64,000 nucleotides of DNA from Pseudomonadota bacterium. GTDB taxonomy: Bacteria; Desulfobacterota; JAPLJL01. Where the stretch lies: positions 3,604 to 67,603 of the forward strand of contig JAPLJI010000057.1 of assembly GCA_026388655.1 (NCBI GenBank), given 5' to 3'. Below are positions 1 to 64,000 of the stretch, piece by piece. The translations under genes were made by a program, and so were the position numbers. The notes under the pieces were generated by a model, which was not told the origin of the DNA, did not search any database, and saw nothing but the letters and a program-made list of their open reading frames with translations. How positions within the stretch are numbered: position 1 is the stretch's first letter; every line of letters begins with the position of its first letter.

Positions 1-175
<175 letters not shown>

Positions 176-328
176 TTATCTGGTCTACCTGGTCTATCTG
201 GTCTGTCATTTTAATTGACGAATGACGATTTTAGATTGACGATTCAATTTTTTTGCATTCGTCAATCGTCATTTCTTATGATTTCTTTGGTTTTCACTCC
301 GCAATCCGCAATCTACAATCCGCAATCG

Positions 329-1318
329 TCATTTCTTCTTTGCCCTGACCACCCGGTCCCTTCCGGAAAGATCCGGCAGGATCATTATTTCTTCATACCC
401 TCCGGTTCGGGCCAGGATTTCCTCTACCGCCCGGGCCTGGTTATCCCCAATCTCCATCAGTAAAAACCCCGGGGTTTTGAGAAATTGAAATCCTTTTTCC
501 GCCACCCGGCGGATGACCCCGAGACCATCCTCCCCCCCATCCAGCGCCAACCGGGGTTCGCCGTTGGCAACCTCCGGGGCCAGGGTCGGGATCACGGCGC
601 TCGGAATGTAGGGTGGGTTGCATACCAGGAGATCAAAAAATCCGTGATATTGCTCCAGGGGCGCGAAAAGATCACCCGCTAAAAACTGGATTCTGTCTTC
701 GAGTTTGAGGCGGCGGGCATTCCCGGCCGCGATCCGGAGAGCTTCGGGAGACAGATCCGTGGCCCAGGCCCGGGCCTCCCGGATTTCCGTCAGAAGGGCC
801 AGGGCGACCGCTCCCGAACCCGTCCCCAAATCCAGGAAATTCAGTTCCGAGTTTCGAGTTTCGGGTTTCGGGTTCGGACGGGAAGAAGATTTTTCCATTC
901 CGCAATCCCTCCGGGCCGTAAGCCCTACTGGGCCGGAGGCCGCATTCCGTTTACCCTGATCGAAGTCGAAGGGCAATCCGCATTCTCTTGCCAGCCGGAT
1001 CGCTTCCTCCACCAACAGCTCGGTTTCCGGCCGCGGGATTAATACCCCGGGGGCTACCCGGATCGGGAGGGACCAGAACTCCCGCTCCCCCAGGAGGTAA
1101 AAAAGCGGTTCCCGTTCCCCCCTGCTCCGGATCAATTCCCGGTATTTCTTCTCTTCCGCCGGCGCGACCGGGGCCTCCCGGTCTCGGTAAAATTCCGCCC
1201 GGGCGATTCCGCCCGCCGAAAGGAAAAGCAACTCGGCCTCGACCCCGGAGCCGGGAATCCCCCGCCCTTCGAGATATTCCTTCCCCCATTCCACCAGGGC
1301 GCTGCGAGTTATCTTCAT
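329..1318 (-). CDS. prmC: Release-factor glutamine N5-methyltransferase PrmC/HemK, carrying an in-frame ~45-aa insertion encoded by a repeat element
   Basis: 329-aa ORF containing the PRPETE, DLGTGSGAVALAL and NPPY motifs, located immediately upstream of prfA as in many bacteria. The segment between the TELLVEEA motif and the DLGTGSG motif is ~40 aa longer than in E. coli PrmC. Confidence 0.85.
   Translation of the reverse strand: MKITRSALVEWGKEYLEGRGIPGSGVEAELLFLSAGGIARAEFYRDREAPVAPAEEKKYRELIRSRGEREPLFYLLGEREFWSLPIRVAPGVLIPRPETELLVEEAIRLARECGLPFDFDQGKRNAASGPVGLTARRDCGMEKSSSRPNPKPETRNSELNFLDLGTGSGAVALALLTEIREARAWATDLSPEALRIAAGNARRLKLEDRIQFLAGDLFAPLEQYHGFFDLLVCNPPYIPSAVIPTLAPEVANGEPRLALDGGEDGLGVIRRVAEKGFQFLKTPGFLLMEIGDNQARAVEEILARTGGYEEIMILPDLSGRDRVVRAKKK
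845..950. repeat. MITE/REP-like element copy inside the prmC reading frame, carrying a (GTTTCGRG)n array and a CCGCAATCCCTCCGGGCCG box
   Basis: The same composite motifs occur in the intergenic spacers at 7171-7330, 10884-11198 and 47808-48020. Here they are translated in-frame as part of PrmC. Confidence 0.7.
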
Positions 1319-1501
1319 CTGGTAAGTTTATAAATTATCGGGCGATTCTCAAACTTGACCAGGCGAGAAACGCGGGAAAAGTCCTTCGGCTTCGCTTCCC
1401 TCGACCCCGAACGGGTCTTCGGGACTAGAACCCCGGAGGGGCAGGATAAATGGTACAGGTGGGACACGCAGGATATAAAAGAAAAAATGAAGCCGAGCGA
1501 T

Positions 1502-2599
1502 TTATTGCCCGGGCATGGTCTGCAGGATAGATTCCGCGGCCTGGGTCTGGAAATGGGCGATCGCCCCTTCCACCAGCTCATCCAGTTCCCCGTCGAGGAC
1601 GCCTTCCAGGTTGTGCCGGCTCATCCCGATCCGGTGATCGGTGACCCGGCTCTGGGGAAAGTTGTAGGTCCGGATCTTTTCGCTGCGGTCCCCGGTTCCC
1701 ACCTGGGTCCGGCGGGCCTGGGAAATTTCCTTTTCCTGTTCCTGGCGATAGCGATCCATCAGCCGCGCCCGCAGGACCCGCATCCCCTTGGCCCGGTTCT
1801 TATGCTGGGATTTTTCGTCCTGGCACTGAACCACGATCCCGGTGGGCAGGTGGGTGATCCGGATCGCCGACTCCACCTTGTTGACGTTCTGGCCCCCGGG
1901 TCCCGAGGCCCGGAAGGAATCCACCCGGACCTCCTCTGGCTTGATTTCCACCTCCACCTCCTCAGCCTCCGGCAGGACCGCCACCGTGGCCGTGGAGGTA
2001 TGGATCCGTCCCGAGGCTTCCGTCGCCGGCACCCGCTGCACCCGGTGCACCCCGCTCTCGTACTGGAGGCGCCGGAAAGCCCCCTTGCCCTCCACCAGGG
2101 CGATGATCTCCTTCAAGCCCCCGGTGCCGGTCTGGCTCTTGCTCATCACCTCCACCCGGAAGCCTTTCCTTTCGGAGTACCGCGAATACATCCGGAAAAG
2201 ATCCGCTACGAACAGGGCCGCCTCGTCTCCGCCCGCGCCGGCCCGGATCTCGATAATTATATTCTTCTCGTCCCGGGGATCCCGGGGCACCAGGAGCGCC
2301 TGGATTTTTCCCTCGAGGCCCTTCTCCCGGTCCCTCAGGGTCTGCAATTCCTCCTGGACCAGCTCTTTCAACTCGGGATCACCCTCGGCAAACAGCTCCT
2401 CGTTCTTTTTCTTCTCGGCCTCCACCTTCCGCCACTCCCGGTAGGCCTGAGCAAGTTCCTCGATCTCCCGCCGCTCCGAGACGATCTTTTTGGTCTCCGG
2501 GGGGTTCTTTAAAACCGCCGGGTCCTGCAGCTTCCGGGAAAGCTCGTCGTAATGGGACCCGAGCTTCTCGAGGTAATCTAAGGTTTTGGAGTTCAGCAT
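1502..2599 (-). CDS. prfA: Peptide chain release factor 1
   Basis: 365-aa ORF with the GGQ motif ([37 protein letters not shown]), typical of RF1 and of RF1 length. Confidence 0.9.
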
Positions 2600-2683
2600 C
2601 CGGTTAATAAGCCGGTCCCCTCCTGGCCCGGAAGCTCGGACCCGTCGGGGCCCCGCTCTCTCCGAGGGCTGGGATCAGCCTGG

Positions 2684-2953
2684 TTACTTCGCCTTGGCGG
2701 ATTTGACGGATTTGACGGATTTGGCGGCTTTGGCGGAGCGGGCGTCCTGGGCGGCCTGCGAGTAGCGGCGCTGGAAGCGTTCCACCTTTCCGGCCGAGTC
2801 GATCAGCTTCTGCTTTCCGGTAAAGAACGGATGGCAGTTGGAACAGATGTCAATTTTGATTTCCCCTCCCCGGGTAGAGCGGGTTTCGATCCTGTTCCCG
2901 CAGGCGCAGAGAAATCGAGTGGGTTTATATTCCGGGTGAATTTCCTTTTGCAA
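2684..2953 (-). CDS. rpmE: 50S ribosomal protein L31 (zinc-ribbon type) with a repeat-encoded Lys/Ala-rich C-terminal tail
   Basis: The N-terminus reads MQKEIHPEY, with CxC...CSNCHPFFTG. The tail AKAAKSVKSVKSAKAK is encoded by ggatttgac tandem repeats at 2690-2730. Confidence 0.85.
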   Translation of the reverse strand: MQKEIHPEYKPTRFLCACGNRIETRSTRGGEIKIDICSNCHPFFTGKQKLIDSAGKVERFQRRYSQAAQDARSAKAAKSVKSVKSAKAK

Positions 2954-2963
2954 TTTTCCTCTC

Positions 2964-4298
2964 CTATTTATTCATGGACTCGATAAAATCGGCGTTGGTC
3001 TTGGTTCCCTGCATTTTATCCAGCATAAATTCCATCGCTTCGATCGGGGGCATCGGCTGCAGGATCTTCCGGAGAATATAGAGCCGGTTCAGGACTTCCT
3101 TGGTGAGGATCAATTCTTCCTTCCGGGTGCCGGAGCGGTTGATGTCGATCGCGGGGAAGATCCGCCGGTCGGCCAGGCGCCGATCCAGGACGATTTCCAT
3201 GTTGCCGGTGCCCTTGAACTCTTCAAAAATTACTTCGTCCATCTTGGACCCGGTTTCCACCAGGGCGGTGGCGATGATGGTCAGGCTACCCCCGTCCTCG
3301 ATATTCCGAGCGGCCCCGAAAAACCGCTTGGGGCGGTGGAGGGCGTTGGAATCCACCCCGCCGGAGAGCACCTTCCCGCTGGGAGGTACCACCGAGTTGT
3401 AAGCCCGGGCCAGCCGGGTGATGGAATCCAGCAAGATGACCACGTCTTTCTTGTGCTCGATCTGGCGCTTGGCCTTATCGAGCACCATCTCGGCCACCTG
3501 CACGTGCCGGGAAGCCGTTTCGTCAAACGTTGAGCTGATCACCTCGCCCTTGACCGAGCGCTGCATGTCGGTCACCTCCTCCGGCCGCTCGTCGATCAGT
3601 AAAACGATGAGCACGATCTCCGGGTGGTTGGCGGTGATGGAGTTGGCGATCGCCTGGAGGATCATGGTTTTCCCGGCCCGGGGCGGCGAGACGATCAGGC
3701 CCCGCTGGCCTTTGCCGATGGGGGTCAGGAGATCCATGATCCGCATGGTATAGTTTTTGGGTTCAAACTCGAGCTTGATCCGCTCGTTGGGATAGAGGGG
3801 GGTAAGGTTGTCGAAGAGCACCCGGTCGCGGACCGCTTCCGGGTCTTCGAGGTTAACTGCCTCGACCTTCAGCAGGGCGAAGTAGCGTTCCCCTTCCTTG
3901 GGGGGACGGACCTGCCCGGCCACGTTATCCCCGGTGCGGAGATCAAACCGGCGGATCTGGGAGGGGGAGACGTAAATGTCATCCGGGCCGGCCAGGTAGC
4001 TGTAGATCTGGGAGCGGAGGAACCCGAAACCGTCGGGCAGGATCTCCAGGACCCCGTCTCCGTAAATCAGGCCGTTCTGCTCGGCCTTGGCCTGGAGGAG
4101 GGAGAAAATCAAATCCTGTTTCCTCTGCCCGCTCGCCCCTTCCAGGTTCAAATCGCGGGCCAGGGACACCAGTTCCGACATCTTCATCAACTTCAATTCC
4201 CGTAGATTCAATTCCTTGTCGGAGTTGTTCTTTTTCCCTTTCCCCGTCCCTTTTTCCGACTCGATTACCTCAGTCTGCCCCTGAACCTGGGTTCCCAT
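2964..4298 (-). CDS. rho: Transcription termination factor Rho
   Basis: 444-aa ORF with the Walker A motif PPRAGKT, an OB-fold RNA-binding N-terminal domain, and the conserved Rho C-terminal RecA-like domain. Confidence 0.9.
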
Positions 4299-4421
4299 TT
4301 CTTCTTTTACCTCCGATTGTTTGGCTAAAAGCCGGGAAGAAAATTAATCTGCAAATTTCCGAGGGATCCTAAAAGATTATCCTTTTTAATCCTGAGGACT
4401 AATTAGATATAAGAACTTATA

Positions 4422-5228
4422 CTACAAATATTTTTCTACCGCAACACTTTGTTCGATCCGGCCCACGAAGGCCACCTGCCGTCCGCCTTTTCCGCCTTCC
4501 CTTCGCGCGGAATAAAAATGATCATCCCGACAAAAGGTACAAAGAGAAATGGCAAAGATTTGATCCGCGGGAACCCCGGCGGCCCGGAGCTGGGATTGGT
4601 TGGCCCGGATCAGATCCAACCGGAGCGAACCATCCGGTGCCAGATTTATATAATCGTCCGCATCGGAAAAGTCAACCCGGAAAGCCTCCTGGACATCGGG
4701 GCCGACCTGGTAACAGCACGAGCCGATCGCCGGCCCCATCCCCACCCAGAGGTCCTCCGGGGCCAGGCGGTACCGCTCTTTCCCCGCCGCGATGAGCCTT
4801 GCCACGATCCGGGCCCGCGTCCCGCGCCAGCCGGCATGGGCGATCCCCACCACCCCCTTTTCCGGGGCCAGGAAGATCACCGGCAGGCAGTCGGCCACCC
4901 GGATGGCCAGGATCACCCCGGGCGCGCCGGTGATCATCCCGTCCCCGGGAACCTGCTTGTCTTCGGTAATCCCCTCCGGGGAGAACCCCGCCCCGGTTTC
5001 CTCCACCGCGATGATCCGGTCTCCGTGAACCTGTTTCAGGAAAAGCGGGGAATATCCACCCACCTTCAGTTTTCCCGCCTCTTCAACCTTGCGGGTAAAA
5101 CCGTGGACAAAACCCGGGAAACGGGAAAACCCGGTGAGGCGGAAAAACCCCGCGGGCGACAGTTCCGCCCCGGGAAAAAGCTCGCGATCATTTTGAGCTA
5201 TCTTTGGTTTAACACAAATTGAAGGCAT
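4422..5228 (-). CDS. pgeF: YfiH/PgeF-family (DUF152) purine nucleoside phosphorylase / peptidoglycan editing factor
   Basis: Contains VADCLPV, HAGWRG and GxCCYxVG, the catalytic His/Cys/His constellation of the family. The exact start is uncertain. Confidence 0.75.
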   Translation of the reverse strand: MPSICVKPKIAQNDRELFPGAELSPAGFFRLTGFSRFPGFVHGFTRKVEEAGKLKVGGYSPLFLKQVHGDRIIAVEETGAGFSPEGITEDKQVPGDGMITGAPGVILAIRVADCLPVIFLAPEKGVVGIAHAGWRGTRARIVARLIAAGKERYRLAPEDLWVGMGPAIGSCCYQVGPDVQEAFRVDFSDADDYINLAPDGSLRLDLIRANQSQLRAAGVPADQIFAISLCTFCRDDHFYSARREGGKGGRQVAFVGRIEQSVAVEKYL

Positions 5229-5309
5229 TGAATTGAATGATATGGGAGGGAAAATTTATTAATTGATCGTGGTTGGGCTTTCCCATCTCGGACAAAATAC
5301 CTCATTCTT

Positions 5310-6353
5310 TCATCTCGCCGCCGACAATTGTTTGACCAGCTCGGCAAACGAATCAGGCAGGGGCTCCTGCAGGGAAAGCGTCTTCCCCGAGATCGGGTGC
5401 TTGAATTCCAGGGCGTAGGCGTGCAGGGCGAACCCCGGCAACATTATAAGCGCCCCCTGAATCCCCGGGGCAATGGAACCCGGAAGATTCCGAGCCCGCC
5501 CATAGACCAGGTCCCCCACCACCGGGTGCTTGAGCGCGGCCAGATGCACCCGGATCTGGTGGGTCCGGCCGGTCTCCGGAAAAACCCGGAGCAGGGTAAA
5601 CCCCTTAAACCTCTCCAAGACCCGGACCCGGGTGACCGCTTCCCGGCTCTTGAGCCCACCCACGGCCATTTTTTTCCGATCATTAGGGTTGCGCCCGATC
5701 GCCCCCTCGAGTTTCAGCTCGTCCCGATTAAACTCGCCCCAAACCAGGGCCCGGTATTCCTTCTTCACCCGCCGCTCCTGGAAATCGCGGGAAAGGGTTC
5801 GCTGGGTAAACTCATCCTTGGCCACGAGGAGGAGTCCCGAGGTGTCGCGGTCCAAACGGTGGACTATCCCCGGCCGGTCCGATCCGATCGCCTCCGGCAG
5901 TTTCTGGTAGCGATAAAGGAGAGCATTAGCCAAGGTGCCCCCGGACCGGCCCGCCCCGGGATGAACCACCAGCCCCGCCGGCTTGTTGACCACTAAAAGA
6001 TGCTGATCCTCATAAACCACCTCGAGCGGGATCGGCTCGGGGGCAAGCTTCCCCCTCCCCGGCTCCTCCGGTTTCCTCCAGTCCAGAATTTCCAGGCTTT
6101 CCCCGGCGGAAAGGCGGGTCCCGACCTTGAGCCCCCGGCCTTCTCCGCGGATGATTTTTCCCCCCACGATCAGTCCCTGGATCCGGGTGCGGGAAAGCTC
6201 GGGGAAACGGCGGGCCAGGATGATATCCGCCCGCTCCCCGGCTTCTTCCGGATTAATTTTCAAAACCTGGGGACCGACCTTTAATTCCTCGGGCTTCATT
6301 CCGTTTATCCTGCTTGTCCCGCGCGAAGCGGCGGGGAGCTTGTCGAAGGGCAT
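5310..6353 (-). CDS. rluD: 23S rRNA pseudouridine synthase, RluA/RluD family
   Basis: S4-like N-terminal region followed by the HRLDRDTSGLLLVAKD catalytic motif. Confidence 0.8.
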   Translation of the reverse strand: MPFDKLPAASRGTSRINGMKPEELKVGPQVLKINPEEAGERADIILARRFPELSRTRIQGLIVGGKIIRGEGRGLKVGTRLSAGESLEILDWRKPEEPGRGKLAPEPIPLEVVYEDQHLLVVNKPAGLVVHPGAGRSGGTLANALLYRYQKLPEAIGSDRPGIVHRLDRDTSGLLLVAKDEFTQRTLSRDFQERRVKKEYRALVWGEFNRDELKLEGAIGRNPNDRKKMAVGGLKSREAVTRVRVLERFKGFTLLRVFPETGRTHQIRVHLAALKHPVVGDLVYGRARNLPGSIAPGIQGALIMLPGFALHAYALEFKHPISGKTLSLQEPLPDSFAELVKQLSAAR

Positions 6354-6372
6354 TCCGAATTCCGCATTATTC

Positions 6373-7149
6373 TTATTCTTCTAATTTAAAAAGCCGATTC
6401 GCGTTTTCCGTGGTCACCCGGGCCACTTCCTCCACCGGGACGGAGAGAATCCGGCCGATCTCCTCGGCCACCCAGGGAATATAAGCCGGCTCATTCCGGG
6501 TGCCCCGTTTCGGCTGGGGCGTTAAAAATGGGCAGTCGGTCTCGAGCAGAAGACGGGAAAGCCCCATTTCCCGGATCACGCCCCTAAGCTTCTCCGACCT
6601 GGGATAGGTTACCGCCCCGGTAATCCCCAGCCAGAAATTGAGTTCCACGTACTCGCGGGCCTCCGGCATTCCCCCGGAAAAACAATGGATCACCCCCCGA
6701 AGACCGCCGGACCGTGCGCGCTTTAAAACCTCCAGCGTTTCCGGGTGCGCCTCGCGGCAGTGGATGGAAACCGGCCTGCCGGTCTGGAGGGCCAGCTCCA
6801 GCTGGGCCTCGAAAGCCCGGAACTGCTCCCGGCGGGGGGAGAGGTTGCGGTAGAAATCGAGCCCGCATTCGCCCACCGCCACCACCCGGGGCGCCTGGAG
6901 CAGGGCGCGCAGTTCGGAGAGGGCGGCCGGGCTGAATTCCCGGGCCTCGTGGGGATGAAGCCCGACGGTGGCGAAAATCCCCGGGGTCCCCCGGGCCAGT
7001 TCCACCGCCTCCGGGTTCCCTTCCATCCCCTTCCCGGCCCCCACCACGATCATCCGGGTGACCCCCTGCTTCCGGCTGCGCTCCAACACCGCCGGAAGGT
7101 CGGACGCGAAATCCGGGAAATTCAGATGGGCGTGGGTATCTATGAACAT
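6373..7149 (-). CDS. tatD: TatD-family metal-dependent hydrolase/DNase
   Basis: MFIDTHAHLNFPDF N-terminus and a 258-aa TIM-barrel TatD pattern. Confidence 0.85.
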   Translation of the reverse strand: MFIDTHAHLNFPDFASDLPAVLERSRKQGVTRMIVVGAGKGMEGNPEAVELARGTPGIFATVGLHPHEAREFSPAALSELRALLQAPRVVAVGECGLDFYRNLSPRREQFRAFEAQLELALQTGRPVSIHCREAHPETLEVLKRARSGGLRGVIHCFSGGMPEAREYVELNFWLGITGAVTYPRSEKLRGVIREMGLSRLLLETDCPFLTPQPKRGTRNEPAYIPWVAEEIGRILSVPVEEVARVTTENANRLFKLEE

Positions 7150-7170
7150 GGGGGAAAAATAAGTTTATAG

Positions 7171-7330
7171 TTTCAGGTTTATGGTTTCGAGTTAAAGGAC
7201 GGAAAGCATAAACTGAAAAAAAGGGTTGAGGGTTCGGAGAAAAATTTACGGTTTTGCTTTTGAGGTCGTGGGTTTCTGGCCTCCCCTTCTGAGTTTCTGA
7301 ACCCGAAACCCGAAACTCGAAACTTCAAAC
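7171..7330. repeat. MITE-like element with (GTTTCGAGTT)-type terminal inverted repeats in the tatD-metG spacer
   Basis: tttcaggtttatggtttcgagtt at the left end and gagtttctgaacccgaaacccgaaactcgaaac at the right end are mutually inverted. No ORF lies within. Confidence 0.6.
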
Positions 7331-7335
7331 ATTTT

Positions 7336-8862
7336 TTATTCTATCCTCGGGAAAAGCGCTCGACCCCGCTGGACCCGGCCGGGAGGCCAGGAAACCCGCC
7401 ATTCCGAGAGGGAAGAAAATCCATCGTTCCACTCGCTCCCGGCGATCCCCAGCTGCTTCCGCATCTCCACCCCGGAATCGGGGAGGAAGGGGGAAACGAA
7501 CAGGGTGATCCAGCGCAGGGACTCCAGGCTGGCGAAAAGCACCGTGTCCAGCCGGCCTTTCTTTTCCGGATCCTTGGCCAGGTTCCAGGGGGCGGCCCGG
7601 TCCAGGTAGCGGTTCACCGCTCCGACAAATTCCCAGACCGCGATTAAAGCCGACTGGAAGGCCAGCTCCGGGAGCAGGCGGTGATATTCCTCCCGGGCTT
7701 TTTCCGCCGCCGCGATCAGGGTCTTCTCCTCCGGACCGGTGTCGGCCGGGGGATACTCCCCGCCGCGGTAGCGCACCACCATGGCCAGGATCCGGGAAAA
7801 GAGGTTTCCCAGGTCGTTGGCGAGGTCGGAATTGATCCGGCCCACTAGGGCCGCCTGAGAATAGTCCCCGTCCAGCCCGAAGGGAACCTCCCGGAGGAGA
7901 AAATAGCGGAAAGCATCCACCCCGAAACGATCGGCCACCTCCCCCGGGTCCACCACGTTCCCGAGCGATTTGCTCATTTTCTTGCCCTCCACCGTCCACC
8001 AGCCGTGGGCAAAAACCCGGCGGGGCAGCGGGAGCCCGACCGACATCAGAAAGGCCGGCCAGTAAACCGCGTGGAAGCGGAGGATATCCTTCCCGATCAC
8101 GTGCAGGTCCGCCGGCCAGAACCGGGAGAAGCGGGAATCCTCCTCCGGAAACCCCGCCCCGGTCAGGTAATTGGTCAGGGCGTCAAACCAGACATAAATG
8201 ATATGGCCGGGGTCGTCCGGAACCGGGATTCCCCAGCGGAAAGTCGTCCGGGAGACGGAGAGATCCCGGAGACCGCCCTGGACGAAGCTCAGGATCTCGT
8301 TTCTCCGGGTCGGGGGAGAAATAAATTCCGGGTGACTCTCGATATGCCGGAGCAGTTTTTCCTGGTAACGGCTCATCCGAAAGAAGTAGCTCGCCTCCTT
8401 GAGTTTCTCCAGCGGCCGGCCGCAGTCGGGACAGACCGGTTTTTCTTCCTGGAGCCCGGGGATGAAATTTTCATCGTGGACGCAGTACCAGTCTTCGTAT
8501 TCCCCGAGGTAGATATCCCCGTTGGCCTTCACCCGGCGCCAGATTTCGGCCACCGCCCGGTACTGCCGCTCCTGAGAAGTTCGGATAAAATCATTGTGGG
8601 AAATGCTGAGCTTCCCCCAGAGCTGCCGGAAGCGCTCCACCACCTGGTCGGCCAGCTCGATGGGCTTCAGCCCCCGCTCCCGGGCCGCCCGCTCGATCTT
8701 CTGGCCGTGCTCGTCGGTCCCGGTCAGGAACAGAACCTCCCGTTTGTTCATCCTTTGATAACGGGCCAGGACATCGCAGGCCACCGTTGTGTAGGCATGC
8801 CCAATGTGGGGAACGTCGTTGACGTAATATATCGGCGTGGTTAGATAATATTTTTCCATCAA
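7336..8862 (-). CDS. metG: Methionyl-tRNA synthetase
   Basis: HIGH-type motif (PIYYVNDVPHIGHAYTT), KMSKS (KKMSKSLGNVVDP), and a CPDCGRP zinc knuckle. Confidence 0.9.
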   Translation of the reverse strand: MMEKYYLTTPIYYVNDVPHIGHAYTTVACDVLARYQRMNKREVLFLTGTDEHGQKIERAARERGLKPIELADQVVERFRQLWGKLSISHNDFIRTSQERQYRAVAEIWRRVKANGDIYLGEYEDWYCVHDENFIPGLQEEKPVCPDCGRPLEKLKEASYFFRMSRYQEKLLRHIESHPEFISPPTRRNEILSFVQGGLRDLSVSRTTFRWGIPVPDDPGHIIYVWFDALTNYLTGAGFPEEDSRFSRFWPADLHVIGKDILRFHAVYWPAFLMSVGLPLPRRVFAHGWWTVEGKKMSKSLGNVVDPGEVADRFGVDAFRYFLLREVPFGLDGDYSQAALVGRINSDLANDLGNLFSRILAMVVRYRGGEYPPADTGPEEKTLIAAAEKAREEYHRLLPELAFQSALIAVWEFVGAVNRYLDRAAPWNLAKDPEKKGRLDTVLFASLESLRWITLFVSPFLPDSGVEMRKQLGIAGSEWNDGFSSLSEWRVSWPPGRVQRGRALFPRIE

Positions 8863-9872
8863 GAACCCTTATTCCCCTCCGGGGGCTTTTTCTCTTCTCT
8901 CCTCCGCTCTTCCGGCCTGCGCCCTTCCGGTTTTCTCCTCTCGGGGCGCTTTTCCTCGAGCGCTTCCACCGCCTCTTCCCCCGGAACCGGGGCCTCCCGC
9001 TTGCCCTCCGAGAGGGGACGGATATCCGCGATCGCCACTTCCGCCTCCTCCCCGCTTTCCAGGCGCACCTTCAGGCGGCGGCCAAAAATGTTGCGGGAGA
9101 GCACCTCGGCCCGCCCCTGGGTAACCATCACTCTTTCCCCGATCTGGGGCACCCCCCGGACCAGCTCCTGATAAACCTCCTTCTCGTAGGAGAGGCAGCA
9201 GAGCAGGCGGCCGCAGGGCCCCGAAAGTTTCTGCGGGTTCAGGGGCAGATCCTGCTCCTTGGCCAGCCGGACCGAAACCGGCTCGAACTCGGACAGGAAA
9301 TCCTGGCAGCACAGGATCCGCCCGCACATCCCCACCCCGCCCAGGAGCTTGGCCTCGTCCCGGACCCCGATCTGCTGCATCTCGATCCGGGTGTGGAAGC
9401 GCTGGGCCAGCTGGTGGACCAGTCCCCGGAAATCCACCCGGTCCCGGGCGGTGAAATAGAAAATCATCTTGCTCCCGTCGTAGAAATTCTCCACCTGGAT
9501 CAGTTTCATGGTCAGGCCCATCTCCCGGATCCGTTCCTGGCAATAGCGCAGGGCCTCCTGTTCCCGTTCGGTGTTGCGCACCTCGCGCTCCAGGTCGTCC
9601 TTGTTCACCCGGCGCAGGACCTTTTTCAGCGGCTTTTCCCGCTTGGGTTCCTCCTCGGTTGCGGCCTGGGGCTCGAGCACCACCGTGCCGATGCCCAAAC
9701 CCTTATCGGTCTCGATCAGGACCCGGTCCCCCCGCTTGAGTTCCAGGTCGCTCGCGTCGTAATCGTATATCTGCCCGACCCTCCGGGCCTTGACCTTTAC
9801 TATTCTTTTCGCCACAAGCGTTATTCTCCTCTGTTCAGGTCGGAGAACCCCGACCTTTAATTCAAATATCAA
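8859..9872 (-). CDS. PSP1-domain protein (YaaT/RicT-like) with a charged Glu/Arg/Lys-rich C-terminal tail
   Basis: Paired Cys clusters GMCGRILCC and GPCGRLLCCLSYE are typical of the PSP1 C-terminal domain. It lies between holB and metG, the same position yaaT occupies in Firmicutes. Confidence 0.7.
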   Translation of the reverse strand: MIFELKVGVLRPEQRRITLVAKRIVKVKARRVGQIYDYDASDLELKRGDRVLIETDKGLGIGTVVLEPQAATEEEPKREKPLKKVLRRVNKDDLEREVRNTEREQEALRYCQERIREMGLTMKLIQVENFYDGSKMIFYFTARDRVDFRGLVHQLAQRFHTRIEMQQIGVRDEAKLLGGVGMCGRILCCQDFLSEFEPVSVRLAKEQDLPLNPQKLSGPCGRLLCCLSYEKEVYQELVRGVPQIGERVMVTQGRAEVLSRNIFGRRLKVRLESGEEAEVAIADIRPLSEGKREAPVPGEEAVEALEEKRPERRKPEGRRPEERRREEKKPPEGNKGS

Positions 9873-9891
9873 AAATCAAAAAGGCAACGCA

Positions 9892-10863
9892 TTAGTTTCT
9901 CCCCAGAAAGAGCTGATCCGCCGCCAGGCGCGGATTGGCATTGGCCCGCACCAGGGAAATGGTGGATTCCAGGATCTCGAGTCTCCGAAAGATATCCTCC
10001 CAGTCTCTTTCCCGCTCGGCCTCCAGCAGATCCTCGAGGTCGGGGTTAATGAGCGGCAAACCCTTTTCTCTCTTTCCGGGGGACAGCTTCCAGACCATCA
10101 GGTCCCGGAACAGGCCCCGGAAAAATTCCAGCTCTTCCAGGAGTTCCGCCCGGTCGGAGGCCATGACTTCCTCTCCGAGCCCGGTTCCCGCGTCCGTTTC
10201 CCGCCAGACCCGGCCGGCGAGTTCCCTTAAATGCTGGCGCGATTCGGGGGTGATGGCCAGGGCCCGGGCCAGGCTTCCCTGGGCGGATGCGGCGATCGCC
10301 TGGGCCTCCACCCGGGGCACCCCCCGCTTCTCTTCCAGGTAAGCGGCCATCTCTTCCCCGTTCAAGGGGGAAAAAAGCACCCGCTGGCAGCGCGACACGA
10401 TGGTGGGGAGCAATCCCTCCGGGCCCGGGGCGATCAGGATGAAAATCGCGCCTCCCGGCGGCTCTTCCAGTATCTTCAGGAGCGAATTGGCCGCCTGGGG
10501 GGTGAACTTTTCCGCCCCGTCAATCACGATAACCCTCCGGCTTCCCTCCCCGGGATGGTAAAAAAGTAACTTGTTGAGCTCCCGGATCTTCTCGATCTTG
10601 ATGGTTCCTTCCTCCGCGCCGTAAAAAATCACCTCGGGAAAATTCCCGGAATCAATCCGGCGGCAGACCGAGCAGGCGTCGCAAAAGTCCCCCCGGTTTC
10701 CTTCCGGGCAGGAAACCGCCTTGGCCAGGGCCCGGGCCACCTCCCGGCGGCCCACCCCCTCCGGCCCGGCAAAAAGGTAGGCGGGGGGAAGGCGGCGGCT
10801 GGCCACCGCGCTCCGGAGCATCTCGATCTCCTTCTTATGCCCGATTATCTCTTCCCAGCGCAT
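9892..10863 (-). CDS. holB: DNA polymerase III delta-prime subunit
   Basis: AAA+ clamp-loader motifs LFAGPEGVGRRE plus a CxxC zinc module (CPEGNRGDFCDACSVC). Confidence 0.8.
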   Translation of the reverse strand: MRWEEIIGHKKEIEMLRSAVASRRLPPAYLFAGPEGVGRREVARALAKAVSCPEGNRGDFCDACSVCRRIDSGNFPEVIFYGAEEGTIKIEKIRELNKLLFYHPGEGSRRVIVIDGAEKFTPQAANSLLKILEEPPGGAIFILIAPGPEGLLPTIVSRCQRVLFSPLNGEEMAAYLEEKRGVPRVEAQAIAASAQGSLARALAITPESRQHLRELAGRVWRETDAGTGLGEEVMASDRAELLEELEFFRGLFRDLMVWKLSPGKREKGLPLINPDLEDLLEAERERDWEDIFRRLEILESTISLVRANANPRLAADQLFLGRN

Positions 10864-10883
10864 CTCTCAAATCAAAGTTTATA

Positions 10884-11198
10884 ATTTCGGGTTTCGGGTT
10901 TCGAGTTTAAATCAATCATATTTTCCTGATCACCTGCTGCCCTGATATCCACTCCCTGATTCCCTGGTTACCTGATTTCCTTCGTTTCCCGTTTATCGTT
11001 TCTCGCAAGGCTGAAGCCTTGCCCTCTCCGAGCCGTAGGCTCTTCCGAGCCGGAGGCTACGTTCTGGTTAATCTGGTTTATTGAGTTTCTTTGGTTTAAC
11101 CCGAAACCAGAAACTAGAGACCCGAAACTTTCTTTATATATTCCGCAATCCCTCCGGGCCGGAGGCCGCAATCTGCAATCCGCAATTCATTTTGTTTT
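10884..11198. repeat. Composite repeat block containing (TTTCGGG)n inverted arms, a CCTGAT-type repeat, GCTGAAGCC hairpins and a CCGCAATCC box
   Basis: tttcgggtttcgggtttcgagttt at 10884 pairs with cccgaaaccagaaactagagacccgaaac at 11100. ttccgcaatccctccgggccggaggccgcaatctgcaatccgcaat at 11151 matches the sequence at 901-950. Confidence 0.6.
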
Positions 11199-12587
11199 TT
11201 CGAGATATTCCCGGTATCTCGCCAGGGCCGAGAAGACCCGGGCGGCGTTCTCCGGCGAGCTGATGATCGGCACCCGGTCTCCGAAAGCTTCCCGGAGGAT
11301 CTCGATCCAGGCCCGGTTCCCGATCGGGGCCAGGATCAGGGTTTTCCCTCCCGGCCCCAGCAATTCCTTCGGCAGGTTTCCCACTAGCGAGGCCGGCGGG
11401 ACCCCCTGTCGGACGAATTCCTTGGCCACGAAGGAAGGCAGGACCGGGATCCCGATAATCCCGTCCAGGTCCGGATCGGAAAGGATCACGGACAGGCCCT
11501 CGCCGAAAAGTCCGGAAGGCCCCACGTCCAGGGGATTGCGGATGGACATCCAGGCGGGGGCGATCTTTTTCATCTCGTTCCGGCTCCGCTCGGAAATGTC
11601 CGGGATCGTGAGCCCCAGGTTCACGCAGGTATCAGCGGTCTGCACCCCCATCGAGCCGGAAGAGGTGATGATCCCCGCCCTCCGCCCTTTCGGGAGGGAG
11701 GCCACCGAGAAAGCCCGGGCCAGGTCAAAGAGACCGAAAAAGTCATCCGACCGAACCACCCCGCACTGGCGAAAAGCCGCCTCGAAAATGGCGTCGTCCC
11801 CGGACAAGCTGCCGGTGTGCGAGAGGGCGGCCTTCCGGCCCACCTCGCTCCGCCCGCTCTTCAGGATCAGGATGGGTTTTTTCCGGGTCACCCGCGCGGC
11901 CAGGGAAAGAAAGGCCCGGCCGTTCTGGACTCCCTCTAGATATAAAACGATCACCTTGGTGGCCGGGTCGTCCGCCAGGTACTCGATCAGGTCGAGCTCC
12001 CCCACGTCCATCCGGTTACCGATGGTGATCACCTTGCTGAAGCGGATCCCGTTTTCCGGCCCCCAGTCGAGAATGATGTTCCCGAACACCCCGCTCTGGG
12101 CCACCACCGAGATCGGCCCGGGGGCCAGGCTTTCCTGCGGAACCTGGGTGGAGATGAAGCGGTTCGCGGTGTTCACCACCCCGATGCAGTTGGGGCCGAT
12201 CACCCGGATCCCGGCCTGGCGGGCGAATTCCTTCAGTTCCTCCTCGCGCTTTTTCCCTTCCGGCCCGGTTTCGGAAAAGCCGGCCGCCTCCAGGATGATG
12301 GACTTGATTCCCTTCCGGGCGCAGGCCTGGAACACCGGGAGGCAGATCGGGGCGGGGACAACCACAATGGCGAGATCCACCTTTCCCGGGATGGCCTCCA
12401 CGTCCGGGTAAACCGGAAGCCCGATGATCTCCTTTTCCCGGGGATTGACCAGCCGGAGCCGGTCCCGGTAGCCGTTTTCGGAAAGGCAGAGGGGCAATCC
12501 GGCCCCGAAAGCGATTCCCTTGGTGGCCCCGACAATCGCGACGGTTTCCGGCTCAAAAAATGGCTTTAATTCCTGTCTCAGCTCCAA
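11187..12587 (-). CDS. NDP-forming acyl-CoA synthetase, alpha-type subunit (CoA-binding plus succinyl-CoA-synthetase-like flavodoxin domains)
   Basis: 466-aa ORF with a CoA-binding Rossmann N-terminus (VAIVGATKG...) and the phospho-His loop region SHTGSLSG. No ATP-grasp part is present in the window. Confidence 0.7.
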   Translation of the reverse strand: MELRQELKPFFEPETVAIVGATKGIAFGAGLPLCLSENGYRDRLRLVNPREKEIIGLPVYPDVEAIPGKVDLAIVVVPAPICLPVFQACARKGIKSIILEAAGFSETGPEGKKREEELKEFARQAGIRVIGPNCIGVVNTANRFISTQVPQESLAPGPISVVAQSGVFGNIILDWGPENGIRFSKVITIGNRMDVGELDLIEYLADDPATKVIVLYLEGVQNGRAFLSLAARVTRKKPILILKSGRSEVGRKAALSHTGSLSGDDAIFEAAFRQCGVVRSDDFFGLFDLARAFSVASLPKGRRAGIITSSGSMGVQTADTCVNLGLTIPDISERSRNEMKKIAPAWMSIRNPLDVGPSGLFGEGLSVILSDPDLDGIIGIPVLPSFVAKEFVRQGVPPASLVGNLPKELLGPGGKTLILAPIGNRAWIEILREAFGDRVPIISSPENAARVFSALARYREYLEKTK

Positions 12588-12832
12588 AAATCCCTCCTTG
12601 ATTATTCGCCCAGGTTAAAAAAATAGTTTCTCCCCCACCCGATGTCCATAACCACGAGCCGTCTAATTATAGTAATTTTCTATCTATTGCAAAATGTTTG
12701 GCCGCGTCTTGACCTCGGGTGGGGAGGGACCTCATTGGCGAAAACCTCTTTGGCCCGCAACCTAAAAATTTTCCCCCTTATTGTTATCATTAGCAACCTA
12801 ATGTACTGCGTCGAAAGTCCCTTTACATTCTT

Positions 12833-12984
12833 GTCATTCCGGGCTTGACTGAGCCTGCCCCGTATTTGATCCGGGGGAATCCAGCCTTTTAATCGGATTC
12901 CCACTGGAGTTTATCCCGCACTCTGATGCGGGATGGGAATGACCCCGCTTTTTTGCGGGCAGATAGAAGAAAGACGGGAATGAC
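12833..12984. repeat. GTCATTCC...GGAATGAC hairpin repeat element (about 112 bp core plus an extra hairpin)
   Basis: The core is about 88% identical to 59579-59690. The inverted termini gtcattccggg / cccgggaatgac match the short copies at 15940, 20202, 27407 and 35740. Confidence 0.75.
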
Positions 12985-13159
12985 GGCTTCGAAATTAATG
13001 TAACGAAGTGTTGGATGCACGACACTAAATGCGATAAGATGGGTCTACACGTTAAATCAACCCAACGCCTTCCATGGCATTAACCATGCAATCCTTGATG
13101 ATTCGAAATACCCTCAGCCCCGGTCCATTTCCGAAGATCTTCATTTCGGAATTTTACCT

Positions 13160-15136
13160 TTGTTCCATTGGCAAAAATCCATCATGAACAATTTTTTCAT
13201 GTCCGATTATAGTTATCTGCTCCTGCTGAAATCCTTTGTCACCATAATAAAAAATTCCTTCCTCGTGTCCTTTATTATCGCCTTATCGGTATCCTTGGGA
13301 AGTTACCTGTTAGAAAAACTTAAATTCAATTTCCCCTCATTATTAGAAAAGCTTGTTTGCTCGGCCGGGGTGGGCCTGGGGTTATATGCCCACCTGGTTC
13401 TCTTGATCGGGTTCCTGGGATGGTTATATCCTCAGGTTTTTTATGCAATTTTATTAATCAATTTTTTGCTATTTTATGGAAACCTTAAAAAATGGGTTCT
13501 GCAATTAAAAGAACAGAATTTGCTGGTTTTTTTCAGGTTTTCTGACTGGAAGCAGGTCTTTTTTTACGGGGGAGCGGCGGTAATTATCCTTTCTTCATTT
13601 CTGGTAAATCTTACCCCGGTTTCATTCTATGATAATCTAATTTACCACTACGGGGTTCCTAAATACTATATCGCCTCCCATCGAATCATATTCATCGAGG
13701 GAAATATTTATGCAAATTTCCCTCAAATAGCGGAAATGCTTTTTCTGCTGGGGATGATTCTGGATTCTCCCTTGACCGCCAATCTTATCCATTTTTCCCT
13801 GGGCATCTTTCTTTTGCTTACGGTTTACTCATTCAGCCGAAACCGCTGGGGCAATTCCGCCGCCAATTTCGCCATATTATTCCTGGTCATGACTCCCGGA
13901 TTAATGCAATGGATAAGCCTGCCAAACGTGGATATAGAATTCGCCTGGTTTAACCTGCTCGCCCTTTTTATTTTGCTTAAATGGTTTGATTGTCGGAGTC
14001 CGAAAATCCTGGTCCTGTCCGCGGTGTTTGCCGGGCTTTCAATCGGGGTGAAATATACCGGGCTCATTTATTCTTTGGGAATTTTTATTTTGTTGATGGC
14101 AATCGAAAATATCATCACCCGTCAGTTAAGCTCCCTTAAGTTGCTAAAAAATATTTCCATCTATTGCGGGGTCGGGTTGATTGTTTTCCTTCCTTATTTG
14201 ATCAAAAATTATCATTTCACCGGGAATCCGGTTTCCCCGGCGCTTCCTCAGGTATTCAATCCCAACGGGGATCAGACCCGTGAATACCAGGCCTTATTGC
14301 GGGACGGGAAAAACGTAACTTTCTCAAAAGATTTTCTCCATACGATTCCTCAGCTGGTAAAAACTTTCTTAAATAATACTGTTCTGGTAAAAAAATATAT
14401 CGAATTCGGATCGTTTATCGGACCCCATTTTTTAATATTCCTGCCTTTAATATTTTTTCTCCGAAGGAAATGGAAAGAAATCCGGCTCTTAATTTATTTC
14501 CTCATCCTTTACGCGGGATTTTGGATTGGCACCTTTTGGATGATTAGATTTTTATATCCGGCCATCATCGTTACCTTCATGCTCATTGGTTACGCCTTCG
14601 ATAATTTAGACAAAAAACCAGGTTATCCAAGATTACTTATGCAGGCGGTTTTTATCTTGATCTTTGCGTTAAATTTTTTCGTTTTCCTGGAAATCTTTGA
14701 TCGGACAAAATCAATAAAATTTATTTTCGAAGGGATGGATGACAAATTATATATGTCCCGGGTTCTAAGCTCTTATCCCGTAATGGAGAAAGCGAATACC
14801 GAATTGCCCCCCTCCGCGAAGATTTTATGCCTGGGGGAAACCAGAAATTTTTACCTGGATATTCAAAATATCTGCCCTTCCGTATTCAATGCCAATCCCC
14901 TGTTCAAAATCCTGAAAGAATCCAATGATGTTATAGAAATAAAGGCCGGATTAAAGCAGCTGAAAATCACCCACATCCTCTACGACCCGGATGAATTGGA
15001 ACGAATTAGCCATTTCGGTGTTTATTTCCCGCCCCGGAATGAAAATAGCAAGGCCGCGCTCTTTAACAAATTTTTGGAAGATTGTTGGCCCCCAGTTTAC
15101 GAACAAAATCGTGTTTATTTATTAGGGATTAAATAA
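13160..15136 (+). CDS. Polytopic membrane protein, probably a GT-C-fold glycosyltransferase (GT39/ArnT-like), in a sharply AT-rich insert
   Basis: 658-aa ORF with at least 12 predicted TM helices and a C-terminal soluble domain of about 150 aa. Local GC is far below the flanking DNA. The true start may be the MNNFF or MSDYS Met. Confidence 0.5.
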   Translation: MFHWQKSIMNNFFMSDYSYLLLLKSFVTIIKNSFLVSFIIALSVSLGSYLLEKLKFNFPSLLEKLVCSAGVGLGLYAHLVLLIGFLGWLYPQVFYAILLINFLLFYGNLKKWVLQLKEQNLLVFFRFSDWKQVFFYGGAAVIILSSFLVNLTPVSFYDNLIYHYGVPKYYIASHRIIFIEGNIYANFPQIAEMLFLLGMILDSPLTANLIHFSLGIFLLLTVYSFSRNRWGNSAANFAILFLVMTPGLMQWISLPNVDIEFAWFNLLALFILLKWFDCRSPKILVLSAVFAGLSIGVKYTGLIYSLGIFILLMAIENIITRQLSSLKLLKNISIYCGVGLIVFLPYLIKNYHFTGNPVSPALPQVFNPNGDQTREYQALLRDGKNVTFSKDFLHTIPQLVKTFLNNTVLVKKYIEFGSFIGPHFLIFLPLIFFLRRKWKEIRLLIYFLILYAGFWIGTFWMIRFLYPAIIVTFMLIGYAFDNLDKKPGYPRLLMQAVFILIFALNFFVFLEIFDRTKSIKFIFEGMDDKLYMSRVLSSYPVMEKANTELPPSAKILCLGETRNFYLDIQNICPSVFNANPLFKILKESNDVIEIKAGLKQLKITHILYDPDELERISHFGVYFPPRNENSKAALFNKFLEDCWPPVYEQNRVYLLGIK

Positions 15137-15167
15137 GGCCACGACAAAAATTTAAAAGAATCCTGTT

Positions 15168-15824
15168 CTAACGGGTCAGGTTGGAGGAGAGCGTTTGGCT
15201 CGCTATTTTGACCACCTGCCGGTATACCTCTTTCACCGGTAAAGCAGCGTTGATTACTTTTACCCGTTTTTTCTCAGCCCGGGCGATCCGGAGGTAGCCC
15301 GCGCGGACCTTACGGTGGAAATCGAGTTTCTCCCGCTCAAACCGGTCGAGCGTCTTCTTCGCTTTCCGGATCCGCCGGAATCCCTCGGCGGGGTCCAAAT
15401 CGAAAAGCAGGGTCAGGTCCGGTTGAACCCGAAGCGGAAGGAACTTGAGGAGCCGGCGGATTTTTTCCATCCCGAGGCCCCGCCCCGCCCCCTGGTAGGC
15501 CAGCGTGGCGTCCTCGTAACGGTCGCAGAGCACGATCTTCCCGGCGGCGCGGGCGGGAATGATCACCTCGGCCAGGAGCTGCTGGCGGCTCGCCAGGTAG
15601 AGCAAGAGTTCGACCCGGGGATCGATCCGGCCGGCGTTGGCCGGGTCCAACAGCAATTTGCGGATGGCTTCGCCGAGCCTGGTTCCGCCCGGCTCGCGGG
15701 TGACCAGGACCTTAAGACCCCGGCTGGAAAGATAATCCGCGAGGAGACGGGTCTGGGTGGATTTTCCGCATCCCTCTATTCCTTCAAAAGTAATGAATCG
15801 GCCCGGTACTTTTTTCAAAGTCAT
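15168..15824 (-). CDS. tmk: Thymidylate kinase
   Basis: P-loop FITFEGIEGCGKSTQ and a DRY-like LCDRY lid motif. The start is set at MTLKK because the upstream extension of the ORF runs into a hairpin repeat. Confidence 0.85.
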   Translation of the reverse strand: MTLKKVPGRFITFEGIEGCGKSTQTRLLADYLSSRGLKVLVTREPGGTRLGEAIRKLLLDPANAGRIDPRVELLLYLASRQQLLAEVIIPARAAGKIVLCDRYEDATLAYQGAGRGLGMEKIRRLLKFLPLRVQPDLTLLFDLDPAEGFRRIRKAKKTLDRFEREKLDFHRKVRAGYLRIARAEKKRVKVINAALPVKEVYRQVVKIASQTLSSNLTR

Positions 15825-15983
15825 TGTTCTTTTCCGTTTATCTCTAACCACATATTTAACAAGATAGGTAGCCGCAACCTTTAGGTTGCGCCATTTTCGC
15901 AGGCTGAAGCCTGCGGCTACCACTGAAAAATTTAACCCTGGATTCCTGCTTTCGCAGGAATGACACCCAAAAAACCTAAACTG

Positions 15984-16991
15984 TTATGAAACAAAATGTT
16001 CGTAACCCCCTCGAGAAAACGGTAGGATTTTCCCTTGGCGGTCCTTCACCGTGACCTCCGGTTTTCCCGCCTTTACCCTGCCGATCCGTTGGAGCGGAAG
16101 CTTTATTTTCCGGGCCAGCTTTTCCACCGCCTCCCATTTTCCCGGGGGCGCGGTGAAAACCAGCTCGTAATCCTCCCCCCCGGTCAGGGCCAGCCGGAGC
16201 GGGTCCCGCCCGATCTTCCGGGCCGAGGCGGCAAAACCGGCCGGGAGCTTGATCCAGTCGGCCTCGATCTCGATGGCGACCCGGCTCTCCCGGGCCAGGC
16301 GCTTAAGATCCAGGACTAGGCCGTCGGAAAGGTCCATCAGGGAGTTGGCCAGCTTATGGCGGGCCAACTCCTGGCCCAGCCGGAGCCGCGGTTCGGGGAC
16401 GAGGTGCTTCCGGATCCAGCGCCGGCCTGCCGGGTCCAGCTTTTTGCCCCGGCTTAAAAATTCCCATCCCAGGGCCGATTCCCCCGGCCAGCCCGAGACA
16501 AAAACCCCGTCTCCGGGCCGGGCCCCGTCCCGCCCGATAAAACCGGACGGGAGGGTCTCGCCCAAAACCGTCACCGCGATGAATACCGCCGGGGCGCGGG
16601 AGATGTCCCCCCCGACGAGATTGGTTTCATATCTCCGGGCCGCCCGGGCAAAGCCGGAGAAAAAATCCCGGAGGAAATCCCGGGAAAGCCCGGCGGGAAG
16701 CCCGAGCCCCAGGAAAGCGTAACGGGGCACGCCCCCCATCGCCGCGATATCGCTTAGATTCACCGTGAGAGACTTGAATCCCAGGTCGCGGGGAGGGGTG
16801 AAAACCAGGTCAAAGTGCACCCCCTCGATTAAAAGGTCGGTGGTCGCCAGCAACCGGGAACCAGGGGACGGAAGAATCACCGCGGCATCGTCCCCGATCC
16901 CCCGCAGGGCCCGGGGACGAAAATCCCGGAATCTCTTCCGGATCAAGTCAACGATTGCAAGCTCGCCGAGCTCGCGCAACTTTTTGGACAT
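15984..16991 (-). CDS. thiL: Thiamine-monophosphate kinase
   Basis: AIR-synthase-related fold with IGDDAAV and [10 protein letters not shown] motifs. The annotated start overlaps the lon 3' end by 44 nt. Confidence 0.8.
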
Positions 16992-19419
16992 TCCCGCTCG
17001 AAATATTTTGGGAGGCTTTCCGGGGCTGGGAAGGGCCGGCCTTGATCTTGTTCCGCAAGGCGATGGCGATCACCTGGTCGACATTCCGGACCGGAAGAAA
17101 CTTCACCTGTTTCTTCACGTACCTGGGGATCTCGACCAGGTCCTTCAGGTTCTGCTCGGGAATGATGATCTCCTTGATCTTGGCCCGCGCGGCCGCCAGG
17201 GTCTTTTCCTTCAGTCCCCCGATCGGCAGCACCTGGCCCCGGAGGGTGATTTCCCCGGTCATGGCCACTTCCCGCCTTACCGGGATCCGGGTCAGGGCCG
17301 AAACCAGGGCCACCGCCATCGTGATCCCGGCCGAAGGGCCGTCCTTGGGGGTGGCGCCGGCGGGGACGTGGATGTGAATATCGCTCTCCCGGTAAAAATT
17401 CCCGTTCAGCCCGAACCGGTCCGCCCGGCTCCGGGCATAGGAGAGGGCGGCCCGGGCGGATTCCTTCATCACCTCGCCCAGGTGCCCGGTCAGGATCAGC
17501 TCCCCCTTCCCCTTCATGATGATGGCTTCCACCCGGATGATATCCCCGCCGTTCTCCGTCCAGGCCAGGCCGGTGGAAACCCCCACGGAATCCTGTTCCT
17601 CCTCCTCTTCGGGCAGGAAGCGGGGCGGGCCGAGTAGCTTTTCCACGAAGTGCGGATCGATATGAAAAGGCCCCTTTTCCCCTTCCGCTACCTTCCGGGC
17701 CACCTTGCGGCAGACCTGGGCGATCTCGCGCTCGAGATTGCGGAGGCCCGCCTCCTTGGTGTACTGGCTGATGATCTTCTTCATCGCCTTATCCGAGAAC
17801 TCCAGGTGCCCCGGCTTCAGTCCGTTGGCGTCCAATTGCCGGGGGATCAAAAATTTCCAGGCGATGTTCAGCTTGTCCTCGTCGGTATAACCGGAAATGG
17901 TGATGATCTCCATCCGATCCCGGAGGGTCGGGTGAATCGAGTCCAGGAGATTGGCGGTAGCGATGAAGAGAACCCGGGAGAGGTCGAAGGGCACCCCCAG
18001 GTAGTGGTCGGTGAAATTGGTGTTCTGCTCCGGGTCCAGAATCTCGAGCAGGGCCGAGGAAGGGTCCCCGCGGAAATCCTGCCCTAGCTTGTCCACCTCG
18101 TCCATCATGAAAACCGGGTTGTGGGAACCGGCCTGCTTCATCCCCTGGATGATCTTGCCCGGGAGCGCCCCGACATACGTCCTCCGGTGGCCGCGGATCT
18201 CGGCTTCATCCCGCAGGCCCCCGAGCGAGATCCGGACGAAATTTCTCCCCATCGCCCGGGCGATGGACCGGCCCAGGGAGGTTTTCCCCACCCCGGGGGG
18301 GCCGACGAAGCAGAGAATGGGGCCCCGCATATCTTGTTTCAGCTTGCGCACCCCCAGGTATTCGAGAATCCTTTCCTTCACCCGCTCCAGGTCGTAATGA
18401 TCCTCTTCCAGGATTTTCTGGGCTTGGGGGAGTTCCAGGAAATCCTTGGTTTGTTTGCTCCAGGGAAGCTCGATCAGCCAGTCCAGGTAGGTCCGGGCCA
18501 CCGTGGCCTCGGCGGAATCCTGGTGCATCCTTTCCAGGCGGGTCAGCTGTTTTTCCGCCTCCTCTTCCACCTCCCTGGGCATCTTGGCCGCCTTGATTTT
18601 GTTCCGGAGCTCCTCCATCTCGGAGAGCCGCTCGTCCAGTTCCCCGAGCTCGCCCTGGATCGCCTTTAACTGCTCGCGCAGGAAATATTCCCGCTGGGAT
18701 TTGGTGATCCCCTCGCGGGCCTGGGACTGGATCTTGGCCTGCATGGTCAGGAGCTCGAGTTCCCGGCCCAGGATCTCGTTCAGGGAAGTCAGGCGCTGGA
18801 TCGGGTCCATGGTCTTCAGAACCTGCTGGGCGTTCTCGATCTTGAGATTCAGGTTGGCGGCCACCACGTCGGCCAGCCGGCCCGCGTCGTTGATATTCTC
18901 GATCACCATCATGAAATCCGGGGGAACCACCCGGCCCAGGGAAACCATCTTTTCCAGCTGTTCCCGGACATTCCGGATCCGGGCCTCGAGTTCCAGGTTG
19001 AGCTCCGGGGCGGGAAGCTCGGCGACCCGCTCCACCCGGACCGCCAGGAAAGGTTTTTCCTGGGTAAATTCGCGGATCCGGCCCCGTTCGAGTCCCTGGA
19101 TCAGGACCTTGACCCGGCCGTCGGGCAACTTCAGCATCCGCATGATCAGCGCGATCGTTCCGAATTCGAAGATATCCTTGGGATTAGGGTCTTCCTCGGC
19201 CGGGCTTTTCTGGGCGGCGATAAAGATGAAACGGCCCCGCTCCAGGGCCTCGTCCACCGAGCGGATGCTAATCTCCCGGCCCACGAAGAGGGTGATGATC
19301 ATGTAGGGGAAGACCACCACGTCCCGGACGGCCAGGAGTGGCAGGACTTCCGGGATCCGCAATTCCTCGGGATCCAGTTCCTTTTCCAGGGCGACTGCTT
19401 TTTCTTCCCCTTCGCTCAT
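16948..19419 (-). CDS. lon: ATP-dependent protease Lon
   Basis: 823-aa ORF with an N-terminal LON domain, the AAA+ Walker A motif GPPGVGKTS, and the Ser-Lys protease dyad region PKDGPSAG. Confidence 0.9.
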
Positions 19420-19436
19420 GCCATGCTCCGTCCGGG

Positions 19437-19895
19437 TTACTCCTGGGTGCGGATGGAAATCTTGCGCCGCCGGACCCGGCGGTCCACCACCTTGGGAAGC
19501 TCAAGATAGAGCACCCCTTCTTCCATCCAGGCTTCGATCTTACCGGTGTCCACCGACCCGGGAATCTCGATCACCCGGCGAAAGCGCCCGAATTCGCGCT
19601 CCATGCAGAGGTAGCGGCGCCGCTCTCCGGGGGTCTCAACCTCTTTCTTGTCCCCCTCGATAATAACGATATCCGAGGAGACGTGTAACTCGATTTCCTG
19701 GTCAGTCAGGCCGGTTAGCTCCACCACGATCCGGACTTTGTCTTTGGTCTCATGGATATCCACCAGGGGATAAGGCTGTCCCCTTTGCAGGGCCAGACTC
19801 TCGCGAAACTCGGAGAAAAAGGAACGGATCATCCGCTCCACCTCCCGCTCGATCGAGATAAGCCCGAGAGAATACCAGTCATCCCCTAACATCAT
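19437..19895 (-). CDS. Hsp20/alpha-crystallin family small heat-shock protein
   Basis: 152-aa ORF with an alpha-crystallin domain pattern ([18 protein letters not shown]...). It sits directly upstream of lon on the same strand. Confidence 0.75.
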
Positions 19896-20275
19896 TGCCT
19901 ATCCACCCCTTTTTTCTGATCAATTAATTTTATCTTCGTTGGGGTTTTTTGACTAACTATCTTCCTATAACTTTTAGGCTTCTTAAACTCTTAGGCTTCT
20001 TAACTCTATTTAATATATAGTAGAAATCCCCGGGCGGGTCAAAAAGCGTCTAGGATAAAGCAATGAATAAAGTAAAATATAACCTACATGGGATAAATCA
20101 AAATAATTTTTGTCCAATTTAATATGGCAGTTATTAATTACTCGCATAATCAGGTTGCTGCGTTGCGGAGTTTACACTGAACAAAGTGAATGTGCTCCCT
20201 CGGAATGACGATAGGACGTGTCATTGCGAGCCCGAGTCCGACGAGGGCGCGGCAATCTTGAAACCAAATCTAAAA

Positions 20276-22144
20276 ATGGAAAAGTTAATTGTATCCTTAT
20301 TAATTTTTCTTCTTCCCTTATTTTCCCTTCCTTATCAGAATTTCTACAACTTCGAGCTGGGCAAGGAATTCCTGCTCTTTTTCCTTTCCTTTTCCGGCTT
20401 GGCTGTCTGGCTGGTCCGGAGCCTGTCCGCCGGGGAAATCCTTTACCGCCCGCACCGCCTTCACCTTTGCCTGGGGGCTTTCCTGCTCTGGACCGGGCTG
20501 TCCCTTTTCTTCGCCCCCAGCCCTTATTTCGCTTTCCACGGGTTGGCCGTGCTGCTGGCCGTAATCTCGGTGTACTGGCTCCTGGTTAACTGCCTCACCC
20601 GGGCCGAGGATTACTATTCCCTGCTTTTTCTCATTTCCATCTCCGCCGGGATCGTCGCCCTGCTGGGCCTCTTCCAGGCCGCCGGAATCTTCTGGGAAAG
20701 GATCCCCGACCTGTACGGGGAGCCCATGGTCACGGGCACCTTTGACCATGCCAACCATGCCGCCCAGTTTCTGGCACTTTCCCTCCCCCTGACCGCCGTT
20801 CTCCTGGGGACGGCCTCCACTCCCCGTCGCCTGGCGGCCGGGATTTCCTTTCTCCTCCAGATTTCCCTCCTGGTGCTCTCCCGCTCCCGGGCCGCCTGGG
20901 TCGCCGCCTTCCTGATCCTGCCCCCCGCCCTCTTCTTCCTCCTCCGTCCCTTCCGCCGACGTTTTCTGATTCTCCTCCTCGCCGTGGGGATAATCGTTTT
21001 CGGTCTCTTCCTGAAAATCCCCGAGACCGCCTCTCAGCGAACCCTCTTCACCCACCTGAAAACCCTCTTCTCGACCCAGTACAGCTCCAACCGGATCCGG
21101 CTGCTGGTCTGGCAAGACACCCTCGGCCTGATCCGTTCCCACCCCCTCCGGGGCGTCGGGGCGGAAAATTTCCCGGTCGAGTTTCCCCGGGCCCAGAGCG
21201 ATCGCCTGGCCCGCGAGCTGGCCCAGCTCGACCAGATCGCGGAAAGCCCTCACAACGATTATCTGCGGGTCCTGTCCGAAAGCGGACTGGTCGGGTTCGT
21301 TCTGCTCGCCGGCGCTTTCTGCTTTCTCTTCCTCCCCCTGATTCGCGCCCGGAAACTCCGAAACCTCCCGGAAGAAAATTCCCGCCTCCTTCTCGCCCTG
21401 ATCTTTGCTTCGGGCGCCCTGCTCCTGGATGCCTGTTTCGATCACCCTCTGACCAAGACCGCGCCGCTCGTGGTCCTGGCCCTCCTCGGCGCCGGCCTGG
21501 CCCGCCTGTCTCCCGCCGAGCCCAAAACCCGGATCATTTTCATCCGCCGCCCGCTGTTCCGCTGGCTTCTGGTTGTCCTGGTCCTGCTTCTTTACGGTGC
21601 CTTTCTGCTCCTCCTCGGCCGCGGGATCGCTTCCGACTATTACCGGGCCCGCTCCCGGGCCGAGGCCCGGACTTCCTACGCCGGGGCGATAGTCGCGATC
21701 GAAAAATCCCTGAAAATAAATTCCTTCAGCTACCTTTCCCACTTCCTTTATGGAAATTATCTTTCCAACCTCGGTAACGCCGGTCAGGACCCCCGGCTGC
21801 TTTCGCAAAGCCTGTCCGCCTACGAGCGGGCGTTGAAGCTTTACCCCACCTTCTACCCCGCCCGCCTGAACCAGGGGCAGGTCCTGCTCAAGCTCGGGCT
21901 CCCCCGGGAAGCCCAAAAAGCCCTGGAACAGGTCCTGGCGATTCAACCCTACCAGCCCCGGGCCAATTACCTGCTTTCCACCATTCTCCTGGGGCAGGGG
22001 GAAACCGCGGAAGCCCGCCGGCGTTTCCGCCTGGCCATCTCCCTCTGGCCTTGGCTCCAGGATGAAATCAAGGACAATCCCCGGTTCAAACCTTTATTCT
22101 CCGATCCCCCCGGTTTAAAATTAGAAACGGGGGAAAAACCATGA
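20276..22144 (+). CDS. O-antigen ligase/polymerase-family (Wzy_C-like) membrane protein with C-terminal TPR repeats
   Basis: Multiple TM helices and a periplasmic loop with the conserved H (SPHNDYLRVLSESG), followed by a TPR-like tail. The start is set at MEKLIV because the upstream extension covers a hairpin repeat. Confidence 0.65.
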   Translation: MEKLIVSLLIFLLPLFSLPYQNFYNFELGKEFLLFFLSFSGLAVWLVRSLSAGEILYRPHRLHLCLGAFLLWTGLSLFFAPSPYFAFHGLAVLLAVISVYWLLVNCLTRAEDYYSLLFLISISAGIVALLGLFQAAGIFWERIPDLYGEPMVTGTFDHANHAAQFLALSLPLTAVLLGTASTPRRLAAGISFLLQISLLVLSRSRAAWVAAFLILPPALFFLLRPFRRRFLILLLAVGIIVFGLFLKIPETASQRTLFTHLKTLFSTQYSSNRIRLLVWQDTLGLIRSHPLRGVGAENFPVEFPRAQSDRLARELAQLDQIAESPHNDYLRVLSESGLVGFVLLAGAFCFLFLPLIRARKLRNLPEENSRLLLALIFASGALLLDACFDHPLTKTAPLVVLALLGAGLARLSPAEPKTRIIFIRRPLFRWLLVVLVLLLYGAFLLLLGRGIASDYYRARSRAEARTSYAGAIVAIEKSLKINSFSYLSHFLYGNYLSNLGNAGQDPRLLSQSLSAYERALKLYPTFYPARLNQGQVLLKLGLPREAQKALEQVLAIQPYQPRANYLLSTILLGQGETAEARRRFRLAISLWPWLQDEIKDNPRFKPLFSDPPGLKLETGEKP

Positions 22145-23526
22145 ATATTGCCCAGGGCCGCGTCCGCCAGTCTTTCCTGATCGTGCTGGACGCCTGCTTT
22201 CTTTCCCTCTCCTGGATCGCCTCCTACTGGATCCGTTTCTGGCTGACCCCCCTCTTCGACAACCCGGTCAATCACTTTCGCCCTTACTTAATCGGGCTCC
22301 CGCTGATCATCGCTTCCTGGCTCCTGATCGGGGCCGGGCTGGGGCTCTACCGCCGCCCCCGCGAGCCCCAGGGGATCGAGCAGATCCGGTCCCTCCTGAA
22401 GCTCACCCTCCTGGGGCTCCTGGTCACCATGTCGATCTCTTTCCTCTTCCGGGAGTTCGAATTCGCCCGCTCCGTGGTCCTGGTCTCCTCGCTTTCCAAC
22501 CTGGTTTTTCTCGGGCTTTCCCGGGGCATTTTCCGCCGGATCGAAAAATACCTGAAGGCCGAGGGACGGGACGGGGTCAAAGTCCTGATCGTGGGCGCCG
22601 GTTACGCCGGGGCCCGGATCCTGCAGAAACTGCAGGACCACCCCACCACCACCTACCGGGTGGTCGGATTCCTCGACGATAGTCCCGACAAGAAGGACTT
22701 CTCCATCGGCAAGGCCCGGGTGATCGGCCGGCTTAACGAAATCCGCAAGGTGGTCCAGTCCGAAGGGCTCGAAGAAATTTTCGTGGCCATCCCCAATCTC
22801 CCCCACTCCCAGATCCTCCAGCTGGTCATGGAATGCGAGGGCTTGGACGTGAATTTTCACATCGTATCCGATCTCTTCGGCGTCCTGGCCCACGAAACCC
22901 GGATCGAGCTCCTGGAGGACTTCCCCATTTTCGATCTCTCGAGCGGCCAGACTGACCGTTCCTATCGGGTGGCGAAAAGGGCTTTCGATCTCGCCCTGAC
23001 CCTGCCCGCCTCCCTGGTTTTCTTTCTCACCTACCCCCTCATCGCCCTGGCCATCCGCCTCGAGTCCCGGGGCCCGATGATCTTCAAGCAGGAAAGGGTC
23101 GGCCTGGGAGGAAAGGTTTTTATCCTTTATAAATACCGGACCATGTTCATCGACACCGCCGCTTACTCCGAGGCTCCCCGCCAGGAGGGCGATTCCCGGG
23201 TCACCCGCGTGGGCCGCTTCCTCCGGAAGACGAGTCTCGACGAGCTCCCCAACCTGCTCAACGTTCTCCGGGGGGACATGAGTCTGGTGGGACCCCGCCC
23301 GGAGATGCCCTTCATCGTGGAGAAATACCAGGAATGGCAGCGCAAGCGGCTGGAGGTCAAGCCCGGCCTGACCGGGCTCTGGCAGATTTTGGGGAGGAAG
23401 GACCTGCCCCTGCACGAAAACCTCGAGTACGACTTTTATTACATCAAGAACCGCTCCTTGCTTCTGGATTTCACGATTCTCTTGAGGACCATCCCGGCCC
23501 TGCTCATCACTCGCGGGGCGTACTAA
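22141..23526 (+). CDS. Polyprenyl-phosphate hexose-1-phosphate transferase (bacterial sugar transferase, WbaP/PssY-like)
   Basis: N-terminal TM segments, a Rossmann-like linker, and the C-terminal Bac_transf domain ([24 protein letters not shown]...SLVGPRPE). ATGA overlap with the upstream gene. Confidence 0.8.
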
Positions 23527-23624
23527 TAAAACATTTTCCCGCCTGCCCGGAAGGAAATTATCGGTTATAATAATTATATAGTTTGGTGGTTGTTCGTTGT
23601 GCCCACATAACCTCGTCAATAAAT

Positions 23625-23930
23625 ATGAATAAATTTGGAATTGCCCTCCCCGTAGAACAAATAAAATCTTTCTGCCAAAAGTGGAAAGTAAAGGAATTCT
23701 CACTCTTCGGCTCCGTACTTCGTCCCGATTTCAATCCCGAAAGCGACGTGGATGTTCTAGTGGTCTTTGCCGAAAATGCTGGCTGGGATCTCTGGGACAT
23801 CATCGAGATGCGGGATGAGCTGAAAACCATTTTTGGCCGGGAAGTGGATCTGGTGGAAAAACGCGCCCTGCGGAATCCTTTCCGGAAGCATGAAATCCTT
23901 CAGACCCACGAGATCGTCTATGCCTCCTGA
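23625..23930 (+). CDS. mntA: MntA-type nucleotidyltransferase antitoxin
   Basis: FGSVLRPD...SDVDVLVVF is the minimal nucleotidyltransferase (GS-x9-DxD) signature. The ORF extends upstream to 23583. Its stop overlaps the start of the next gene. Confidence 0.75.
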   Translation: MNKFGIALPVEQIKSFCQKWKVKEFSLFGSVLRPDFNPESDVDVLVVFAENAGWDLWDIIEMRDELKTIFGREVDLVEKRALRNPFRKHEILQTHEIVYAS

Positions 23931-24285
23931 AAAACGCGACCCAGCTCTCCTGTGGGACATCCTTAACACCGCCAAAAAGACGATCAAATCCATCGAAGGG
24001 CTTGAACTCAAGGATTACTTGGCGGATGAGAACCTCAGACTGACGGTTGAACGCCGGATCGAAATTATCGGGGAAGCCGCCCGGCGAACCAGCGAAGCAT
24101 TCCGGAACAGCCATCCCGAGATCCCTTGGAAATCAATGATCGGCCAGCGCAACGTGATGGCCCACGAGTATGACGAGATTGATCACGAGCGGGTATACAA
24201 TCTTGTCAAGCAACACCTGCCAGCATTGGTCAGCCTTCTGGAACCGCTCGTCCCTCCTCCTCCACCGGAAGAAAAAGTCTCCTAA
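23920..24285 (+). CDS. hepT: HepT-type HEPN toxin (DUF86)
   Basis: Contains RNVMAHEY, an R-x4-H-x-Y HEPN motif. ATGCCTCCTGA overlap with mntA. The long ORF from 23833 is probably an upstream extension. Confidence 0.75.
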   Translation: MPPEKRDPALLWDILNTAKKTIKSIEGLELKDYLADENLRLTVERRIEIIGEAARRTSEAFRNSHPEIPWKSMIGQRNVMAHEYDEIDHERVYNLVKQHLPALVSLLEPLVPPPPPEEKVS

Positions 24286-24589
24286 CGATTTCTCGGATTT
24301 CCCAACCTCATCGTAATAAATATACGTTCTGCCCTCCGCCTGCAGGGGGTAATAAACCCAACCCCAAGGTAGGTTTAGATCAAGATTATTAAAAAGCGCC
24401 AAATATTGGGGAGTCTTTCAAGGTAAACCCCTATTTACCCTATACCTTGAGAGTTCTTCCCTCGATCCCGAAGGTCTCGGGACTGAAGGGAGGGACGAAA
24501 ACCCCGGAGGGATGGGAAAAGAACCCAAATGGGCAGGATAAAAACCTCTACGAGCCCCCGTCTCGAATTTTATGAGATTGTCTGAGTAT

Positions 24590-24961
24590 TTAGCGAAAAA
24601 CCTTTAAAAGAAAGAGATTCAATCTTCTCAATTTATCTTTACTTGCATGCCGAAGCAAAGAAATGATATTTATCATAACTTCTTCTTTTTCCTTTTCATT
24701 TGGCAGAAGATCGAATGAGAAAAGTTCCCCAAGTTTAACCCCAAGAACACTGGCAAGATTATCCATTGTTTTCAAGGTAACATTTATCTGGCCCCTCTCT
24801 ATCGCCCCATAATATTTAGGATTAATCCCGCCTCGTTCAGCCACTTCCTCTTGAGTTAAACCTTTGGCTTTTCTTATTGATCTCAGCCTTTCCCCAAAAG
24901 CCTTATAAATATTTACCAAATCCCACCTCCTGGTTTTTATAGTAGGAGGTTGGATTAACAA
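24590..24961 (-). CDS. XRE-family helix-turn-helix transcriptional regulator
   Basis: LRSIRKAKGLTQEEVAERGGINPKYYGAIERGQINVTLKTMDNLASVLGV is a classic HTH_3 domain. It is divergent from the two downstream plus-strand genes. Confidence 0.75.
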   Translation of the reverse strand: MLIQPPTIKTRRWDLVNIYKAFGERLRSIRKAKGLTQEEVAERGGINPKYYGAIERGQINVTLKTMDNLASVLGVKLGELFSFDLLPNEKEKEEVMINIISLLRHASKDKLRRLNLFLLKVFR

Positions 24962-25229
24962 GCAAAACCATATTATAAATAGGATTGTTTGTTGATTATC
25001 CTATTTATATATGGTATTTATAATTTCATAGAAGGGCATGACCGGTTATTTCTTTAACTTCGTGGGTAATAAAAGGTTTTATTTTAATTCCAATGAATGA
25101 TAAATGGCGAAAAGGAATCATAAACTTAGATGATTCAAAATCAATTTACTTAAGAGCCCCTCCTTGTTTTGGGTAGGGGAAGTTACTTTTTAAAAAAATA
25201 AATATAAATACCAATAAGGGGGGCACAAA

Positions 25230-25628
25230 ATGTTCAAAAGGTTGAGTTTGATTTGCGGTTCGATTCTTTTTTCATTATTGATTGGTTGCGCGGTTAATGG
25301 AACTATTCCAAAAAATTATTACATTAGCACGGGGACTTTAACTACACCGGATTATCAATTGAGAGAATCGGTAAGTGGACAAAGTTGCTCCGGTTTTTAT
25401 CTTTGGGGTTTTAAAGGTGGGAAAATTGGCAGCGTTCAGGAAGCGATAGAAAATGCAATAAAAAATAATCCGAGGTTACGGGAACAAGGTGATGGAATTG
25501 TGATGTATAAGGAGAAAACCAGTCTTACTGCTTACGCTTTTTTATGTCTCTTAACTTATGGATTGGTTTGCCCAAATGTTAATTGTGTTAATGTTCAAGG
25601 AACTATGGTAAAGAAATTCGAAAAGTAG
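25230..25628 (+). CDS. Small predicted lipoprotein of unknown function
   Basis: Signal peptide with lipobox LLIGC. AT-rich. It lies between the XRE regulator and the HEPN-like gene. Confidence 0.5.
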   Translation: MFKRLSLICGSILFSLLIGCAVNGTIPKNYYISTGTLTTPDYQLRESVSGQSCSGFYLWGFKGGKIGSVQEAIENAIKNNPRLREQGDGIVMYKEKTSLTAYAFLCLLTYGLVCPNVNCVNVQGTMVKKFEK

Positions 25629-25714
25629 TTTTGTTTGAAATAAGTTCGCAGTCCTCATCCTTTTCGGGGGTGTAGTAGTGGCCCTCAACGACCGCCCCAC
25701 AGGGAAGAATTATC

Positions 25715-26569
25715 ATGAGCGACCTGATTTTTGAAATAACGAATTTTTCTTTTTTCGAGCAACTGGAATTCGGGAGAATAAGAGTAATTCCTAAAAACGA
25801 TGCAGAAAATTATTTAAAAGAATTAAAGGAAAAAGCAAATCGAAGTGGTTTTTTTCTGCCGCCAGATAATACGCCTACGCATGAAGTCACAATTGGGCCA
25901 TCTTCATGCCGGGAATCAAATCAAGATATGGAGTTTGTTTGCTGGTTACTTTCCTTCTTCAGTAAGCGATTGGTTCTCGGCTGGGATAGGGTTTATCATA
26001 ATCCGACAAATGTTGTTAATAAATGCTTAATTCCAAATAAGTCAAATTTGGAGAAAGTCTTAAAGCATTTTCTTGAAAGGTATGACTGCGCATATTATAG
26101 GAAGGTTCGGAGTAAGTATTTCAAATTTAATCCAAAAGAAGAATTTGAAGAACAGGCAATATTAAGAGCTATCCTGTATCAGCATGTTAGGCAGTATGAT
26201 TATTGGAGTAAGGACTGGATCCATGCCGCAATCGCATTTATGGAACATGACAACTTAAAAATGGTATTAGCAAATCATTCTGGCGATTACGAATTAGATG
26301 GCAAAAAACTTTTCAATAAATATGGACTTTATCAACCCAAAAAAGCCAATGAATTTCGCGATCTAAGAAATGAATTTTTCCATCGGGGAACATTTTATGG
26401 GGTTCTGTTTGATTTAAATGGAAACATTAAAAGTAATGACTTAATGAAAGAGATGACCCACCTTCGAGCACTTAACCAGCGTTTAGTATGCTTGGCTTTT
26501 GATTATGAGAATAAATTTACCAAAACCCCTTGGGACGATCGAGCAACTCACCCATTTGACATCATTTAA
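25715..26569 (+). CDS. Uncharacterised 284-aa protein with a C-terminal R-x4-H motif; candidate HEPN-domain Abi2/AbiD-like abortive-infection effector
   Basis: FRDLRNEFFHRG (R218-x4-H223) resembles the phi-RNxxxH HEPN signature. Low GC, no TM helices. Sits in an island with another HEPN toxin and an XRE regulator. Confidence 0.4.
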   Translation: MSDLIFEITNFSFFEQLEFGRIRVIPKNDAENYLKELKEKANRSGFFLPPDNTPTHEVTIGPSSCRESNQDMEFVCWLLSFFSKRLVLGWDRVYHNPTNVVNKCLIPNKSNLEKVLKHFLERYDCAYYRKVRSKYFKFNPKEEFEEQAILRAILYQHVRQYDYWSKDWIHAAIAFMEHDNLKMVLANHSGDYELDGKKLFNKYGLYQPKKANEFRDLRNEFFHRGTFYGVLFDLNGNIKSNDLMKEMTHLRALNQRLVCLAFDYENKFTKTPWDDRATHPFDII

Positions 26570-26882
26570 TTTCATCTGTCGCGGAAATTCGAGGGTCATC
26601 TAATGAATCTCCCTGCGGCAGAGACCGCAGGGTATCTGGGAAGGAAGCCTTCATCCCCGTGGCAAGACCACGGGGAATTCGGCAAAATCCTTGGTTAAAA
26701 GTCGCCCTAAAAAAGCTGCTTCTCTTTTCTAAAGATAAAATTTTTATTTTAATTCTCAATCTCGGTAAGAAAGAAATTTAGTTCTGGATTTTCCGCTTCT
26801 CAATTTATTTTCACCCTCCCCCTACTTCGCTAATCCATCCTTCGCTAAAGCTTCGGAGGACAGGAGCTTCGAAGGGCAGGCC

Positions 26883-26925
26883 ATCGTCCCCTCCCATCAA
26901 GGGAGGGGACGATGATTTTTATTAA
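26883..26925 (+). terminator. Perfect GC-rich hairpin followed by a T-run (catcgtcccctccc-atcaa-gggaggggacgatg-atttttatt)
   Basis: 14-bp perfect stem and a U-tract, lying downstream of the 25715-26569 gene. Confidence 0.5.
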
Positions 26926-26957
26926 CAATAACTTCCTGCCCACCCGTTAAAACAAGC

Positions 26958-26993
26958 AGTCTACTCTAAAGTAGACTACTCCAAAGTAGACTA
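26958..26993. repeat. Tandem palindromic site agtctactctaaagtagact / actccaaagtagacta
   Basis: 7-bp inverted repeat arms AGTCTAC...GTAGACT, with the GTAGACTA half-site repeated 16 bp later. Lies in ORF-free AT-rich DNA. Confidence 0.5.
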
Positions 26994-27406
26994 AACTTTC
27001 ATTGGTTATGATGAACCTGATTTCCTCATTTCTTGGCGGCGAGAATACCGGCGACTTGCGGGCGAAGTTCTTTCTCAAACTATTACCATAATGAAGAAAA
27101 TAACTATGTTTTATTATATTTTCTATGGCAAATGTTCGTGTAAGTCAAACAATTTCCATTTGTAATCTAATCGATAGTACAATGAAAAAACACTCTTTAG
27201 TGAATTACCCCGCTCTTACGGGCAAGGCATCACGGACAATCGTTACGTTTTAGCTTTTGTTAAAATGCTGGTAGGGGCCGATGCCCCCATCGGCCCACAT
27301 AATTGGTGCGTTCGGGGAACGCACCCTACAAAAAACCGTTGCAATGAAGCTCCCCGCGGCAAGACCGCGGGGTATCTAAATCAAAAAGACTCTTATGTTG
27401 TCTATC

Positions 27407-27474
27407 GTCATTCCTGCGGAAGCAGGAATCCAGAAAAACAAAAAAACTAGATTCCGCATCAAGTGCGGAATGAC
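27407..27474. repeat. GTCATTCC-hairpin repeat (short copy)
   Basis: gtcattcctgcggaagcaggaatccag ... gattccgcatcaagtgcggaatgac. Confidence 0.7.
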
Positions 27475-27601
27475 GGAATAAGGCAACCCTGTGGCAAGAC
27501 CACGGGGAATGGCAAGTTCATCCCCGCCCTTGACGGGGTTTTCGTATTTAACTATGAACGTTGAACCGTGAATCTTTAACCGGCCTATTTACAAAAACGA
27601 A

Positions 27602-30600
27602 TTATTTGTCCTGCCCCATTTCCTTGAGGACCTGGCGGAGTTCGTTCCAGTGCCGCTTGCTCTCCAGGCGGGAAAGGAGGGTCATGGCGCAGGGGACCAC
27701 GAAGAGGGTGAGGAGGGTGGAGACCAGCACACCCCCGATCACCGCGATCGCCATCGGGATCCGGATCTCCGCACCCGGGCCCAGGGCCAGGGCCGGCGGG
27801 ATGGCCGCGGCGATGGTGGCGATCGAGGTCATTAAAATCGGGCGGAGCCGGATCGGGCAGGCGTCCAGCAGGGCCTCCCGGAGCTCCATCCCCTGCTCGC
27901 GGCGCTTGTTGGTGAAATCCACCAGGAGGATGGAATTCTTTTTCACGATCCCCATGAGCAGGATCAGCCCGATCATGCTGTAAATATTGAGCGAGCGGCC
28001 AGCCAGATAGAGGGCGATGAACGCCCCCGAGACGCTGAAGGGCAGGGCCAGGAGCACGGTGACGGGATGGACAAAGCTCTTGAACTGGGAGCCCAGAACC
28101 ATGTACGCCACCACGATTCCCAGGATGAGGGCGAAAATCAGGCTCTGAAACGATTCGGTGAAGGTCTGCGCGCTTCCGGCCAGGACGGTCCGGTAGCCCT
28201 CCGGAAGCACCTGCTTGCCGATTTTTTCGACCGTGGCGATGGCCTCGGCCTGGGATTTCCCGGGAGCGATATTCGCCGTGATCCGTACGGCCCGCTCGCG
28301 GTTCCGGCGCGTGATCGACACCACCGTGGGCTTCTCGACCACCTTCACCACCTCGGAGAGACGCAGGAGTTCCCCGCGGTTGTTCCGGATCCAGATCCGG
28401 CCGATATCCTTGGTCTTGTTTCTTTCCTCCGAGGCCAGCCGAACCCGGATATCGTAACGGCGTTCCCCCTCGGTGTACTGGCCTACCCGGACCCCGCCGA
28501 TCAGTGAATTGATCGACCGGGCCACCGTGGCCACGTCCACCCCGTGTTCCCCGCAGGCCTCCCGGTCCGGGAGCACCCGGATCTCGGGCGCGCCGATCAC
28601 ATAGTCGGTATCGATATCAACCATCAGGCCGGAAACCTCCATCTGCTTCATGATCTCCCGGGAAAACCCCACCAGTCTGTCCCAGTCCGGGCCCCGCACG
28701 GTGAACTCGATCGGGAACCCGCGCATGGAGGCGAAACCCGACATCGAGGGATCCTGGATCACTACCTTGCGCAAGCCCTGGATCTTATTCAGGCCGGCGC
28801 GCCAGACCCCCATCAGCTCCTGCTGGGTCAGAGGGGCCTTCCGGGGAGGAACCACGGGCCGCTCCTTGAAGGGGTAAAGGGTCACGAACATCATCCCCGT
28901 GTTCACATCCCCGCCGCCCATGCCCCCGATGTCGCCGAAATAACGGAGCACCTCCGGACGGTGCGAGAGATAATCCTCAATCTGTTTTAAGGCGGCATCG
29001 GTATAGGCCAGGGAGGAGCCCGGCGGGGCCTGGAAACGGATGAGGAGGATACCCTGGTCCTGGGGCGGGATAAACTCCTTTTTCAGGCGGGGTAGAAATT
29101 GATAATAGGACGCGAAGAAAAAGGCCGCCGCCCCGAGAAGCACCAGCCACCGGTATTCCAACGCCCCGGAAAGGGCGTAACGGTAACCCTTCCGGAGGGC
29201 GTCCATCCCGCGGTCCACCCCCCGCCCGAGAAACGTCCGCCGTCCGACCTTCAGGAATTGGGAGGTTCGCATTGGGGTCAGGGTCAGGGCCTCGAGCAGC
29301 GAGAGCAACACCGCGACCGACATCGTCACCCCAAACTGGAAGAAATACTTTCCGATAATCCCGGACATGAAAGCCACCGGGACGAAGATGGCCAGCACCG
29401 CGATCGAGGTGGCGATCGCGGCGAAGGTGATCTCGTTGGCCCCGGTCATGGCCGCCTTGATCCGGCTCAACCCCTTTTCCCGGTAACGGCTGATGTTTTC
29501 GAGCATCATGATCGCGTCGTCGACTACGATCCCCACCGCCAGGGTCAGCCCCAGGATGGTAAAGGTGTTCAGGGTAAATCCGAGAAAATAAATGACAATG
29601 AAGGAACCGATGATCGAGGTGGGAATGGCCAGGAGGATGTTGATCGTGGCCGTCCAGGAGCCCAGGAAAAACCAGCAGACCAGGGAGGTCAGGAGCGCGG
29701 ACAGGATCAGGGTGAAATTCATCTCCCCGACCGCCTCCTCGGTGAACTTGGTGGTATCGAAATTCAGGGCCAGTTCCATCCCCGCGGGCAGTTCCTTCTG
29801 GACCTCGGCCATGCGCTTCTTGACCTCGTGGGCCACCGCCACCGCGTTGGAACCCCGCTGCTTACGGATACCCAACCCGACCGCGGTATCGCCCATGGTC
29901 CGGGAGAGGCGGCGGATATCGGCCAGGCCTTCTTCCACCCTCCCCACGTCCTTGAGCCGGAGGATCTTGAAAATCGGCCCGCCTCCGGCCCGGGCGGGGA
30001 TGATGATGTTTTCAAATTCCTTGACGTCCCCCGCCTCCCCGGTCACCCGGACGTTTCTTTCCCGCTCCGAGCCTTCGATCAGCCCGGCCGGGAGCTCCAC
30101 GTGCTGCATCTGGATCGCGTTCATCACGTCATCGACCGTGATCTCGAGCCGCTCCATCTTCTTCGCGTCGAGCCAGACCCGCAGGTTCGGATCCGTGAAT
30201 CCTCCCAGGAAGACCTCGCCGACGCCGGAAATGGTCTGGAATTTGTCCTTCAGGTGATCGCGGGTGTATTCCATCAGCTCCCGGAGGGACTTTTTCCCCC
30301 GGAGCGAGAGCCAGAGGATGGGCTGGTCCTCGGGGTTGGACTTATGATATTCGACCGGGTCCATCTCCCGCGGGAGATCCCGCGCAATCTGGGCCAGGCG
30401 GGCCTGGATCTCCTGGAGGGCCACATCAATGTTCTTGCTCAGGACGAACTCCACCGAGATCGAGGCCCGGCCGTACCTCGCCGAGGAGGAAACCTCCTTG
30501 ACCCCCTCGATCCCCATGATCGCCTCTTCCATCTGATCCACGATCTCGGTTTCCATCACCTCCGGGGCGGCTCCCTGCATCAGGGCGGAGATACCGATGA

Positions 30601-30730
30601 TCGGAGAATCCACGTCCGGCATCAGGCCCATCCCCATCCGGCGGTAGGAAATCACCCCGAAGAGGATCAGCCCGATCATCAGCATCCAGGCGAAAACCGG
30701 GTTCCGGATCGCGCGGTCGGCCAGGGTCAT
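27602..30730 (-). CDS. RND-superfamily efflux permease (AcrB/HAE1-like)
   Basis: 1042-aa ORF with a 12-TM, two-large-periplasmic-loop architecture and a typical N-terminus MTLADRAIRNPVFAWMLMIGLILFG. Confidence 0.9.
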   Translation of the reverse strand: MTLADRAIRNPVFAWMLMIGLILFGVISYRRMGMGLMPDVDSPIIGISALMQGAAPEVMETEIVDQMEEAIMGIEGVKEVSSSARYGRASISVEFVLSKNIDVALQEIQARLAQIARDLPREMDPVEYHKSNPEDQPILWLSLRGKKSLRELMEYTRDHLKDKFQTISGVGEVFLGGFTDPNLRVWLDAKKMERLEITVDDVMNAIQMQHVELPAGLIEGSERERNVRVTGEAGDVKEFENIIIPARAGGGPIFKILRLKDVGRVEEGLADIRRLSRTMGDTAVGLGIRKQRGSNAVAVAHEVKKRMAEVQKELPAGMELALNFDTTKFTEEAVGEMNFTLILSALLTSLVCWFFLGSWTATINILLAIPTSIIGSFIVIYFLGFTLNTFTILGLTLAVGIVVDDAIMMLENISRYREKGLSRIKAAMTGANEITFAAIATSIAVLAIFVPVAFMSGIIGKYFFQFGVTMSVAVLLSLLEALTLTPMRTSQFLKVGRRTFLGRGVDRGMDALRKGYRYALSGALEYRWLVLLGAAAFFFASYYQFLPRLKKEFIPPQDQGILLIRFQAPPGSSLAYTDAALKQIEDYLSHRPEVLRYFGDIGGMGGGDVNTGMMFVTLYPFKERPVVPPRKAPLTQQELMGVWRAGLNKIQGLRKVVIQDPSMSGFASMRGFPIEFTVRGPDWDRLVGFSREIMKQMEVSGLMVDIDTDYVIGAPEIRVLPDREACGEHGVDVATVARSINSLIGGVRVGQYTEGERRYDIRVRLASEERNKTKDIGRIWIRNNRGELLRLSEVVKVVEKPTVVSITRRNRERAVRITANIAPGKSQAEAIATVEKIGKQVLPEGYRTVLAGSAQTFTESFQSLIFALILGIVVAYMVLGSQFKSFVHPVTVLLALPFSVSGAFIALYLAGRSLNIYSMIGLILLMGIVKKNSILLVDFTNKRREQGMELREALLDACPIRLRPILMTSIATIAAAIPPALALGPGAEIRIPMAIAVIGGVLVSTLLTLFVVPCAMTLLSRLESKRHWNELRQVLKEMGQDK

Positions 30731-32031
30731 GGTTCACCCCCAAATCTCGAGATGGCTCCGGCCGCCACCGCGAGACGGATGGCATTGAGCTTGGCCGCGT
30801 ACTGGACTTGATCCCTCCGGAGCCGGGCGGCGTAAAGATCGGTGAGGGCCTGGAGCACTTCCAGATTAGAGACCAGGCCCCGGCGATAATCCCCGGCTTG
30901 AAGTTTATAATTGCGATCGGCCAGGGCGACTACCTTTTCGTAATAGTTCAATTCAGACAAGAAGGCCCGGAGGCTATCCCAGGCGTTGCGCACTTCGGTC
31001 TCGACCTGCCGTTCCTGGAGCTTGAGCGCAAGTTCCGTCGCGCGCAGTCGGGAATTGGCCTCTCGAATCGAGGATTGGACCTGGCCCCAGGAGTAGAGCG
31101 GGACTTCGATCGCCGCCATAAAATCCCACTTGATTGGCCCCTGACCCTGATTCCCTTCCCGGACCGGGTAATAATTAGTATTGATGCTCAGGTTAGGATA
31201 ATGACCTGACCGGGCCACCTTCACCGCCGCTTGCGAGGTCGCCATTACTTCCTTCTGGGCCAGGATATCTGGCCTTTGCCGGGCCGAATCCAGATAGCGG
31301 GAAAGATCGTTGGGCTGGTCCGGGAGCGGGATGGTATCCGCGAGAGGAACATCTTTGTCGGCCCCGGTGAAGAAGGCCAGGGACTCCCTTGCCAATACCC
31401 GCGCTTGTTCCAATTCTTCCCGATTGGCCTCGATCCCCGCGAGTTGGCTCTGGGCCGCCACCACCTCCGCCTCGCGGGAACGCCCGATCCGCTCCCGTTC
31501 GGAAAGCTCTTTGATCCGGTCCTGCATCAGCGCCTGTTGGGATTTTGTCACCTGGATCTGGTTCTCAATCTGGATCACGTTCCAGAAGGCCTGGGCCACA
31601 TCGACGAGGAGACTCTGCTCGGCCCGCTTCATCTCATATTCCCGCCGCCGGGTGATGGCGGTGGCTGACCTCAAAGCGGCCATCTCCCGGTAACCGGTTA
31701 AAGCCGGTAATTGGAGTTTAAAGGCCCCCTGGGGTTGCCGTAATTTAGTTTGTGAAGGGTCCTGGTAGAGTTCCTGCCATTGAAATGAGAGCCGGGGAGG
31801 AATCTGGGCCCAGGTCTGCCGGTATTGTTCCTCGGCTTGCCTGATGACTTCTTCGCTTATGGCAATATTTTCGCTTTGCTTTAGCGCCCTTTCATAACAC
31901 TGCCGGAGGTCCAGCGCTCCCAACGGCGCCGCTTTTTCTTCCGCAGCCGGGGCGGATACCGAAAGAAGCATAATCATGATCGCCGACGCGGTGATTTTTT
32001 TCGGATTAAGACACATTGGCCTGAAAATCAT
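30727..32031 (-). CDS. TolC-like outer membrane efflux protein (OEP family)
   Basis: Signal peptide, two OEP repeats, and coiled alpha-helical segments. Overlaps the RND gene by 4 nt. Confidence 0.8.
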   Translation of the reverse strand: MIFRPMCLNPKKITASAIMIMLLSVSAPAAEEKAAPLGALDLRQCYERALKQSENIAISEEVIRQAEEQYRQTWAQIPPRLSFQWQELYQDPSQTKLRQPQGAFKLQLPALTGYREMAALRSATAITRRREYEMKRAEQSLLVDVAQAFWNVIQIENQIQVTKSQQALMQDRIKELSERERIGRSREAEVVAAQSQLAGIEANREELEQARVLARESLAFFTGADKDVPLADTIPLPDQPNDLSRYLDSARQRPDILAQKEVMATSQAAVKVARSGHYPNLSINTNYYPVREGNQGQGPIKWDFMAAIEVPLYSWGQVQSSIREANSRLRATELALKLQERQVETEVRNAWDSLRAFLSELNYYEKVVALADRNYKLQAGDYRRGLVSNLEVLQALTDLYAARLRRDQVQYAAKLNAIRLAVAAGAISRFGGEP

Positions 32032-32221
32032 CTTTCTTTGCCAAAGTCACCTTTATATTTTTCGACCTTTTCGACCGGGAAAGGTTCTTTTCCTTTATAA
32101 AGACCCTGGAATAGGTCTTTTGGTTTACACGCGCCTTCAACTCCGCTTAAATATAGAAGAATTCAGAAAAAGAGGGAGATAAGGGTTTCCGCCCGGGTTT
32201 GGCCTTTTATCCGGGTTTTTA

Positions 32222-33268
32222 CTATTCCGGGTCACGGGAAAAATTGAAATCCGCCGGCGAGCCGGCGAAGGCGGCGGCATTATCGGGGGTCAGATACTTT
32301 TGGTAGCCTTTCTCGCCCGCCAGGTAAACCTGGAAGAACGCCACCGCGTAATTGCGGACGATCTCCCACATCCTCTCCGAACCGAGGGAGCCGTCCAGGT
32401 TGCCCGAGTCGGTAAACCCGGTATGCCCCCCGCCGATGATCTGGATATAAAACCTGGGGTTCGGGGGAAGCGCCGGGTAAAGCACTTCCAGCTTTTGCCG
32501 GGGAACAAGGATGTCCGTGGTCCCGCCTATGATCATAACGGGAACGGTCACGCTGCCGGCCCCGTGCATGTTCTCGCCCCAGACCTCGTTCAATCCCGGG
32601 GCCAGGGCCATGCCCGCCTTGATCCGGGGATCGGCCAGTTCCGGGATCTGGGCCGGAAAATCGATAAAACCGCACCCCGTGGAAGGATTGGGCTCCTCGC
32701 ACATCTGGTTAAACTCATCCACTTTCAGGGAAGCCCCGGCCAGGGCCAGGGTGGTATATCCGCCGAAGGAATGCCCGGCGGCCCCGATCTTTTCCGGGTC
32801 AATCAGACCGGAAAGAAGCGGGTCCCCGCCCCGCTCCGACTCCAGGATCCGGTCGAGGGCGAAGGATATATCCTGGGGCCGTTTGATGGCCATATACGGT
32901 TCCGAAGGAACGAATTGGTCCAGGCCTACGTTCCCCTGGTGGTCGCAGGCGGCGGCCACGAAGCCGTGGGTGGCCAGATGTTCGGTGATGAAGGTGTATA
33001 AGTCGCGGCTTCCCCCGCTCCCATGCGAAAAGAGAATCAGGGGGTAGGGGGCGTGGCTCCGATCCACGGTGCCGTCCAACCGGGCGGGATACCAGATCGA
33101 AGTGGGAAGCGCGCGGTCCCGGGAATCATCGTGCCAGTCATAAACCGCCTTCGAGGCCGCATACGGCCCGGCCGCGGCGGGATCGGAGACCGGCCCCCCG
33201 GAACAGGTCAGCGCGCTGGCAAAGGAAAGCAGGATTAGACCGGGGAAAATGCTTTTCCCCAAATCCAT
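32222..33268 (-). CDS. Secreted alpha/beta-hydrolase (esterase/lipase-like)
   Basis: Signal peptide, GHSFGG nucleophile elbow, and HGxGGS oxyanion-type region. Confidence 0.65.
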   Translation of the reverse strand: MDLGKSIFPGLILLSFASALTCSGGPVSDPAAAGPYAASKAVYDWHDDSRDRALPTSIWYPARLDGTVDRSHAPYPLILFSHGSGGSRDLYTFITEHLATHGFVAAACDHQGNVGLDQFVPSEPYMAIKRPQDISFALDRILESERGGDPLLSGLIDPEKIGAAGHSFGGYTTLALAGASLKVDEFNQMCEEPNPSTGCGFIDFPAQIPELADPRIKAGMALAPGLNEVWGENMHGAGSVTVPVMIIGGTTDILVPRQKLEVLYPALPPNPRFYIQIIGGGHTGFTDSGNLDGSLGSERMWEIVRNYAVAFFQVYLAGEKGYQKYLTPDNAAAFAGSPADFNFSRDPE

Positions 33269-33281
33269 CGCTAATCTGGGA

Positions 33282-33713
33282 TTATTCTCCGGCCGGTTTT
33301 TTCTTGAAGATCTTGCCGGGCTTCTTCATCGTGTCGCCGGCCGCCTTGACCACGTTGTTGAACCAGAGCCCCCGGTTCATGTCGCCTTCGAAGCGGACCT
33401 TCTGCTCCATCATTCCCTGGGCCACTGCTTCCTCGGACCCCGCCTTGAGGATGTCAAACCCGGCCTTGGCGTCGGAAAAAACCCAGGAAAACTCCGGGTT
33501 GGGGTGAATTCCCTTTCTACTCTCGAGCTTTCCGCCCCGGAGGATGTAATACCTCCCGATGTCCTCCCGCTCCGCCTTGAACTGGACGATCAGGTCATTC
33601 TCCTTGGCCATCTTTTTGACTTCGGGATTAAGCACCCGGCCCCAGCGGAGGGCGAAGCAGATCCCCCGGAGCGTCAAGAGGAACTTCAAATCATCCGCAT
33701 TGTAGAGTTTCAT
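33282..33713 (-). CDS. SCP2 sterol-carrier-like domain protein
   Basis: 143-aa ORF whose C-terminal GMMEQKVRFEGDMNRGLWF pattern resembles the SCP2 GKLKxxGD motif. Confidence 0.45.
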   Translation of the reverse strand: MKLYNADDLKFLLTLRGICFALRWGRVLNPEVKKMAKENDLIVQFKAEREDIGRYYILRGGKLESRKGIHPNPEFSWVFSDAKAGFDILKAGSEEAVAQGMMEQKVRFEGDMNRGLWFNNVVKAAGDTMKKPGKIFKKKPAGE

Positions 33714-33889
33714 TGATCCACCTCCTTTTTCTAAAAACCCATTAGGACGTTTTTATTTACTTTATCATAAACGAAATCTATTTTTTTTTCAGCAAGGGTC
33801 CGGTTAAGATAGCTCAATAATCGGCTCCTATTTTCGATAACCAAATTTTTCATGGTGGTTTAACCCATTTTATGAAGTAAGGAAGGCAG

Positions 33890-34441
33890 ATGAGAAACCG
33901 ATTCGTTACGCTCGCTCTGGTGATCTCGACATTCGCTCTGGCCAACTCCGCCTGTTTCGGCAAGTTCGAACTCACCCGGAAGCTTTATCAATTCAATCAT
34001 GATGTTCACAAAGACCCCTTCGTCCGCTCGGCGGTGATGTGGGTGATGATCCTCGTCCCCATTTACGAAATCGGTGCCTTCCTCGATTTTACTTTCTTCA
34101 ACCCCATCGAGTTCTTCACCGGCTCCAATCCCGTCACCGCGCTCGACGGGAAGCCCATGATCGTCACCGACGGGTCAAACCGGGCCGTGATCTCCCGGAC
34201 GGAAAACCAGATCAAGATTGATTTTTATGAGCACGACACCTGCCTTGGCTCCATCCGGGTCACCCAGGATGAAATGGGCGTGGTCCGCGCCGCCGGCAAA
34301 CTCGGCTCCGAAGGCGACTTCACCGCCACCTACCAGAACGGCACCTTCACTATCAGCGATAAAAACGGGATGGAAACCCTTTCCACTGACGAGGTCCGGG
34401 CCCGGGTCGAGGCCTCCGGCTTCACCGTACCCGCTTTATAA
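33890..34441 (+). CDS. Secreted/lipoprotein-like hypothetical protein (DUF3332-like)
   Basis: Signal peptide ending ...LANSAC. No catalytic motifs recognised. Confidence 0.4.
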   Translation: MRNRFVTLALVISTFALANSACFGKFELTRKLYQFNHDVHKDPFVRSAVMWVMILVPIYEIGAFLDFTFFNPIEFFTGSNPVTALDGKPMIVTDGSNRAVISRTENQIKIDFYEHDTCLGSIRVTQDEMGVVRAAGKLGSEGDFTATYQNGTFTISDKNGMETLSTDEVRARVEASGFTVPAL

Positions 34442-34520
34442 AAAATATCCCCCTTGAACCCTTGAACCCTTGAACCCTAAACTTAAAACTTGGAACCCTA
34501 TTTTTGATTGGAGGTGATTT

Positions 34521-35702
34521 ATGGCCGGACCCCTGAAAGGAATGAAGATCCTCGATTTTTCCGCCCTGCTCCCCGGGCCCTTCGGCACGATGATCCTGGG
34601 CGACCTGGGCGCCGAGGTCCTGAAGGTCGAGGCCCCCAACCGCCCCGACCTGATGCGCTTCGCCCCGCCCTACGACGGCGGAGAATCCTCCATGCACCAC
34701 GTCATTAATCGAAATAAAAAATCCATCGGGATCAACCTGAAATTTCCGGAAGGGGTCGAGCTGGTGAAAAAACTAGTCCGGGCCTACGACATCATGATCG
34801 AGCAGTTCCGCCCGGGGGTGATGGAAAAACTGGGGGTTGGATACGAAACCCTGAAAAAGGAAAATCCCCGGCTGATCTACTGTTCCATCACCGGCTACGG
34901 TCAAACCGGGCCCTACCGCGACCGGGCCGGTCATGACATCAACTACCTCTCCACCGCTTCGATCCCGAGCTTCTCCCATCGGAAGGGCGAGCGGCCCTTT
35001 CCCCAGGCCGTCCAGATCGCCGACGTGGGCGCCGGCTCCTACCAGGCGGTGGTCGCGATCCTGGCCGCGGTAATTCACCGGGAAAAAACCGGGGAGGGCC
35101 AGTATCTCGACGTTTCCATGACGGACGGGGCGGTCTCCTGGATCACCCACCACGCCCCCTCTTACCTGATTGACGGGAAAAGCCCGGGGGCGGAGGACGC
35201 CTTCCTCTCCGGGGGCGTGCATTTTTACGACTATTACGAGACCAAGGACGGCCGTTTCATGAGCGTGGGCTCGATCGAGCCCCAGTTCTACGCCGACCTC
35301 TGCCGCGGCCTCGGCCGGGAAGACCTGAAGGAAAAACAAAATGTCGAGGGCCAGGCCTCGGCGGAACTCAAGGCCGAGCTGCGCAAGATTTTCTCCGGGA
35401 AAACCCAGAAGGAATGGATCGAGATTTTCGCCAAGCTCGACGCCTGCGTCGAGCCCGTCCTGACCATGGGCGAGATGTGCGACCATCCCCAGACCCGGGC
35501 GCGGGGGATGGTGGTCACGGTGAAGAAACCGGACGGAACGCCGCAGAAACAGATCGCGAGCCCCTTCAAGCTCTCGGCCACCCCGCCCGAGATCCGTTCG
35601 GTCGGCCCCAAGATGGGCGAACATACCGACGAAGCCATGAAAGCCATCGGCTATTCCGAAAAAGAGATCCAGGCCCTCCGGGAAAAAGGCGTGGTCGCGT
35701 AA
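34521..35702 (+). CDS. Family III CoA-transferase (CaiB/BaiF/Frc-like)
   Basis: N-terminus LKGMKILDFSALLPGPFGTMILGDLGAEVLKVE and an overall length of ~390 aa are typical of the family. Confidence 0.8.
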   Translation: MAGPLKGMKILDFSALLPGPFGTMILGDLGAEVLKVEAPNRPDLMRFAPPYDGGESSMHHVINRNKKSIGINLKFPEGVELVKKLVRAYDIMIEQFRPGVMEKLGVGYETLKKENPRLIYCSITGYGQTGPYRDRAGHDINYLSTASIPSFSHRKGERPFPQAVQIADVGAGSYQAVVAILAAVIHREKTGEGQYLDVSMTDGAVSWITHHAPSYLIDGKSPGAEDAFLSGGVHFYDYYETKDGRFMSVGSIEPQFYADLCRGLGREDLKEKQNVEGQASAELKAELRKIFSGKTQKEWIEIFAKLDACVEPVLTMGEMCDHPQTRARGMVVTVKKPDGTPQKQIASPFKLSATPPEIRSVGPKMGEHTDEAMKAIGYSEKEIQALREKGVVA

Positions 35703-35739
35703 ATGACGATTGACGATTGCGGAATTTGGTTTTTACGCT

Positions 35740-35872
35740 GTCATTCCCGCGAAAGCGGGAATCCAGACCCTTTTCGTCATCCCCGCGAAGGCGGGGATCC
35801 AGAAGCAGAGGATGGATTCCCCCGGATCAAGTCCGGGGCAGGCTTGGTCAAGCCCGGAATGACAAACACTCG
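35740..35872. repeat. Cluster of three GTCATTCC-family hairpins (reverse orientation relative to the 12833 copy)
   Basis: gtcattcccgcgaaagcgggaatccag; gtcatccccgcgaaggcggggatccag; ggattcccccggatcaagtccggggcaggcttggtcaagcccggaatgac. Confidence 0.7.
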
Positions 35873-35951
35873 AAAAAGAAGGTGGCTTGGCTTGTCCTGA
35901 GCAAAATCGAAGGATTGTTGGGTGGCTAGAAAAAGCGGATAATAATCAGCG

Positions 35952-36347
35952 ATGAAGAAAAGAACCTATACTGAAGCACACGCCCGCGCCGGGCTTTCCG
36001 AAAAGCTGCCCGCGATCGAGTGTTTTGAAAACCAGTTCCCGGGCTACGAGATCACGATCGAGATCCCGGAATTCACCTCGATCTGCCCCCGCACCGGCCT
36101 CCCCGACTTCGGAATGATCACGATCGTTTACACCCCCGGGAAACTTTGCCTCGAGCTCAAGTCGCTCAAGGAATACATCCTCGCCTACCGCGACCTGGGG
36201 ATCTTCAACGAAAACGCCGTGAACCGGATTTTAAAGGACGTGGTCCGCGCCTGCCGTCCCGTCCGGGCCGCGGTCCGGGGCGAGTTCAACCCCCGGGGCG
36301 GGATCGGCCTCGTCGCCGAGGCCCGCCATCCCCGCCAGAAAAACTGA
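35952..36347 (+). CDS. queF: NADPH-dependent 7-cyano-7-deazaguanine reductase
   Basis: 131-aa unimodular QueF with the catalytic Cys (TSICPRTGLPDFG) and the ELKSLKEY QueF motif. Confidence 0.85.
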   Translation: MKKRTYTEAHARAGLSEKLPAIECFENQFPGYEITIEIPEFTSICPRTGLPDFGMITIVYTPGKLCLELKSLKEYILAYRDLGIFNENAVNRILKDVVRACRPVRAAVRGEFNPRGGIGLVAEARHPRQKN

Positions 36348-36356
36348 CTTTCGGAT

Positions 36357-37814
36357 TTATAAATCCGGCCTGCGGGAATTGGGAAAGATCTTTTCCTTCA
36401 CCTGGTCGGCGATTCCCTTCGCTTCCGGCATCTCGGGAAATTCCGGTTCTTCGATTTCGACCAGGGTCCGGTAGATCTCGGCGCGGTCGAGCACGCTTTT
36501 GACGTATTCGACCACCGCCCCGCACCGGCAATAGCCGCTCTTCGTCTTCTGGTAATACTCCCTCTCCGCCAGGAGGGGCAGGGTCTCCCGAATGCCCCCG
36601 ATCCATCCCTTCGGGTTGAGATTTTTCTGCCAGGCCAGGTCCTGGGCGGCGCGGACATGCTCGGTCCCGACCAGATAAGCCGCCAGGGCGAAGTTCATCC
36701 GCTCCGCTTCGGGGATGTTCGCGAAGACGTCCCGGAGCTGGTGGAGATATTTCGCGCCCCCGCGGATCCCCGCTTCCGGCTCCACCGGGTTTGAAATCCC
36801 GAGGGCATAGGCCGTGGTCGGGGTCAGCTGGGTGAGCCCGAGCGCCCCGGTGAAGCTCTCGGCCTCCGGGTCGAAGTTGGATTCCTCGTAAATCAGGGCC
36901 GCAAGCAGGGTCCATTCCAGCCCGTTGGCCTCCGCGTATTTCCGGATCAGGCGGTCGTAGGGACTGATCCGCCCCTTCTCCTTGACCTGCCGGTGGGCCT
37001 GGCGGTAGCGGGTGGGTGAATAAACGTAGTACCTCCGCATGAGCATGTTATAAAACATCGAGCGGTAGGTTTCCTCCCAAAAACGGTCGATGGCCGCGAG
37101 CAAGAGGGGGGAGCTCTTCCGGACCAGCCAGGACAGGGGAAGGTCCCCGGAGATCTCGAAGGCGATCTTCAGATTGGGGTGGTACTTGATCTCGAGCTCG
37201 GCCATGTGGCTGTAAGCCACCGTGGAGTCGATCTTGCCCTCGGAAAGCAGTCCGAGGATGTCCTCGGTATCGAATTCGCCCCGGAGCGGAACGATCTTGA
37301 TCTTGCCCTTGAGTCTCCGGTTCAGGGCCTGCAAATGTTTCTGCAGGTTGGTGCCCTTCCGGACCCAGACCCGGCGTCCCGGCAGGTCGAGGACGGATTT
37401 CAAGTTCTCGTTGTCCTTACGGACGACCACCGCCACCCGGGTGAAATCGTAAGGACGGGTCGAGGTCACCCGGCTGGCGGGCCGTTCCTCAAGTGGAACC
37501 GAGGCGGCCACCAGGTCGCCCTTCCCGGCCAGGAGCCAGGGGATTAAGTCTTCACCCCGGGGGGGGATCACCACCTCGATCTTCACCCCCAGCTCTTCCG
37601 CGAACTTCCGGGCCAGCTCGTATTCGAAGCCCCGCTCCTCTCCCCGGTAAAGAAAGAAACAGTTGTAGTTGTTCCGGGTTAAAACCCGGAGCGTCCCCCC
37701 GGCTTTAATCTCCGGGAGATCCGGTTCATCATTTTTCTGACAGCTGGAGGCGAGAAAGAAGGAAGCGCAAAACCAAACCAGGAGGGAATATATTTTCAGC
37801 TTTCGTTTCCGCAT
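36357..37814 (-). CDS. mltF: Membrane-bound lytic murein transglycosylase F-like (solute-binding-protein family 3 domain fused to an SLT domain)
   Basis: N-terminal lipoprotein/SBP_bac_3 fold. The C-terminal SLT domain carries the catalytic Glu (ESNFDPEAES...GLTQL). Confidence 0.75.
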   Translation of the reverse strand: MRKRKLKIYSLLVWFCASFFLASSCQKNDEPDLPEIKAGGTLRVLTRNNYNCFFLYRGEERGFEYELARKFAEELGVKIEVVIPPRGEDLIPWLLAGKGDLVAASVPLEERPASRVTSTRPYDFTRVAVVVRKDNENLKSVLDLPGRRVWVRKGTNLQKHLQALNRRLKGKIKIVPLRGEFDTEDILGLLSEGKIDSTVAYSHMAELEIKYHPNLKIAFEISGDLPLSWLVRKSSPLLLAAIDRFWEETYRSMFYNMLMRRYYVYSPTRYRQAHRQVKEKGRISPYDRLIRKYAEANGLEWTLLAALIYEESNFDPEAESFTGALGLTQLTPTTAYALGISNPVEPEAGIRGGAKYLHQLRDVFANIPEAERMNFALAAYLVGTEHVRAAQDLAWQKNLNPKGWIGGIRETLPLLAEREYYQKTKSGYCRCGAVVEYVKSVLDRAEIYRTLVEIEEPEFPEMPEAKGIADQVKEKIFPNSRRPDL

Positions 37815-37886
37815 CCTACCTTCCTGTTTCCTGACCCCTTCCGGGGCTAGGAAACAATAATCGGAATTGGTCCCGGGCGGGCGTCT

Positions 37887-39032
37887 TCAGATGATCTTTT
37901 CGGCCCGCAGGGATTCGATCTGCTCGCTAGAAAAACCCAGGATGTTTTTCAGGATTTCCCCGGTGTGCTGGCCCAGCATCGGCGGCGGATCGAAGGTTTC
38001 CCCGGGGGTTTCGGACATCTTGATCGGGTTCCCCGCCAGGCGGAGCTTGCCCCCCCGGGGATGCTCGGTTTCGACCAGCATTTTCTGGTCCAGCACCGCC
38101 GGGTCGGAAAACACCTGGTCCAGGGAATTGATCGGGGCGCAGGGAACCCCGTTTTTCTCGAGCTCGGGAAGCCATTCCTCGGCGGGGCGGGCGAGGAAAA
38201 TCTCCTCCAGGGTCCGCATGATCTCCCCCCGGTTCTTGAGCCGGGCCTCGTTATCGAGGAAGCGCGGGTCGCAGGCGAGCCCCTCCCGGTCGATCACCCG
38301 GCAGAGCGACTCCCAGAACTTGGGCAGGTGGGCGTCCACCACGATCCAGCGGGTCTTGGTCCGGAAGGCGGCGTAGGGCACGAAGGATGCGTGGCTCGAG
38401 CCCGCCGGCCCGGGCACCTTCCCGGAATGAAGGTAGTAGCCGGCGTTGTAGGTTAAAAGCGAAACCATCGCGTTGAGAAGCGGGATGTCGATCATCTGCC
38501 CCTGCCCGGTTTTTTCCCGGTGGTGAACCGCCGCCAGGATCGCGGTGGCGGCCAGCATCGCCGCGGCGTGGTCCACGATCGAGATCCCCATCCGGAGGGG
38601 GAGCCCGCCCGGTTCGCCGGTCAGGCTCATCCCCCCGCCCCGGGCCTGGAGCATGAGATCGAAGGCGGGGAGATCGCGGAAGGGGCTCTTCACCCCGTAA
38701 CCGGTGATCGAGCAGCAGATGATCCGGGGGTTAATCTTCTTCAGGTTTTCATAATCCAGCTTGAGCTTCTCCAGGGCTCCCGCCCGGAGGTTGTCGATGA
38801 CCGCGTCGGATTTCCGGACCAGCTCCAGGAATATCTCCTTGCCCTTTTCCTTCTTGAGGTCGAGGGTGATGGATTTCTTGTTCCGGTTGAAGCTCTGGAA
38901 ATAAACGCTGTCCCCGTGGACGAAGTAAGGCGGGGTCGCGCGGGCCGAGTCCCCGCCGTCGGGGGATTCCACCTTGATCATCTCCGCCCCCAGGTCGCCG
39001 AGAATCATCCCGGTAAAAGGACCGGCGATCAC
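37887..39032 (-). CDS. Family III CoA-transferase (CaiB/BaiF-like), second paralogue
   Basis: 381-aa ORF with N-terminus MIAGPFTGMILGDLGAEMIKVE and the conserved Asp region. Confidence 0.8.
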   Translation of the reverse strand: MIAGPFTGMILGDLGAEMIKVESPDGGDSARATPPYFVHGDSVYFQSFNRNKKSITLDLKKEKGKEIFLELVRKSDAVIDNLRAGALEKLKLDYENLKKINPRIICCSITGYGVKSPFRDLPAFDLMLQARGGGMSLTGEPGGLPLRMGISIVDHAAAMLAATAILAAVHHREKTGQGQMIDIPLLNAMVSLLTYNAGYYLHSGKVPGPAGSSHASFVPYAAFRTKTRWIVVDAHLPKFWESLCRVIDREGLACDPRFLDNEARLKNRGEIMRTLEEIFLARPAEEWLPELEKNGVPCAPINSLDQVFSDPAVLDQKMLVETEHPRGGKLRLAGNPIKMSETPGETFDPPPMLGQHTGEILKNILGFSSEQIESLRAEKII

Positions 39033-39177
39033 CTGGGTCAGAAAGACGAATTCCTAATCAATGACCAATGCCAAATCCCCATTGACCAATCAACTACCTA
39101 AGTTTGATTTCCGATATCAGGTTTGGTTATTAGAGTTTGGGATTCGATTAGACATTAGAAATTAGTCATTAGTAATT

Positions 39178-39618
39178 CTATAGCTTTACCAAAATTGTTA
39201 ATTTTCCTTCCTGGACCACCTCGCCCTTCTGGTTCTTGAGCTTCCGTTCGAACACTACCTTCCCGGCATTTCCTTCCAGGGGCAGTTTTTCCGCCACCTG
39301 GTTGTGGAGAACCACCGTGTCTCCGAAAAAGATGGGGGCCGAGAAGCGCCAATCGATGTTCACGTAACCGGCCTCGGCCAGGGGCGGGCTCACCGAGCCC
39401 AGGCCCGACATGATTGCCGCCCCTAAAAGCCCGTGGGCGATGTTCTTCCCGAAGATCGTCTTGTTCCGCCCGTATTCGGCGTCCACGTGGAGGGGGTTGA
39501 AGTCCCCGGAGAGTCCGGAAAAGTTGACCACGTCGGCCTCGGTCACGGTCCTCCCCTGGGAAACGAACTCGTCCCCCGCCTTGAAATCCCCGTAATGCAG
39601 TCTTCCCTCTTTATCCAT
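39178..39618 (-). CDS. MaoC-like (R)-specific enoyl-CoA hydratase/dehydratase (hotdog fold)
   Basis: DFNPLHVD...IAHGLL hydratase motif. Confidence 0.75.
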   Translation of the reverse strand: MDKEGRLHYGDFKAGDEFVSQGRTVTEADVVNFSGLSGDFNPLHVDAEYGRNKTIFGKNIAHGLLGAAIMSGLGSVSPPLAEAGYVNIDWRFSAPIFFGDTVVLHNQVAEKLPLEGNAGKVVFERKLKNQKGEVVQEGKLTILVKL

Positions 39619-39820
39619 CTCGCCTCCGATCTGGTCTGTCTTGTCTATTTAGTCTATCTGGTTCATTTAGTCTGTTTAGTCTGTTTGGTTTATCTGGTTT
39701 ATCTGGTTTATCTGGTTTCTCCGGTTTCTTTGGTTAACTGATACCCTGATGCCCTGATATCCATCTCCTGATTCCCTGATTGCCTGATTTCCTGTTTTCT
39801 CTTTCTAGCCACCTAACCAC

Positions 39821-40282
39821 CTAGCTACCTTTATTTTTTTTCCGGTGCACCATCAGCATCGCGTCCCCGGTTTGGATCACCTTGCCGTCCTGGTTCAAAA
39901 GCTCCCGGCGGAAGCGGACGATCCCGCGGTCATCCTTCTTGGTCTCGCGTTTTTCGACCACCGTTTGCCGGGAATGGATGGTATCTCCGATCCGGAGAGG
40001 CGCTTGGAATTCCATGTTGAACCCCATGAAGGCCATCGTCGCGATCGGGGCGATCGGCCGCCGGAGACCCGAGGCGATCGCCACCCCCAGGAGGTCATGG
40101 GCGGTCCGTTCCCCCGCCGGCGAGGTCCGGCCGTAAGTCTCGTTCATGTGCTGGGGGCGGAAATCCCCGGAGATGGCCGCGAACATCTGGACGTCCGCCA
40201 CCGTGACCACCCGGGCATCGGTAAGAAAATTCTGCCCCACCTCCAGGTCTTCATAATAAAGCCGATTTTCCTCGTATCCCAT
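39821..40282 (-). CDS. MaoC-like dehydratase, second paralogue
   Basis: DFRPQHMN...TAHDLL motif. A repeat-filled spacer separates it from the first paralogue. Confidence 0.7.
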   Translation of the reverse strand: MGYEENRLYYEDLEVGQNFLTDARVVTVADVQMFAAISGDFRPQHMNETYGRTSPAGERTAHDLLGVAIASGLRRPIAPIATMAFMGFNMEFQAPLRIGDTIHSRQTVVEKRETKKDDRGIVRFRRELLNQDGKVIQTGDAMLMVHRKKNKGS

Positions 40283-40502
40283 GATCTCCTCCTTGAATCG
40301 CGTTTAACTGGATCCCATCTTTCTCCTAATCATCCTCGCAGCCCATGATTATATTGGAAAAGAAAGCGGTAGCAAATTCCCCGGTCTTATTCCGTCTGCG
40401 GACTGGTGCTCACCTTATAATAATAAGGTATACTTTTAGAAAAGCCCCACCCGGCGCAAGTTCCATAACCGTCAAACGAGCCGGCCGGGCAAAGGAGGAA
40501 AA

Positions 40503-41366
40503 ATGCGATTTCAAGCGTATAAATCTTTCGCGTTCGCCTTTCTGTTTCTGGCTCTTTTTCTCGGCCCGGCCGCTTCCCGGGCGGACGAAAAAACCATTGA
40601 GAACGCCGGCAAGAAACCTGAAGCCAAATCGGATAAAAAAGCCGAAGGACCTTTTACCTTCGGAAAACGCTGGGATACTCACTCTTACATTGAACTGGAC
40701 GTGTTGTTCGATCGCTACCGGGGGGCTTTCAAACAGGAGATGAGAGGAGATCCCGTGGGGGTCAGGTTAAGAAGGGGGGGGTACTGGAAATATGTCGCCT
40801 TCCATTTCGACCTAGCCGGAGGCTACGCTGGTTCCTTAAAATCCTCGAAATCCTCAGCCACCAAAATCAGTAACGGGAACCTGGGTTTCGCGAACATGAA
40901 CCTTCGCTTGAACGGCGTCCTACCGGTCTTATACGGGGTTATGCTCCAGGGCGGGATCATGAATGAAACCTGGGGCGAATTCGCCGAATATGAAACCCCG
41001 GTTCAGAAAGAAGCCAACATTTACATCGTCAACGGCCTGGGGCCGAATGTCATGCTCAGTTTCTCCCCGATCAAATATGTTTCCTTGAATTTCGAATATT
41101 CCGCGATCCTCAAACCCCTGGTAAACAAACACATGTATGGTAGTTACGCCAAGAATGATAATTTCACCGCCGATGATTATTCCGTTTCCAGCGCCAGTTT
41201 TTCCACGGTGGAAGTCGGGGTCTCGGCCCGGCCGCTCAAGTATCTCTCCATCGGCTTGACCTACGGCGAGAAAAAAATGTCTCATTGGGTTAAAACCCAG
41301 CCGCAAAAAACCAAATTTTCAGGCGCGAACTATTATACTTCCCTTTACCTCTCCTTCACGTATTAG
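40503..41366 (+). CDS. Putative outer-membrane beta-barrel protein
   Basis: Signal peptide (LGPAASRA-DEK), alternating amphipathic beta-strand pattern, and an aromatic C-terminus (...SLYLSFTY). Confidence 0.5.
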   Translation: MRFQAYKSFAFAFLFLALFLGPAASRADEKTIENAGKKPEAKSDKKAEGPFTFGKRWDTHSYIELDVLFDRYRGAFKQEMRGDPVGVRLRRGGYWKYVAFHFDLAGGYAGSLKSSKSSATKISNGNLGFANMNLRLNGVLPVLYGVMLQGGIMNETWGEFAEYETPVQKEANIYIVNGLGPNVMLSFSPIKYVSLNFEYSAILKPLVNKHMYGSYAKNDNFTADDYSVSSASFSTVEVGVSARPLKYLSIGLTYGEKKMSHWVKTQPQKTKFSGANYYTSLYLSFTY

Positions 41367-41411
41367 AAACCGGGGATTCCGCCCAATCAGCTCACTAACG
41401 CTCTCAACTAT

Positions 41412-41948
41412 ATGACCGAGGTTTATCTTAGCCTGGGTTCCAACCTGGGCGACCGGCGAAAAAATCTCAAGCTGGCGCTCAGGGAGATTTCCCGCCTGCC
41501 CCGGACCAGGATCTGGAAAACCTCCTCCATCTATAAAACCGGTCCGATCCTCCCGCCGGTTTCGCCCACCCAGCCGGATTACTTAAACCAGGCGGCCGGG
41601 ATCGAAACCCAGCTTGCTCCCCCCGTCCTGCTAGGCCGGCTTCTCGAAATCGAAAAAAAACTCGGCCGCGTCCGCGGACGGAAAAACGCTCCCCGAATAA
41701 TTGATATCGATATTGTTTATTACGGCCGGGAAATCCTGGCCCAAAAAGGCCTGGCCATTCCCCACCCCCGGGCCGCGGAGCGCCGCTTCGTCCTCAAACC
41801 TCTCAGCGAGCTCGCCCCCCAGTTCCTTGACCCGGTCCACCAAAAAACCGTGACCGAGCTCCTGAAGTCCGCGCCGCCGGGCCAAAAAATCCGCAAGCTC
41901 CCCGTTTCCCTCAATAGAATAAAGAAGGGAAAAAAGGTTCGTTCGTAA
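41412..41948 (+). CDS. folK: 2-amino-4-hydroxy-6-hydroxymethyldihydropteridine pyrophosphokinase
   Basis: N-terminus MTEVYLSLGSNLGDR and the IIDIDIVYYG motif. Confidence 0.85.
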   Translation: MTEVYLSLGSNLGDRRKNLKLALREISRLPRTRIWKTSSIYKTGPILPPVSPTQPDYLNQAAGIETQLAPPVLLGRLLEIEKKLGRVRGRKNAPRIIDIDIVYYGREILAQKGLAIPHPRAAERRFVLKPLSELAPQFLDPVHQKTVTELLKSAPPGQKIRKLPVSLNRIKKGKKVRS

Positions 41949-41966
41949 AATAGTTGAGGATGTATA

Positions 41967-42185
41967 TGTCTATGGATAAGCTGAAGCGAATCAAAACGCT
42001 GAATTTCCCTTGTTTAAATCATTCACTTTCGGTTTATTATGACAATCGCATGCTAACGGCCTTAGCCCCTGCGGGGCGGCTTGTCCTGAGCGATTTATCC
42101 CGAGCCAAAACGAGGGGAGCCGAAGGGCCGGCTGCGTTTTCGGAATAAAGCTAATTGTTTTGAGAGCGAAAGCTTATCCATGGAC
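41967..42185. repeat. MITE-like element with about 20-bp terminal inverted repeats (gtctatggataagctgaagcg ... gagcgaaagcttatccatggac)
   Basis: The two ends are mutually inverted. A related solo end with the same aattgttttg box lies at 53604-53650. Confidence 0.55.
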
Positions 42186-42279
42186 TTGGAAATCTTATCT
42201 TTCAAACGCTAAAGCTATGGCGGATTATCCACTTTTTCATCCGCGGCCCAGGCCGTGGGTCTTCTGCGGAGGTGGATAA

Positions 42280-42525
42280 GTGACCCGTTTCCTTGTTTTT
42301 ATCCTTCTGATTTATATCGTTTACCGGCTCTTCAGGAAAAAAGAGCCCCGCCGGAGGACTGGAAACAGCTCCTCCCCCCGGGAACTGGTCCAGGACCCCC
42401 AGTGCCAGATCTATTTCCCCAAGGATAAAGCGCTGTCCCTGAAATCCAACGGGGAAACTCTATATTTTTGCAGTGAAGAATGCCGGAAGGCCTTCAAATC
42501 CGGGAAGAAGAAAAAACCGGATTGA
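42280..42525 (+). CDS. Small membrane-anchored YHS-domain metal-binding protein
   Basis: N-terminal TM helix, then DPQCQIYF...YFCSEECRKAF, matching the YHS pattern (DPVCGM / YYFCSxxC). Confidence 0.5.
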   Translation: MTRFLVFILLIYIVYRLFRKKEPRRRTGNSSSPRELVQDPQCQIYFPKDKALSLKSNGETLYFCSEECRKAFKSGKKKKPD

Positions 42526-42710
42526 GCTTGAGAATAAGAAAGGGTTAATATTACTAAAACTCGGATTTTTTCGGAGTAATTTTATAGGTTTTTTGTCTAA
42601 AGGTTGCGAAGCTCGTTTCGGCCAACGGTTGCGGCTTTCGGGTAAAAACTCAACCGAACCACGCAACCTAAACGAGCAGCGCAACCGATAACCGTTATAC
42701 GTAATCAAAA

Positions 42711-43058
42711 ATGAAACAGATCAAACTCGACGTTCCCGAACCGGGCCACCTGAGCATCGCGGCCCTGATGATTTACGAGCAGATCCATAAAAACCTGGCC
42801 CGGCCGGAGCGCAGCCGCTGGGTCGAAAATCTCGACTTCGTGATCCAGGTCAACGCTGCGAAAATGTTCTTTTTCGTCACCAAGAAGAACGGTACGGTCC
42901 GGATCCAGAACGGACAGGCTTCCCGCCCCGACGCGACCCTTACCCTCGCGCGGGTCCGCTTCTGGGGCAACCCGCTCCTCCTGGTTCTCCGCCGGCAGAT
43001 TCATCTCCGCGGGAGCATGCTTAAACTGATGCGTTTTCTCCTTTTCATCACCCCTTAA
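42711..43058 (+). CDS. Hypothetical protein, possibly SCP2-like
   Basis: 115-aa ORF with weak resemblance to the SCP2 fold. Low confidence. Confidence 0.3.
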   Translation: MKQIKLDVPEPGHLSIAALMIYEQIHKNLARPERSRWVENLDFVIQVNAAKMFFFVTKKNGTVRIQNGQASRPDATLTLARVRFWGNPLLLVLRRQIHLRGSMLKLMRFLLFITP

Positions 43059-43082
43059 ATTTCAACCCTTGAACCCTGAACC

Positions 43083-44537
43083 TTGAACCTTGGTAAAAAA
43101 ATGGAGAAGGAAGAGATTAAGAAACGGTTGGAGGAGATCGCGGGCAAGGAATGGGTGAGAGACGATGCCGCCACCCTTTTCCTTTATTCGCGGGACATGA
43201 CGGAAAACGAGCCCCACGCCCCCGACTGGGTGGTGATGCCGGAAAACCCGGGCGAGATCCAGGCGGTGATGCGCCTGGCCAACGAAACCCTGACGCCGGT
43301 CACCCCCTACGTGAGCGGCGCTAATGTCGGGGGCCTGACCATCCCGGTCAAGGGCGGGATCATCCTCGACCTGAAACGGATGAACCGGATCCTGGAAATC
43401 AACGAAAGCGACATGTACGCCTTGGTGGAGCCGGGGGTCACCTTCGGCCATCTCCGGGCCGACCTGGACCGCAATCACCCGAAGCTGATCTACACCTACC
43501 CGATGGCCCCGCCCTTCACCTCGGTGACCTGCAACGCCCTGCTCGACGGCCTCTGCAACCTTTCCCACCCGCACGGCGCCACCTCCGACTGGATCAATTC
43601 CCTCGAGGTGGTCCTTCCCTCCGGGGAGCTCGCCCGGATCGGCTCGGCCGCCATCTCCGGCCGGTGGGTCAGCCGGGTTCCCCTCCCGGACCTGGCCGGC
43701 TTATTCATCGGCTGGCAGGGTCTCACGGGCATCGTTACCAAGATCGCTGTCCAGCTCTGCCCCAAGCCCGCCTTCCTGAAGCGTGCCTTCATCCTGCCCT
43801 ATTCCTACTCCACCGCCTACGAAATGATGCGGGAGCTTTCCTGGACCCGGGTCCTCGATGATATCGCCGGGCTTTCCTGGGTCGCGGGCAAAATGATGTA
43901 CGGCCGCCACGGCCCGATCACCCGGGACCCGGGCGAACCCGGTTTTATCCTGTTTGTCGAATATTCGGCCAATACCCGGTCCGAGCTCTGGTCCAAGACC
44001 ATGATCCTGAACAACCTCCTGAAAGACTTCGAGAGAAAAGGCAAAACCTTCGAGGGGCCCCTCGACATCAACGCCATCCTGCGCTTCTTCCCGGAATATG
44101 CCAAGCTGGCGAATTTCCCCACCACCCTCGACTTCCTTCTCGATTACGCCGAAAGCGGAGGTTTTTCCTGGGTCGGCTCCTACGGCCCCACCTCCAACTG
44201 GACGAGTCCTACGGAAAAGGGCTCCGCGATCATGGAAAAATACGGGTTCCCACCCCTCTTCAACTGCCGCTCGATGAAGGGCGGCCATTACGGCTCGCTC
44301 CGCTTTCTCATCCCCTTCGACAAGCGCGACCCCGAGGTGACAAAAAAGCTCCGAATCTGTCTGGAGGAGATCTGCGATCTCCTTCTTGATGAAGGATTCA
44401 TCCCCTATAAAGCCCCGAACTGGGCGGCGAAAAAAATCATCTCCCGGGCCGATCCCGGCTGGGTTAACCTGCTCAAGACCGTCAAGAACGCCCTCGACCC
44501 GAACGGAATTTTAAACCCCGGCCACTGGGGATTTTAA
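43083..44537 (+). CDS. FAD-linked oxidase (GlcD/D-lactate dehydrogenase-like; FAD_binding_4 plus C-terminal oxidase domain)
   Basis: 484-aa ORF with an FAD-binding PCMH-type domain (PENPGEIQAVMRLANE...) and a typical C-terminus ...DPNGILNPGHWGF. The start may be the downstream MEKEE Met. Confidence 0.75.
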   Translation: MNLGKKMEKEEIKKRLEEIAGKEWVRDDAATLFLYSRDMTENEPHAPDWVVMPENPGEIQAVMRLANETLTPVTPYVSGANVGGLTIPVKGGIILDLKRMNRILEINESDMYALVEPGVTFGHLRADLDRNHPKLIYTYPMAPPFTSVTCNALLDGLCNLSHPHGATSDWINSLEVVLPSGELARIGSAAISGRWVSRVPLPDLAGLFIGWQGLTGIVTKIAVQLCPKPAFLKRAFILPYSYSTAYEMMRELSWTRVLDDIAGLSWVAGKMMYGRHGPITRDPGEPGFILFVEYSANTRSELWSKTMILNNLLKDFERKGKTFEGPLDINAILRFFPEYAKLANFPTTLDFLLDYAESGGFSWVGSYGPTSNWTSPTEKGSAIMEKYGFPPLFNCRSMKGGHYGSLRFLIPFDKRDPEVTKKLRICLEEICDLLLDEGFIPYKAPNWAAKKIISRADPGWVNLLKTVKNALDPNGILNPGHWGF

Positions 44538-44605
44538 AAATCGGTAGAGCGTAATTAAACAAACCAGAGTAACGATCTTGAAGCTTTTCCGGGGTCTACG
44601 CTGAG

Positions 44606-45781
44606 ATGATGGAATTTGACGACATCCGGAACTGGGTCGTCCGCTGCGTCCGCTGCGGCACCTGCAAATACACGAACGAGACCTACCTCCCGAGCTGTCC
44701 CGCCGGTGAGCGCTTCCGGTTCGAGCCCTTTTATGCCAGCGGGAAGAATTTTATCGCCCGCGGGATTATCGAAGGGGCGCTCAAGTTTTCCGACCCCGGC
44801 GTGGTCGAGGCCATTTACTCCTGCCCGACCTGTGGCAACTGCCAGAGCCAGTGCCCTTTACCCCACCACGAACACCTGGTGGATATCTACGAAGCCATGA
44901 GAGCCCGGGCGGTGGAGGAGGGAGCGGGCCCGCTCCCTGCCCACAAGCCGCTCTTAGCTTCCCTCCGCCAGTATGACAACCCCTGGATGCAGCCGCGCGC
45001 GAGCAAGGTCCGCTGGGCCAAGGAGCTCGGAATCAAGGACATTTCTAAGGAGAAAGCGCGGGTTCTCTATTTCGTCGGCTGCACCGCCGCCCTCGACCCG
45101 ACCCTCCGGAACATCCCGACCGCCACCGCCACCCTCCTGAAATCCGCGGGAGTGGACTTCGGGATCCTGGGCGAAGCGGAGATCTGCTGCGCTTCCACCA
45201 CCCTGCGGATCGGTGATCGGAAGCTCTTTAAAAATCTCGCGGAGCGGAATATCGAGCTTTTGAACCGGATTAAGGTCGAAACCATCGTCACCTCCTGCGC
45301 GGGCTGTTTTAAAACCCTGAAGCACGATTATAAAAGCATCGGTAAAATCAAACCCCAGATCCTGCACAGCTCGGAGTTTATTTACCGACTTTTCCTGGGA
45401 GGGAAACTGAAGTTTAAAAAAGAAGCTAACCAGGTTGTTACTTATCACGACCCCTGCCACCTGGGCCGCCTGGGCGGGGTCTTCGATCCCCCCCGCCGGA
45501 TCCTCCGTTATCTGCCCGGGATCACCTTCCGGGAAATGGACCGGATCCGGGAGAACGCCTACTGCTGCGGGGCCGGCGGCGGGGTCCGCACCGCCTTCCC
45601 CGACTGGGCCACCGACAATGTCGGCACCCGGATCGAGGAGGCGGAAAAAACCGGGGCCCGGCTCCTGGTTTCCACCTGCCCCTTCTGCGCGCAGAATTTC
45701 ATGACCGGGATCGAAAAGAAAGGCTCGAGCCTGGAATACGTCGACCTGGTTGATTTGCTCAACCGCCTGATCCGAGAATAA
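44606..45781 (+). CDS. Fe-S oxidoreductase with two 4Fe-4S ferredoxin motifs and two CCG domains (GlcF/heterodisulfide-reductase-like)
   Basis: CVRCGTCKY and CPTCGNCQSQCP motifs, plus two C-x(n)-CCG-x(n)-C-xx-C modules (CCASTT...CAGC; CCGAGGG...CPFC). Confidence 0.75.
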   Translation: MMEFDDIRNWVVRCVRCGTCKYTNETYLPSCPAGERFRFEPFYASGKNFIARGIIEGALKFSDPGVVEAIYSCPTCGNCQSQCPLPHHEHLVDIYEAMRARAVEEGAGPLPAHKPLLASLRQYDNPWMQPRASKVRWAKELGIKDISKEKARVLYFVGCTAALDPTLRNIPTATATLLKSAGVDFGILGEAEICCASTTLRIGDRKLFKNLAERNIELLNRIKVETIVTSCAGCFKTLKHDYKSIGKIKPQILHSSEFIYRLFLGGKLKFKKEANQVVTYHDPCHLGRLGGVFDPPRRILRYLPGITFREMDRIRENAYCCGAGGGVRTAFPDWATDNVGTRIEEAEKTGARLLVSTCPFCAQNFMTGIEKKGSSLEYVDLVDLLNRLIRE

Positions 45782-45819
45782 GTTTAAAATTTATTGTTTC
45801 AAGTTTGGAGTTTTAGTGA

Positions 45820-46701
45820 CTATTTCAGTTTCTTCAGAATATTCATCGCTAGCCTTTTTATTTCCATATCTGGATCGTCAACCAAAACGCTGATTTCTTC
45901 CCTCGTTTCGGGTAACAGGCTTCCGCTATTCTCCGATAACCTTTCTAGGGCCAACTTCCGAATGCGTTGGTCGTTATCCCGCAGACATTTCCGGTAGACT
46001 TCAACAAAATTTTCATCTTCCTCCAGCGGACCGAGCAAAACCAGGGCATCGAAACGCATTTCCGCGTTTTCGTGCTCCAGGTACTTGAGGTAAACGTTTT
46101 TTACTTCTTCCCGTTTCGAATAAAACCGCCACAGGTTGAAAAGTATGGCCCTTTTTTGCTCCTCGGGGCCGTGTTCCAAACGCTCTAACAGCATATTTAA
46201 TATCCGATCATCCCGGATATTGCACAAGGCATTTACGGCATTCTGTTGAACCCGGATATCACTGTCATATAACCTCCCAATGAGCGGAATTGCCGCTTGG
46301 TGATTTCCTTCCCATCCCAACGCGAAGGTTGCATAAAGCCTCAAATCGGCATCCGGGCTTTCCAGATCATTCAATAGCTTCTCGACGAGAGGCTGTGGGT
46401 CTTTTAAAAACGGACCGACCACACTCAAATGGATTGAGGCGTTATTCCTGATCTCCTCACCCTCGGATTCATTCTTAATCATTTCATAAAAAATCCAGCT
46501 GGCTTCAGGTTTGGCAAAGGAGGCAAGCAAAAGCATAACTTCAACTTTTATATCTCTTTCCGCAAACTTTAAAGTTTTCAAGAGCAGAGGCACAGCTTTA
46601 TCTTTCTCGGCGAGAAACAATTCCGGGGAGTCAATATATTTCCGAGCTGCGGCCAGGATTTTCTTCCTGGACTCGAATTCGATGACGTTATTTTCTTCCA
46701 T
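45820..46701 (-). CDS. HEAT/PBS-lyase-type repeat protein, AT-rich
   Basis: Repeated amphipathic helix pairs (...DIRVQQNAVNALCNIRDDRILNMLLERL...). Local GC is much lower than the flanks. Confidence 0.55.
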   Translation of the reverse strand: MEENNVIEFESRKKILAAARKYIDSPELFLAEKDKAVPLLLKTLKFAERDIKVEVMLLLASFAKPEASWIFYEMIKNESEGEEIRNNASIHLSVVGPFLKDPQPLVEKLLNDLESPDADLRLYATFALGWEGNHQAAIPLIGRLYDSDIRVQQNAVNALCNIRDDRILNMLLERLEHGPEEQKRAILFNLWRFYSKREEVKNVYLKYLEHENAEMRFDALVLLGPLEEDENFVEVYRKCLRDNDQRIRKLALERLSENSGSLLPETREEISVLVDDPDMEIKRLAMNILKKLK

Positions 46702-46821
46702 AACCTCTTTAAAATTATTTTTAGCTTGTATTAATCCGCAATCGTCAATTTAAAATCCTCAGAAAAGATAACCTAAAATCGCAGTATTCTGAAGATTTTT
46801 GGGGGAGCCCGCTTTGCTTTT

Positions 46822-47082
46822 TCATCGCCTCCGGTAGATGCCGCGTCGATGACCGACTCTATACACACGAACCAGGCGCGTCTTGTCATCCACGGTGTAA
46901 AGGATCCGGTAGTCACCTTTCCGAAGGCGGTATCCGCTTTTTGCCACGAGTCGCTTGGCCCCGGGTGGACGCGGATCTGTCTCCAGGTCGTCAATAGCTT
47001 CCGTGATTATCTCCCGGATCTGGCCGGGAAGGCCCTGAAACTCCCGCCTCGCCCGGGTCTCCACTTCAATCCGGTATCTCAC
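46822..47082 (-). CDS. relE: RelE/ParE-family type II toxin
   Basis: VRYRIEV...LRKGDYRILYTV...VGHRRGIY. The start is taken as GTG, overlapping the antitoxin stop (GTGA). The long ORF extends to 47124. Confidence 0.7.
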   Translation of the reverse strand: MRYRIEVETRARREFQGLPGQIREIITEAIDDLETDPRPPGAKRLVAKSGYRLRKGDYRILYTVDDKTRLVRVYRVGHRRGIYRRR

Positions 47083-47336
47083 TTGGGATTTTCTTGGTTG
47101 CGTCCCTTTTTCACTTCCTCCCACGGGCGGAAACCGGTGGCCTCGCGGACCGCCTCCTGAAGGTCCTCGGCATCAAGAAGATCCTCAATTTTTTCCCGGA
47201 GCGCCGCTTCGATAACGAAGTTCTTCCGCAACCCCAGTCGCTTGCAAACGTCATCCAGCGCCTTCGTGAGGTCGGTGGGGAGCTTGGTCGCGATCGCCTG
47301 TGTCTTCACGATATGCCTCCTTTCACGCTTATTCAT
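47079..47336 (-). CDS. relB: Antitoxin (ribbon-helix-helix/RelB-like) paired with the RelE-family toxin
   Basis: 85-aa ORF immediately upstream of the toxin with a 4-nt overlap. Small basic N-terminus. Confidence 0.55.
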   Translation of the reverse strand: MNKRERRHIVKTQAIATKLPTDLTKALDDVCKRLGLRKNFVIEAALREKIEDLLDAEDLQEAVREATGFRPWEEVKKGRNQENPK

Positions 47337-47434
47337 TCTTATTCTTGCTTAATCTTACCCAATCTTGACAAATCTTACAATATATTTACTGGGAGGGGAA
47401 TCGTAGCATTTCATCCGTATTTTCTATTCGGACT

Positions 47435-47800
47435 TTATTTTCCCTTCCACCCCGGCTCGATGGATTCGGGGGGGAGGGAAGCAATTTTAACTTTCACCTC
47501 GGCGATAAAAACGTCGGCCTGGGGAGGGGTGATGTTTATATTTTTCAACAGGCCCCTTTTTCTCGTGATCACCACCATCTCCCGTCCGGGAAAAGGCAAG
47601 GCCCAGTTTTCCCCCAGAAGCGCCTTGCCCTTTTTGATCTCGGCGATATCTCGGAGTTTGACCTTGCGGAGCGGGACTCCCAGGATCCGGATCTGAATTT
47701 CCGTCTGGGTGATCCGGTAGCGCAGGGAGAACATCGCGGCGAAAACCACCAGGGCGACGACGATCAGAAATATTACGGGGAGGATTTGCTGCCAGTCCAT
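47435..47800 (-). CDS. Membrane-anchored bacterial PH-domain-like protein
   Basis: N-terminal TM helix followed by a ~90-aa soluble domain. Confidence 0.35.
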   Translation of the reverse strand: MDWQQILPVIFLIVVALVVFAAMFSLRYRITQTEIQIRILGVPLRKVKLRDIAEIKKGKALLGENWALPFPGREMVVITRKRGLLKNINITPPQADVFIAEVKVKIASLPPESIEPGWKGK

Positions 47801-47807
47801 AATAATG

Positions 47808-48020
47808 ATTTCGAGTTTCTGGTTTCGAGTTCCGAGTTAATAACCAAAAAGCGTAAATTTTGTTGACGCCATTAAAGTTACGAGTTTCGAGTCTCGAGTT
47901 TCGAGTTCAAGACCAAAGATAGAATAACTATCCTGTTTACTGACTCAATATTTAAATTCGCTTGTGCGGTTGATTTATTTCTTTGTTCAACCAGAAACCA
48001 GAAACTCGCAACTCGAAACT
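47808..48020. repeat. MITE-like element with (GTTTCGAGTT)n terminal inverted repeats in the spacer upstream of the CrtI-like gene
   Basis: tttcgagtttctggtttcgagttccgagtt at the left, gagtttcgagtctcgagtttcgagtt internally, and aaccagaaaccagaaactcgcaactcgaaac at the right. Confidence 0.6.
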
Positions 48021-48024
48021 TAGG

Positions 48025-49509
48025 TTAAGGTATTAACCCATGCCGGAAATCGGAATCCAGGATCTCGGCGCACTCGAGCGCGCTCTGGGCGGCGAGCTCG
48101 GTCCCGATTCCCCTTCCGCCGGCTCCGTCGCCGGCGAAATAGAGGCCGGGGATGGGGCTCCGGATCCCGGGCCGTTCCCCGGCCACCTGGCCGGGAACCT
48201 GGGCGGTGGAAATCGCGGGGCCACCGGGCTTCCCGGTCCAGCTTTCGATCGCCTGGGCCCCGACCACCTCTTTCCAGAGGATATGCCGCTCAATCCCCGG
48301 AACGGCTTCCCGCAGGGTTTTCATCATCGCCTTCTCCCAGGCCTCGGGCGGGTCCTCAAGCTTGGCCGTGGTCACCGGCACCCCCGTGCACATGGTGACG
48401 AACTGTTTGCCCGGCGGGGCGAGGCGGGGATCGAAATTGGTGGGAACCACGAGATAAAGCGGAACGAGCTCGGGAATCCGGCCGGAGAGCAGGTCCTCGT
48501 AAACCTTATGGACCCGGGGGATCGTGGCAGTCTTGGGCCGGAAATCACCATGGGGACTGCCCAGGATGATCAGGCTGCCCTCCTGGATTACCCGCCGGTT
48601 GAGAGCCAGCTTGATCTGGATGGCGTTATGGGATTCCTGGAGCCCTTTGACCCTCTCCCGGAAATCGGCCGGGAAATACCTGGCCCCCGCCAGGTTGAAA
48701 ACCGTGTCCTTGAGCGAGCTGGTGCTGACCACCGCCCCGCCCCGGAATTTCCTCCCGTCGGCCAGTTCCACCCCCCGGACGGCGCCTTTCTCCACCCTGA
48801 TCTTCCTGACCCGGGCCCGGGTCAGGAGCGTGGCCCCGGAATCTTTGGCCGCGTCCAGCATCACCCGGGGCACGATCACTGTCCCGCCCTTGGGATAAGA
48901 AACCGCCCGGGACTCCATCATCCGCTTGGTGCACCAGATCGCCTCCCCGGCCGAGGATTTCCAGTAAGGGTAGACGAAATATAGCGCCATCATCACGTTG
49001 ATATGGGAGAGCAGCCCGGGGTTCCGGGAATACTTAAAAATAAATTCCTCCACCGTCCGATCATTCCACTTTTCGATCTCGGAATCCGGCATCCAGAAGA
49101 AATCATGGGTAAGGCGCAAGACATCCGGGAATTCCCGGAGGGTAACCCCGAGCTGGTGATTGAGCCGGAACATGGTTTTGAAAAGAGTCCGGAACGAGGT
49201 GTAGAGAGGCACATCCAGGCCCAGGCCCGTGATCCGGCAAAGCTTGCGGGGCTGGACGAATTCCACCCGAGAGGTTCCCCCCACCCGCCGCAAAACCTCG
49301 CCGACGGCCCCCTTTCCCCCCCGGGTGCAAAGATGGGTGCCGAAATCCACGTGGAACCCGTCCTTTTCATAGTAAGAACAGGCTCCCCCGATCCGGGGAT
49401 TCTTTTCGAGGACCAGCGTCTTCAAGCCCGCCCGGGCGGAAAGCGCCGCCAGGCTCGATCCCCCGATCCCGGTCCCCACCACGATCACGTCAAAAATCGG
49501 CTCCGGCAT
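48025..49509 (-). CDS. FAD-dependent oxidoreductase of the phytoene desaturase (CrtI/CrtD) family
   Basis: N-terminal dinucleotide-binding motif DVIVVGTGIGGSSLA and a ~490-aa length. Confidence 0.7.
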   Translation of the reverse strand: MPEPIFDVIVVGTGIGGSSLAALSARAGLKTLVLEKNPRIGGACSYYEKDGFHVDFGTHLCTRGGKGAVGEVLRRVGGTSRVEFVQPRKLCRITGLGLDVPLYTSFRTLFKTMFRLNHQLGVTLREFPDVLRLTHDFFWMPDSEIEKWNDRTVEEFIFKYSRNPGLLSHINVMMALYFVYPYWKSSAGEAIWCTKRMMESRAVSYPKGGTVIVPRVMLDAAKDSGATLLTRARVRKIRVEKGAVRGVELADGRKFRGGAVVSTSSLKDTVFNLAGARYFPADFRERVKGLQESHNAIQIKLALNRRVIQEGSLIILGSPHGDFRPKTATIPRVHKVYEDLLSGRIPELVPLYLVVPTNFDPRLAPPGKQFVTMCTGVPVTTAKLEDPPEAWEKAMMKTLREAVPGIERHILWKEVVGAQAIESWTGKPGGPAISTAQVPGQVAGERPGIRSPIPGLYFAGDGAGGRGIGTELAAQSALECAEILDSDFRHGLIP

Positions 49510-49517
49510 TTTCCCCC

Positions 49518-49919
49518 CTAATCTTTTTGTTTATCATCCGCCGATGGCCTGGCCCGCAATTGTTCGCTCAACGAGTTGCAGACCAGAACGAGGCAGAACC
49601 AGAAAACGGTCCAAGCCAGAGGCAGATACAGCCGGTAGTCCTGAAGCTGAAAATGGGGGCCCTGAACCAGGAAGTAAACCACCGCTCCCAGGGCGATGAG
49701 GGTCACCATCAACCCCAGGGTAAAAGCGATCAGGCTGAAGAAGCCGATGGTATCCAGCAGGTAATTTTTCCAGCGGAGACGGATCGCCGCGAATCCCCGC
49801 CGGAAAGAACCCAGAAATTCCTTCGGCCCCTCCGCGAGTAAAAGCAAAAACAGGCCGAGGCCAGTGAGACCGGCCACAATTGACAGGGTCACCCCTAAAG
49901 GGCCGAGATTAGACATCAT
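49518..49919 (-). CDS. Small integral membrane protein
   Basis: 133-aa ORF with 3-4 predicted TM helices. Adjacent to and co-oriented with the CrtI-like gene. Confidence 0.4.
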   Translation of the reverse strand: MMSNLGPLGVTLSIVAGLTGLGLFLLLLAEGPKEFLGSFRRGFAAIRLRWKNYLLDTIGFFSLIAFTLGLMVTLIALGAVVYFLVQGPHFQLQDYRLYLPLAWTVFWFCLVLVCNSLSEQLRARPSADDKQKD

Positions 49920-49977
49920 CGTAGCGGTAATCTCCGAATTTTTAACGGCATATTCTCGGTTAATCCCCCTTTACCCG

Positions 49978-50961
49978 TTACCGCTTCTGGCAGACAGCGA
50001 CCACAAAATCACTTTGAATATCTCCGCTTCCCAAAAGCAAGTCCTCAATGTTAAAGCAGAGTTTGATAAAATTTTTAGTCTCGGGGTCTTCGGAATGAAA
50101 ATTATGGGCGATGCTGCTGAAAAGTGTTTGCAGGATGGTTCCCCCGTACCCCTTAACTTCGATTACGTTAAAAATCCGATATAGTAACGGCAAGATTTTC
50201 GACGATTCCACCGCTTCAGAGGGATCAACTAAAACCATGCTCAATCTTCCCGGACGAAAAACCCTGGATTTAACCGAACCGTTGTCCCACCGGGTTTTGT
50301 ATTTAGCCGGCAGAATTGAGAGAATCCCATTCACCACCTCCAATTGCCGGTCGGTCCATTGGAATCTGGTGGGGCCGACAAACTCGTTGGCAATGAAATA
50401 ACCACCCTCCTTAAGCGAGCGGTTGGCCCTCAACAGGATTTCTTCCAAGGGAGAGAAATGATGCAAGGCCTGCTCGGCCAGGATCACGTCGTAATAATTC
50501 TCCCGGATTTCCAAGTCATAAACATCGGCAACCAGGTAATTAATAATCTTTCCCAAGCCTTTTTCTTCCGCCCGGCTCCGGGCACATTCTATCCTTGCCT
50601 CCGAGAGATCATACGCATCGATCCTTTCAAATTTGCCCAGTTCCGTCCATCTCAGTTCACGTTCACCGGACCCGCAGGCAAGCGATAACGCCAGCAGGGA
50701 TCTCCGGTCCGCGAAATACTTGCGGGTGATATATTCATGGTAATCAACTTGAGGATCCCCCGAAATCAAATGATTCCAATGTTCCCCGATCCCCGCAACG
50801 TTCCACCAATTTGTCGGAGGTTCTTCCACCCGTTCCCAGGTTTGCTTTATCCTTTTTCGTTTGCCAAAAGTCAATTTCGAGCGGATCCAGTCAAATTGTC
50901 TTTGCCGGATTTTTTCGGCAAATTTCGACAGGTCATGAACGTTAATCAGGTTATTAAACAT
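49978..50961 (-). CDS. Class I SAM-dependent methyltransferase
   Basis: Motif I LSLACGSGERE. GC is lower than the surrounding DNA. Confidence 0.65.
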   Translation of the reverse strand: MFNNLINVHDLSKFAEKIRQRQFDWIRSKLTFGKRKRIKQTWERVEEPPTNWWNVAGIGEHWNHLISGDPQVDYHEYITRKYFADRRSLLALSLACGSGERELRWTELGKFERIDAYDLSEARIECARSRAEEKGLGKIINYLVADVYDLEIRENYYDVILAEQALHHFSPLEEILLRANRSLKEGGYFIANEFVGPTRFQWTDRQLEVVNGILSILPAKYKTRWDNGSVKSRVFRPGRLSMVLVDPSEAVESSKILPLLYRIFNVIEVKGYGGTILQTLFSSIAHNFHSEDPETKNFIKLCFNIEDLLLGSGDIQSDFVVAVCQKR

Positions 50962-50987
50962 CGCGCCTTTAAACGACTATCGCCATC

Positions 50988-52370
50988 TCAGAAATTGTAA
51001 TTCACCGTGGTCTGGACCGCGATGAGATTCCCCCCGGAGGAGTAGCCTGGATAACCGGGGTTTTGCACTCCTTCGGTATATGGATCGGCGTCATAACTGT
51101 TTGGATCACCAATCTTGGTGACCGATCTTCCGAATAAATGCTGCCACTGACAGCCGAGATCCCCCCGGATGGTTTTCCCCAGGAACTTGAGTGGATAACC
51201 GACCCCGAATGAGAACGCGAGCCGGTCGTTATCCACGAGGTTCTGGATCCGGGCCTGGGAGGGAATGGGGGAGGGAGCATATATCAGCCCGGCCCAGAAG
51301 CGGCGTTCCTTCTCGTCCTGCTTTTCGATCCCGGCCCGCAGGTTGGCCGAGTCCCGGACGGGCGGGTCATCCTCGCCGCTAATGCTGACATCCTGGGTAT
51401 TCCGGTAGCCCGACCAGCGGAACCAGTCAATGCCGAGCTCCAGGCTCAGGGTCGGGGAAAAGATGAGCCCCACCGAGCCGGAGATCTTGTCCGGGCTGTA
51501 GAAAAGATAACTGTCGATCTTCTGGGTGAAATAATCATCGGGATTAAGCGGATCGTTGATGCCTCCCAGCCGGACCTGGGCCTCGCCCTGGATCGGAAAG
51601 ACGCTCGCCCCCCGGTAGGAAATCCCGAGCCGGATCATCGGGCTGGCCTGGAAATATAAACCCAGGATCGGGCTGACCTCGTTTGACTGGTAACTGTTCA
51701 TATTAACGTAGACCTCGTTCGCGTTCAAAAGATTCGGCTGGTATACGCTTTCCATCAAATGGGTCAGGATCGAAATCGAAAATCCGAGTCCCAAGGAAAA
51801 AGACGGGAAAAGCTGGTATCCGCCCCCGATGATGATGGTTTGCACCTGGGTTACATCCCCGATCAGGGAAAAATAAAGCCGGTTGGTCAGAAAATATTCC
51901 TGGGCGTTGGTGTAATAGCTGTGCTGGAGCTGGAGCCGGTTCACCGGGCTGTAAATCAAGGCCCCCAGGCGAAACTTGGGGATCCCCAGGTCGGAAGCCA
52001 GGCCCACCACCACCCCTTGGGTGTTGGGGATATCGTTCGAGGGTTTCGTATCGGGGTTCTGCGGATTGATGTAAAGCTGATCCCAGACCCCGTTATAACC
52101 GACTACGAAATACTGGTCGATCATCGGGGCCCGGGCGGGATTGTAATAAAAAGCGCAGGGATCGTCGGCCAGGGTGACCAGGGAATTGCCCATCGCCATG
52201 CCCCGGGCGCCGCACCCGTAAACGTCAAAGACGTCGGCGTAGGCCCGGGAATACGAAAAAACCAGTCCGAAAATAATCCCCAGCCCGATAAAAATTATTT
52301 TCCCTTTATTCCTCATTATTATCACCCCCGGTTGTTTCGATCTAAAAACCTCCCGGTAAAGCTTTTTCAT
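50988..52370 (-). CDS. FadL/TodX-family outer-membrane hydrophobic-compound transporter
   Basis: Signal peptide, the N-terminal hatch motif GARGMAMGNSLVTLADDP, and a C-terminal aromatic residue (..VNYNF). Confidence 0.65.
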   Translation of the reverse strand: MKKLYREVFRSKQPGVIIMRNKGKIIFIGLGIIFGLVFSYSRAYADVFDVYGCGARGMAMGNSLVTLADDPCAFYYNPARAPMIDQYFVVGYNGVWDQLYINPQNPDTKPSNDIPNTQGVVVGLASDLGIPKFRLGALIYSPVNRLQLQHSYYTNAQEYFLTNRLYFSLIGDVTQVQTIIIGGGYQLFPSFSLGLGFSISILTHLMESVYQPNLLNANEVYVNMNSYQSNEVSPILGLYFQASPMIRLGISYRGASVFPIQGEAQVRLGGINDPLNPDDYFTQKIDSYLFYSPDKISGSVGLIFSPTLSLELGIDWFRWSGYRNTQDVSISGEDDPPVRDSANLRAGIEKQDEKERRFWAGLIYAPSPIPSQARIQNLVDNDRLAFSFGVGYPLKFLGKTIRGDLGCQWQHLFGRSVTKIGDPNSYDADPYTEGVQNPGYPGYSSGGNLIAVQTTVNYNF

Positions 52371-53484
52371 AGATCCGGTAGGTTTTATAAACCTCCCCCC
52401 CCATCAGCCGGATGGCCCGGTTCATCTGCTCGTTGCTGTCCAGGATCCAGGACATCTCCCCCCACTCAAACCCAAGCCGTTTCCCGGTCATCAGGGTTTC
52501 CAAGTAGAAGAGGGAGGCGATCCCGGACTTGCGGTATTCCGGGATCACTCCCAGGGCGTAGACCCGGGCGGACTTGATCTTCCGGATCCCGGCCAGAAAA
52601 TGAAAGATCCCGAAGGGGAGGAGCCGCCCGTTCATCCGCCGGAAAACCTCGTTAAAATTGGGGACGGTCAGGGAGAAGCCCACCGGCCGGCCCTCCACCT
52701 CGGCGAAGAGAATCCAAGGGGCCACCTTCTTCCGGACCGCCGGGAGTTGAAAATACCCGGTATGGTTGGAGAGCTCGGCCGGGGTCAACGGAACAAAACC
52801 CCAGTTCTTGAGCCAGGCCGAGTTGTAAACCTCCATGATCCTCCCGCCCTCACCTTTCACGTCCCGGATATTAAAATGCCGGATGGTGATCTTTTCCGAA
52901 TGCTTCACCTCCTCGGCAAACTTGACAATCTGCTCCGGGGGTTCCGCGAGGGTCGAAAGCCGGTAGGCATAAAGATCGCGGATCTTTTTAAACCCCAGGC
53001 CCTCGAGCAGGGAAGCGTAGTAAGCCGGGTTGTAGGTCATGAACACCATCGGCGGGGAGTCGAACCCGTCCACCAGGAGCCCGGCCTCGTCGTTCAGGGA
53101 GGGGTTGACCGGCCCCCGGATGGTTTTCTTCCCCCGGCGGAAGAGCCAGATCCCCGCCTTCTCCAGGAGCGCGCCCGCCACCGCGGGGTCATTCACCGAC
53201 TCGAAGAAACCGAAGAGCCCGGCCCCGTCGCGGTGAAATTGTTCGTGACGGTGATCCACGATGGCCGCCACCCGACCCAGAATTTTCTTCCCGGCGCGGG
53301 CCAGGAAAAGCTGCACCTCGGCGTGCTCGAAAAAAGGGTTCCGTTTCGGGTTTAAACGGATTTTTAATTCGAGGAGAAGCGGGGGAACCCAGTGGGGATC
53401 ATTTTGAAAAAGCTGAAAGGGGAACCGAACGAAATCCCGAAAATCCCTGCCTCCGGAAACCGGAATGATCTCCAGGCTGCTCAT
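52342..53484 (-). CDS. GNAT-fold acyltransferase-like protein (~380 aa)
   Basis: C-terminal acetyl-CoA-binding-like region VIPEYRKSGIASLFYLE...GFEWGEMSW. Confidence 0.45.
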   Translation of the reverse strand: MSSLEIIPVSGGRDFRDFVRFPFQLFQNDPHWVPPLLLELKIRLNPKRNPFFEHAEVQLFLARAGKKILGRVAAIVDHRHEQFHRDGAGLFGFFESVNDPAVAGALLEKAGIWLFRRGKKTIRGPVNPSLNDEAGLLVDGFDSPPMVFMTYNPAYYASLLEGLGFKKIRDLYAYRLSTLAEPPEQIVKFAEEVKHSEKITIRHFNIRDVKGEGGRIMEVYNSAWLKNWGFVPLTPAELSNHTGYFQLPAVRKKVAPWILFAEVEGRPVGFSLTVPNFNEVFRRMNGRLLPFGIFHFLAGIRKIKSARVYALGVIPEYRKSGIASLFYLETLMTGKRLGFEWGEMSWILDSNEQMNRAIRLMGGEVYKTYRIYEKALPGGF

Positions 53485-53717
53485 TGTAATTTAGTATACC
53501 TTCTCTATTTTTAAAGGAAAACCGGAAAGGGTTATAAAATGCCCGATTTTCTGATAAAAGATAATATGGCGAATGCTATATGATTATAATTCGGTAGCAG
53601 CGAATTGTTTTGCTTGCCCCGTAAGAGGGAGCGAAGACTTATCCATAGACTGAAAAAACACCTTTTTCGACTTTTTTGGCAATAAACGAATAAATTATTT
53701 AACCAAGGAGGGGAAAA

Positions 53718-54488
53718 ATGAAGCTTACCGGGAAAAGGGCCCTGGTTACCGGGGGTGGAAGGGGCATCGGGCATGGGATTGCACTTTGCCTGGGCAAATA
53801 CGGAGCCGACCTGGTCCTGGGCTACCGCAAGGATGAAAGCGCCATCCAGGAAACGATCGCCGAGCTCAAGCGGATGGGCCGCAAGGCCAAGGCGGTCAAG
53901 GCGGACGTGACCAATCCCCAGGAAGTGGAAGCCATGGTCGCGGAAGCGGTCAAGGAGTTCGGGGGCCTCGACATCGTCGCGGTCAACGCCGGGGTCGCCT
54001 CCCGCGGGCAAACGGTCCGCGACACCGAGCCGCAGGAATTCCAGCGGGTGGTTTCCACCAACCTGCTGGGCGCGTTTTATACCGCCAAGTACGTGACCCG
54101 GCAGATGCACGAGCAGGAAACGGGCGGTTCGATCACCTTCACCTCCTCGATCATCACCCGGGTGCTCACCCCCTGGAGCGCCCCCTATGCCGCCGCCAAG
54201 ACCGGCCTGGAGGCCCTGATGGTGGTCCTGGCCAAGGAAGAGGTCTCCCAGAAAATCCGGGTCAACGCCGTCGCCCCCGGCCTGGTCGAGACCGAAATGG
54301 GCCGGAGGCTGATCCGGGCCCGGGGCGTCGACGACATCAAGGGCATGTCCTCCGTGCTGCCCTTCGGGCGGGTTTGCCAGCCCCAGGATATCGGCGAGCT
54401 GATCGCCTTCCTGGCCAGCGAGGAAGGCAGCTACATCACCGGCCAGGTGATCGGACTGGAAGGCGGAGCAAGTTTCCTGGGGATGTAA
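53718..54488 (+). CDS. SDR-family oxidoreductase (FabG-like)
   Basis: TGGGRGIGHGIA cofactor motif, NAG motif, and YAAAK catalytic dyad. Confidence 0.85.
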   Translation: MKLTGKRALVTGGGRGIGHGIALCLGKYGADLVLGYRKDESAIQETIAELKRMGRKAKAVKADVTNPQEVEAMVAEAVKEFGGLDIVAVNAGVASRGQTVRDTEPQEFQRVVSTNLLGAFYTAKYVTRQMHEQETGGSITFTSSIITRVLTPWSAPYAAAKTGLEALMVVLAKEEVSQKIRVNAVAPGLVETEMGRRLIRARGVDDIKGMSSVLPFGRVCQPQDIGELIAFLASEEGSYITGQVIGLEGGASFLGM

Positions 54489-54705
54489 ATAAACGGCCTT
54501 GAGTCCGAAGTCCTAAAAACGAAAACCGTTAGAAAAAAACCTACGGTCTTCGCCTACGCCCAGTTCGCTTTATAAAGGGAGATGACTCCTGGCCCCCAAA
54601 AAATCGGAAGCCGGACGAATCATTTCGGTTTTCCCGGGTGGCATCTTTTTAAAATCCTTAAGAATTCATACAATAAGAAAGGATTTTAGGGGTCAAACAA
54701 AAATC

Positions 54706-55626
54706 ATGAGAGAAATTGCCGCCCGGTTCGGAATTTTCAGCCTGGGGATTTTTATCTCCTTGCTCCTGCAGCCGGCCTTTTCCCCCGCCGCCGATGTGTT
54801 CGTGCTCAAGAGCAACGACATCCCGGCCTATGACGAGGTCCTCCGCGGTTTCCGGGAGGTGGTGGGGGACAGCGCCTTCGAAACCTTCAGCCTGAAAGGC
54901 AACCCCGCCTCGGCCGCGCAGGCGGTGCCCACCGCCCAGGCCAGTCATCCTTCCGTGATCCTGGCCGTGGGCAGCGAGTCGGCCCGGATCGCCCGGGAAC
55001 AGCTGGCCGGCGTTCCCACCGTGTTCTCCATGGTCCTGGATCCCTCCGAATTCCAGAAAAACGAGAAAATTACCGGCGTGAGTTTCCAGGTGCCGGCCCG
55101 GGCCCAGTTCCAGGCCCTCAGTTCCATCCTGCCCAAGGCCCGCCGGATCGGGGTCATCTACAACCCCACCTTGAGCCTTTTCGTTATCCGGGACGGCCGC
55201 CAGGCCGCCGCAGCGCTGGATCTCACCCTGGTCGAAAAACCGATCAGTTCGAGCAACGAGATCGCCAACGCGATCAAGGAAATGATCTGGACCGTGGATG
55301 CCCTCTGGATGATCCCGGACCAGACGGTGGTTTCGAAAGATTCCTTCCGTTACATGCTGGAGGCCACCCTGAACCGGAAGATCCCGATCCTGACCTTCTC
55401 CCAGAGCTTTGTTAAGGGCGGGGCCCTTCTGGCCCTGGCCCCCAACTACCAGGACATGGGCCGCCAGGCCGGTCGCCTGGTGCAAAAAATTCTGGGCGGG
55501 ACCTCCCCCGGCAGTCTGCCTTCGGCCCACCCGCAGGGGTACCTGTTTTTGAACCTCAATACCGCCAACGCCTTGAATATAAGCGTCGCCCCGGAAATCC
55601 TCCAGAAGGCTGAACAGATCCAGTGA
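54706..55626 (+). CDS. Periplasmic ABC-transporter substrate-binding protein (ABC_sub_bind family), orphan
   Basis: Signal peptide and a two-lobe SBP pattern. No permease or ATPase gene is adjacent. Confidence 0.6.
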   Translation: MREIAARFGIFSLGIFISLLLQPAFSPAADVFVLKSNDIPAYDEVLRGFREVVGDSAFETFSLKGNPASAAQAVPTAQASHPSVILAVGSESARIAREQLAGVPTVFSMVLDPSEFQKNEKITGVSFQVPARAQFQALSSILPKARRIGVIYNPTLSLFVIRDGRQAAAALDLTLVEKPISSSNEIANAIKEMIWTVDALWMIPDQTVVSKDSFRYMLEATLNRKIPILTFSQSFVKGGALLALAPNYQDMGRQAGRLVQKILGGTSPGSLPSAHPQGYLFLNLNTANALNISVAPEILQKAEQIQ

Positions 55627-55994
55627 AATACCCCGCTCACAAGGCGGGGCTTCAAAATCCAACCAAAATCCATCTCCCCTCCCTCGACGGCCTCCGGCTC
55701 GGAGAGGAGGGGATTGAGAGGAGGGCGATTGAAATACCATTTTCACCCTCTCCTTCATCCTCCCCCATCCCCGCCCTTGACGGGGCAAGCCAAGGGGGAG
55801 GAAAATCAACCCTTCGACTTCCCCGGTCTAAAGCCCGGGGTATGCTCAAGGTTGATGCTGAGCGGCGCCTTTTTGCCTTCAGGGTGAATCCCCTCAGGAT
55901 GAACCCCGCCTTAAAGGGCAAGGTTTTGGCACCGTCGAAGTATCAATAAATCCGGGACAAATTCTGTTTTTAGGGAATATTATTGATTCCTAGC

Positions 55995-56552
55995 TTACGC
56001 TGACGGCTTTTTCCGCCGGATCCGGAGCTTGGAAATCTTGGGAATTTTCGGAATCCGGGGAGCCCGGATTTTCCGACCCGCGGGTTTTTTCGGCAGGACC
56101 GCTCCTGGAGCCAGTGGAACGGTCAAGACGGGGAAGGCCGCCCGGCGGACCACCCGCTCGGCCACGCTCCCGATCAGGGCCCGCGAAAACCCGGTCCGGC
56201 CATGGGTTCCCATAACAATCAGGCTGGCCTGTTCCTCTCGGGCCCCCGCCAGGATCTCCTCGTGGGGATCCCCGAAGCGGAGGCGGGTTTCGATTTTCAC
56301 CTTCTCGCCGCCCTTGCGCTGGGCCATGGCCTTGAGTCTATCCTCCGCTTCCTTTTCCATCTCCCGGCGGAGATCGGCCTCAGTCACTATTCCGGAAACA
56401 AAAAGAGGGTAACTGGCCAGAGTCTGGATGACGTGAAGAAGAATAATCGATGACCCGCAGTTCTCAGACAGATGAACGGCATATTCGAGGGCGGCCTCCG
56501 AGTTGTCGGAGAAATCCGTGGGGACCAGAATCTTGGGGAAGAAATTAGCCAT
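55995..56552 (-). CDS. Universal stress protein (UspA fold) with a basic Lys/Arg/Pro-rich C-terminal tail
   Basis: ILVPTDFS...GTHGRTG ATP-binding motif. The tail reads PKKPAGRKIRAPRIPKIPKISKLRIRRKKPSA. Confidence 0.75.
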   Translation of the reverse strand: MANFFPKILVPTDFSDNSEAALEYAVHLSENCGSSIILLHVIQTLASYPLFVSGIVTEADLRREMEKEAEDRLKAMAQRKGGEKVKIETRLRFGDPHEEILAGAREEQASLIVMGTHGRTGFSRALIGSVAERVVRRAAFPVLTVPLAPGAVLPKKPAGRKIRAPRIPKIPKISKLRIRRKKPSA

Positions 56553-56574
56553 ATGTTTTATTATTTACCAAAAT

Positions 56575-56950
56575 TCATTGGTTAAGTAAATACCAGGTCT
56601 TTACCTTGCTATTTGCGACTATTTTCTCCACCTTCTTCCGGAACTTCAAATCCTCCTCCACTTTCCTCTTCATGTCGCTCACACACCGGCTCACCCCGGT
56701 ATACCCCAGGCCAAACTTCTCGCCAATTTCCCTCAATCTTAATCCCAATACCCGCCTACAAAACCACTCCGAACTGATCAACCACATCCAGAAGAACCTT
56801 GACAAAACGCTTCCGATCTTCGTCATCAATAACAATATTCCTCCGCTCGTTGCCCCGAGCGGTCACATGATATACCGCGCCCTCGTAACTAATCCTCAAT
56901 GGTCTGGAATGGTCTGGCCATATTTTTATCCTACCCCTGCCAAATACCAA
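56575..56950 (-). pseudogene. Frameshifted IS200/IS605-like (Y1 HUH) transposase remnant with a C-terminal DnaA-like HTH
   Basis: ORF 56756-56950 encodes AVYHVTARGNERRNIV, the Y1_Tnp N-terminal signature. The out-of-frame ORF 56575-56835 encodes LREIGEKFGLGYTGVSRCV, a DnaA_C-type HTH. AT-rich. Confidence 0.55.
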
Positions 56951-57048
56951 AGTAAAGACCTGACCCTAGAATTTCTCTAGAATTTACTGAGGAATTTGGG
57001 TTAATATATCGGAGTTGTTTTCGTTAACTAATCGAAAGGGAGAACCCG

Positions 57049-57858
57049 ATGAAGAATCTACATGACAAAGTCGCCCTCGTCACCGGCTCCGCCAGCGGAA
57101 TTGGGAAGGCCACCGCCTTGAAACTGGCCGAGGAGGGAGCCCATCTGGTCCTCGCGGATATTAATGAAGAAGGACTAAAAAGCGCTTCCAATGAAATCGA
57201 GGCCTTGGGCCGTAAGGCCCTGAGCGTTAAGACCGACGTCTCTAAGCGGGATCAGGTTGAACAACTATGTCAAAAGGCCCTGGCCGAGTTCGGCCGGGTG
57301 GACATCCTGATGAACAACGCCGGGGTGGCCTTGATTTCCGAGATCAAGGACACCGAACTTTCGGAATGGGAATGGATCCTGGGGATCCATCTCTGGGGGG
57401 CAATCTATACCATTCATTACCTCCTTCCCCAGATGGTGGAAAGAAAGTCGGGGCACATCATCAACATCTCCTCCTGGGCCGGCATCCTCGGAACCCCCAC
57501 CTGCGGGGCCTACGCCACCGCCAAATTCGGCCTGGTGGGGATGTCGGAGGTCCTTCGCACCGAACTGGAGAGGTTTGATATCGGGGTCACGGTGGTGTGC
57601 CCGGGGATGGTAAAAACCAACGTATTCAGTTCCGCGAAAATGAAGGGTTTTAAGCGGGAATTCGTGGAAAAGGGCGGTACCTTCGGAACCAGCCCGGAAG
57701 CGGTCGCCCGGAAGATCGTCCGGGCGGTGAAGCATAACCAGGCCGTGGTGCTCACCGACCTGGCCAAAGTCGCCTGGAGCGTCAAGCGCCTCTCTCCCGC
57801 CCTGGGCCGCCAGTTCCTGAAGGTGTTCCTCAAGGCCAGCGAACGGGCGAGGGGATAA
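57049..57858 (+). CDS. SDR-family oxidoreductase
   Basis: TGSASGIGKATA, NNAG, and YATAK motifs. Confidence 0.85.
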   Translation: MKNLHDKVALVTGSASGIGKATALKLAEEGAHLVLADINEEGLKSASNEIEALGRKALSVKTDVSKRDQVEQLCQKALAEFGRVDILMNNAGVALISEIKDTELSEWEWILGIHLWGAIYTIHYLLPQMVERKSGHIINISSWAGILGTPTCGAYATAKFGLVGMSEVLRTELERFDIGVTVVCPGMVKTNVFSSAKMKGFKREFVEKGGTFGTSPEAVARKIVRAVKHNQAVVLTDLAKVAWSVKRLSPALGRQFLKVFLKASERARG

Positions 57859-58036
57859 ACCTCAAAATTCAAATTGTTAATTTCTAATGACGAATTTCGA
57901 AAAAATGTCCGATATTCAATAACCAATGACTGATTTTTTATCAAAATTCAAATTTGTTAATAAATCGTTTAACGTCTAACGTCTCACATCTTACGTCTTT
58001 AAGCTGTCTAGCTTCCCAGCCTCCCAGCATATTGAT

Positions 58037-58657
58037 ATGAACGTCTGCGAAATCTTCCCCACCATCCTCGGTGAATCCTCCCGGAGCGGTTACCCGGTCG
58101 TCCTGGTCCGCCTGGCCGGCTGCAATCTCCGCTGCCGCTACTGCGACACCGCCTACGCCTACTCCGGCGGGCAGGAACTGCCCCTCCCGGAAATCGCCGG
58201 GCAAATCCGAGGTTTGGGAATTTCCCTGGTTTTAATCACCGGCGGGGAACCTCTGCTCCAGGCGGAAACCCCGGCGCTGATCGAAGCCCTCCTGGATTCC
58301 GGCTTCACCATCCTGGTCGAAACCAACGGCTCGCTTCCCATCTCCACGATTGACCCCCGGGCCGTAATCATCCTCGACCAGAAATGCCCGGGCAGCGGGA
58401 TGTCCGACCGGATGGATCCGGCCAACCTCGACCTGATTCGTCCTCACGATGAAATCAAGTTCGTCCTTTATGACTCCGACGATTACAGCTTCGCCCGGGA
58501 CCTGGTTTCGAAAAAAAACCTGGCTCGGCGGTCCCAGGTTATTTTCTCGCCGGTTCACGGATTTCTTCCCCCCCAGACCCTGGCGGAGTGGATTCTCCGA
58601 GACCGTCTTCCGGTTAGATTGGGTATTCAACTTCACCACCATATTAGGGTAAAATAG
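58037..58657 (+). CDS. queE: 7-carboxy-7-deazaguanine synthase (radical SAM)
   Basis: CNLRCRYCDT cluster motif in a ~200-aa QueE-type protein. Confidence 0.8.
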   Translation: MNVCEIFPTILGESSRSGYPVVLVRLAGCNLRCRYCDTAYAYSGGQELPLPEIAGQIRGLGISLVLITGGEPLLQAETPALIEALLDSGFTILVETNGSLPISTIDPRAVIILDQKCPGSGMSDRMDPANLDLIRPHDEIKFVLYDSDDYSFARDLVSKKNLARRSQVIFSPVHGFLPPQTLAEWILRDRLPVRLGIQLHHHIRVK

Positions 58658-58750
58658 CCGTCTACCCCCTCACCCTAACCCTCTCCCTCGAGGGGAGAGG
58701 GAAGGGGAGAGGGTGAAAAACTCACCTTGATCATGGATGAGGTGGAATAA

Positions 58751-59470
58751 ATGAAAAAAAGAGCACCGTCTATTGTTCTTTTAAGCGGAGGCCTGGATTC
58801 CACCGTGACCGCCGCGGTCGCCCGGCGGGACCGGCCCCGGAATCCCCTGGCCCTGCTCCATATCAATTACGGGCAGAAATCCGAGGCCCGGGAGTTGAAA
58901 TCCTTCCGGAGGATCGCCGATTTCTTTGCGGCCCCCTGCCGGCTCACCCTCGATTTTTCCCACCTGAGAAAAATCGGCGGCTCCAGCCTGACCGACCCGA
59001 AAATGAAAATCCCGGGAAAACACCCCGGGAGCAGGATCCCCACCACCTACGTTCCCTTTCGCAACGCCAACCTCCTGGCCGCCGCCGTCGCCTGGGCCGA
59101 GGTTATCGGGGCCGACCGGGTTTACCTCGGGGTGAATGAACCCGATTCCCGTCATTACCCCGATACCAGGCTGGAATTCATCCGGGCCTTCGGGCGGGCG
59201 GTGAGGCTCGGGACCAAACCGAACACCCGGATCACCCTTCATGCCCCCCTGCTCCGGTTACGGAAATCCGGGATCGTCCGCCTCGGGTATAAGCTCGGGG
59301 CTCCATTTCACTTGACCTGGTCATGCTACCAAAGCGGGTCCCGTCCCTGCGGCCGTTGCTCCAGCTGTCTCATCCGCGGGGAGGGTTTTCAAAAAGCCGG
59401 CTTTCCCGATCCTTTCTTCCCGGAAAAATCCCTCGGCCGGAAAAATTCTCGCGCCCTGAACCGGAAATAA
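58751..59470 (+). CDS. queC: 7-cyano-7-deazaguanine synthase
   Basis: PP-loop LLSGGLDST and a C-terminal zinc site CYQSGSRPCGRCSSC. Confidence 0.85.
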   Translation: MKKRAPSIVLLSGGLDSTVTAAVARRDRPRNPLALLHINYGQKSEARELKSFRRIADFFAAPCRLTLDFSHLRKIGGSSLTDPKMKIPGKHPGSRIPTTYVPFRNANLLAAAVAWAEVIGADRVYLGVNEPDSRHYPDTRLEFIRAFGRAVRLGTKPNTRITLHAPLLRLRKSGIVRLGYKLGAPFHLTWSCYQSGSRPCGRCSSCLIRGEGFQKAGFPDPFFPEKSLGRKNSRALNRK

Positions 59471-59578
59471 AAATCATGCGGTGTATTAATGAAACGCTCA
59501 CCATTAATAAATTTTTCATCGTTTGCAGGGAAATATTATTCATAACGAAATAATTATGTGTGCGGCTCAAAAGTCCTT

Positions 59579-59690
59579 GTTATTCCAGGCTTGACCATGC
59601 CTGCCCCGTATTTGATCTGGGTGAATCCAGTCTATTTTTCTGGATTCCCGTTAGAGTTTATCCCGCACTCTGATGCGGGACGGGAATGAC
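59579..59690. repeat. GTCATTCC...GGAATGAC hairpin repeat element (long copy)
   Basis: About 88% identical to 12833-12943 over ~112 bp. Confidence 0.75.
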
Positions 59691-59725
59691 GATTAATGCG
59701 CAACTATTTAAGACGCTGCGTATAG

Positions 59726-60619
59726 ATGAAAAAAACGAGCGCAGATTTCTATCTCAACCTTGCTCTCAAGAATCAGGGCCACCCCGTCTCCGTACCCCTG
59801 GCGGGAAGCCCTTTTGTCCGGATCGGGAGTTCGTTGACCAGCGACGTCCTGATCAACTCCCCGGAGATCTCCCCCCGGCACGCGGAAATCCTCTCCGGCC
59901 CGGAGGGGTTTGTCCTCCGGGAACCGGGGGAAGGGCGGGAGCGGAAGCTCGCCCCCGGTCAAAGCCAGAACCTGGGCATCCTGAGTATCTCCTTAAGCTC
60001 CGGGAAACCTTGCCTTTCTCCCCCCGCGGCGAGGAAATCCAGGACGAAGATTTCTCCCGGCCGGCTTCGCCTCATCCTCTTCGCTCTCATCGGCCTGGCC
60101 CTGGTCGGGCTTTTTCTGCTTCCCGCCCCGAAAGCCCCGGGACCGCCCTCCCTGCGGGAGGAGAACACCGGGTCCCCGGAACCCGGCCCCGGCCCGGGAG
60201 CAAATAGTTCACCGTCCTCTCCCGGCGGGGAGAGCATTTCCCTTCCTCCCGGTGAGAGAATCTCCCGGGCCCGGAATTCCCTCGCGCTGGGGGAGCAAAG
60301 GCTCCGGGACCGGAAGATCAGCATTGAAAACCTCGGCCTGGCCCGGGCGGAGTTCCAGAAAGCGGTTGATCTCCTGGAAGACCTCCCTCCCGCCCCGGAT
60401 TTATTGACCGCCCTGAACGCGCGGCTCCAGGAAACCGAGGGTTTTCTGGAAGAAGAATTCCGCCGGCGGAAGTTTTCCGCCGAGCAGGCCATCCGCTTCC
60501 AGGATTTCGACCGGGCCGAGCTCGAGTTGAAAAACATCCAGAAGCTCCTGGGCAACCCCAACGATCCCCGCTCCCGCTCCGCCCAGGAGCGGCTGAAAGA
60601 GATTGGCAGGGCAAATTAA
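59726..60619 (+). CDS. FHA-domain membrane protein
   Basis: N-terminal FHA-like segment (FVRIGSSLTSDVLINSPEISPRHAEI), one TM helix, and a Pro/Gly-rich linker followed by a helical C-terminus. Confidence 0.55.
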   Translation: MKKTSADFYLNLALKNQGHPVSVPLAGSPFVRIGSSLTSDVLINSPEISPRHAEILSGPEGFVLREPGEGRERKLAPGQSQNLGILSISLSSGKPCLSPPAARKSRTKISPGRLRLILFALIGLALVGLFLLPAPKAPGPPSLREENTGSPEPGPGPGANSSPSSPGGESISLPPGERISRARNSLALGEQRLRDRKISIENLGLARAEFQKAVDLLEDLPPAPDLLTALNARLQETEGFLEEEFRRRKFSAEQAIRFQDFDRAELELKNIQKLLGNPNDPRSRSAQERLKEIGRAN

Positions 60620-60659
60620 CGCCAGGAGACTGGGACACTGGGAAGAGGGAAAATAAAAA

Positions 60660-62264
60660 ATGCATAAACTCTTAATCTATCGGGAAAAGGAGTTGGTCCG
60701 GGAACTCGACCTGGAAAAGGAGTCCTATACCCTGGGCCGCGACCCGCATTGCGACCTTCCCCTCGAGGGTAACTTCATCTCCCGCCGGCACGCCCGGATT
60801 TGCCGGATCGAAACCGGCTGGATGATCGAGGATCTAAAAAGCACCAACGGGACCTTGATCGCCGGGGAAAGGATCTCTCGGAAAAAGCTGGAAGGCGGGG
60901 AGGAAATCCGGATCGGCCCCTTCCGGATCAATTTCCTCGCGCCCCCCCCGCCCGTCGAGCCAACCCGTGTGGCTCCCCCGGAAGAAACCACCGACAAAAC
61001 CGAGGGGAGGGATAAAGTCCCCGAAAAACCCGGCGAGGTCTTAAACGGAAAACCCGGCCTTCTTCTCCTCGGCCCGGAAGGCCTCCGCCGCTTTTTCCCG
61101 CTCCCCGAAAACCCGGGAGCCAGGGTCAGTCTCCCCGGGATCTCCGCCGAAATGGTTCGGGAGGACAAAAATATCATCCTCAGGTTTCCCTCCGAAAAAA
61201 ACCGGCCGGAAATGGTGGTCAAACCCGGGTGGCAAAACCTGCCTTCCGGTTTCTCGATCCTCCGGATCGAGCCCGGGGAAATCGTTTCCCTCGCTTCACC
61301 CGGGGCCCAAGATAAATCCGGCTTCAAAATCAAGCCCATCGCCCTGTTCATACCGCTTTTGCTGGCGGGGATTCTCTATCTGGTTTTTTCACCCCTGCCT
61401 TTTACGAAAAGCTCTTCCGCGCCCGCTCCCGCTCCGCCCCGGAACAAAATCGAATCACCCCCGGCAACCGGGACCGAAACCCCCTCGCCCACCCTTCCCC
61501 CGCCGGATCAAAACCTGGGCCTGGGCCCTTCGCCCGAGTCCCGAAAAACTCCGCCTCCCCTGCCCCCGCCCCCGGTCATGCTCCCTCCCGGGCCCGGTCC
61601 GACCCGGCCCCGGTCCGAGCCGCCCGAGGTGGTGATGCCCTCCGAGCCGCTCACCCCGGAGGAATCCCGCCCGGCTTCCCCGGACCGCCTGGCGAAAGGT
61701 TTTCAGGCTTACTCCGAAGGCAATCTCGGGCAGGCCCGGGAGGAATGGGCCTCGCTCGCCGTAAGAATCCCCCCGGCCGAACCCGACCGGGAAAGGGCCC
61801 TGCGGCTGGCCCAGCTTGCGGGAAAACTGCGGAGCGAGCTTCTCTTCGAGCAGGAGGCCGAAAAGCAGAAAAACCTGCAGGCCGCGCGGTTTCACTTCGA
61901 GTCCGCCCGGGCCCTGGACGGCGAGATCAACCCGGGCGGGAAAAGCCGGGTCCTGAAAGAAGCCCGGGAGGGATTGGCCCGGCTCATCTCCCTGGAAGGC
62001 GAGGATGCCTTCCGGCAGGGCGATTTCCCCGCGGCCTTTCTCCGCTTTAACGAAGCCCTGCGCTTTTCCCCCGATCTCGCGCCGGCCCGGAATGGCCTCG
62101 ACCGCCTGGCTGACCAGGCCCAGATCCTTTTCCGCGAAGCCTACAACCTGGAATCCGCCAACTGGGAAGAAGCCTCGAAAAAATACCGCCTGATTCTCCA
62201 GATCATCCCCGCAGGGCAGGAATACTATCGGAAGGCCTTCCGGAGGCTCGAGTTGCTCAAATGA
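60660..62264 (+). CDS. FHA-domain membrane protein with a Pro-rich linker and TPR-like C-terminus
   Basis: FHA signature YTLGRDPHCDLPLEGNFISRRHARI...STNGTLI, a TM helix, and a PPxP-rich region. ATGA overlap with the downstream kinase. Confidence 0.7.
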   Translation: MHKLLIYREKELVRELDLEKESYTLGRDPHCDLPLEGNFISRRHARICRIETGWMIEDLKSTNGTLIAGERISRKKLEGGEEIRIGPFRINFLAPPPPVEPTRVAPPEETTDKTEGRDKVPEKPGEVLNGKPGLLLLGPEGLRRFFPLPENPGARVSLPGISAEMVREDKNIILRFPSEKNRPEMVVKPGWQNLPSGFSILRIEPGEIVSLASPGAQDKSGFKIKPIALFIPLLLAGILYLVFSPLPFTKSSSAPAPAPPRNKIESPPATGTETPSPTLPPPDQNLGLGPSPESRKTPPPLPPPPVMLPPGPGPTRPRSEPPEVVMPSEPLTPEESRPASPDRLAKGFQAYSEGNLGQAREEWASLAVRIPPAEPDRERALRLAQLAGKLRSELLFEQEAEKQKNLQAARFHFESARALDGEINPGGKSRVLKEAREGLARLISLEGEDAFRQGDFPAAFLRFNEALRFSPDLAPARNGLDRLADQAQILFREAYNLESANWEEASKKYRLILQIIPAGQEYYRKAFRRLELLK

Positions 62265-64000
62265 ATCTTCCCTACCGCCTGGAAAGGTATGTCCTGATCG
62301 ATCTGATCGCTTCGGGCGGGATGGCCCAGGTTTACCGGGCCAAGACCCTGGGACCGGGCGGGTTCGAAAAAACCGTGGCGGTGAAAATGATCCATCCCCA
62401 CCTCTCCGCCGACCGGGACTTTATCGACATGCTGATCGACGAAGCCAAGCTGACCGCCCGTCTTACCCACCCGAACATCGCCCAGACCATCGATTTCCTG
62501 GAAGACGAAAATCATTACTTCCTGGTGATGGAATTCATCGAAGGGCAGAACCTCCGGAGGATCCTGAAAAGAGCCGAGGAGCTCGGCCGGCCCCTCGCCT
62601 TTCCGGACACCGCCTTCATCGCCCTGGGCGCGGCGGCCGGACTCGGCTTCGCCCATACCCGGATGGACGAGGACGACCGCCACCTGGGGATCATCCACCG
62701 CGACGTGAGCCCGCAGAACATCCTGGTCTCCTACGAGGGCGAAGTGAAGCTGGTGGATTTCGGCGTGGCCAAGGCCGCCGGGCGCCTCTCCGTCACCCAG
62801 ACCGGGGTCCTGAAGGGCAAGTTCGCCTACATGTCCCCCGAGCAGGCCGACGGCCAGGCCCTGGACCACCGCTCCGACATCTTTTCCCTCGGGGTGGTGA
62901 TGTACGAGCTTTTCACCGGCGACCGCCTCTTCCAGGGCGACAGTGACATCTCCACGCTCCGCCGCGTGCGCGAGGCCCGGGTGGAACCGCCCCGGAAAGC
63001 CTGCCCCGAGATCCCGGAGGAGCTCGAGGCCATCACCCTGCGCTGCCTGGCCCGCGAACCCGGCGCGCGCTACCAGGCCGCGGCCCGGCTCCGGGACGAC
63101 CTCCAGCTTTTTCTTTCCCGCTCCGGGTATTTCCAGTCTTCCCAGACCCTAAGCCGTTACCTGCTGGAGGCCTTTTCCGAAGAGCGGAAAAAAAACCGGA
63201 AAGAGGAGGAAAAGGATTTTAAAAAATATTTAACCGAGTCGGGATCGGAATCCGCCCAGTCCTCCTCGAGCCTGATCGGGACAACCCCTCTTCTGCTTCC
63301 CGGAAGCGCCGGAAAGGACGCCACGAAAAAACTGGCGGAAAAAATAACGTCGCCCTGGCTCAAGGTGATTTTCACCGGCATCGTGATTCTGATGCTCGCG
63401 GCCGCCGGCTTCTGGGCTTACCCGCGCTTTTTCCGGCCGGGATCAACCCCGGCGGAAACCGCCTCCCCGCCGGCCGTGACCGAACCCGCGGCCCCTGCCC
63501 CCCTGATGAATCCTCCCGTTCCGCCGCCGGTCGCCTCCCCGCCCGCGGAGCGGGAACAACCTCGGATTGTTTCGACCGGGGAAGTGGAGAGGAAAACGCC
63601 GAGTCCGCCGGCGGCGAAAAAAGCCCTCCCGCCTGCCGCCTTCCCTCCGGCCGCCACCCCGAAACCGATCGAGGTGGTCAAGCCTGAGCCGGACGTGGTC
63701 CTGCCCTCTGAGGACCTCAATCCCGAGGTCAAGCCCAGAACCGCCGCCAAAACCCCGGCGGTGGTAACCCCCTCCAAAAGCGAGGTTCTCGTCCCCGCCA
63801 AGGCGCCCGCCGAGCCGGGGATTCTCGCCCTGAACGTTCTGCCCTGGGCCATGGTCTTTATCGATGGGGAAAAGAAAGGGCGGAACACCCCGATCATCAG
63901 CCTGGAGCTCGCCCCCGGGTATCACTCGGTCCGGATCATCAACACCGAGCTGAAGGTGGACCGGACCATCCCGCTCGAGATCAGGCCCGGCGAAACCACC
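62261..64000 (+). CDS. Ser/Thr protein kinase (Hanks-type), 5' portion; continues past the window end
   Basis: Gly-rich loop IASGGMAQVY, VAVK, HRDVSPQNIL, and DFG. Followed by a TM helix and a Pro/Ala-rich extracellular region. Confidence 0.85.
   Translation, partial: MNLPYRLERYVLIDLIASGGMAQVYRAKTLGPGGFEKTVAVKMIHPHLSADRDFIDMLIDEAKLTARLTHPNIAQTIDFLEDENHYFLVMEFIEGQNLRRILKRAEELGRPLAFPDTAFIALGAAAGLGFAHTRMDEDDRHLGIIHRDVSPQNILVSYEGEVKLVDFGVAKAAGRLSVTQTGVLKGKFAYMSPEQADGQALDHRSDIFSLGVVMYELFTGDRLFQGDSDISTLRRVREARVEPPRKACPEIPEELEAITLRCLAREPGARYQAAARLRDDLQLFLSRSGYFQSSQTLSRYLLEAFSEERKKNRKEEEKDFKKYLTESGSESAQSSSSLIGTTPLLLPGSAGKDATKKLAEKITSPWLKVIFTGIVILMLAAAGFWAYPRFFRPGSTPAETASPPAVTEPAAPAPLMNPPVPPPVASPPAEREQPRIVSTGEVERKTPSPPAAKKALPPAAFPPAATPKPIEVVKPEPDVVLPSEDLNPEVKPRTAAKTPAVVTPSKSEVLVPAKAPAEPGILALNVLPWAMVFIDGEKKGRNTPIISLELAPGYHSVRIINTELKVDRTIPLEIRPGETT

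What the first reader, a model, noticed from the sequence alone, without database searches (positions are those of the whole stretch)
12833..12984. GTCATTCC...GGAATGAC hairpin repeat family, including two ~112-bp copies 47 kb apart
Copies at 12833-12943 and 59579-59690 are about 88% identical over their full length, including an internal GGATTCCC-N-TTATCCCGCACTCTGATGCGGGA hairpin. Shorter members with the same termini lie at 15940-15964, 20202-20230, 27407-27474 and 35740-35872 (three tandem hairpins, opposite orientation). Several copies create spurious start-codon extensions of the adjacent genes tmk and the O-antigen ligase, so they sit in 5' UTR or promoter positions and could affect expression or serve as transcription attenuators.
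Basis: seen in the sequence. Interest (0 to 1): 0.5.

Follow-up and report, generated by a model that had tools for sequence, protein, structure and literature searches.

The report
NTS/dRS3-type (Ssn-related) hairpin repeats
The repeats are real and belong to a known family of small intergenic DNA hairpins (Neisseria NTS/dRS3, "Ssn-related motifs"), which in other bacteria a tiny GIY-YIG nuclease cuts in single-stranded DNA; here they occur in an uncultivated bacterium, partly as unusual long-loop versions.

Summary
The two 112-bp copies are 86% identical (96/112). A third partial copy and several shorter units lie in six intergenic regions. GTCATTCC occurs 10 times against 2.7 expected.

The basic unit matches the Neisseria Transformation Sequence with one mismatch: GTC, 8-bp stem, 4-nt loop, stem, CCAG. 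That sequence contains dRS3 and is the target of the ssDNA nuclease SsnA (Chenal 2025).

The "GTCATTCC...GGAATGAC termini" are the 5' ends of two units facing each other. The 112-bp element is therefore a doublet of two long-loop units, not a transposon with inverted ends.

No Ssn gene, RAYT or other transposase was found in the window. In other contigs carrying the same unit, a 97-aa GIY-YIG gene sits directly beside the units.

Relatives show both conservation and turnover. One unit is identical in three related genomes, yet near-identical strains carry a different doublet at that site. Two sites border low-GC islands missing from relatives.

Unit positions relative to genes are inconsistent, so a dedicated attenuator or promoter role is unsupported.

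One surprise: the long-loop unit carries a 24-nt module that elsewhere is a clean insertion into the loops of unrelated hairpin repeats.

Verdict: new member of a known kind.

The parts
12833..12885 (+). Long-loop unit 'long1-A': GTC-ATTCC ... GGAAT-CCAG. It encloses a GGCT/AGCC hairpin and a diverged copy of the 24-nt module (12852-12875).
12892..12943 (-). Long-loop unit 'long2-A': GTC-ATTCCCA ... TGGGAAT-CC, enclosing the hairpin TCCCGCA-TCAGAG-TGCGGGA. With long1-A it forms the 112-bp convergent doublet.
12944..12984 (-). Truncated unit. It keeps the 5' half (GTCATTCCCG...) but has no 3' arm, and it abuts long2-A.
15938..15964 (-). Short unit GTCATTCCTGCGAAAGCAGGAATCCAG. It lies 20 nt after the stop of the AIR-synthase-like gene and upstream of tmk. 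It is identical at the same site in two related genomes.
20160..20209 (-). Degenerate or truncated unit. Only the 5' end, GTCATTCC (20202-20209), is recognisable.
20220..20260 (+). GTCATTGC ... GCAATC variant unit with an inner GCCC/GGGC hairpin. It lies inside the spurious 5' extension of the O-antigen-ligase ORF.
27407..27433 (+). Short unit GTCATTCCTGCGGAAGCAGGAATCCAG, the left half of a convergent doublet.
27447..27474 (-). Short unit with a different but fully paired stem: GTCATTCCGCA-CTTGA-TGCGGAATCTAG. It is the only unit followed by a T-run, 131 nt past the acrB stop.
35740..35766 (+). Short unit. With the preceding base (35739-35766) it matches the 28-nt NTS consensus with one mismatch, and it contains an exact dRS3 (ATTCCC-N8-GGGAAT).
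35776..35802 (+). Short unit GTCATCCCCGCGAAGGCGGGGATCCAG (compensated T>C / A>G stem variant). It matches the published SRM search pattern.
35811..35863 (-). Long-loop unit 'long1-C', the canonical form, with an intact 24-nt module at 35821-35844.
59579..59631 (+). Long-loop unit 'long1-B'. It is decayed: GTT instead of GTC, and GTGAATCC instead of GGGAATCC. The module lies at 59598-59621.
59640..59690 (-). Long-loop unit 'long2-B'. With long1-B it forms the second 112-bp doublet.

Best explanation
The repeats are oriented DNA hairpin units of the NTS/dRS3 type, also called 'Ssn-related motifs' (SRM).

**Anatomy (shown)**
- A unit reads GTC, then an 8-bp stem (ATTCCNGC), a 4-5-nt loop, the complementary arm, and CCAG.
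- The window holds five short units, five long-loop units of 40-53 nt that keep the same stem base and flanks, and three truncated or decayed ones.
- Units usually sit as convergent pairs or arrays. A pair therefore begins with GTCATTCC and ends with GGAATGAC. The 112-bp 'copies' are such pairs (long1 facing long2).

**Mechanism (inferred by family membership)**
- When the DNA is single-stranded, each unit folds. A small single-domain GIY-YIG nuclease (Ssn), encoded elsewhere in the genome, binds it and nicks that strand a few bases upstream. This could occur on incoming transforming DNA, during replication, or during conjugative or phage ssDNA stages.
- The expected consequences are limits on, or re-patterning of, recombination around the flanked genes.
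- The expected long-term result is that the repeats spread and turn over in intergenic DNA, as REP/BIME and Neisseria NIME arrays do.
- Effects on neighbouring genes look incidental. Examples are spurious start codons and an occasional terminator-like context.
For: **Sequence identity to the family**
- 35739-35766 matches CGTCATTCCCGCGMAVGCGGGAATCYRG with one mismatch. Three more units match with at most 3 mismatches, and those mismatches are compensated in the stem.
- Two units match the published SRM pattern, against 0.58 expected by chance.
- An exact dRS3 lies at 35743-35762.
- BLAST hits Neisseria gonorrhoeae chromosomes directly at 92% identity, 12-13 places per record. It also hits Azospirillum, Novosphingobium and Sphingopyxis.

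**Determinants reported as critical are kept**
- The paper reports that the 3 nt before the palindrome matter for cutting, and the C after it matters for binding.
- All units keep these bases except decayed long1-B.

**The hairpin is under selection**
- The five short units carry four different stems, all 8/8 paired.
- 1262 20-mers were selected only on the unit's flanks (GTC before, CYRG after) and do not match the pattern used to fetch the contigs. Of these, 64 are 8/8 paired, against a background that peaks at 3 of 8.
- Folding z-scores are -3.3 to -6.0 for 7 of the 8 stretches folded; the 20199-20262 stretch gives only -2.0.

**Partner gene**
- In contigs fetched only for carrying the unit or the long1 core, six have a roughly 97-aa ORF immediately flanked by units. 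The four tested are single-domain PF01541 GIY-YIG proteins.
- One of these is in the Ramlibacter locus L126, which also carries a long1-type unit.

**Long loops are plausibly tolerated**
- SsnA still cuts when the two stem halves are on separate oligos with no loop.

**Dynamics fit a recombination-linked repeat**
- The thiL-tmk unit is 27/27 identical in the window, in MAG STA_72 and in L259, while the genes around it are about 87% identical at nucleotide level over the aligned stretches. Strains 99% identical to the window carry a different doublet there.
- The 4.1-kb low-GC island ending in the 27407-27474 doublet is replaced by 66 nt in a 98%-identical strain. Element A together with a 40%-GC glycosyltransferase gene is absent from STA_72.
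- All six sites are intergenic.
Against: - No Ssn or other GIY-YIG ORF exists in the 64-kb window. None was found in the related contigs examined either: about 78 kb of L131 and L252-L259 and five 8-kb STA_72 loci, L121, L122, L127, L129 and L130.
- The source genome could not be retrieved, so the presence of the nuclease in this organism is untested.
- The published SRM pattern catches only 2 of the 13 units. The long-loop units have only 5-8 bp of outer stem, and nobody has shown that an Ssn cuts such units.
- The biological role of Ssn outside Neisseria is unknown.
- Nothing here shows that this organism is naturally transformable.
Confidence: 0.72

Rival explanations
1. REP/REPIN elements mobilised by a RAYT (IS200/IS605-type Y1 transposase).
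For: The general look is the same: short GC-rich palindromes with a conserved 5' tail, confined to intergenic DNA, often as inverted doublets and mosaics. The Ssn paper itself draws the analogy.
Against: - The sequence is that of NTS/SRM, whose associated gene across genomes is the GIY-YIG ssnA.
- In the loci fetched here, the ORFs flanked by units are GIY-YIG proteins.
- None of the 44 window ORFs scanned has a transposase domain.
- The conserved 5' tail is GTC, not the GTAG-type REP tetranucleotide.
Confidence: 0.07
2. RNA-level regulatory hairpins acting on the adjacent genes, as attenuators, terminators or mRNA stabilisers.
For: - Units lie in untranslated intergenic DNA near gene ends.
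- 27451-27471 (minus strand) is followed by CTAGTTTTTT, 131 nt after the acrB stop. A weak case exists at 59617-59630.
- The thiL-tmk unit is perfectly conserved between species.
Against: - Positions and orientations are inconsistent: two divergent, one convergent and three tandem contexts, on both strands.
- 11 of 13 units lack a T-run, and terminator-like hits do not exceed shuffles.
- No Rfam family matches.
- The same sequence recurs next to unrelated genes in unrelated bacteria and phage-like contigs.
- SsnA acts on ssDNA and not on RNA.
Confidence: 0.1
3. Miniature inverted-repeat transposable elements: the 112-bp copies would be deletion derivatives of an insertion sequence with GTCATTCC terminal inverted repeats.
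For: There are two 112-bp copies with inverted termini, 47 kb apart and 86% identical. The composite arrays recur at non-orthologous sites in the related MAG STA_72 at 87-94% identity.
Against: - No target-site duplication flanks any copy.
- The 'termini' also occur singly, as complete 27-nt units.
- The composites are modular: the same units appear in different combinations and with different spacers.
- No IS with such ends was seen.
Confidence: 0.05
4. [quoted passage not shown] This is compatible with the best explanation rather than exclusive of it.
For: - The literature reports that dRS3 is the integration site of Nf phages.
- Two of the six sites border low-GC islands that are absent from relatives.
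- A recombinational patch replaces the thiL-tmk unit in near-identical strains.
Against: - No integrase or IS110-type gene lies in either island or elsewhere in the ORFs scanned.
- The island junctions show no duplicated unit on the far side.
Confidence: 0.06

Closest known systems
NTS / Ssn-related motifs (SRM) with the GIY-YIG ssDNA nuclease SsnA (Chenal et al., Nat Commun 2025, PMC11893778)
   Same: - The 28-nt sequence is the same, with one mismatch.
- The directional flanks (GTC before the palindrome, C after it) and the hairpin are the same.
- The units are confined to intergenic DNA, cluster near variable genes, and have a wide taxonomic spread.
- In other contigs the same unit flanks a 97-aa GIY-YIG gene.
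   Different: - The host is an uncultivated lineage. Its RF1 is only about 59% identical to any named taxon.
- No ssnA gene lies in the 64 kb.
- Five of the 13 units are long-loop forms of 40-53 nt with nested hairpins, which the published SRM pattern (loop of 0-5 nt) does not capture.
- Cleavage has not been tested.
dRS3 / neisserial intergenic mosaic elements (NIME) (Bentley 2007, PMC1797815, citing the first description)
   Same: - The ATTCCC-N8-GGGAAT core is present.
- Arrays of units are separated by short spacers.
- The sites associate with strain-variable regions.
   Different: - Arrays here are short (2-3 units) and mostly convergent pairs.
- The 50-150-bp RS families are not seen.
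- NIMEs were described as specific to Neisseria, and this host is not a Neisseria.
REP / BIME / REPIN with RAYT transposases (E. coli, Pseudomonas)
   Same: The architecture and lifestyle match: a conserved tail plus a hairpin, inverted doublets, mosaics, an ssDNA-hairpin-recognising enzyme encoded in trans, and a gene flanked by its own repeats.
   Different: The enzyme superfamily differs (GIY-YIG against HUH/Y1), and so does the sequence motif. No RAYT was found here.
Correia elements and other bacterial MITEs
   Same: The size is similar (about 110-150 bp), as are the inverted ends, the intergenic location and the potential to create start codons or terminators.
   Different: There is no target-site duplication and no fixed internal sequence. 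The ends are autonomous 27-nt units that also occur alone.

Membership tests
NTS / SRM (Ssn-related motif) | Match to the NTS consensus CGTCATTCCCGCGMAVGCGGGAATCYRG (the paper allows 1 mismatch) | tested here: met
   35739-35766 has 1 mismatch. 15938-15965, 27406-27433 and 35775-35802 have at most 3, compensated in the stem. There is a direct 92% BLAST match to N. gonorrhoeae.
NTS / SRM (Ssn-related motif) | Match to the degenerate SRM pattern HGTCWYN(0-2)YYVSBRHN(0-5)WNVSBRGN(0-2)RNCYNB | tested here: inconclusive
   Two units match, against 0.58 +/- 0.68 in shuffles with a maximum of 2. The other short units and all long-loop units fall outside the pattern as written.
NTS / SRM (Ssn-related motif) | Hairpin with orientation-giving flanks: conserved bases 5' of the palindrome (cutting) and a C immediately 3' of it (binding) | tested here: met
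   GTC precedes and C follows the palindrome in every complete unit except decayed long1-B. Stems are fully paired despite sequence differences.
NTS / SRM (Ssn-related motif) | Multi-copy, intergenic, clustered distribution in the genome | tested here: met
   There are 13 units or fragments at 6 sites in 64 kb, all intergenic in 85%-coding DNA. Related MAG STA_72 carries long1 arrays on 5 further contigs. Genome-wide counts were not obtainable.
NTS / SRM (Ssn-related motif) | A cd10448-type single-domain GIY-YIG gene (ssnA) in the same genome, typically flanked by units | not testable with these tools
   None is present in the window, in the related contigs L131 and L252-L259, or in the five STA_72 loci. 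The source genome could not be retrieved. In other contigs with the same unit, six such ORFs are flanked by units.
NTS / SRM (Ssn-related motif) | Strand-specific binding and cleavage by Ssn on ssDNA only | not testable with these tools
   This needs biochemistry.
dRS3 / NIME | 20-bp ATTCCC-N8-GGGAAT repeats flanking families of 50-150-bp RS elements, in arrays | tested here: not met
   There is one exact dRS3, and the other units have variant stems. Spacers are 9-13 nt, and no RS families were seen.
REP / RAYT | REPs flank a Y1 (HUH) transposase gene, and the conserved 5' tetranucleotide is of GTAG type | tested here: not met
   None of the 44 window ORFs scanned has a transposase domain. The flanked gene in other loci is GIY-YIG. 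The 5' tail is GTC.
MITE | Terminal inverted repeats plus target-site duplication, with a fixed internal sequence | tested here: not met
   There are no direct repeats at the borders. The composition is modular.
Intrinsic terminator / attenuator | GC-rich stem followed by a U-tract, in a fixed orientation downstream of or within a transcription unit | tested here: not met
   Only 1 unit clearly fits and 1 fits weakly. Counts are not above shuffles, and units occur in both orientations and all gene contexts.

The most novel reading that the evidence does not exclude
The long1 unit is a composite. It is an NTS-type stem carrying in its loop a separate 24-nt hairpin module, [A/T]GCCTGCCCCGGACTTGATCCGGG.

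**What supports an independent, loop-seeking mini-element**
- There it sits at the apex of unrelated long hairpin repeats.
- Within single contigs, the same outer repeat exists with and without the module. The difference is a clean 24-nt gap at AA^GTGG, with no target duplication (L169, L192).
- 72 of 130 copies are enclosed by at least 10 bp of outer helix, against 35 of 130 when the 3' flank is shuffled.
- No recurrent neighbouring gene, no Ssn gene, no Rfam family and no paper containing the sequence was found.

**The reading**
The module would be an undescribed kind of tiny element that inserts into hairpin loops and is moved in trans by an unknown enzyme. That enzyme might be an Ssn-like nuclease of different specificity, because the module's CCGG-N-CTTGA-N-CCGG core resembles an SRM hairpin.
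Probability: 0.3. Interest if true: 0.65.

Novelty: new member of a known kind. Interest (0 to 1): 0.35.

Why it matters
- **For annotation:** these units explain spurious N-terminal extensions. They may also contribute to short-read assembly breaks: Logan contig L131 ends about 63 nt after the stop of the CoA-transferase gene, which I place inside the first unit of the 35.7-kb array.
- **For biology:** the finding extends the NTS/Ssn system, so far studied in Neisseria and a few Pseudomonadati, to a deep, uncultivated lineage.
- **Evolution of the units:** the same sites can be frozen across species yet swapped between near-identical strains and sit at island borders. That is the behaviour expected of recombination-modulating repeats.
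- **Testable substrates:** the long-loop units are natural substrates for testing how much of the hairpin an Ssn nuclease needs. This matters for the proposed use of Ssn enzymes as programmable ssDNA cutters.
- **Follow-up lead:** the 24-nt loop module is a separate lead that may be worth following in cultured Rhizobiales-like soil bacteria.

Tried and rejected
- **Rfam:** the whole window at gathering thresholds, and two repeat regions at E <= 1, gave nothing relevant. The only hit was a 20-bit FtrB match at E = 0.43.
- **Source genome:** exact-protein look-ups found only 2.6-2.9-kb contigs or nothing. The genome-contig scan did not contain the window itself.
- **Ssn gene in the window:** a GIY-YIG regex and an HMM built from six Ssn-like ORFs found no hit, even with --max at E <= 10.
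- **Long-loop cores in viral contigs:** none.
- **Neighbour-gene clustering:** around the short unit in IMG/VR contigs, phage structural genes dominate, which reflects the collection rather than the repeat. Around the 24-nt module in metagenome contigs, no recurrent family appeared.
- **Plasmid BLAST of a soil-type filled repeat:** one uninformative hit.
- **'Same modules in different phyla':** I first read the shared long1/long2 arrays this way. That reading weakened once STA_72 proved to be a syntenic relative of the window organism. The Fibrobacterota and 'Proteobacteria' hits are 2.5-kb MAG contigs that may be mis-binned. Only the Ramlibacter copies, which have a compensated ATTGC/GCAAT outer stem, are clearly from another lineage.
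- **Strand bias:** GC skew is negative throughout and units occur on both strands, so there is no replication-strand bias to report.

Full report
**1. The observation**

The sequences are as described. The two long copies, 12833-12943 and 59579-59690, align globally with 96 of 112 identical columns (86%). The score is 79, against -14 +/- 4.7 for shuffled partners. GTCATTCC and its complement occur 10 times, against 2.7 +/- 1.5 expected.

The repeat finder and an alignment show a third copy of the left half on the minus strand at 35811-35863. A profile search of the window finds no further complete copies.

The full inventory with exact coordinates is:
- five short units of 27-28 nt: 15938-15964(-), 27407-27433(+), 27447-27474(-), 35740-35766(+), 35776-35802(+);
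- three 'long1' units of 53 nt: 12833-12885(+), 35811-35863(-), 59579-59631(+);
- two 'long2' units of 51-52 nt: 12892-12943(-), 59640-59690(-);
- one GTCATTGC variant: 20220-20260(+);
- two truncated units: 12944-12984(-), 20160-20209(-).

All six sites are intergenic in DNA that is about 85% coding.

**2. Anatomy**

A short unit reads GTC, an 8-bp stem, a 4-5-nt loop, the complementary arm, then CCAG. An example is GTC-ATTCCCGC-GAAA-GCGGGAAT-CCAG.

The five short units carry four different stems: ATTCCCGC, ATTCCTGC (twice), ATCCCCGC and ATTCCGCA. Every one is perfectly paired, so the differences are compensated.

The long units keep the same GTC, the same outer stem (5-8 bp) and the same 3' CC, but they enclose 30-35 nt that forms its own hairpins.

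Units mostly stand as convergent pairs, with the GTC ends outward. This is why a pair starts with GTCATTCC and ends with GGAATGAC. The 112-bp 'element' is long1 facing long2. The 27407-27474 element is two short units. The 35740-35863 array is two forward short units facing one long1.

As single strands, the composite stretches fold well below shuffled controls, with z from -3.3 to -6.0. The exception is the 20199-20262 stretch, with z = -2.0.

**3. What family it is**

A literature search for the sequence led to Chenal et al. 2025 (PMC11893778). That paper makes these points:
- The Neisseria Transformation Sequence (NTS) is CGTCATTCCCGCGMAVGCGGGAATCYRG. It encloses the classical dRS3 repeat ATTCCC-N8-GGGAAT.
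- NTS-like 'Ssn-related motifs' (SRM) occur in many bacteria.
- The motifs are associated with a small single-domain GIY-YIG gene, ssnA (cd10448), which is often itself flanked by the motif.
- SsnA binds the hairpin and cuts upstream of it, only in single-stranded DNA and only on one strand.
- In N. meningitidis this lowers the integration of NTS-bearing transforming DNA.

The window compares as follows:
- 35739-35766 matches the NTS with one mismatch. Three more units match with at most 3 mismatches.
- An exact dRS3 lies at 35743-35762.
- The published degenerate SRM pattern matches two units, against 0.58 expected.
- BLAST against annotated records hits N. gonorrhoeae chromosomes (92% identity, 12-13 places per record), Azospirillum, Novosphingobium and Sphingopyxis.
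- The bases the paper found critical are kept in every complete unit except the decayed 59579 copy. Those bases are the three before the palindrome (cutting) and the C after it (binding).

Across all fetched DNA, I selected 20-mers only on the unit's flanks (GTC before, CYRG after). They show a bimodal pairing distribution: the background peaks at 3 of 8 pairs, with a spike at 8 of 8. The spike holds 243 sequences, 64 of which do not match the fetch pattern, and they carry many stem variants. The hairpin, not just the sequence, is therefore maintained.

**4. The partner gene**

The window has no GIY-YIG ORF. None of the 44 ORFs scanned against Pfam has a transposase or integrase domain. They are ordinary chromosomal genes: prmC, prfA, rho, metG, holB, tmk, lon, acrB, queC, queE, queF and others.

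Among the 130 loci fetched only because they carry the unit or the long1 core, six encode a roughly 97-aa ORF immediately flanked by units. The upstream reading frames even translate the repeat ('SFPRKRESS', 'WIPAFAGMT'). The four tested are single-domain PF01541 GIY-YIG proteins.

One of them (L126, Ramlibacter) lies 1.5 kb from a long1-type unit. That locus also holds three short units of the matching stem type.

Whether the window's own genome encodes an Ssn could not be tested, because the source genome was not retrievable.

**5. Lineage and dynamics**

RF1 and a CoA-transferase have no named relative above about 59-65% identity.

The tmk neighbourhood gave syntenic relatives:
- contigs L252-L257, with a 99%-identical Tmk protein (L252 is 97-99.5% identical to the window at nucleotide level);
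- L259, at 86% protein identity;
- L258, a contig of MAG 'bacterium STA_72' (GCA_028713675.1), at 81% protein identity and 79-90% nucleotide identity over 15 kb.

STA_72 is also the genome in which the long1 core was found on five further contigs. Its arrays have the same order of units as the window's, with different spacers. The 35.7-kb array is 87-94% identical to arrays at non-orthologous STA_72 sites.

Three comparisons are informative:
- **The thiL-tmk unit.** It is 27/27 identical in the window, STA_72 and L259. The near-identical strains L252-L257 carry instead a patch of about 150 nt holding a convergent doublet. Its first unit differs from the window's by a compensated T>C / A>G pair.
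- **The 23.5-27.6-kb island.** Window 23527-27607 is a 34-47%-GC island. It ends in a 1-kb mosaic of hairpins that includes the 27407-27474 doublet. In L252 it is replaced by 66 unrelated nt.
- **Element A and its neighbour.** Window 12649-15257 holds element A plus a 40%-GC PMT_2-type glycosyltransferase gene. In STA_72 it is replaced by about 100 nt.

Units are therefore both long-lived and focal points of replacement. This is what was inferred for dRS3/NIME arrays in Neisseria.

**6. Mechanism and rivals**

The best-supported reading is that these are cis-acting ssDNA hairpin sites for an Ssn-type nuclease encoded in trans.
- **Shown:** sequence identity to the family, conserved determinants, structural maintenance, gene association in other genomes, intergenic confinement and turnover.
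- **Inferred:** that this organism has the nuclease, that long-loop units are substrates, and what the cellular consequence is.

The substrate inference is plausible because SsnA still cuts when the stem halves are on separate oligos with no loop.

- Contexts are two divergent, one convergent and three tandem, and units lie on both strands.
- Only 27451-27471(-) has a T-run, and 59617-59630 is a weak case.
- Terminator-like and promoter-like hits are at shuffle level.

The RAYT idea fails on the associated gene family. The MITE idea fails on the absence of target duplications and on modularity.

**7. Start-codon claims**

The O-antigen-ligase ORF from GTG 20186 does run through two units, and the likely start is ATG 20276. 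The ATG inside GGAATGAC at 59686 opens a 173-aa ORF, which I judge spurious; this was not tested.

For tmk the frame is open across the hairpin, but there is no start codon upstream of it. The longest ORF begins at 15923, beyond the hairpin, so the extension is not made by the repeat.

**8. An unexpected by-product**

In 121 of 130 occurrences the free positions read G, C, C. This gives AGCCTG followed by the hairpin CCCCGGA-CTTGA-TCCGGGG.

Only the window lineage and Ramlibacter have the core inside an NTS-type stem. Elsewhere it sits at the apex of quite different long hairpin repeats.

Within single contigs the same outer repeat exists with and without it. The difference is a clean 24-nt gap at AA^GTGG (L169, L192).

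I found no associated gene, no Rfam family and no paper containing the sequence. Long1 is therefore best described as an NTS-type unit carrying this module. What moves the module is unknown.

**9. Verdict**

The attenuator role and the RAYT link are not supported.

The thing itself is a new member of a known kind, namely NTS/dRS3-type Ssn-related motifs. It has long-loop variants that the published pattern does not capture. Interest is modest. The 24-nt loop module is the only part that might be new in kind.

Noticed in passing
window 12852-12875, 35821-35844 (-), 59598-59621; L169 582-667 vs 2772-2833; L192 114-196 vs 1110-1168: A 24-nt module, [A/T]GCCTGCCCCGGACTTGATCCGGG, sits in the loop of the long1 units. 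In soil metagenome contigs it appears as a clean 24-nt insertion (AA^GTGG, no target duplication) at the apex of unrelated hairpin repeats. Filled and empty copies occur on the same contig. No partner gene, Rfam family or paper was found.
   Followed up: partly
window 23527-27607: A 4.1-kb low-GC (34-47%) island holds a nucleotidyltransferase/HEPN-like pair (23583-24285), an XRE-type regulator (24590-24961) and hypothetical genes (functions read from the ORF translations, not scanned against Pfam). In strain contig L252, which is 96.9-98.1% identical on the flanking stretches, it is replaced by 66 unrelated nt. Its right end is a 1-kb mosaic of hairpin repeats.
   Followed up: partly
window 12649-15257: Element A plus a 40%-GC PMT_2-type glycosyltransferase gene (13160-15136) is absent from the syntenic contig of MAG STA_72 (L258), where tmk is followed directly by the CoA-ligase-like gene. 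This looks like an acquired cell-surface gene with the repeat at its border.
   Followed up: partly
window 26652-26678, 27349-27375, 27484-27510: A second, unrelated hairpin repeat family, CCCCGYGGCAAGACCRCGGGG, has three copies. Two of them bracket the 27407-27474 doublet.
   Followed up: no
window 298-327, 843-874, 7300-7323, 10885-10908, 34451-34478, 39634-39799, 43067-43092, 47876-47907: Many intergenic regions carry short low-complexity tandem arrays of period 7-9 (AGTTTCG, TCCGCAA, CCCTTGAA, CTGATTCC, TGGTTTATC). Similar arrays appear next to long1 units in L124 and L141. Their meaning is unknown.
   Followed up: no
window 1383-1450; L122 2073-2140: A 68-bp stretch between prmC and prfA is 90% identical to a non-syntenic place in MAG STA_72. 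This is probably another dispersed repeat of this lineage.
   Followed up: no
window 35952-36347 (queF), 58037-58657 (radical-SAM, queE-like), 58751-59470 (queC): Two of the three long1-containing elements lie next to queuosine-biosynthesis genes: upstream of queF and downstream of queC. This is probably coincidence.
   Followed up: no
L118 3045-3335, L084 7823-8134, L037 973-1263: In IMG/VR contigs the unit-flanked 97-aa GIY-YIG (Ssn-like) genes sit between recurrent conserved ORFs that look like phage portal or terminase genes (not scanned against a protein-family library), like a free-standing homing-endonuclease cassette.
   Followed up: no
L126 4710-5100 (-): Ramlibacter carries three tandem copies, of period 132 nt, of a short GTCATTGCGGGCGTGACCCGCAATCC unit with a conserved spacer. 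This is a tandemly amplified SRM array.
   Followed up: no
L131 (Logan SRR20698646 contig): A 2.6-kb contig encoding a CoA-transferase identical to the window's ends about 63 nt after that gene's stop codon. I place that end inside the first unit of the 35.7-kb array, as expected if the repeat is multi-copy and breaks short-read assemblies.
   Followed up: partly

What the first reader, a model, noticed from the sequence alone, without database searches (positions are those of the whole stretch)
23560..27600. AT-rich candidate defence island holding two HEPN-type proteins, an XRE regulator, and a decayed hairpin-rich tail
A roughly 4-kb segment with GC far below its flanks sits between a polysaccharide sugar-transferase gene and an RND pump. 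It carries an overlapping MntA/HepT pair in which the HepT has the RNVMAHEY motif. It also carries a divergently transcribed XRE regulator, a small lipoprotein, and a 284-aa protein with its own R-x4-H motif. After these come about 1 kb without ORFs but with a terminator-like hairpin, tandem palindromes and several GC hairpin repeats. This composition is the hallmark of a horizontally acquired defence or abortive-infection module. The XRE, lipoprotein and HEPN-like trio is not a combination I recognise as a named system.
Basis: partly seen in the sequence, partly recalled or inferred. Interest (0 to 1): 0.8.

Follow-up and report, generated by a model that had tools for sequence, protein, structure and literature searches.

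The report
Defence-gene hotspot with uncatalogued HEPN family
A 4-kb foreign, AT-rich insert between two housekeeping genes holds a known toxin-antitoxin pair, the scar of a deleted second pair, and a regulator-lipoprotein-nuclease module whose 284-residue protein belongs to a small HEPN RNase-like family, missing from current catalogues, that in other bacteria usually sits inside restriction-modification operons.

Summary
Window 23527-27601 (41% GC; flanks 58%) lies between the convergent stop codons of a sugar-transferase gene and an RND pump gene. A related genome has only 342 unrelated bases there, so the segment is an insertion hotspot.

It is a mosaic:
- an intact MntA/HepT type VII toxin-antitoxin pair (GC3 about 0.6);
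- a very AT-rich module (GC3 0.32) of an XRE regulator, a lipoprotein and a 284-aa protein;
- a roughly 1-kb gene-free tail. A closer relative carries an AbiEi/AbiEii pair at this position. The window keeps only the last 15 codons of AbiEii, plus strain-variable hairpin repeats.

Relatives mostly lie directly after hsdS or beside other restriction-modification genes. The XRE and lipoprotein accompany it only in this lineage, so the trio is not a conserved system.

Most likely it is a latent HEPN RNase effector, a new family of a known kind. No function was tested.

The parts
23527..27601 (.). Whole variable segment between the convergent stop codons of the sugar-transferase and RND pump genes (4075 bp, 41.2% GC).
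   Evidence: Composition. The flanks align to L027 exactly up to 23526 and from 27599, with only 342 unrelated bases between them there. No flanking direct repeats and no integrase.
23625..23930 (+). MntA-type minimal nucleotidyltransferase antitoxin (101 aa from the ATG; the mechanical ORF starts at 23583).
   Evidence: PF01909 E 6.6e-19; NCBIfam MntA_antitoxin E 1.1e-12, below its cut-off; PADLOC PDC-S09 E 4e-27. GS-x-DxD motif (LFGSVLRPDFNPESDVDV) read. The L001 orthologue is 95% identical, dN/dS 0.09.
23920..24285 (+). HepT HEPN RNase toxin (121 aa from the ATG; overlaps the MntA stop by 11 nt), with the motif RNVMAHEY (Rx4HxY).
   Evidence: PF01934 E 3.7e-24. Sequence. Intact here, but carries a 1-bp frameshift in L001 and L002.
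24590..24919 (-). XRE-family HTH regulator (109 aa from a TTG preceded by GGAGG; the mechanical ORF extends to 24961). It is transcribed divergently from the lipoprotein gene.
   Evidence: HTH_3 E 1.7e-16. Best PADLOC matches are R-M 'Control_protein' models, E 2.5e-14. 98% identical to the L001 copy.
24974..25009 (.). Operator-like perfect inverted repeat, TATAAATAGGAT-N12-ATCCTATTTATA, in the divergent promoter region.
   Evidence: A 10-nt version of the arms is conserved in L001. Binding by the XRE is inferred, not shown.
25230..25628 (+). 132-aa lipoprotein (lipobox LIGC; four further conserved cysteines), distantly DUF6567-like.
   Evidence: Only three clusters among 5.8 billion proteins. 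Alignment. All three members give weak DUF6567 matches (best E 4.9e-4, below the cut-off). dN/dS 0.43 against L001.
25715..26569 (+). 284-aa protein of an uncatalogued HEPN family: an N-terminal alpha/beta domain (about residues 1-105) followed by a helical HEPN-like domain with invariant R218-N219-x3-H223.
26570..26890 (.). Window-specific stretch, absent from L001, that carries two G+C-rich hairpins (26611-26632 and 26654-26676).
   Evidence: blastn finds no L001 match for window 26563-26890. Hairpins.
26882..26914 (+). Intrinsic-terminator-like hairpin (14-bp stem, then ATTTTTATTA), probably the end of the lipoprotein/HEPN transcription unit.
   Evidence: The terminator scan as a whole was not enriched over shuffles, so only the unusual stem length singles this site out.
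26957..26993 (-). AT-rich near-palindrome of 15-nt tandem units. On the minus strand it reads as a terminator-like hairpin just downstream of the AbiEii remnant.
   Evidence: Conserved in L001 downstream of the AbiEii stop.
27026..27070 (-). Remnant of AbiEii: its last 14 codons plus the stop codon. The deletion junction lies at 27070|27071.
   Evidence: tblastn with L001 AbiEii residues 278-292 gives 93% identity. Window 27070|27071 joins L001 10868|12538. The missing 1669 bp in L001 encode AbiEii (PF08843, E 1.4e-37) and AbiEi (PF09407/PF13338).
27349..27510 (.). Cluster of hairpin repeats: two more copies of the 27-nt CCCYGYGGCAAGACCRCGGGG element (27349-27375, 27484-27510) and two ATTCCYGC...GCRGGAAT hairpins (27410-27429, 27451-27471). 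L001 has no counterpart for most of 27358-27516; only 27407-27475 finds a weak match there (77% over 69 nt).
   Evidence: A 27-nt stretch (27407-27433) is 100% identical to a site in the unrelated locus L004.

Best explanation
The segment is an insertion hotspot for toxin-antitoxin and defence cassettes, lying between two convergently transcribed core genes. It holds three independent units.

(1) An intact MntA/HepT type VII toxin-antitoxin pair. From published work on this family, MntA is expected to keep the HepT RNase inactive by AMPylating the tyrosine of its Rx4HxY motif.

(2) A strongly AT-rich unit: an XRE repressor transcribed divergently from a lipoprotein gene and a 284-aa gene. The 284-aa protein is the functional core. 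It belongs to a small family, absent from current catalogues, with an N-terminal alpha/beta domain and a C-terminal HEPN domain carrying an invariant RNx3H site.
- I infer that it is a metal-independent endoRNase that is held latent.
- I infer that, once activated, probably as a dimer, it cleaves tRNA, rRNA or mRNA and stops growth of an infected cell. The N-terminal domain would act as the sensor or regulatory part.
- In most relatives the gene is translationally coupled to hsdS, or sits next to other restriction-modification genes. That suggests a PrrC-like back-up role behind restriction.
- In this lineage the gene has lost the R-M partner. It is probably kept in check transcriptionally by the controller-like XRE, acting through the perfect inverted repeat in the divergent promoter.

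(3) The scar of an AbiEi/AbiEii type IV pair, deleted here, surrounded by REP-like hairpin repeats that come and go between strains.

Shown here: anatomy, foreign composition, the empty site in a relative, the deletion scar, family membership, conserved motif, predicted fold, and gene neighbourhoods.

Inferred only: RNase activity, latency, the trigger, XRE control, and any role of the lipoprotein.
For: Island and hotspot.
- GC and GC3 contrast with the flanks.
- Empty site in L027.
- Same island plus AbiE in L001 and L002.
- AbiEii 3' remnant at the junction.
- The three units differ in GC3: 0.56-0.62; 0.32-0.33; and AbiE in L001 at about 56% GC.

MntA/HepT.
- Pfam matches above threshold, and the motif is present.

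HEPN assignment of the 284-aa protein.
- R218, N219 and H223 are invariant in 39 sequences that are only 18-27% identical to it outside its own clade.
- The AF2 model built on that alignment has pLDDT 82.7 and pTM 0.85.
- The motif sits at the C-terminal end of helix 210-223, before the loop to the last long helix. PMC3710099 places Rx4-6H at the end of helix 3.
- The residue after R is polar (N), as in most catalytic HEPN families.
- Four of 39 members give faint HEPN_Apea matches.

The gene is under purifying selection: dN/dS 0.19 against the L001 orthologue.

Defence context, in 12 neighbourhoods examined.
- Directly after hsdS in type I operons: P0015, P0016, P0029. P0033 lies in a similar operon, one gene further from hsdS.
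- Overlapping the stop codon of an MmeI/Eco57I-type IIG enzyme.
- Beside a ThaI/methylase pair.
- Overlapping a PIN_10 gene, with an HsdS-like (Methylase_S) gene two genes away.
- Near SLFN_AlbA_2, SIR2_2, or toxin-antitoxin genes.

XRE.
- Its best PADLOC matches are R-M controller proteins.
- A perfect 12-nt inverted repeat lies in the divergent promoter and is conserved in L001.
Against: - There is no experimental or direct evidence of RNase activity or phage defence for any family member.
- No HEPN sequence model reaches significance (best E 0.012).
- The window lacks an adjacent R-M system, so the PrrC-like logic cannot apply here as such.
- The XRE and lipoprotein are absent from all other family contexts, so their functional link to the HEPN gene is unproven.
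- The N-terminal domain has invariant H56 and R85 that this model does not explain.
Confidence: 0.6

Rival explanations
1. The 284-aa protein is the toxin of a conventional toxin-antitoxin addiction module, with the XRE (or the lipoprotein) as its antitoxin. The unit would persist as selfish DNA and would have no dedicated anti-phage role.
For: - XRE-type HTH proteins are frequent antitoxins. The XRE here also gives weak matches to HipB, MqsA and Y4mF antitoxin models.
- The hotspot otherwise collects toxin-antitoxin pairs: MntA/HepT, AbiE.
- The P0003 locus is surrounded by HicA, PemK and HEPN/NTase pairs.
Against: - The XRE is transcribed divergently, not in an operon with the putative toxin.
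- XRE homologues are absent from all 12 other family contexts. There the gene stands alone or follows R-M genes without an obvious antitoxin.
- Between the window and L001 the XRE is 98% identical while the HEPN gene has dS 0.63. That does not suggest a tightly co-evolving protein pair.
Confidence: 0.2
2. The family is a non-catalytic or non-RNase accessory subunit of restriction-modification systems, for example a regulator or DNA-binding adaptor. Its HEPN-like bundle would be structural, and the copy in this window would be an orphan left after loss of its R-M partner.
For: - The gene is tightly coupled to hsdS or a type IIG enzyme, with 4-bp overlaps.
- Some HEPN domains are substrate-binding rather than catalytic (PMC3710099).
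- No sequence-level match to a catalytic HEPN family.
Against: - Strict invariance of R, N and H in the canonical spacing across very divergent members is the signature of catalytic HEPN domains. PMC3710099 states that the motif is lost in the non-catalytic ones.
- The family also occurs without any R-M genes and remains under purifying selection there.
Confidence: 0.12
3. The AT-rich segment is ancestral and was deleted in L027. The low GC would reflect local mutational or expression constraints rather than horizontal acquisition.
For: - No integrase, transposase or flanking direct repeats were found.
- Two related genomes share the island at the same site.
Against: - GC3 of 0.32 against 0.75-0.85 in the adjacent genes is far outside anything else in the window.
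- The three sub-units have three different compositions.
- The closest relatives of the 284-aa gene lie in unrelated contexts.
- The island is 85.6% identical between the window and L001, whereas the flanks are 96.6-99% identical.
Confidence: 0.08

Closest known systems
PrrC / RloC anticodon nucleases (HEPN RNases embedded in type I R-M operons)
   Same: A HEPN-type RNx3H effector gene inserted in type I R-M operons next to hsdS. A latent back-up role behind restriction is the natural inference (PMC3710099).
   Different: The family has no ABC-ATPase domain; it has a roughly 105-residue alpha/beta N-terminal domain instead. It has no sequence similarity to PrrC or RloC models. The copy in this window is not next to any R-M genes.
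ApeA (single-protein HEPN defence system; Pfam HEPN_Apea PF18739)
   Same: A stand-alone protein with an N-terminal non-HEPN domain and a C-terminal HEPN domain. Some ApeA genes are embedded in R-M operons. It is the only HEPN model that gives any signal at all: 4 of 39 members, best E 0.012; PADLOC Cas13-ApeA, E 0.35.
   Different: The matches are far below threshold, and the window protein gives none. PMC3710099 describes ApeA as having a roughly 300-aa beta-rich N-terminal domain. This family is about 300 aa in total.
MntA/HepT type VII toxin-antitoxin system
   Different: The 284-aa protein has no adjacent nucleotidyltransferase of its own, and has FHR instead of HxY after the histidine. 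It also carries about 140 extra N-terminal residues and does not match the HepT sequence model.
AbiEi/AbiEii type IV toxin-antitoxin / abortive-infection pair
   Same: It occupies the tail position in the closest relative. The window retains its last 15 codons and flanking non-coding DNA.
   Different: It is deleted here (1669 bp missing), so it is not functional in this genome.
R-M controller (C) proteins
   Same: The XRE gives its best PADLOC matches to 'Control_protein' models (E 2.5e-14). It has a perfect inverted repeat just upstream of its own gene, resembling a C-box.
   Different: There is no R-M system next to it, it has a C-terminal extension, and binding is untested.

Membership tests
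HEPN superfamily (284-aa protein) | Up-down four-helix bundle fold, with an insert between helices 2 and 3 | tested here: met
HEPN superfamily (284-aa protein) | Rx4-6H motif at the end of helix 3, with a polar residue (N, D or H) after R | tested here: met
   R218-N219-E-F-F-H223 is invariant in all 39 aligned members. It sits at the C-terminal end of helix 210-223. The criterion is taken from PMC3710099.
HEPN superfamily (284-aa protein) | Conserved acidic residue in helix 2, close to the motif | tested here: inconclusive
   D179 is invariant and E169 nearly invariant, both in helix 167-188. Their spatial proximity to R218/H223 could not be inspected.
HEPN superfamily (284-aa protein) | Significant match to an existing HEPN sequence model | tested here: not met
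   The window protein gives no match. Among 39 members the best is HEPN_Apea, E 0.012, in 4 members. PADLOC and NCBIfam give nothing significant. No PDB match by sequence profile.
HEPN superfamily (284-aa protein) | Metal-independent endoribonuclease activity that depends on R and H | not testable with these tools
   Needs biochemistry.
   No PF07751 hit at E up to 1 for the window protein or for any of the 39 relatives.
PrrC/RloC-type R-M-linked anticodon nuclease | N-terminal ABC-ATPase fused to the HEPN domain | tested here: not met
   No ATPase domain in the Pfam or NCBIfam scans. The N-terminal domain is a roughly 105-residue alpha/beta unit.
PrrC/RloC-type R-M-linked anticodon nuclease | Gene embedded in an R-M operon | tested here: inconclusive
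   Met for relatives: seven of the 12 contexts examined have R-M subunits within two genes. Not met for the window copy or its two closest clades.
MntA/HepT type VII toxin-antitoxin (genes at 23625-24285) | Minimal nucleotidyltransferase with a GSx(n)DxD motif, upstream of and overlapping a HepT with Rx4HxY | tested here: met
   PF01909 E 6.6e-19 and PF01934 E 3.7e-24, both above the Pfam cut-offs. Motifs GSVLRPDFNPESDVD and RNVMAHEY, and an 11-nt overlap. The NCBIfam equivalog scores are below their cut-offs (47.8 and 44.2 against 60).
MntA/HepT type VII toxin-antitoxin (genes at 23625-24285) | AMPylation of the HepT tyrosine by MntA | not testable with these tools
   Established for other members of the family (my own knowledge; see also the PDB entry 8xdj, 'AMPylated HEPN toxin').
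AbiEi/AbiEii (tail) | Intact AbiEii nucleotidyltransferase toxin and AbiEi antitoxin genes | tested here: not met
   Only residues 278-291 of AbiEii and its stop codon remain, at 27070-27026. The full pair is present in L001 and L002.
Conserved three-gene XRE-lipoprotein-HEPN system | Co-occurrence of the three genes across independent lineages | tested here: not met
   The lipoprotein has only three clusters in the database. tblastn finds XRE or lipoprotein homologues only in L001 and L002 among the 41 loci held, which include 12 independent family contexts. The gene upstream of P0003 is an unrelated 249-aa membrane protein.

The most novel reading that the evidence does not exclude
The roughly 300-aa family is a new kind of stand-alone sensor-effector. 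Its N-terminal alpha/beta domain (invariant H56, R85, and the DGFxYPP and RLQFHDWW motifs) would directly sense a phage product or the state of the adjacent R-M complex, and so unlock the HEPN RNase. This would be a PrrC-like guard of restriction built without any ATPase. In this lineage the guard has been rewired: it has lost its R-M partner and been placed under a controller-type XRE, next to a lipoprotein that might couple it to events at the cell envelope.
Probability: 0.15. Interest if true: 0.6.

Novelty: new member of a known kind. Interest (0 to 1): 0.42.

Why it matters
HEPN RNases are the effectors of many immune systems, including Cas13, Csm6, PrrC, RloC, ApeA, DARNA and HepT. New families keep yielding new triggers and RNA targets.

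This analysis defines a compact family of about 300 aa that current defence-gene catalogues miss (Pfam 2025, NCBIfam 2026, PADLOC 2.0). It gives the family's invariant residues and a confident model. It also shows that the family usually sits in the accessory slot of restriction-modification operons. That makes a concrete, testable candidate for a second line of defence behind restriction.

The locus is also a clean natural example of a defence and toxin-antitoxin hotspot seen in three states: empty; MntA/HepT plus the HEPN module; and the same plus AbiE. Cassette gain, frameshift decay and deletion are all visible between close relatives.

The practical value is modest. The family is rare and known only from metagenomes, and HEPN genes linked to R-M systems are an established theme.

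Tried and rejected
- **Direct family scans of the 284-aa protein.** Pfam, PADLOC and NCBIfam gave nothing. Scanning all 39 relatives gave only faint HEPN_Apea and Cas13-ApeA signals. The Abi_2 idea was dropped.
- **PDB sequence-profile searches.** Only chance hits.
- **First AF2 run.** With three sequences it failed (pLDDT 35). It became usable only after the profile search enlarged the family.
- **Rfam and tRNA scans of the island.** No RNA family and no tRNA integration site. The tail is therefore not a known ncRNA locus.
- **Promoter and terminator scans.** Not enriched over shuffled sequence. Only the 14-bp-stem hairpin is notable.
- **Island boundaries.** No flanking direct or inverted repeats of 11 nt or more (one 10-nt chance match), and no recombinase ORF.
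- **Upstream gene in the P0003 loci.** I tested whether the 249-aa gene there is related to the lipoprotein. It is not (E 0.9).
- **Lipoprotein against the PDB.** Only low-complexity TPR artefacts, with no stretch passing threshold.
- **DARNA/PD-T7-3.** Considered as a possible identity and rejected. It has an N-terminal HEPN and a 300-aa C-terminal domain, 456 aa in all.
- **dN/dS script.** It mis-framed HepT, which led to the L001 frameshift. It also gave an odd value for the OEP gene, which I did not resolve.

Full report
**1. The observation**

The ORF map and composition profile confirm the description. A Bac_transf/CoA_binding_3 sugar-transferase gene ends at 23526 on the plus strand (Pfam E 1.3e-61). 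A 1042-aa RND pump gene on the minus strand ends at 27602.

The 4075 bases between the two stop codons are 41.2% GC, against 57.6% for the rest of the window. This is the lowest stretch of that length in the window. Third-codon-position GC separates three classes:
- flanking genes, 0.75-0.85;
- MntA and HepT, 0.56 and 0.62;
- the XRE, lipoprotein and 284-aa genes, 0.32-0.33.

**2. The genes**

MntA (23625-23930) matches PF01909 at 6.6e-19. HepT (23920-24285) matches PF01934 at 3.7e-24 and carries QRNVMAHEY. The two genes overlap by 11 nt. The NCBIfam equivalog models for MntA and HepT match but fall below their cut-offs.

The XRE gene (24590-24919, minus strand; most likely starting at a TTG seven bases after GGAGG) matches HTH_3 at 1.7e-16. 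Its best PADLOC matches are R-M controller proteins at 2.5e-14. Just upstream of it, in the 310-bp divergent promoter region, lies a perfect inverted repeat, TATAAATAGGAT-N12-ATCCTATTTATA (24974-25009). A 10-nt version of the arms is kept in the relative L001.

The 132-aa ORF has a canonical LIGC lipobox and conserved cysteines. It has only two other homologue clusters among 5.8 billion proteins. All three members give weak, sub-threshold matches to DUF6567.

**3. The 284-aa protein**

It matches nothing in Pfam, PADLOC or NCBIfam. A word-indexed search found only itself and two homologues. An exhaustive phmmer search of 1.84 billion cluster representatives added two weak hits. A profile built from these five recovered 45 clusters, nearly all 280-320 aa and none with a Pfam domain.

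In the 39-sequence alignment the invariant residues are H56, R85, L86, W168, D179, R218, N219, H223 and W273. The consensus around the motif is LRNxLFHE.

AlphaFold with three sequences failed (pLDDT 35). With the 39-sequence alignment it gave pLDDT 82.7 and pTM 0.85. The model has an N-terminal alpha/beta domain (strands 4-9, 17-26, 54-60; helices 30-40, 68-83) followed by a helical domain.

- with AbiV, RnlA, LsoA and Las1 further down.

The reference analysis of the superfamily (PMC3710099) gives three criteria. Rx4-6H lies at the end of helix 3. The residue after R is usually N, D or H. A conserved acidic residue sits in helix 2. Here R218-N219-x3-H223 closes helix 210-223. D179 is invariant in helix 167-188. 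A short helix (196-203) occupies the typical insert position.

I therefore assign the protein to the HEPN superfamily as a family not represented in the libraries searched. The only sequence-level echo is a faint HEPN_Apea signal in four of 39 members (E 0.012).

**4. Where the family lives**

Twelve independent neighbourhoods were examined.
- P0015, P0016 and P0029 lie directly after hsdS in hsdM-hsdS-X(-hsdR) operons, and P0029 overlaps hsdS by 4 bp.
- P0033 is separated from hsdS by one gene.
- P0032 overlaps the stop codon of an MmeI/Eco57I-type IIG enzyme.
- P0017 is beside a ThaI/methylase pair.
- P0044 overlaps a PIN_10 gene, with an HsdS-like (Methylase_S) gene two genes away.
- P0042 precedes a SLFN_AlbA_2 gene.
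- P0040 is near SIR2_2.
- P0003, the nearest clade to the window's, lies among HicA, PemK and HEPN/NTase toxin-antitoxin pairs.

This is the accessory slot known from PrrC. PMC3710099 counts at least 16 HEPN clades linked to R-M systems and proposes that they act as a second line of defence when restriction is neutralised.

Neither the XRE nor the lipoprotein has a homologue in any of these other loci. The gene upstream of P0003 is an unrelated membrane protein. The trio is therefore a lineage-specific arrangement, not a conserved system.

**5. The locus in relatives**

L001 and L002 come from sediment metagenomes. Their flanks are 96.6-99% identical to the window. They carry the same island at the same low GC, but only 85.6% identical.

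Divergence inside the island is uneven:
- XRE, dS 0.05;
- MntA, dS 0.28;
- lipoprotein, dS 0.20;
- 284-aa gene, dS 0.63 with dN/dS 0.19.

This pattern suggests allelic exchange of the effector gene while it remains under purifying selection.

HepT carries a 1-bp frameshift in L001 and L002 but is intact in the window.

L001 and L002 also have an AbiEii/AbiEi pair on the minus strand (PF08843 at 1.4e-37; PF09407/PF13338). Window position 27070|27071 joins L001 10868|12538. The last 14 codons and stop codon of AbiEii survive at 27070-27026 with 93% identity. So 1669 bp were deleted in the window's lineage.

A more distant relative gives the empty site. L027 is the MAG STA_72, with a transferase 87% identical in protein. 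It has the transferase stop, 342 unrelated bases, and then the RND stop.

No tRNA gene, integrase or flanking repeat marks the island.

**6. The tail**

The tail has three kinds of content.
- Conserved non-coding DNA that flanks the AbiE cassette in L001 (26891-27357 and 27517-27583, 82-93% identical).
- Back-to-back terminator-like hairpins for the two convergent units (26882-26914 on the plus strand, 26993-26957 on the minus strand).
- Stretches absent or nearly absent from L001 (26563-26890 and 27358-27516), which carry most of the G+C-rich hairpins.

Three copies of a 27-nt element, CCCYGYGGCAAGACCRCGGGG, occur only in the tail. The 19-nt degenerate core used for the scan is expected 0.09 times by chance in the window.

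ATTCCYGC-loop-GCRGGAAT hairpins occur here and at four other intergenic sites in the window. They also occur in unrelated loci (L004, L001), and L027's empty-site spacer contains a similar GTCATTCCTGCG...GCGGGAATCCAG sequence. One 27-nt stretch is identical to a site in L004. They behave like REP-type dispersed hairpins, not like decayed coding sequence.

Rfam found no RNA family in the region.

**7. Interpretation**

The most economical reading is a hotspot between convergent genes that accumulates and loses toxin-antitoxin and defence cassettes.

Its one non-trivial component is the HEPN-family gene. I infer a latent RNase effector whose N-terminal domain senses or regulates. In most relatives it is coupled to restriction. 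Here it is uncoupled and probably repressed by the controller-like XRE.

RNase activity, the trigger, XRE control and any role for the lipoprotein are inferences.

The rivals are a plain toxin-antitoxin addiction module, a non-catalytic R-M accessory protein, and an ancestral region deleted in L027. Each is listed with its evidence and judged less likely.

**8. Novelty and score**

The island type, MntA/HepT and AbiE are well known. The 284-aa family is new to the catalogues searched, but it belongs to a well-populated kind: HEPN effectors linked to R-M and defence islands. A specialist would find it useful rather than surprising. Interest 0.42.

Noticed in passing
L001 7894-8258 and L002 69-433: The HepT orthologue in the closest relatives has a 1-bp deletion after about codon 24. 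The toxin gene is therefore frameshifted there, while its MntA partner stays intact (95% identical). The window copy is intact.
   Followed up: yes
window 25715-26569 versus 24590-24919: Divergence from L001 is very uneven inside the island. The XRE has dS 0.05 (98% aa identity), while the HEPN-family gene 800 bp away has dS 0.63 (76% aa identity, plus a 16-residue insertion in L001). This suggests recombinational replacement of the effector allele.
   Followed up: partly
window 12913, 15942, 27410, 27451, 35743, 35779; L004 710 and 837; L001 19609; L027 about 3020-3090: Short ATTCCYGC-loop-GCRGGAAT hairpins, often within GTCATTCC...GGAATCCAG, recur in intergenic DNA of this genome and of unrelated metagenomic contigs. 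They look like a widely dispersed REP-like element.
   Followed up: partly
window 12800-14900: A second low-GC patch (36-44% GC) largely coincides with a 658-aa polytopic membrane protein ORF (13160-15136). It lies upstream of the Wzy-like and sugar-transferase genes and may be a horizontally exchanged polysaccharide-locus gene.
   Followed up: no
L015 1033-2219 and L016 756-1848: In the type I R-M operon that carries family member P0015, an AbiEi/AbiEii pair sits between hsdR and hsdM. It is the same cassette type that neighbours the family member in L001. In L016 the AbiEii gene is truncated.
   Followed up: no
window 19900-20011: About 110 bp of the low-GC intergenic region between the HSP20-like gene and the Wzy/TPR gene does not align with L001, although both sides are 97-99% identical. 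This is another small indel-variable spacer.
   Followed up: no
window 30727-32031 versus L001 16436-17758: The outer-membrane factor (OEP) gene gave only about 68% aa identity and dS 0.82 in my script, while the adjacent RND gene is 99% identical. I did not check whether this is real mosaic divergence or an alignment or start-site artefact.
   Followed up: no
L024 2314-3919 (also L025, L026): Between family member P0029 and hsdR, the type I R-M operon carries a Fic_N gene, a DUF6883/DUF4926 pair and a DUF559/MTES_1575 gene. This is a dense stack of accessory toxin-like genes inside one R-M operon.
   Followed up: no

What the first reader, a model, noticed from the sequence alone, without database searches (positions are those of the whole stretch)
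25715..26569. Orphan 284-aa protein with an RNxxxH HEPN-like motif under a divergent XRE regulator
Residues FRDLRNEFFHRG supply R218-x4-H223 with N at +1, the pattern of HEPN RNase active sites in Abi2/AbiD-F, RnlA and HepT. The rest of the protein is low-complexity-free, AT-rich, and lacks recognisable domains. It is preceded by a small lipoprotein gene (25230-25628) and faces an XRE HTH gene across a 270-bp divergent promoter region. This suggests a repressor-controlled toxic effector.
Basis: inference. Interest (0 to 1): 0.75.

Follow-up and report, generated by a model that had tools for sequence, protein, structure and literature searches.

The report
Unnamed HEPN-like defence nuclease family member
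This 284-aa gene is a divergent member of an unnamed family of about 300-aa proteins, found in bacteria and at least one archaeal MAG, with a new N-terminal domain and a C-terminal HEPN-type (predicted RNase) domain; most relatives sit beside restriction-modification systems, so it is probably an anti-phage RNA-cutting effector and not a repressor-controlled toxin.

Summary
ORF 25715-26569 (+) encodes 284 aa with a single RNEFFH (R218-x4-H223, N219), at 35.6% GC in a ~60% GC genome. No Pfam, NCBIfam, PADLOC or PHROGs model matches it.

It is not an orphan. Exhaustive profile searches place it in an unnamed family of at least 192 protein clusters of ~300 aa. R218, H223 and D179 are invariant in 123/123 aligned sequences, and N219 in 121/123.

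About half of informative family loci lie directly downstream of DNA methyltransferases of unrelated types. Where I checked, those RM systems carry their own nucleases, as in the known PrrC-like arrangement.

The XRE and lipoprotein neighbours occur only in one lineage and are absent from the other subfamily member. This does not support repressor control.

Verdict: a new HEPN-superfamily family and a likely defence RNase. Activity is untested. Interest is moderate.

The parts
25715..26569 (+). 284-aa gene, a divergent member of an unnamed two-domain family (new N-domain plus HEPN-like C-domain)
   Evidence: ORF. Family. Under purifying selection against the L001 orthologue (dN/dS 0.19).
25715..26026 (+). 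N-terminal alpha/beta domain (about residues 1-104), no known relative; carries the family-invariant H56 and near-invariant R85
   Evidence: AF2 model with strands 4-9, 17-19, 22-26, 54-60 and helices 30-40, 68-81. H56 is 123/123 and R85 is 121/123; both are kept in distant plasmid members.
26027..26500 (+). C-terminal helical domain (about residues 105-262) with HEPN-type four-helix core: H1 146-159, H2 167-189, insert 196-202, H3 210-224, H4 241-261
26366..26383 (+). Codons for R218-N219-E-F-F-H223, the predicted catalytic Rx4H motif at the C-terminal end of helix-3
   Evidence: R 123/123, N 121/123, H 123/123. Aligned in register with HepT RNxxxH by hhalign.
26249..26251 (+). Codon for D179, the invariant acidic residue in predicted helix-2
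   Evidence: 123/123 and kept in plasmid members. Corresponds to the helix-2 acidic residue of HEPN domains.
25230..25628 (+). 132-aa lipoprotein gene (lipobox LIGC), 86 nt upstream on the same strand; lineage-specific neighbour, function unknown
   Evidence: only a weak DUF6567 hit, E 0.084. Present in L001, L002 and L008, absent from P0003 loci. Lies in the same diverged block as the 284-aa gene.
24590..24961 (-). XRE-family HTH gene, divergent; resembles RM controller (C) proteins; link to the 284-aa gene unproven
   Evidence: HTH_3 E 1.7e-16. PADLOC Control_protein E 2.5e-14. dS 0.044, the same as the flanks.
24974..25009 (.). Perfect 12-nt inverted repeat TATAAATAGGAT-N12-ATCCTATTTATA next to the XRE start; candidate XRE operator
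   Evidence: Lies in the near-invariant part of the intergenic region when compared with L001.
23583..24285 (+). MNT / HepT toxin-antitoxin pair (a genuine HEPN) in the same islet; context, not part of the module
   Evidence: NTP_transf_2 E 6.6e-19 and HepT-like E 3.7e-24.
26882..26914 (+). Strong terminator-like hairpin (14-bp stem, 10 GC pairs, T-run) 313 nt downstream of the stop codon

Best explanation
The gene encodes a stand-alone effector from an undescribed protein family. It has a novel N-terminal alpha/beta domain joined to a C-terminal HEPN-fold domain. The predicted active site is R218-N219-x3-H223 at the end of helix-3, D179 in helix-2 and R256 in helix-4. By analogy with characterised HEPN enzymes, two copies would dimerise to form a composite, metal-independent RNase cleft, and the N-domain (invariant H56, R85) would hold the enzyme inactive until a signal arrives. 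At family level its usual role is as an accessory gene placed directly after complete restriction-modification systems. This is the known 'second line' arrangement typified by PrrC-EcoprrI, in which the RNase fires when the RM system is neutralised. In this window the gene is a solo copy in a low-GC defence and toxin-antitoxin islet (MNT-HepT, XRE, lipoprotein, a deleted AbiE pair), so it would act like single-gene HEPN defences such as ApeA. Shown: family membership, residue conservation, predicted fold and topology, gene neighbourhoods, purifying selection. Inferred: RNase activity, dimerisation, autoinhibition by the N-domain, defence role.
Confidence: 0.6

Rival explanations
1. The 284-aa protein is a toxin kept silent by the divergently encoded XRE repressor, as a TA-like or C-protein-like control circuit, possibly with the lipoprotein gene in the same operon.
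For: XRE is a genuine HTH and resembles RM controller proteins and HipB/Y4mF-type antitoxins. A perfect 12-nt palindrome lies in the shared intergenic region. The XRE-lipoprotein-gene order is kept in L001, L002 and L008.
Against: Those loci are the same syntenic locus in close relatives, with flanks 97-99% identical, so they are not independent evidence. P0003, the only independent subfamily member, has no XRE and an unrelated 249-aa membrane protein upstream. No HTH gene emerged as a recurrent neighbour among the 62 distinct family proteins, although most small neighbours were not classified. The genes are divergent, not co-transcribed. XRE is 97.6% identical between the window and L001 while the effector is 77% identical, and the divergence breakpoint lies between them. 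The palindrome abuts the XRE start, which fits autoregulation. Promoter-like hits are no more frequent than in shuffled sequence.
Confidence: 0.15
2. The family is a novel restriction endonuclease (DNase) that partners the adjacent methyltransferases, and the window copy is a solitary or methylation-dependent nuclease.
For: There is tight same-strand linkage, in several loci with a 4-nt overlap, to MTases of several unrelated families, as is typical for REase genes.
Against: The five RM partners checked already contain a nuclease: an HSDR_N domain in the type IIG fusions of L009, L010, L026 and L053, and a separate ResIII/HSDR_N R subunit in L017. About half of the informative loci, the window and the plasmid copies have no MTase nearby; a classical REase there would be lethal. 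The conserved residues are R, N, H and D, with no PD-(D/E)xK, HNH, GIY-YIG or PLD signature and no conserved Lys. Fold hits are HEPN domains, not REase folds.
Confidence: 0.07
3. The HEPN-like domain is a non-catalytic binding module, for RNA, nucleotide or protein, that regulates or scaffolds the RM partner, like the inactive HEPN domains of MtlR or NTase substrate-binding subunits.
Against: According to that paper, inactive HEPN domains generally lack Rx4-6H. Here R, N, H and the helix-2 Asp are invariant across about 20% identity, which indicates catalysis.
Confidence: 0.1
4. The lipoprotein and the 284-aa protein form a two-gene envelope-linked module, for example an envelope sensor coupled to a cytoplasmic effector.
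For: The two genes share the diverged block and are 86 nt apart with no predicted terminator between them. The P0003 loci also have an upstream envelope protein, 249 aa with a signal peptide and a transmembrane helix.
Against: The two upstream proteins are unrelated (BLASTP E 0.9). Among neighbours of at least 120 aa within 4 kb, no relative of the 132-aa lipoprotein appears outside the window's own lineage. There are only two lineages to compare.
Confidence: 0.05

Closest known systems
ApeA (single-gene HEPN defence; Pfam HEPN_Apea PF18739)
   Same: [quoted passage not shown] It acts as a homodimer and defence is lost in an R-to-A mutant (bioRxiv 10.64898/2026.03.20.713152). ApeA genes are sometimes embedded in R-M operons (PMC3710099). 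HEPN_Apea gave the only faint HEPN-family Pfam signal among family members.
   Different: ApeA is about 600 aa and this protein is 284. The window protein has no Pfam match, and only 2 of 123 relatives match at E 0.12. The N-domains show no detectable relationship. No activity data exist for this family.
PrrC-EcoprrI and the other R-M-linked HEPN clades (PMC3710099)
   Same: A HEPN gene embedded in or appended to a complete R-M system; the paper counts at least 16 such clades and proposes a second-line RNase released when the R-M system is disabled. The main family here shows that linkage, including a DOC/Fic-containing variant.
   Different: PrrC and RloC carry an N-terminal ABC ATPase, whereas this family has a small novel alpha/beta domain. 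The window copy itself has no R-M neighbour. No interaction with an R-M enzyme has been shown.
HepT of MNT-HepT (type VII TA; PF01934)
   Different: HepT is about 120-150 aa, consists of the HEPN domain alone, has RX4HXY and is neutralised by an adjacent MNT. This protein is twice that size with an extra domain, lacks the Tyr after His (HRG here, HE- in the family consensus), has no MNT of its own and fails the Pfam model.
AbiA C-terminal HEPN domain (8oz7) and Abi2/AbiD/AbiF
   Different: AbiA's HEPN domain is fused to a reverse-transcriptase-like polymerase, which is absent here. There is no Pfam Abi_2 hit.
HEC-08 (DUF3644 HEPN embedded in Hma systems)
   Same: A HEPN gene discovered by its embedding in another defence system; mutating the Rx4-6H histidine abolishes defence (bioRxiv 10.1101/2024.01.29.577857).
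   Different: A different family (DUF3644 plus zinc fingers) embedded in Hma, not R-M. No PADLOC model matches this family.

Membership tests
HEPN superfamily | [quoted passage not shown] | tested here: met
HEPN superfamily | Rx4-6H motif at the end of helix-3 or start of the loop to helix-4, with a polar residue (N/D/H) after R | tested here: met
   R218-N219-x3-H223 are the last residues of helix 210-224. R is 123/123, N is 121/123 and H is 123/123.
HEPN superfamily | Conserved acidic residue in helix-2 near the motif (present in many active families) | tested here: inconclusive
   D179 is invariant (123/123) and lies in predicted helix-2.
HEPN superfamily | Statistically significant sequence or profile similarity to an established HEPN family | tested here: inconclusive
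   No Pfam hit. PDB profile search empty. hhalign against a HepT profile gives score 19.5, p 0.019, probability 2.4%, with 1 of 60 shuffles as high.
HEPN superfamily | Metal-independent endoRNase activity from a dimeric composite site | not testable with these tools
HepT/MNT type VII toxin-antitoxin (PF01934) | Match to the HepT-like model and a cognate adjacent MNT gene | tested here: not met
   No PF01934 hit. The only MNT nearby (23583-23930) pairs with its own HepT.
ApeA (PF18739) | Match to the HEPN_Apea model; about 600-aa protein | tested here: not met
   No match for the window protein; 2 of 123 relatives match at E 0.12, far below the gathering score. Length is 284 aa against about 600.
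Abi2 / AbiD / AbiF (PF07751) | Match to the Abi_2 model | tested here: not met
   Absent from the Pfam results for the window protein and not among the families listed for the 123 relatives.
PrrC/RloC anticodon nucleases | N-terminal ABC-type ATPase fused to a C-terminal HEPN domain | tested here: not met
   No ATPase domain by Pfam or NCBIfam. The N-domain is about 105 aa, alpha/beta.
PrrC/RloC anticodon nucleases | Embedded in or next to an R-M system (PrrC) | tested here: not met
   Met for about half of the main family but not for the window gene: no MTase in the islet or in the ORFs listed between about 20.2 and 30.8 kb.
Type II toxin-antitoxin with XRE-family antitoxin | Co-transcribed adjacent gene pair whose pairing is conserved among homologues | tested here: not met
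   The genes are divergent and separated by a lipoprotein gene. P0003 loci lack XRE. XRE and the effector have discordant divergence.
Type II restriction endonuclease | Cognate MTase adjacent, and the protein is the system's only nuclease | tested here: not met
   No MTase next to the window gene. Where an RM partner was present and checked, it had its own HSDR_N nuclease.
R-M controller (C) protein (for the XRE gene) | Small HTH similar to C proteins and located within an R-M operon | tested here: inconclusive
   PADLOC Control_protein E 2.5e-14, but there are no R or M genes in the islet.

The most novel reading that the evidence does not exclude
The family is a new, minimal, ATPase-free 'guard' of restriction-modification enzymes. 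Its novel N-domain (invariant H56, R85) would bind the type IIG or type I enzyme, or a small-molecule or nucleic-acid signal of its failure, and release a HEPN RNase when phage anti-restriction disables the R-M system. Solo copies such as the one in this window would have been rewired to sense a phage cue directly. This would be a compact and widespread second-layer immunity module, found in many bacterial phyla, in archaea and on plasmids of Acinetobacter, Burkholderia and Providencia, with a sensor fold not seen before.
Probability: 0.25. Interest if true: 0.7.

Novelty: new variant of a known kind. Interest (0 to 1): 0.45.

Why it matters
HEPN RNases are common effectors of prokaryotic immunity (Cas13, Csm6, PrrC, ApeA, HepT). 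R-M-linked HEPN genes were predicted in 2013 to form a second line of defence, but few have been tested. This work identifies a family of at least 192 clusters that no domain or defence database names. It has a clear catalytic signature, a new N-terminal domain and a strong association with complete R-M systems. It also has members in culturable hosts (WP_125279689.1 on an Acinetobacter variabilis plasmid, WP_217445022.1 in B. cenocepacia HI2424), so the idea can be tested directly. For genome annotation, it turns a set of 'hypothetical proteins' into a candidate defence gene. It also shows that the XRE and lipoprotein neighbours, the most striking local feature of this window, are probably incidental.

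Tried and rejected
1. Direct domain assignment failed. Pfam, PADLOC and NCBIfam returned nothing for the protein at E<=1, and PHROGs gave only a noise-level hit at E 0.64. Scanning all 123 relatives gave only noise in Pfam (MINAR1_N, DUF7646, HEPN_Apea at E 0.12) and in PADLOC.

2. PDB sequence-profile searches with the 3- and 123-sequence alignments gave only spurious hits at E 0.65 and 1.5.

3. AF2 on the 3-sequence alignment was unusable (pLDDT 35) and was replaced by the 123-sequence run.

4. Foldseek against PDB and BFVD gave no hit better than E 0.086, with TM below 0.25. The kinase and topoisomerase hits there are noise. AFDB50 was not available.

5. hhalign of the whole family against the single window HepT sequence gave nothing. 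It was repeated with a 120-sequence HepT profile on the C-domain alone and gave a weak signal.

6. Phage origin was rejected: no relatives in 2.9 million viral contigs.

7. Homology between the two upstream envelope proteins (132 aa and 249 aa) was rejected (E 0.9).

8. The restriction-endonuclease reading was considered after finding the MTase linkage. It was rejected because the partners checked carry their own nucleases and many family copies are solo.

9. RNA genes in the islet were ruled out: all Rfam hits were far below gathering scores, and there are no tRNAs in the window.

10. The promoter and terminator scan found no more promoter-like sites than shuffled sequence (9 against 7.9 +/- 3.1), so no promoter claims are made.

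11. Model coordinates could not be read, so active-site geometry and N-domain contacts remain unchecked.

Full report
**1. The observation**

ORF 25715-26569 (+) is real: an ATG start and 284 codons. The peptide FRDLRNEFFHRG gives R218, N219 and H223, and this is the only Rx4H in the protein. From the protein's own composition the expected number of chance matches is 0.59 for Rx4H and 0.046 for RNx3H. The ORF is 35.6% GC and lies in a low-GC stretch at about 24-27.5 kb, in a genome of about 55-64% GC.

Pfam, PADLOC and NCBIfam give nothing for it at E<=1, and PHROGs gives only a noise-level hit at E 0.64. The upstream 132-aa ORF (25230-25628) has a canonical lipobox (LIGC), read from the translation. 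The divergent gene at 24590-24961 (-) is a solid XRE-type HTH (E 1.7e-16). The description is correct.

**2. The protein is not an orphan**

The word-indexed search found only the protein itself (an NCBI MAG 'Proteobacteria bacterium' hypothetical protein) and two relatives at 70% and 51% identity. An exhaustive HMMER search of 1.84 billion representatives with that 3-sequence profile added ten proteins at E 5.6e-7 to 7.8e-4. A profile built from all 13 then retrieved 192 clusters. The 120 listed are 276-343 aa (most about 300) and have no precomputed Pfam domain; the few that carry a name are called 'hypothetical'.

Sources include MAGs of Nitrospirae, Thermodesulfovibrionales, Syntrophaceae, Chloroflexota, Acidobacteriota, Methylomirabilis, Nitrospinota and Deltaproteobacteria, and one archaeal MAG (Methanomethylicaceae). 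More distant copies, at E 1e-25 to 1e-28 against the family HMM, lie on plasmids of Acinetobacter variabilis and Burkholderia cenocepacia HI2424, with a similar tblastn match in Providencia. None was found in 2.9 million viral contigs.

**3. Conservation**

In the 123-sequence alignment most relatives are 20-28% identical to the window protein. The invariant positions are H56, L86, L154, W168, D179, R218, H223, N254 and W273. N219 is kept in 121/123, R256 in 122/123 and R85 in 121/123. The plasmid members keep H56, R85, D179, R218, N219, H223 and R256, but not W168, N254 or W273.

**4. Fold**

AF2 with three sequences was useless (pLDDT 35). With 123 sequences it gave pLDDT 83.9 and pTM 0.87. 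The model has an N-terminal alpha/beta part (about residues 1-105) and a helical C-terminal part.

PMC3710099 defines HEPN as a four-helix up-down bundle in which Rx4-6H lies at the end of helix-3, a conserved acidic residue (when present) lies in helix-2, and inserts fall between helices 2 and 3. The model maps onto this directly:
- Helix-1: residues 146-159.
- Helix-2: residues 167-189, carrying D179.
- Insert helix: residues 196-202.
- Helix-3: residues 210-224, ending in R218...H223.
- Helix-4: residues 241-261, carrying N254 and R256.

**5. Genomic context of the family**

I collected 78 loci holding 62 distinct family proteins. Of 38 dereplicated loci with at least 850 nt of upstream sequence, 17 have a DNA methyltransferase or R-M subunit within three genes (18 if L033 is counted by homology to the L059 spacer gene). 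Usually it is directly upstream on the same strand, with a 4-nt overlap in several loci.

The partners are of unrelated types:
- Eco57I/MmeI-like type IIG fusions (HSDR_N nuclease + N6 MTase + TaqI_C): L009, L010, L026, L053. Related Eco57I-type MTases, partial or lacking a detected HSDR_N, sit upstream in L011, L012, L066 and others.
- An N6_N4 MTase: L015.
- An M-S fusion preceded by a ResIII/HSDR_N R subunit: L017.
- A type I S subunit directly upstream (L025) and an HsdM gene downstream (L034).
- An MTase-Fic/DOC fusion: L066.

The five partners checked for a nuclease have one (HSDR_N in L009, L010, L026 and L053, and the L017 R subunit). The ~300-aa protein is therefore an accessory there, not the restriction enzyme. 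PMC3710099 describes this same pattern for at least 16 HEPN clades and interprets it by analogy with PrrC-EcoprrI, and it also describes RM+HEPN+DOC trios.

Other family members sit beside Abi_C, DUF4062, RelA_SpoT, DUF5677, FRG or DUF4238 genes or TA modules, or stand alone among housekeeping genes.

**6. Context of the window copy**

The islet reads MNT-HepT (23583-24285, a genuine HEPN TA pair), XRE (-), lipoprotein, the 284-aa gene, about 1 kb without long ORFs, then an RND transporter. L001, L002 and L008 are the same locus in close relatives; against L001 the housekeeping flanks are 91-99% identical at the DNA level (97-99% upstream, 91% over the RND transporter). L001 additionally carries an AbiEii/AbiEi pair. 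In the window that pair is cleanly missing at 27070/27071, leaving the last 14 codons of abiEii (27029-27070).

Between the window and L001, per-gene divergence is as follows:

| Gene | aa identity | dS | dN/dS |
|---|---|---|---|
| XRE | 97.6% | 0.044 | 0.28 |
| Lipoprotein | 82.6% | 0.205 | 0.43 |
| 284-aa gene | 77% | 0.637 | 0.19 |

The flanking genes have dS 0.04-0.15. Identity drops at about position 25000, inside the XRE-lipoprotein intergenic region. The gene is therefore functional, but its allele has a different and older history than XRE and the flanks.

The only independent subfamily context is P0003 (loci L003-L007). It has no XRE and no homologous lipoprotein. Instead it has a 249-aa membrane protein upstream and WG-repeat and repeat proteins downstream, among HicA, HEPN-MNT and PemK modules.

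A perfect palindrome, TATAAATAGGAT-N12-ATCCTATTTATA (24974-25009), lies next to the XRE start in the conserved part of the spacer. This is best read as XRE autoregulation. Promoter-like matches are no more frequent than in shuffled sequence.

**7. Mechanism (inferred)**

I propose a homodimeric, metal-independent HEPN endoRNase whose cleft is built from R218, N219, H223, D179 and R256. It would be held inactive by the novel N-domain (invariant H56, R85) or, in R-M-linked members, by the R-M enzyme, and it would be triggered during phage infection. ApeA (an N-terminal sensor domain, a C-terminal HEPN with RNKITH, a homodimer, R-to-A mutant null) and HEC-08 (an embedded HEPN, His mutant null) are working precedents. 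None of these steps has been shown for this family.

**8. Rival explanations**

- XRE-repressed toxin or TA pair: 0.15, for the reasons in section 6.
- Novel REase: 0.07, because the partners checked have their own nucleases, solo copies exist and there is no DNase signature.
- Non-catalytic HEPN-like binding module: 0.10, but the invariant R/N/H/D argue against it.
- Lipoprotein-effector two-gene module: 0.05, because the upstream envelope proteins in the two lineages are unrelated.

**9. Novelty and verdict**

The kind is known: HEPN defence RNases, R-M-linked or solo. The family itself, its N-domain and its extent are not in Pfam, NCBIfam, PADLOC or PHROGs, and no paper I found names it. 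I rate it a new variant of a known kind, with interest 0.45. It is not surprising to a specialist, but it is a well-defined and experimentally tractable defence candidate. The regulatory story is not supported.

Noticed in passing
window 23583-24285: An MNT (NTP_transf_2, E 6.6e-19) / HepT (HepT-like, E 3.7e-24) toxin-antitoxin pair lies 1.4 kb upstream, so the islet holds two HEPN-type genes. They are not close paralogues (hhalign probability 2.4%). A patch at 23882-24081 (HepT N-terminus) is only 75-78% identical to L001, while its surroundings are 94-98% identical.
   Followed up: partly
window 27029-27071, compared with L001 9009-10714: The syntenic relative L001 carries an AbiEii/AbiEi pair that is precisely absent from the window. 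The window keeps only the last 14 codons of abiEii (93% identity), which indicates a deletion scar in the window lineage.
   Followed up: yes
window 24974-25009: Perfect 12-nt inverted repeat TATAAATAGGAT-N12-ATCCTATTTATA, plus a direct repeat TATCCTATTTATA/TATGGTATTTATA (24997-25022), next to the XRE start. It is almost fully conserved in L001 while the rest of the spacer is about 56-75% identical. Probable XRE operator.
   Followed up: partly
window 25000-26570, compared with L001: Synonymous divergence is very uneven: 0.64 in the 284-aa gene and 0.21 in the lipoprotein gene, against 0.04-0.15 in XRE and the flanking genes. The breakpoint is at about 25000, suggesting allele replacement by recombination or long-maintained polymorphism at the effector.
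   Followed up: yes
window 26570-27600: About 1 kb with no ORF longer than 65 aa and no Rfam or tRNA hit. It contains a strong GC-rich terminator-like hairpin (26882-26914) and a 17-bp-stem palindrome (26957-26993). Bases 26617-26816 have no counterpart in L001.
   Followed up: partly
window 13160-15136: A second low-GC patch (about 40% GC) encodes a 658-aa protein with a PMT_2 glycosyltransferase domain (E 3.7e-7). It is probably a horizontally acquired envelope glycosyltransferase and is unrelated to the finding.
   Followed up: partly
L066 526-2688 and L025 1115-2707: Beside family members: an Eco57I-type MTase fused to a Fic/DOC domain (L066), and a DUF4062 + HATPase_c_4 + Fic-like_C protein two genes upstream of a type I S subunit (L025). 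This echoes the RM+HEPN+DOC three-layer loci described in PMC3710099.
   Followed up: no
L010 4390-5460; L059 1615-2919 and L033 739-1974: In some R-M-linked loci an extra 356-434-aa gene with no Pfam match lies directly upstream of the family member. It sits between the MTase and the family member in L010 and L059; in L033 the contig is too short to show whether an MTase lies further upstream. The L059 and L033 proteins are homologous to each other. This may be a third component.
   Followed up: no
L079 3727-4680 (NZ_CP078030.1) and L080 5872-6921 (NC_008545.1): Distant family members on plasmids of cultured Acinetobacter variabilis (WP_125279689.1, solo among BrnT/A and RelE/ParE modules) and Burkholderia cenocepacia HI2424 (WP_217445022.1, next to FRG and DUF4238 genes and a 1105-aa hypothetical). 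Both are convenient for experiments.
   Followed up: partly
window residues 87-95 and 164-174 of the 284-aa protein (about 25973-26236): The window subfamily has replaced several residues that are near-invariant in the main family (Q87V, F88L, D93V, R95H, E164W, E169I, F171A, E174A) while keeping the catalytic set. These positions may mark a partner- or ligand-binding surface specific to the R-M-linked members.
   Followed up: no
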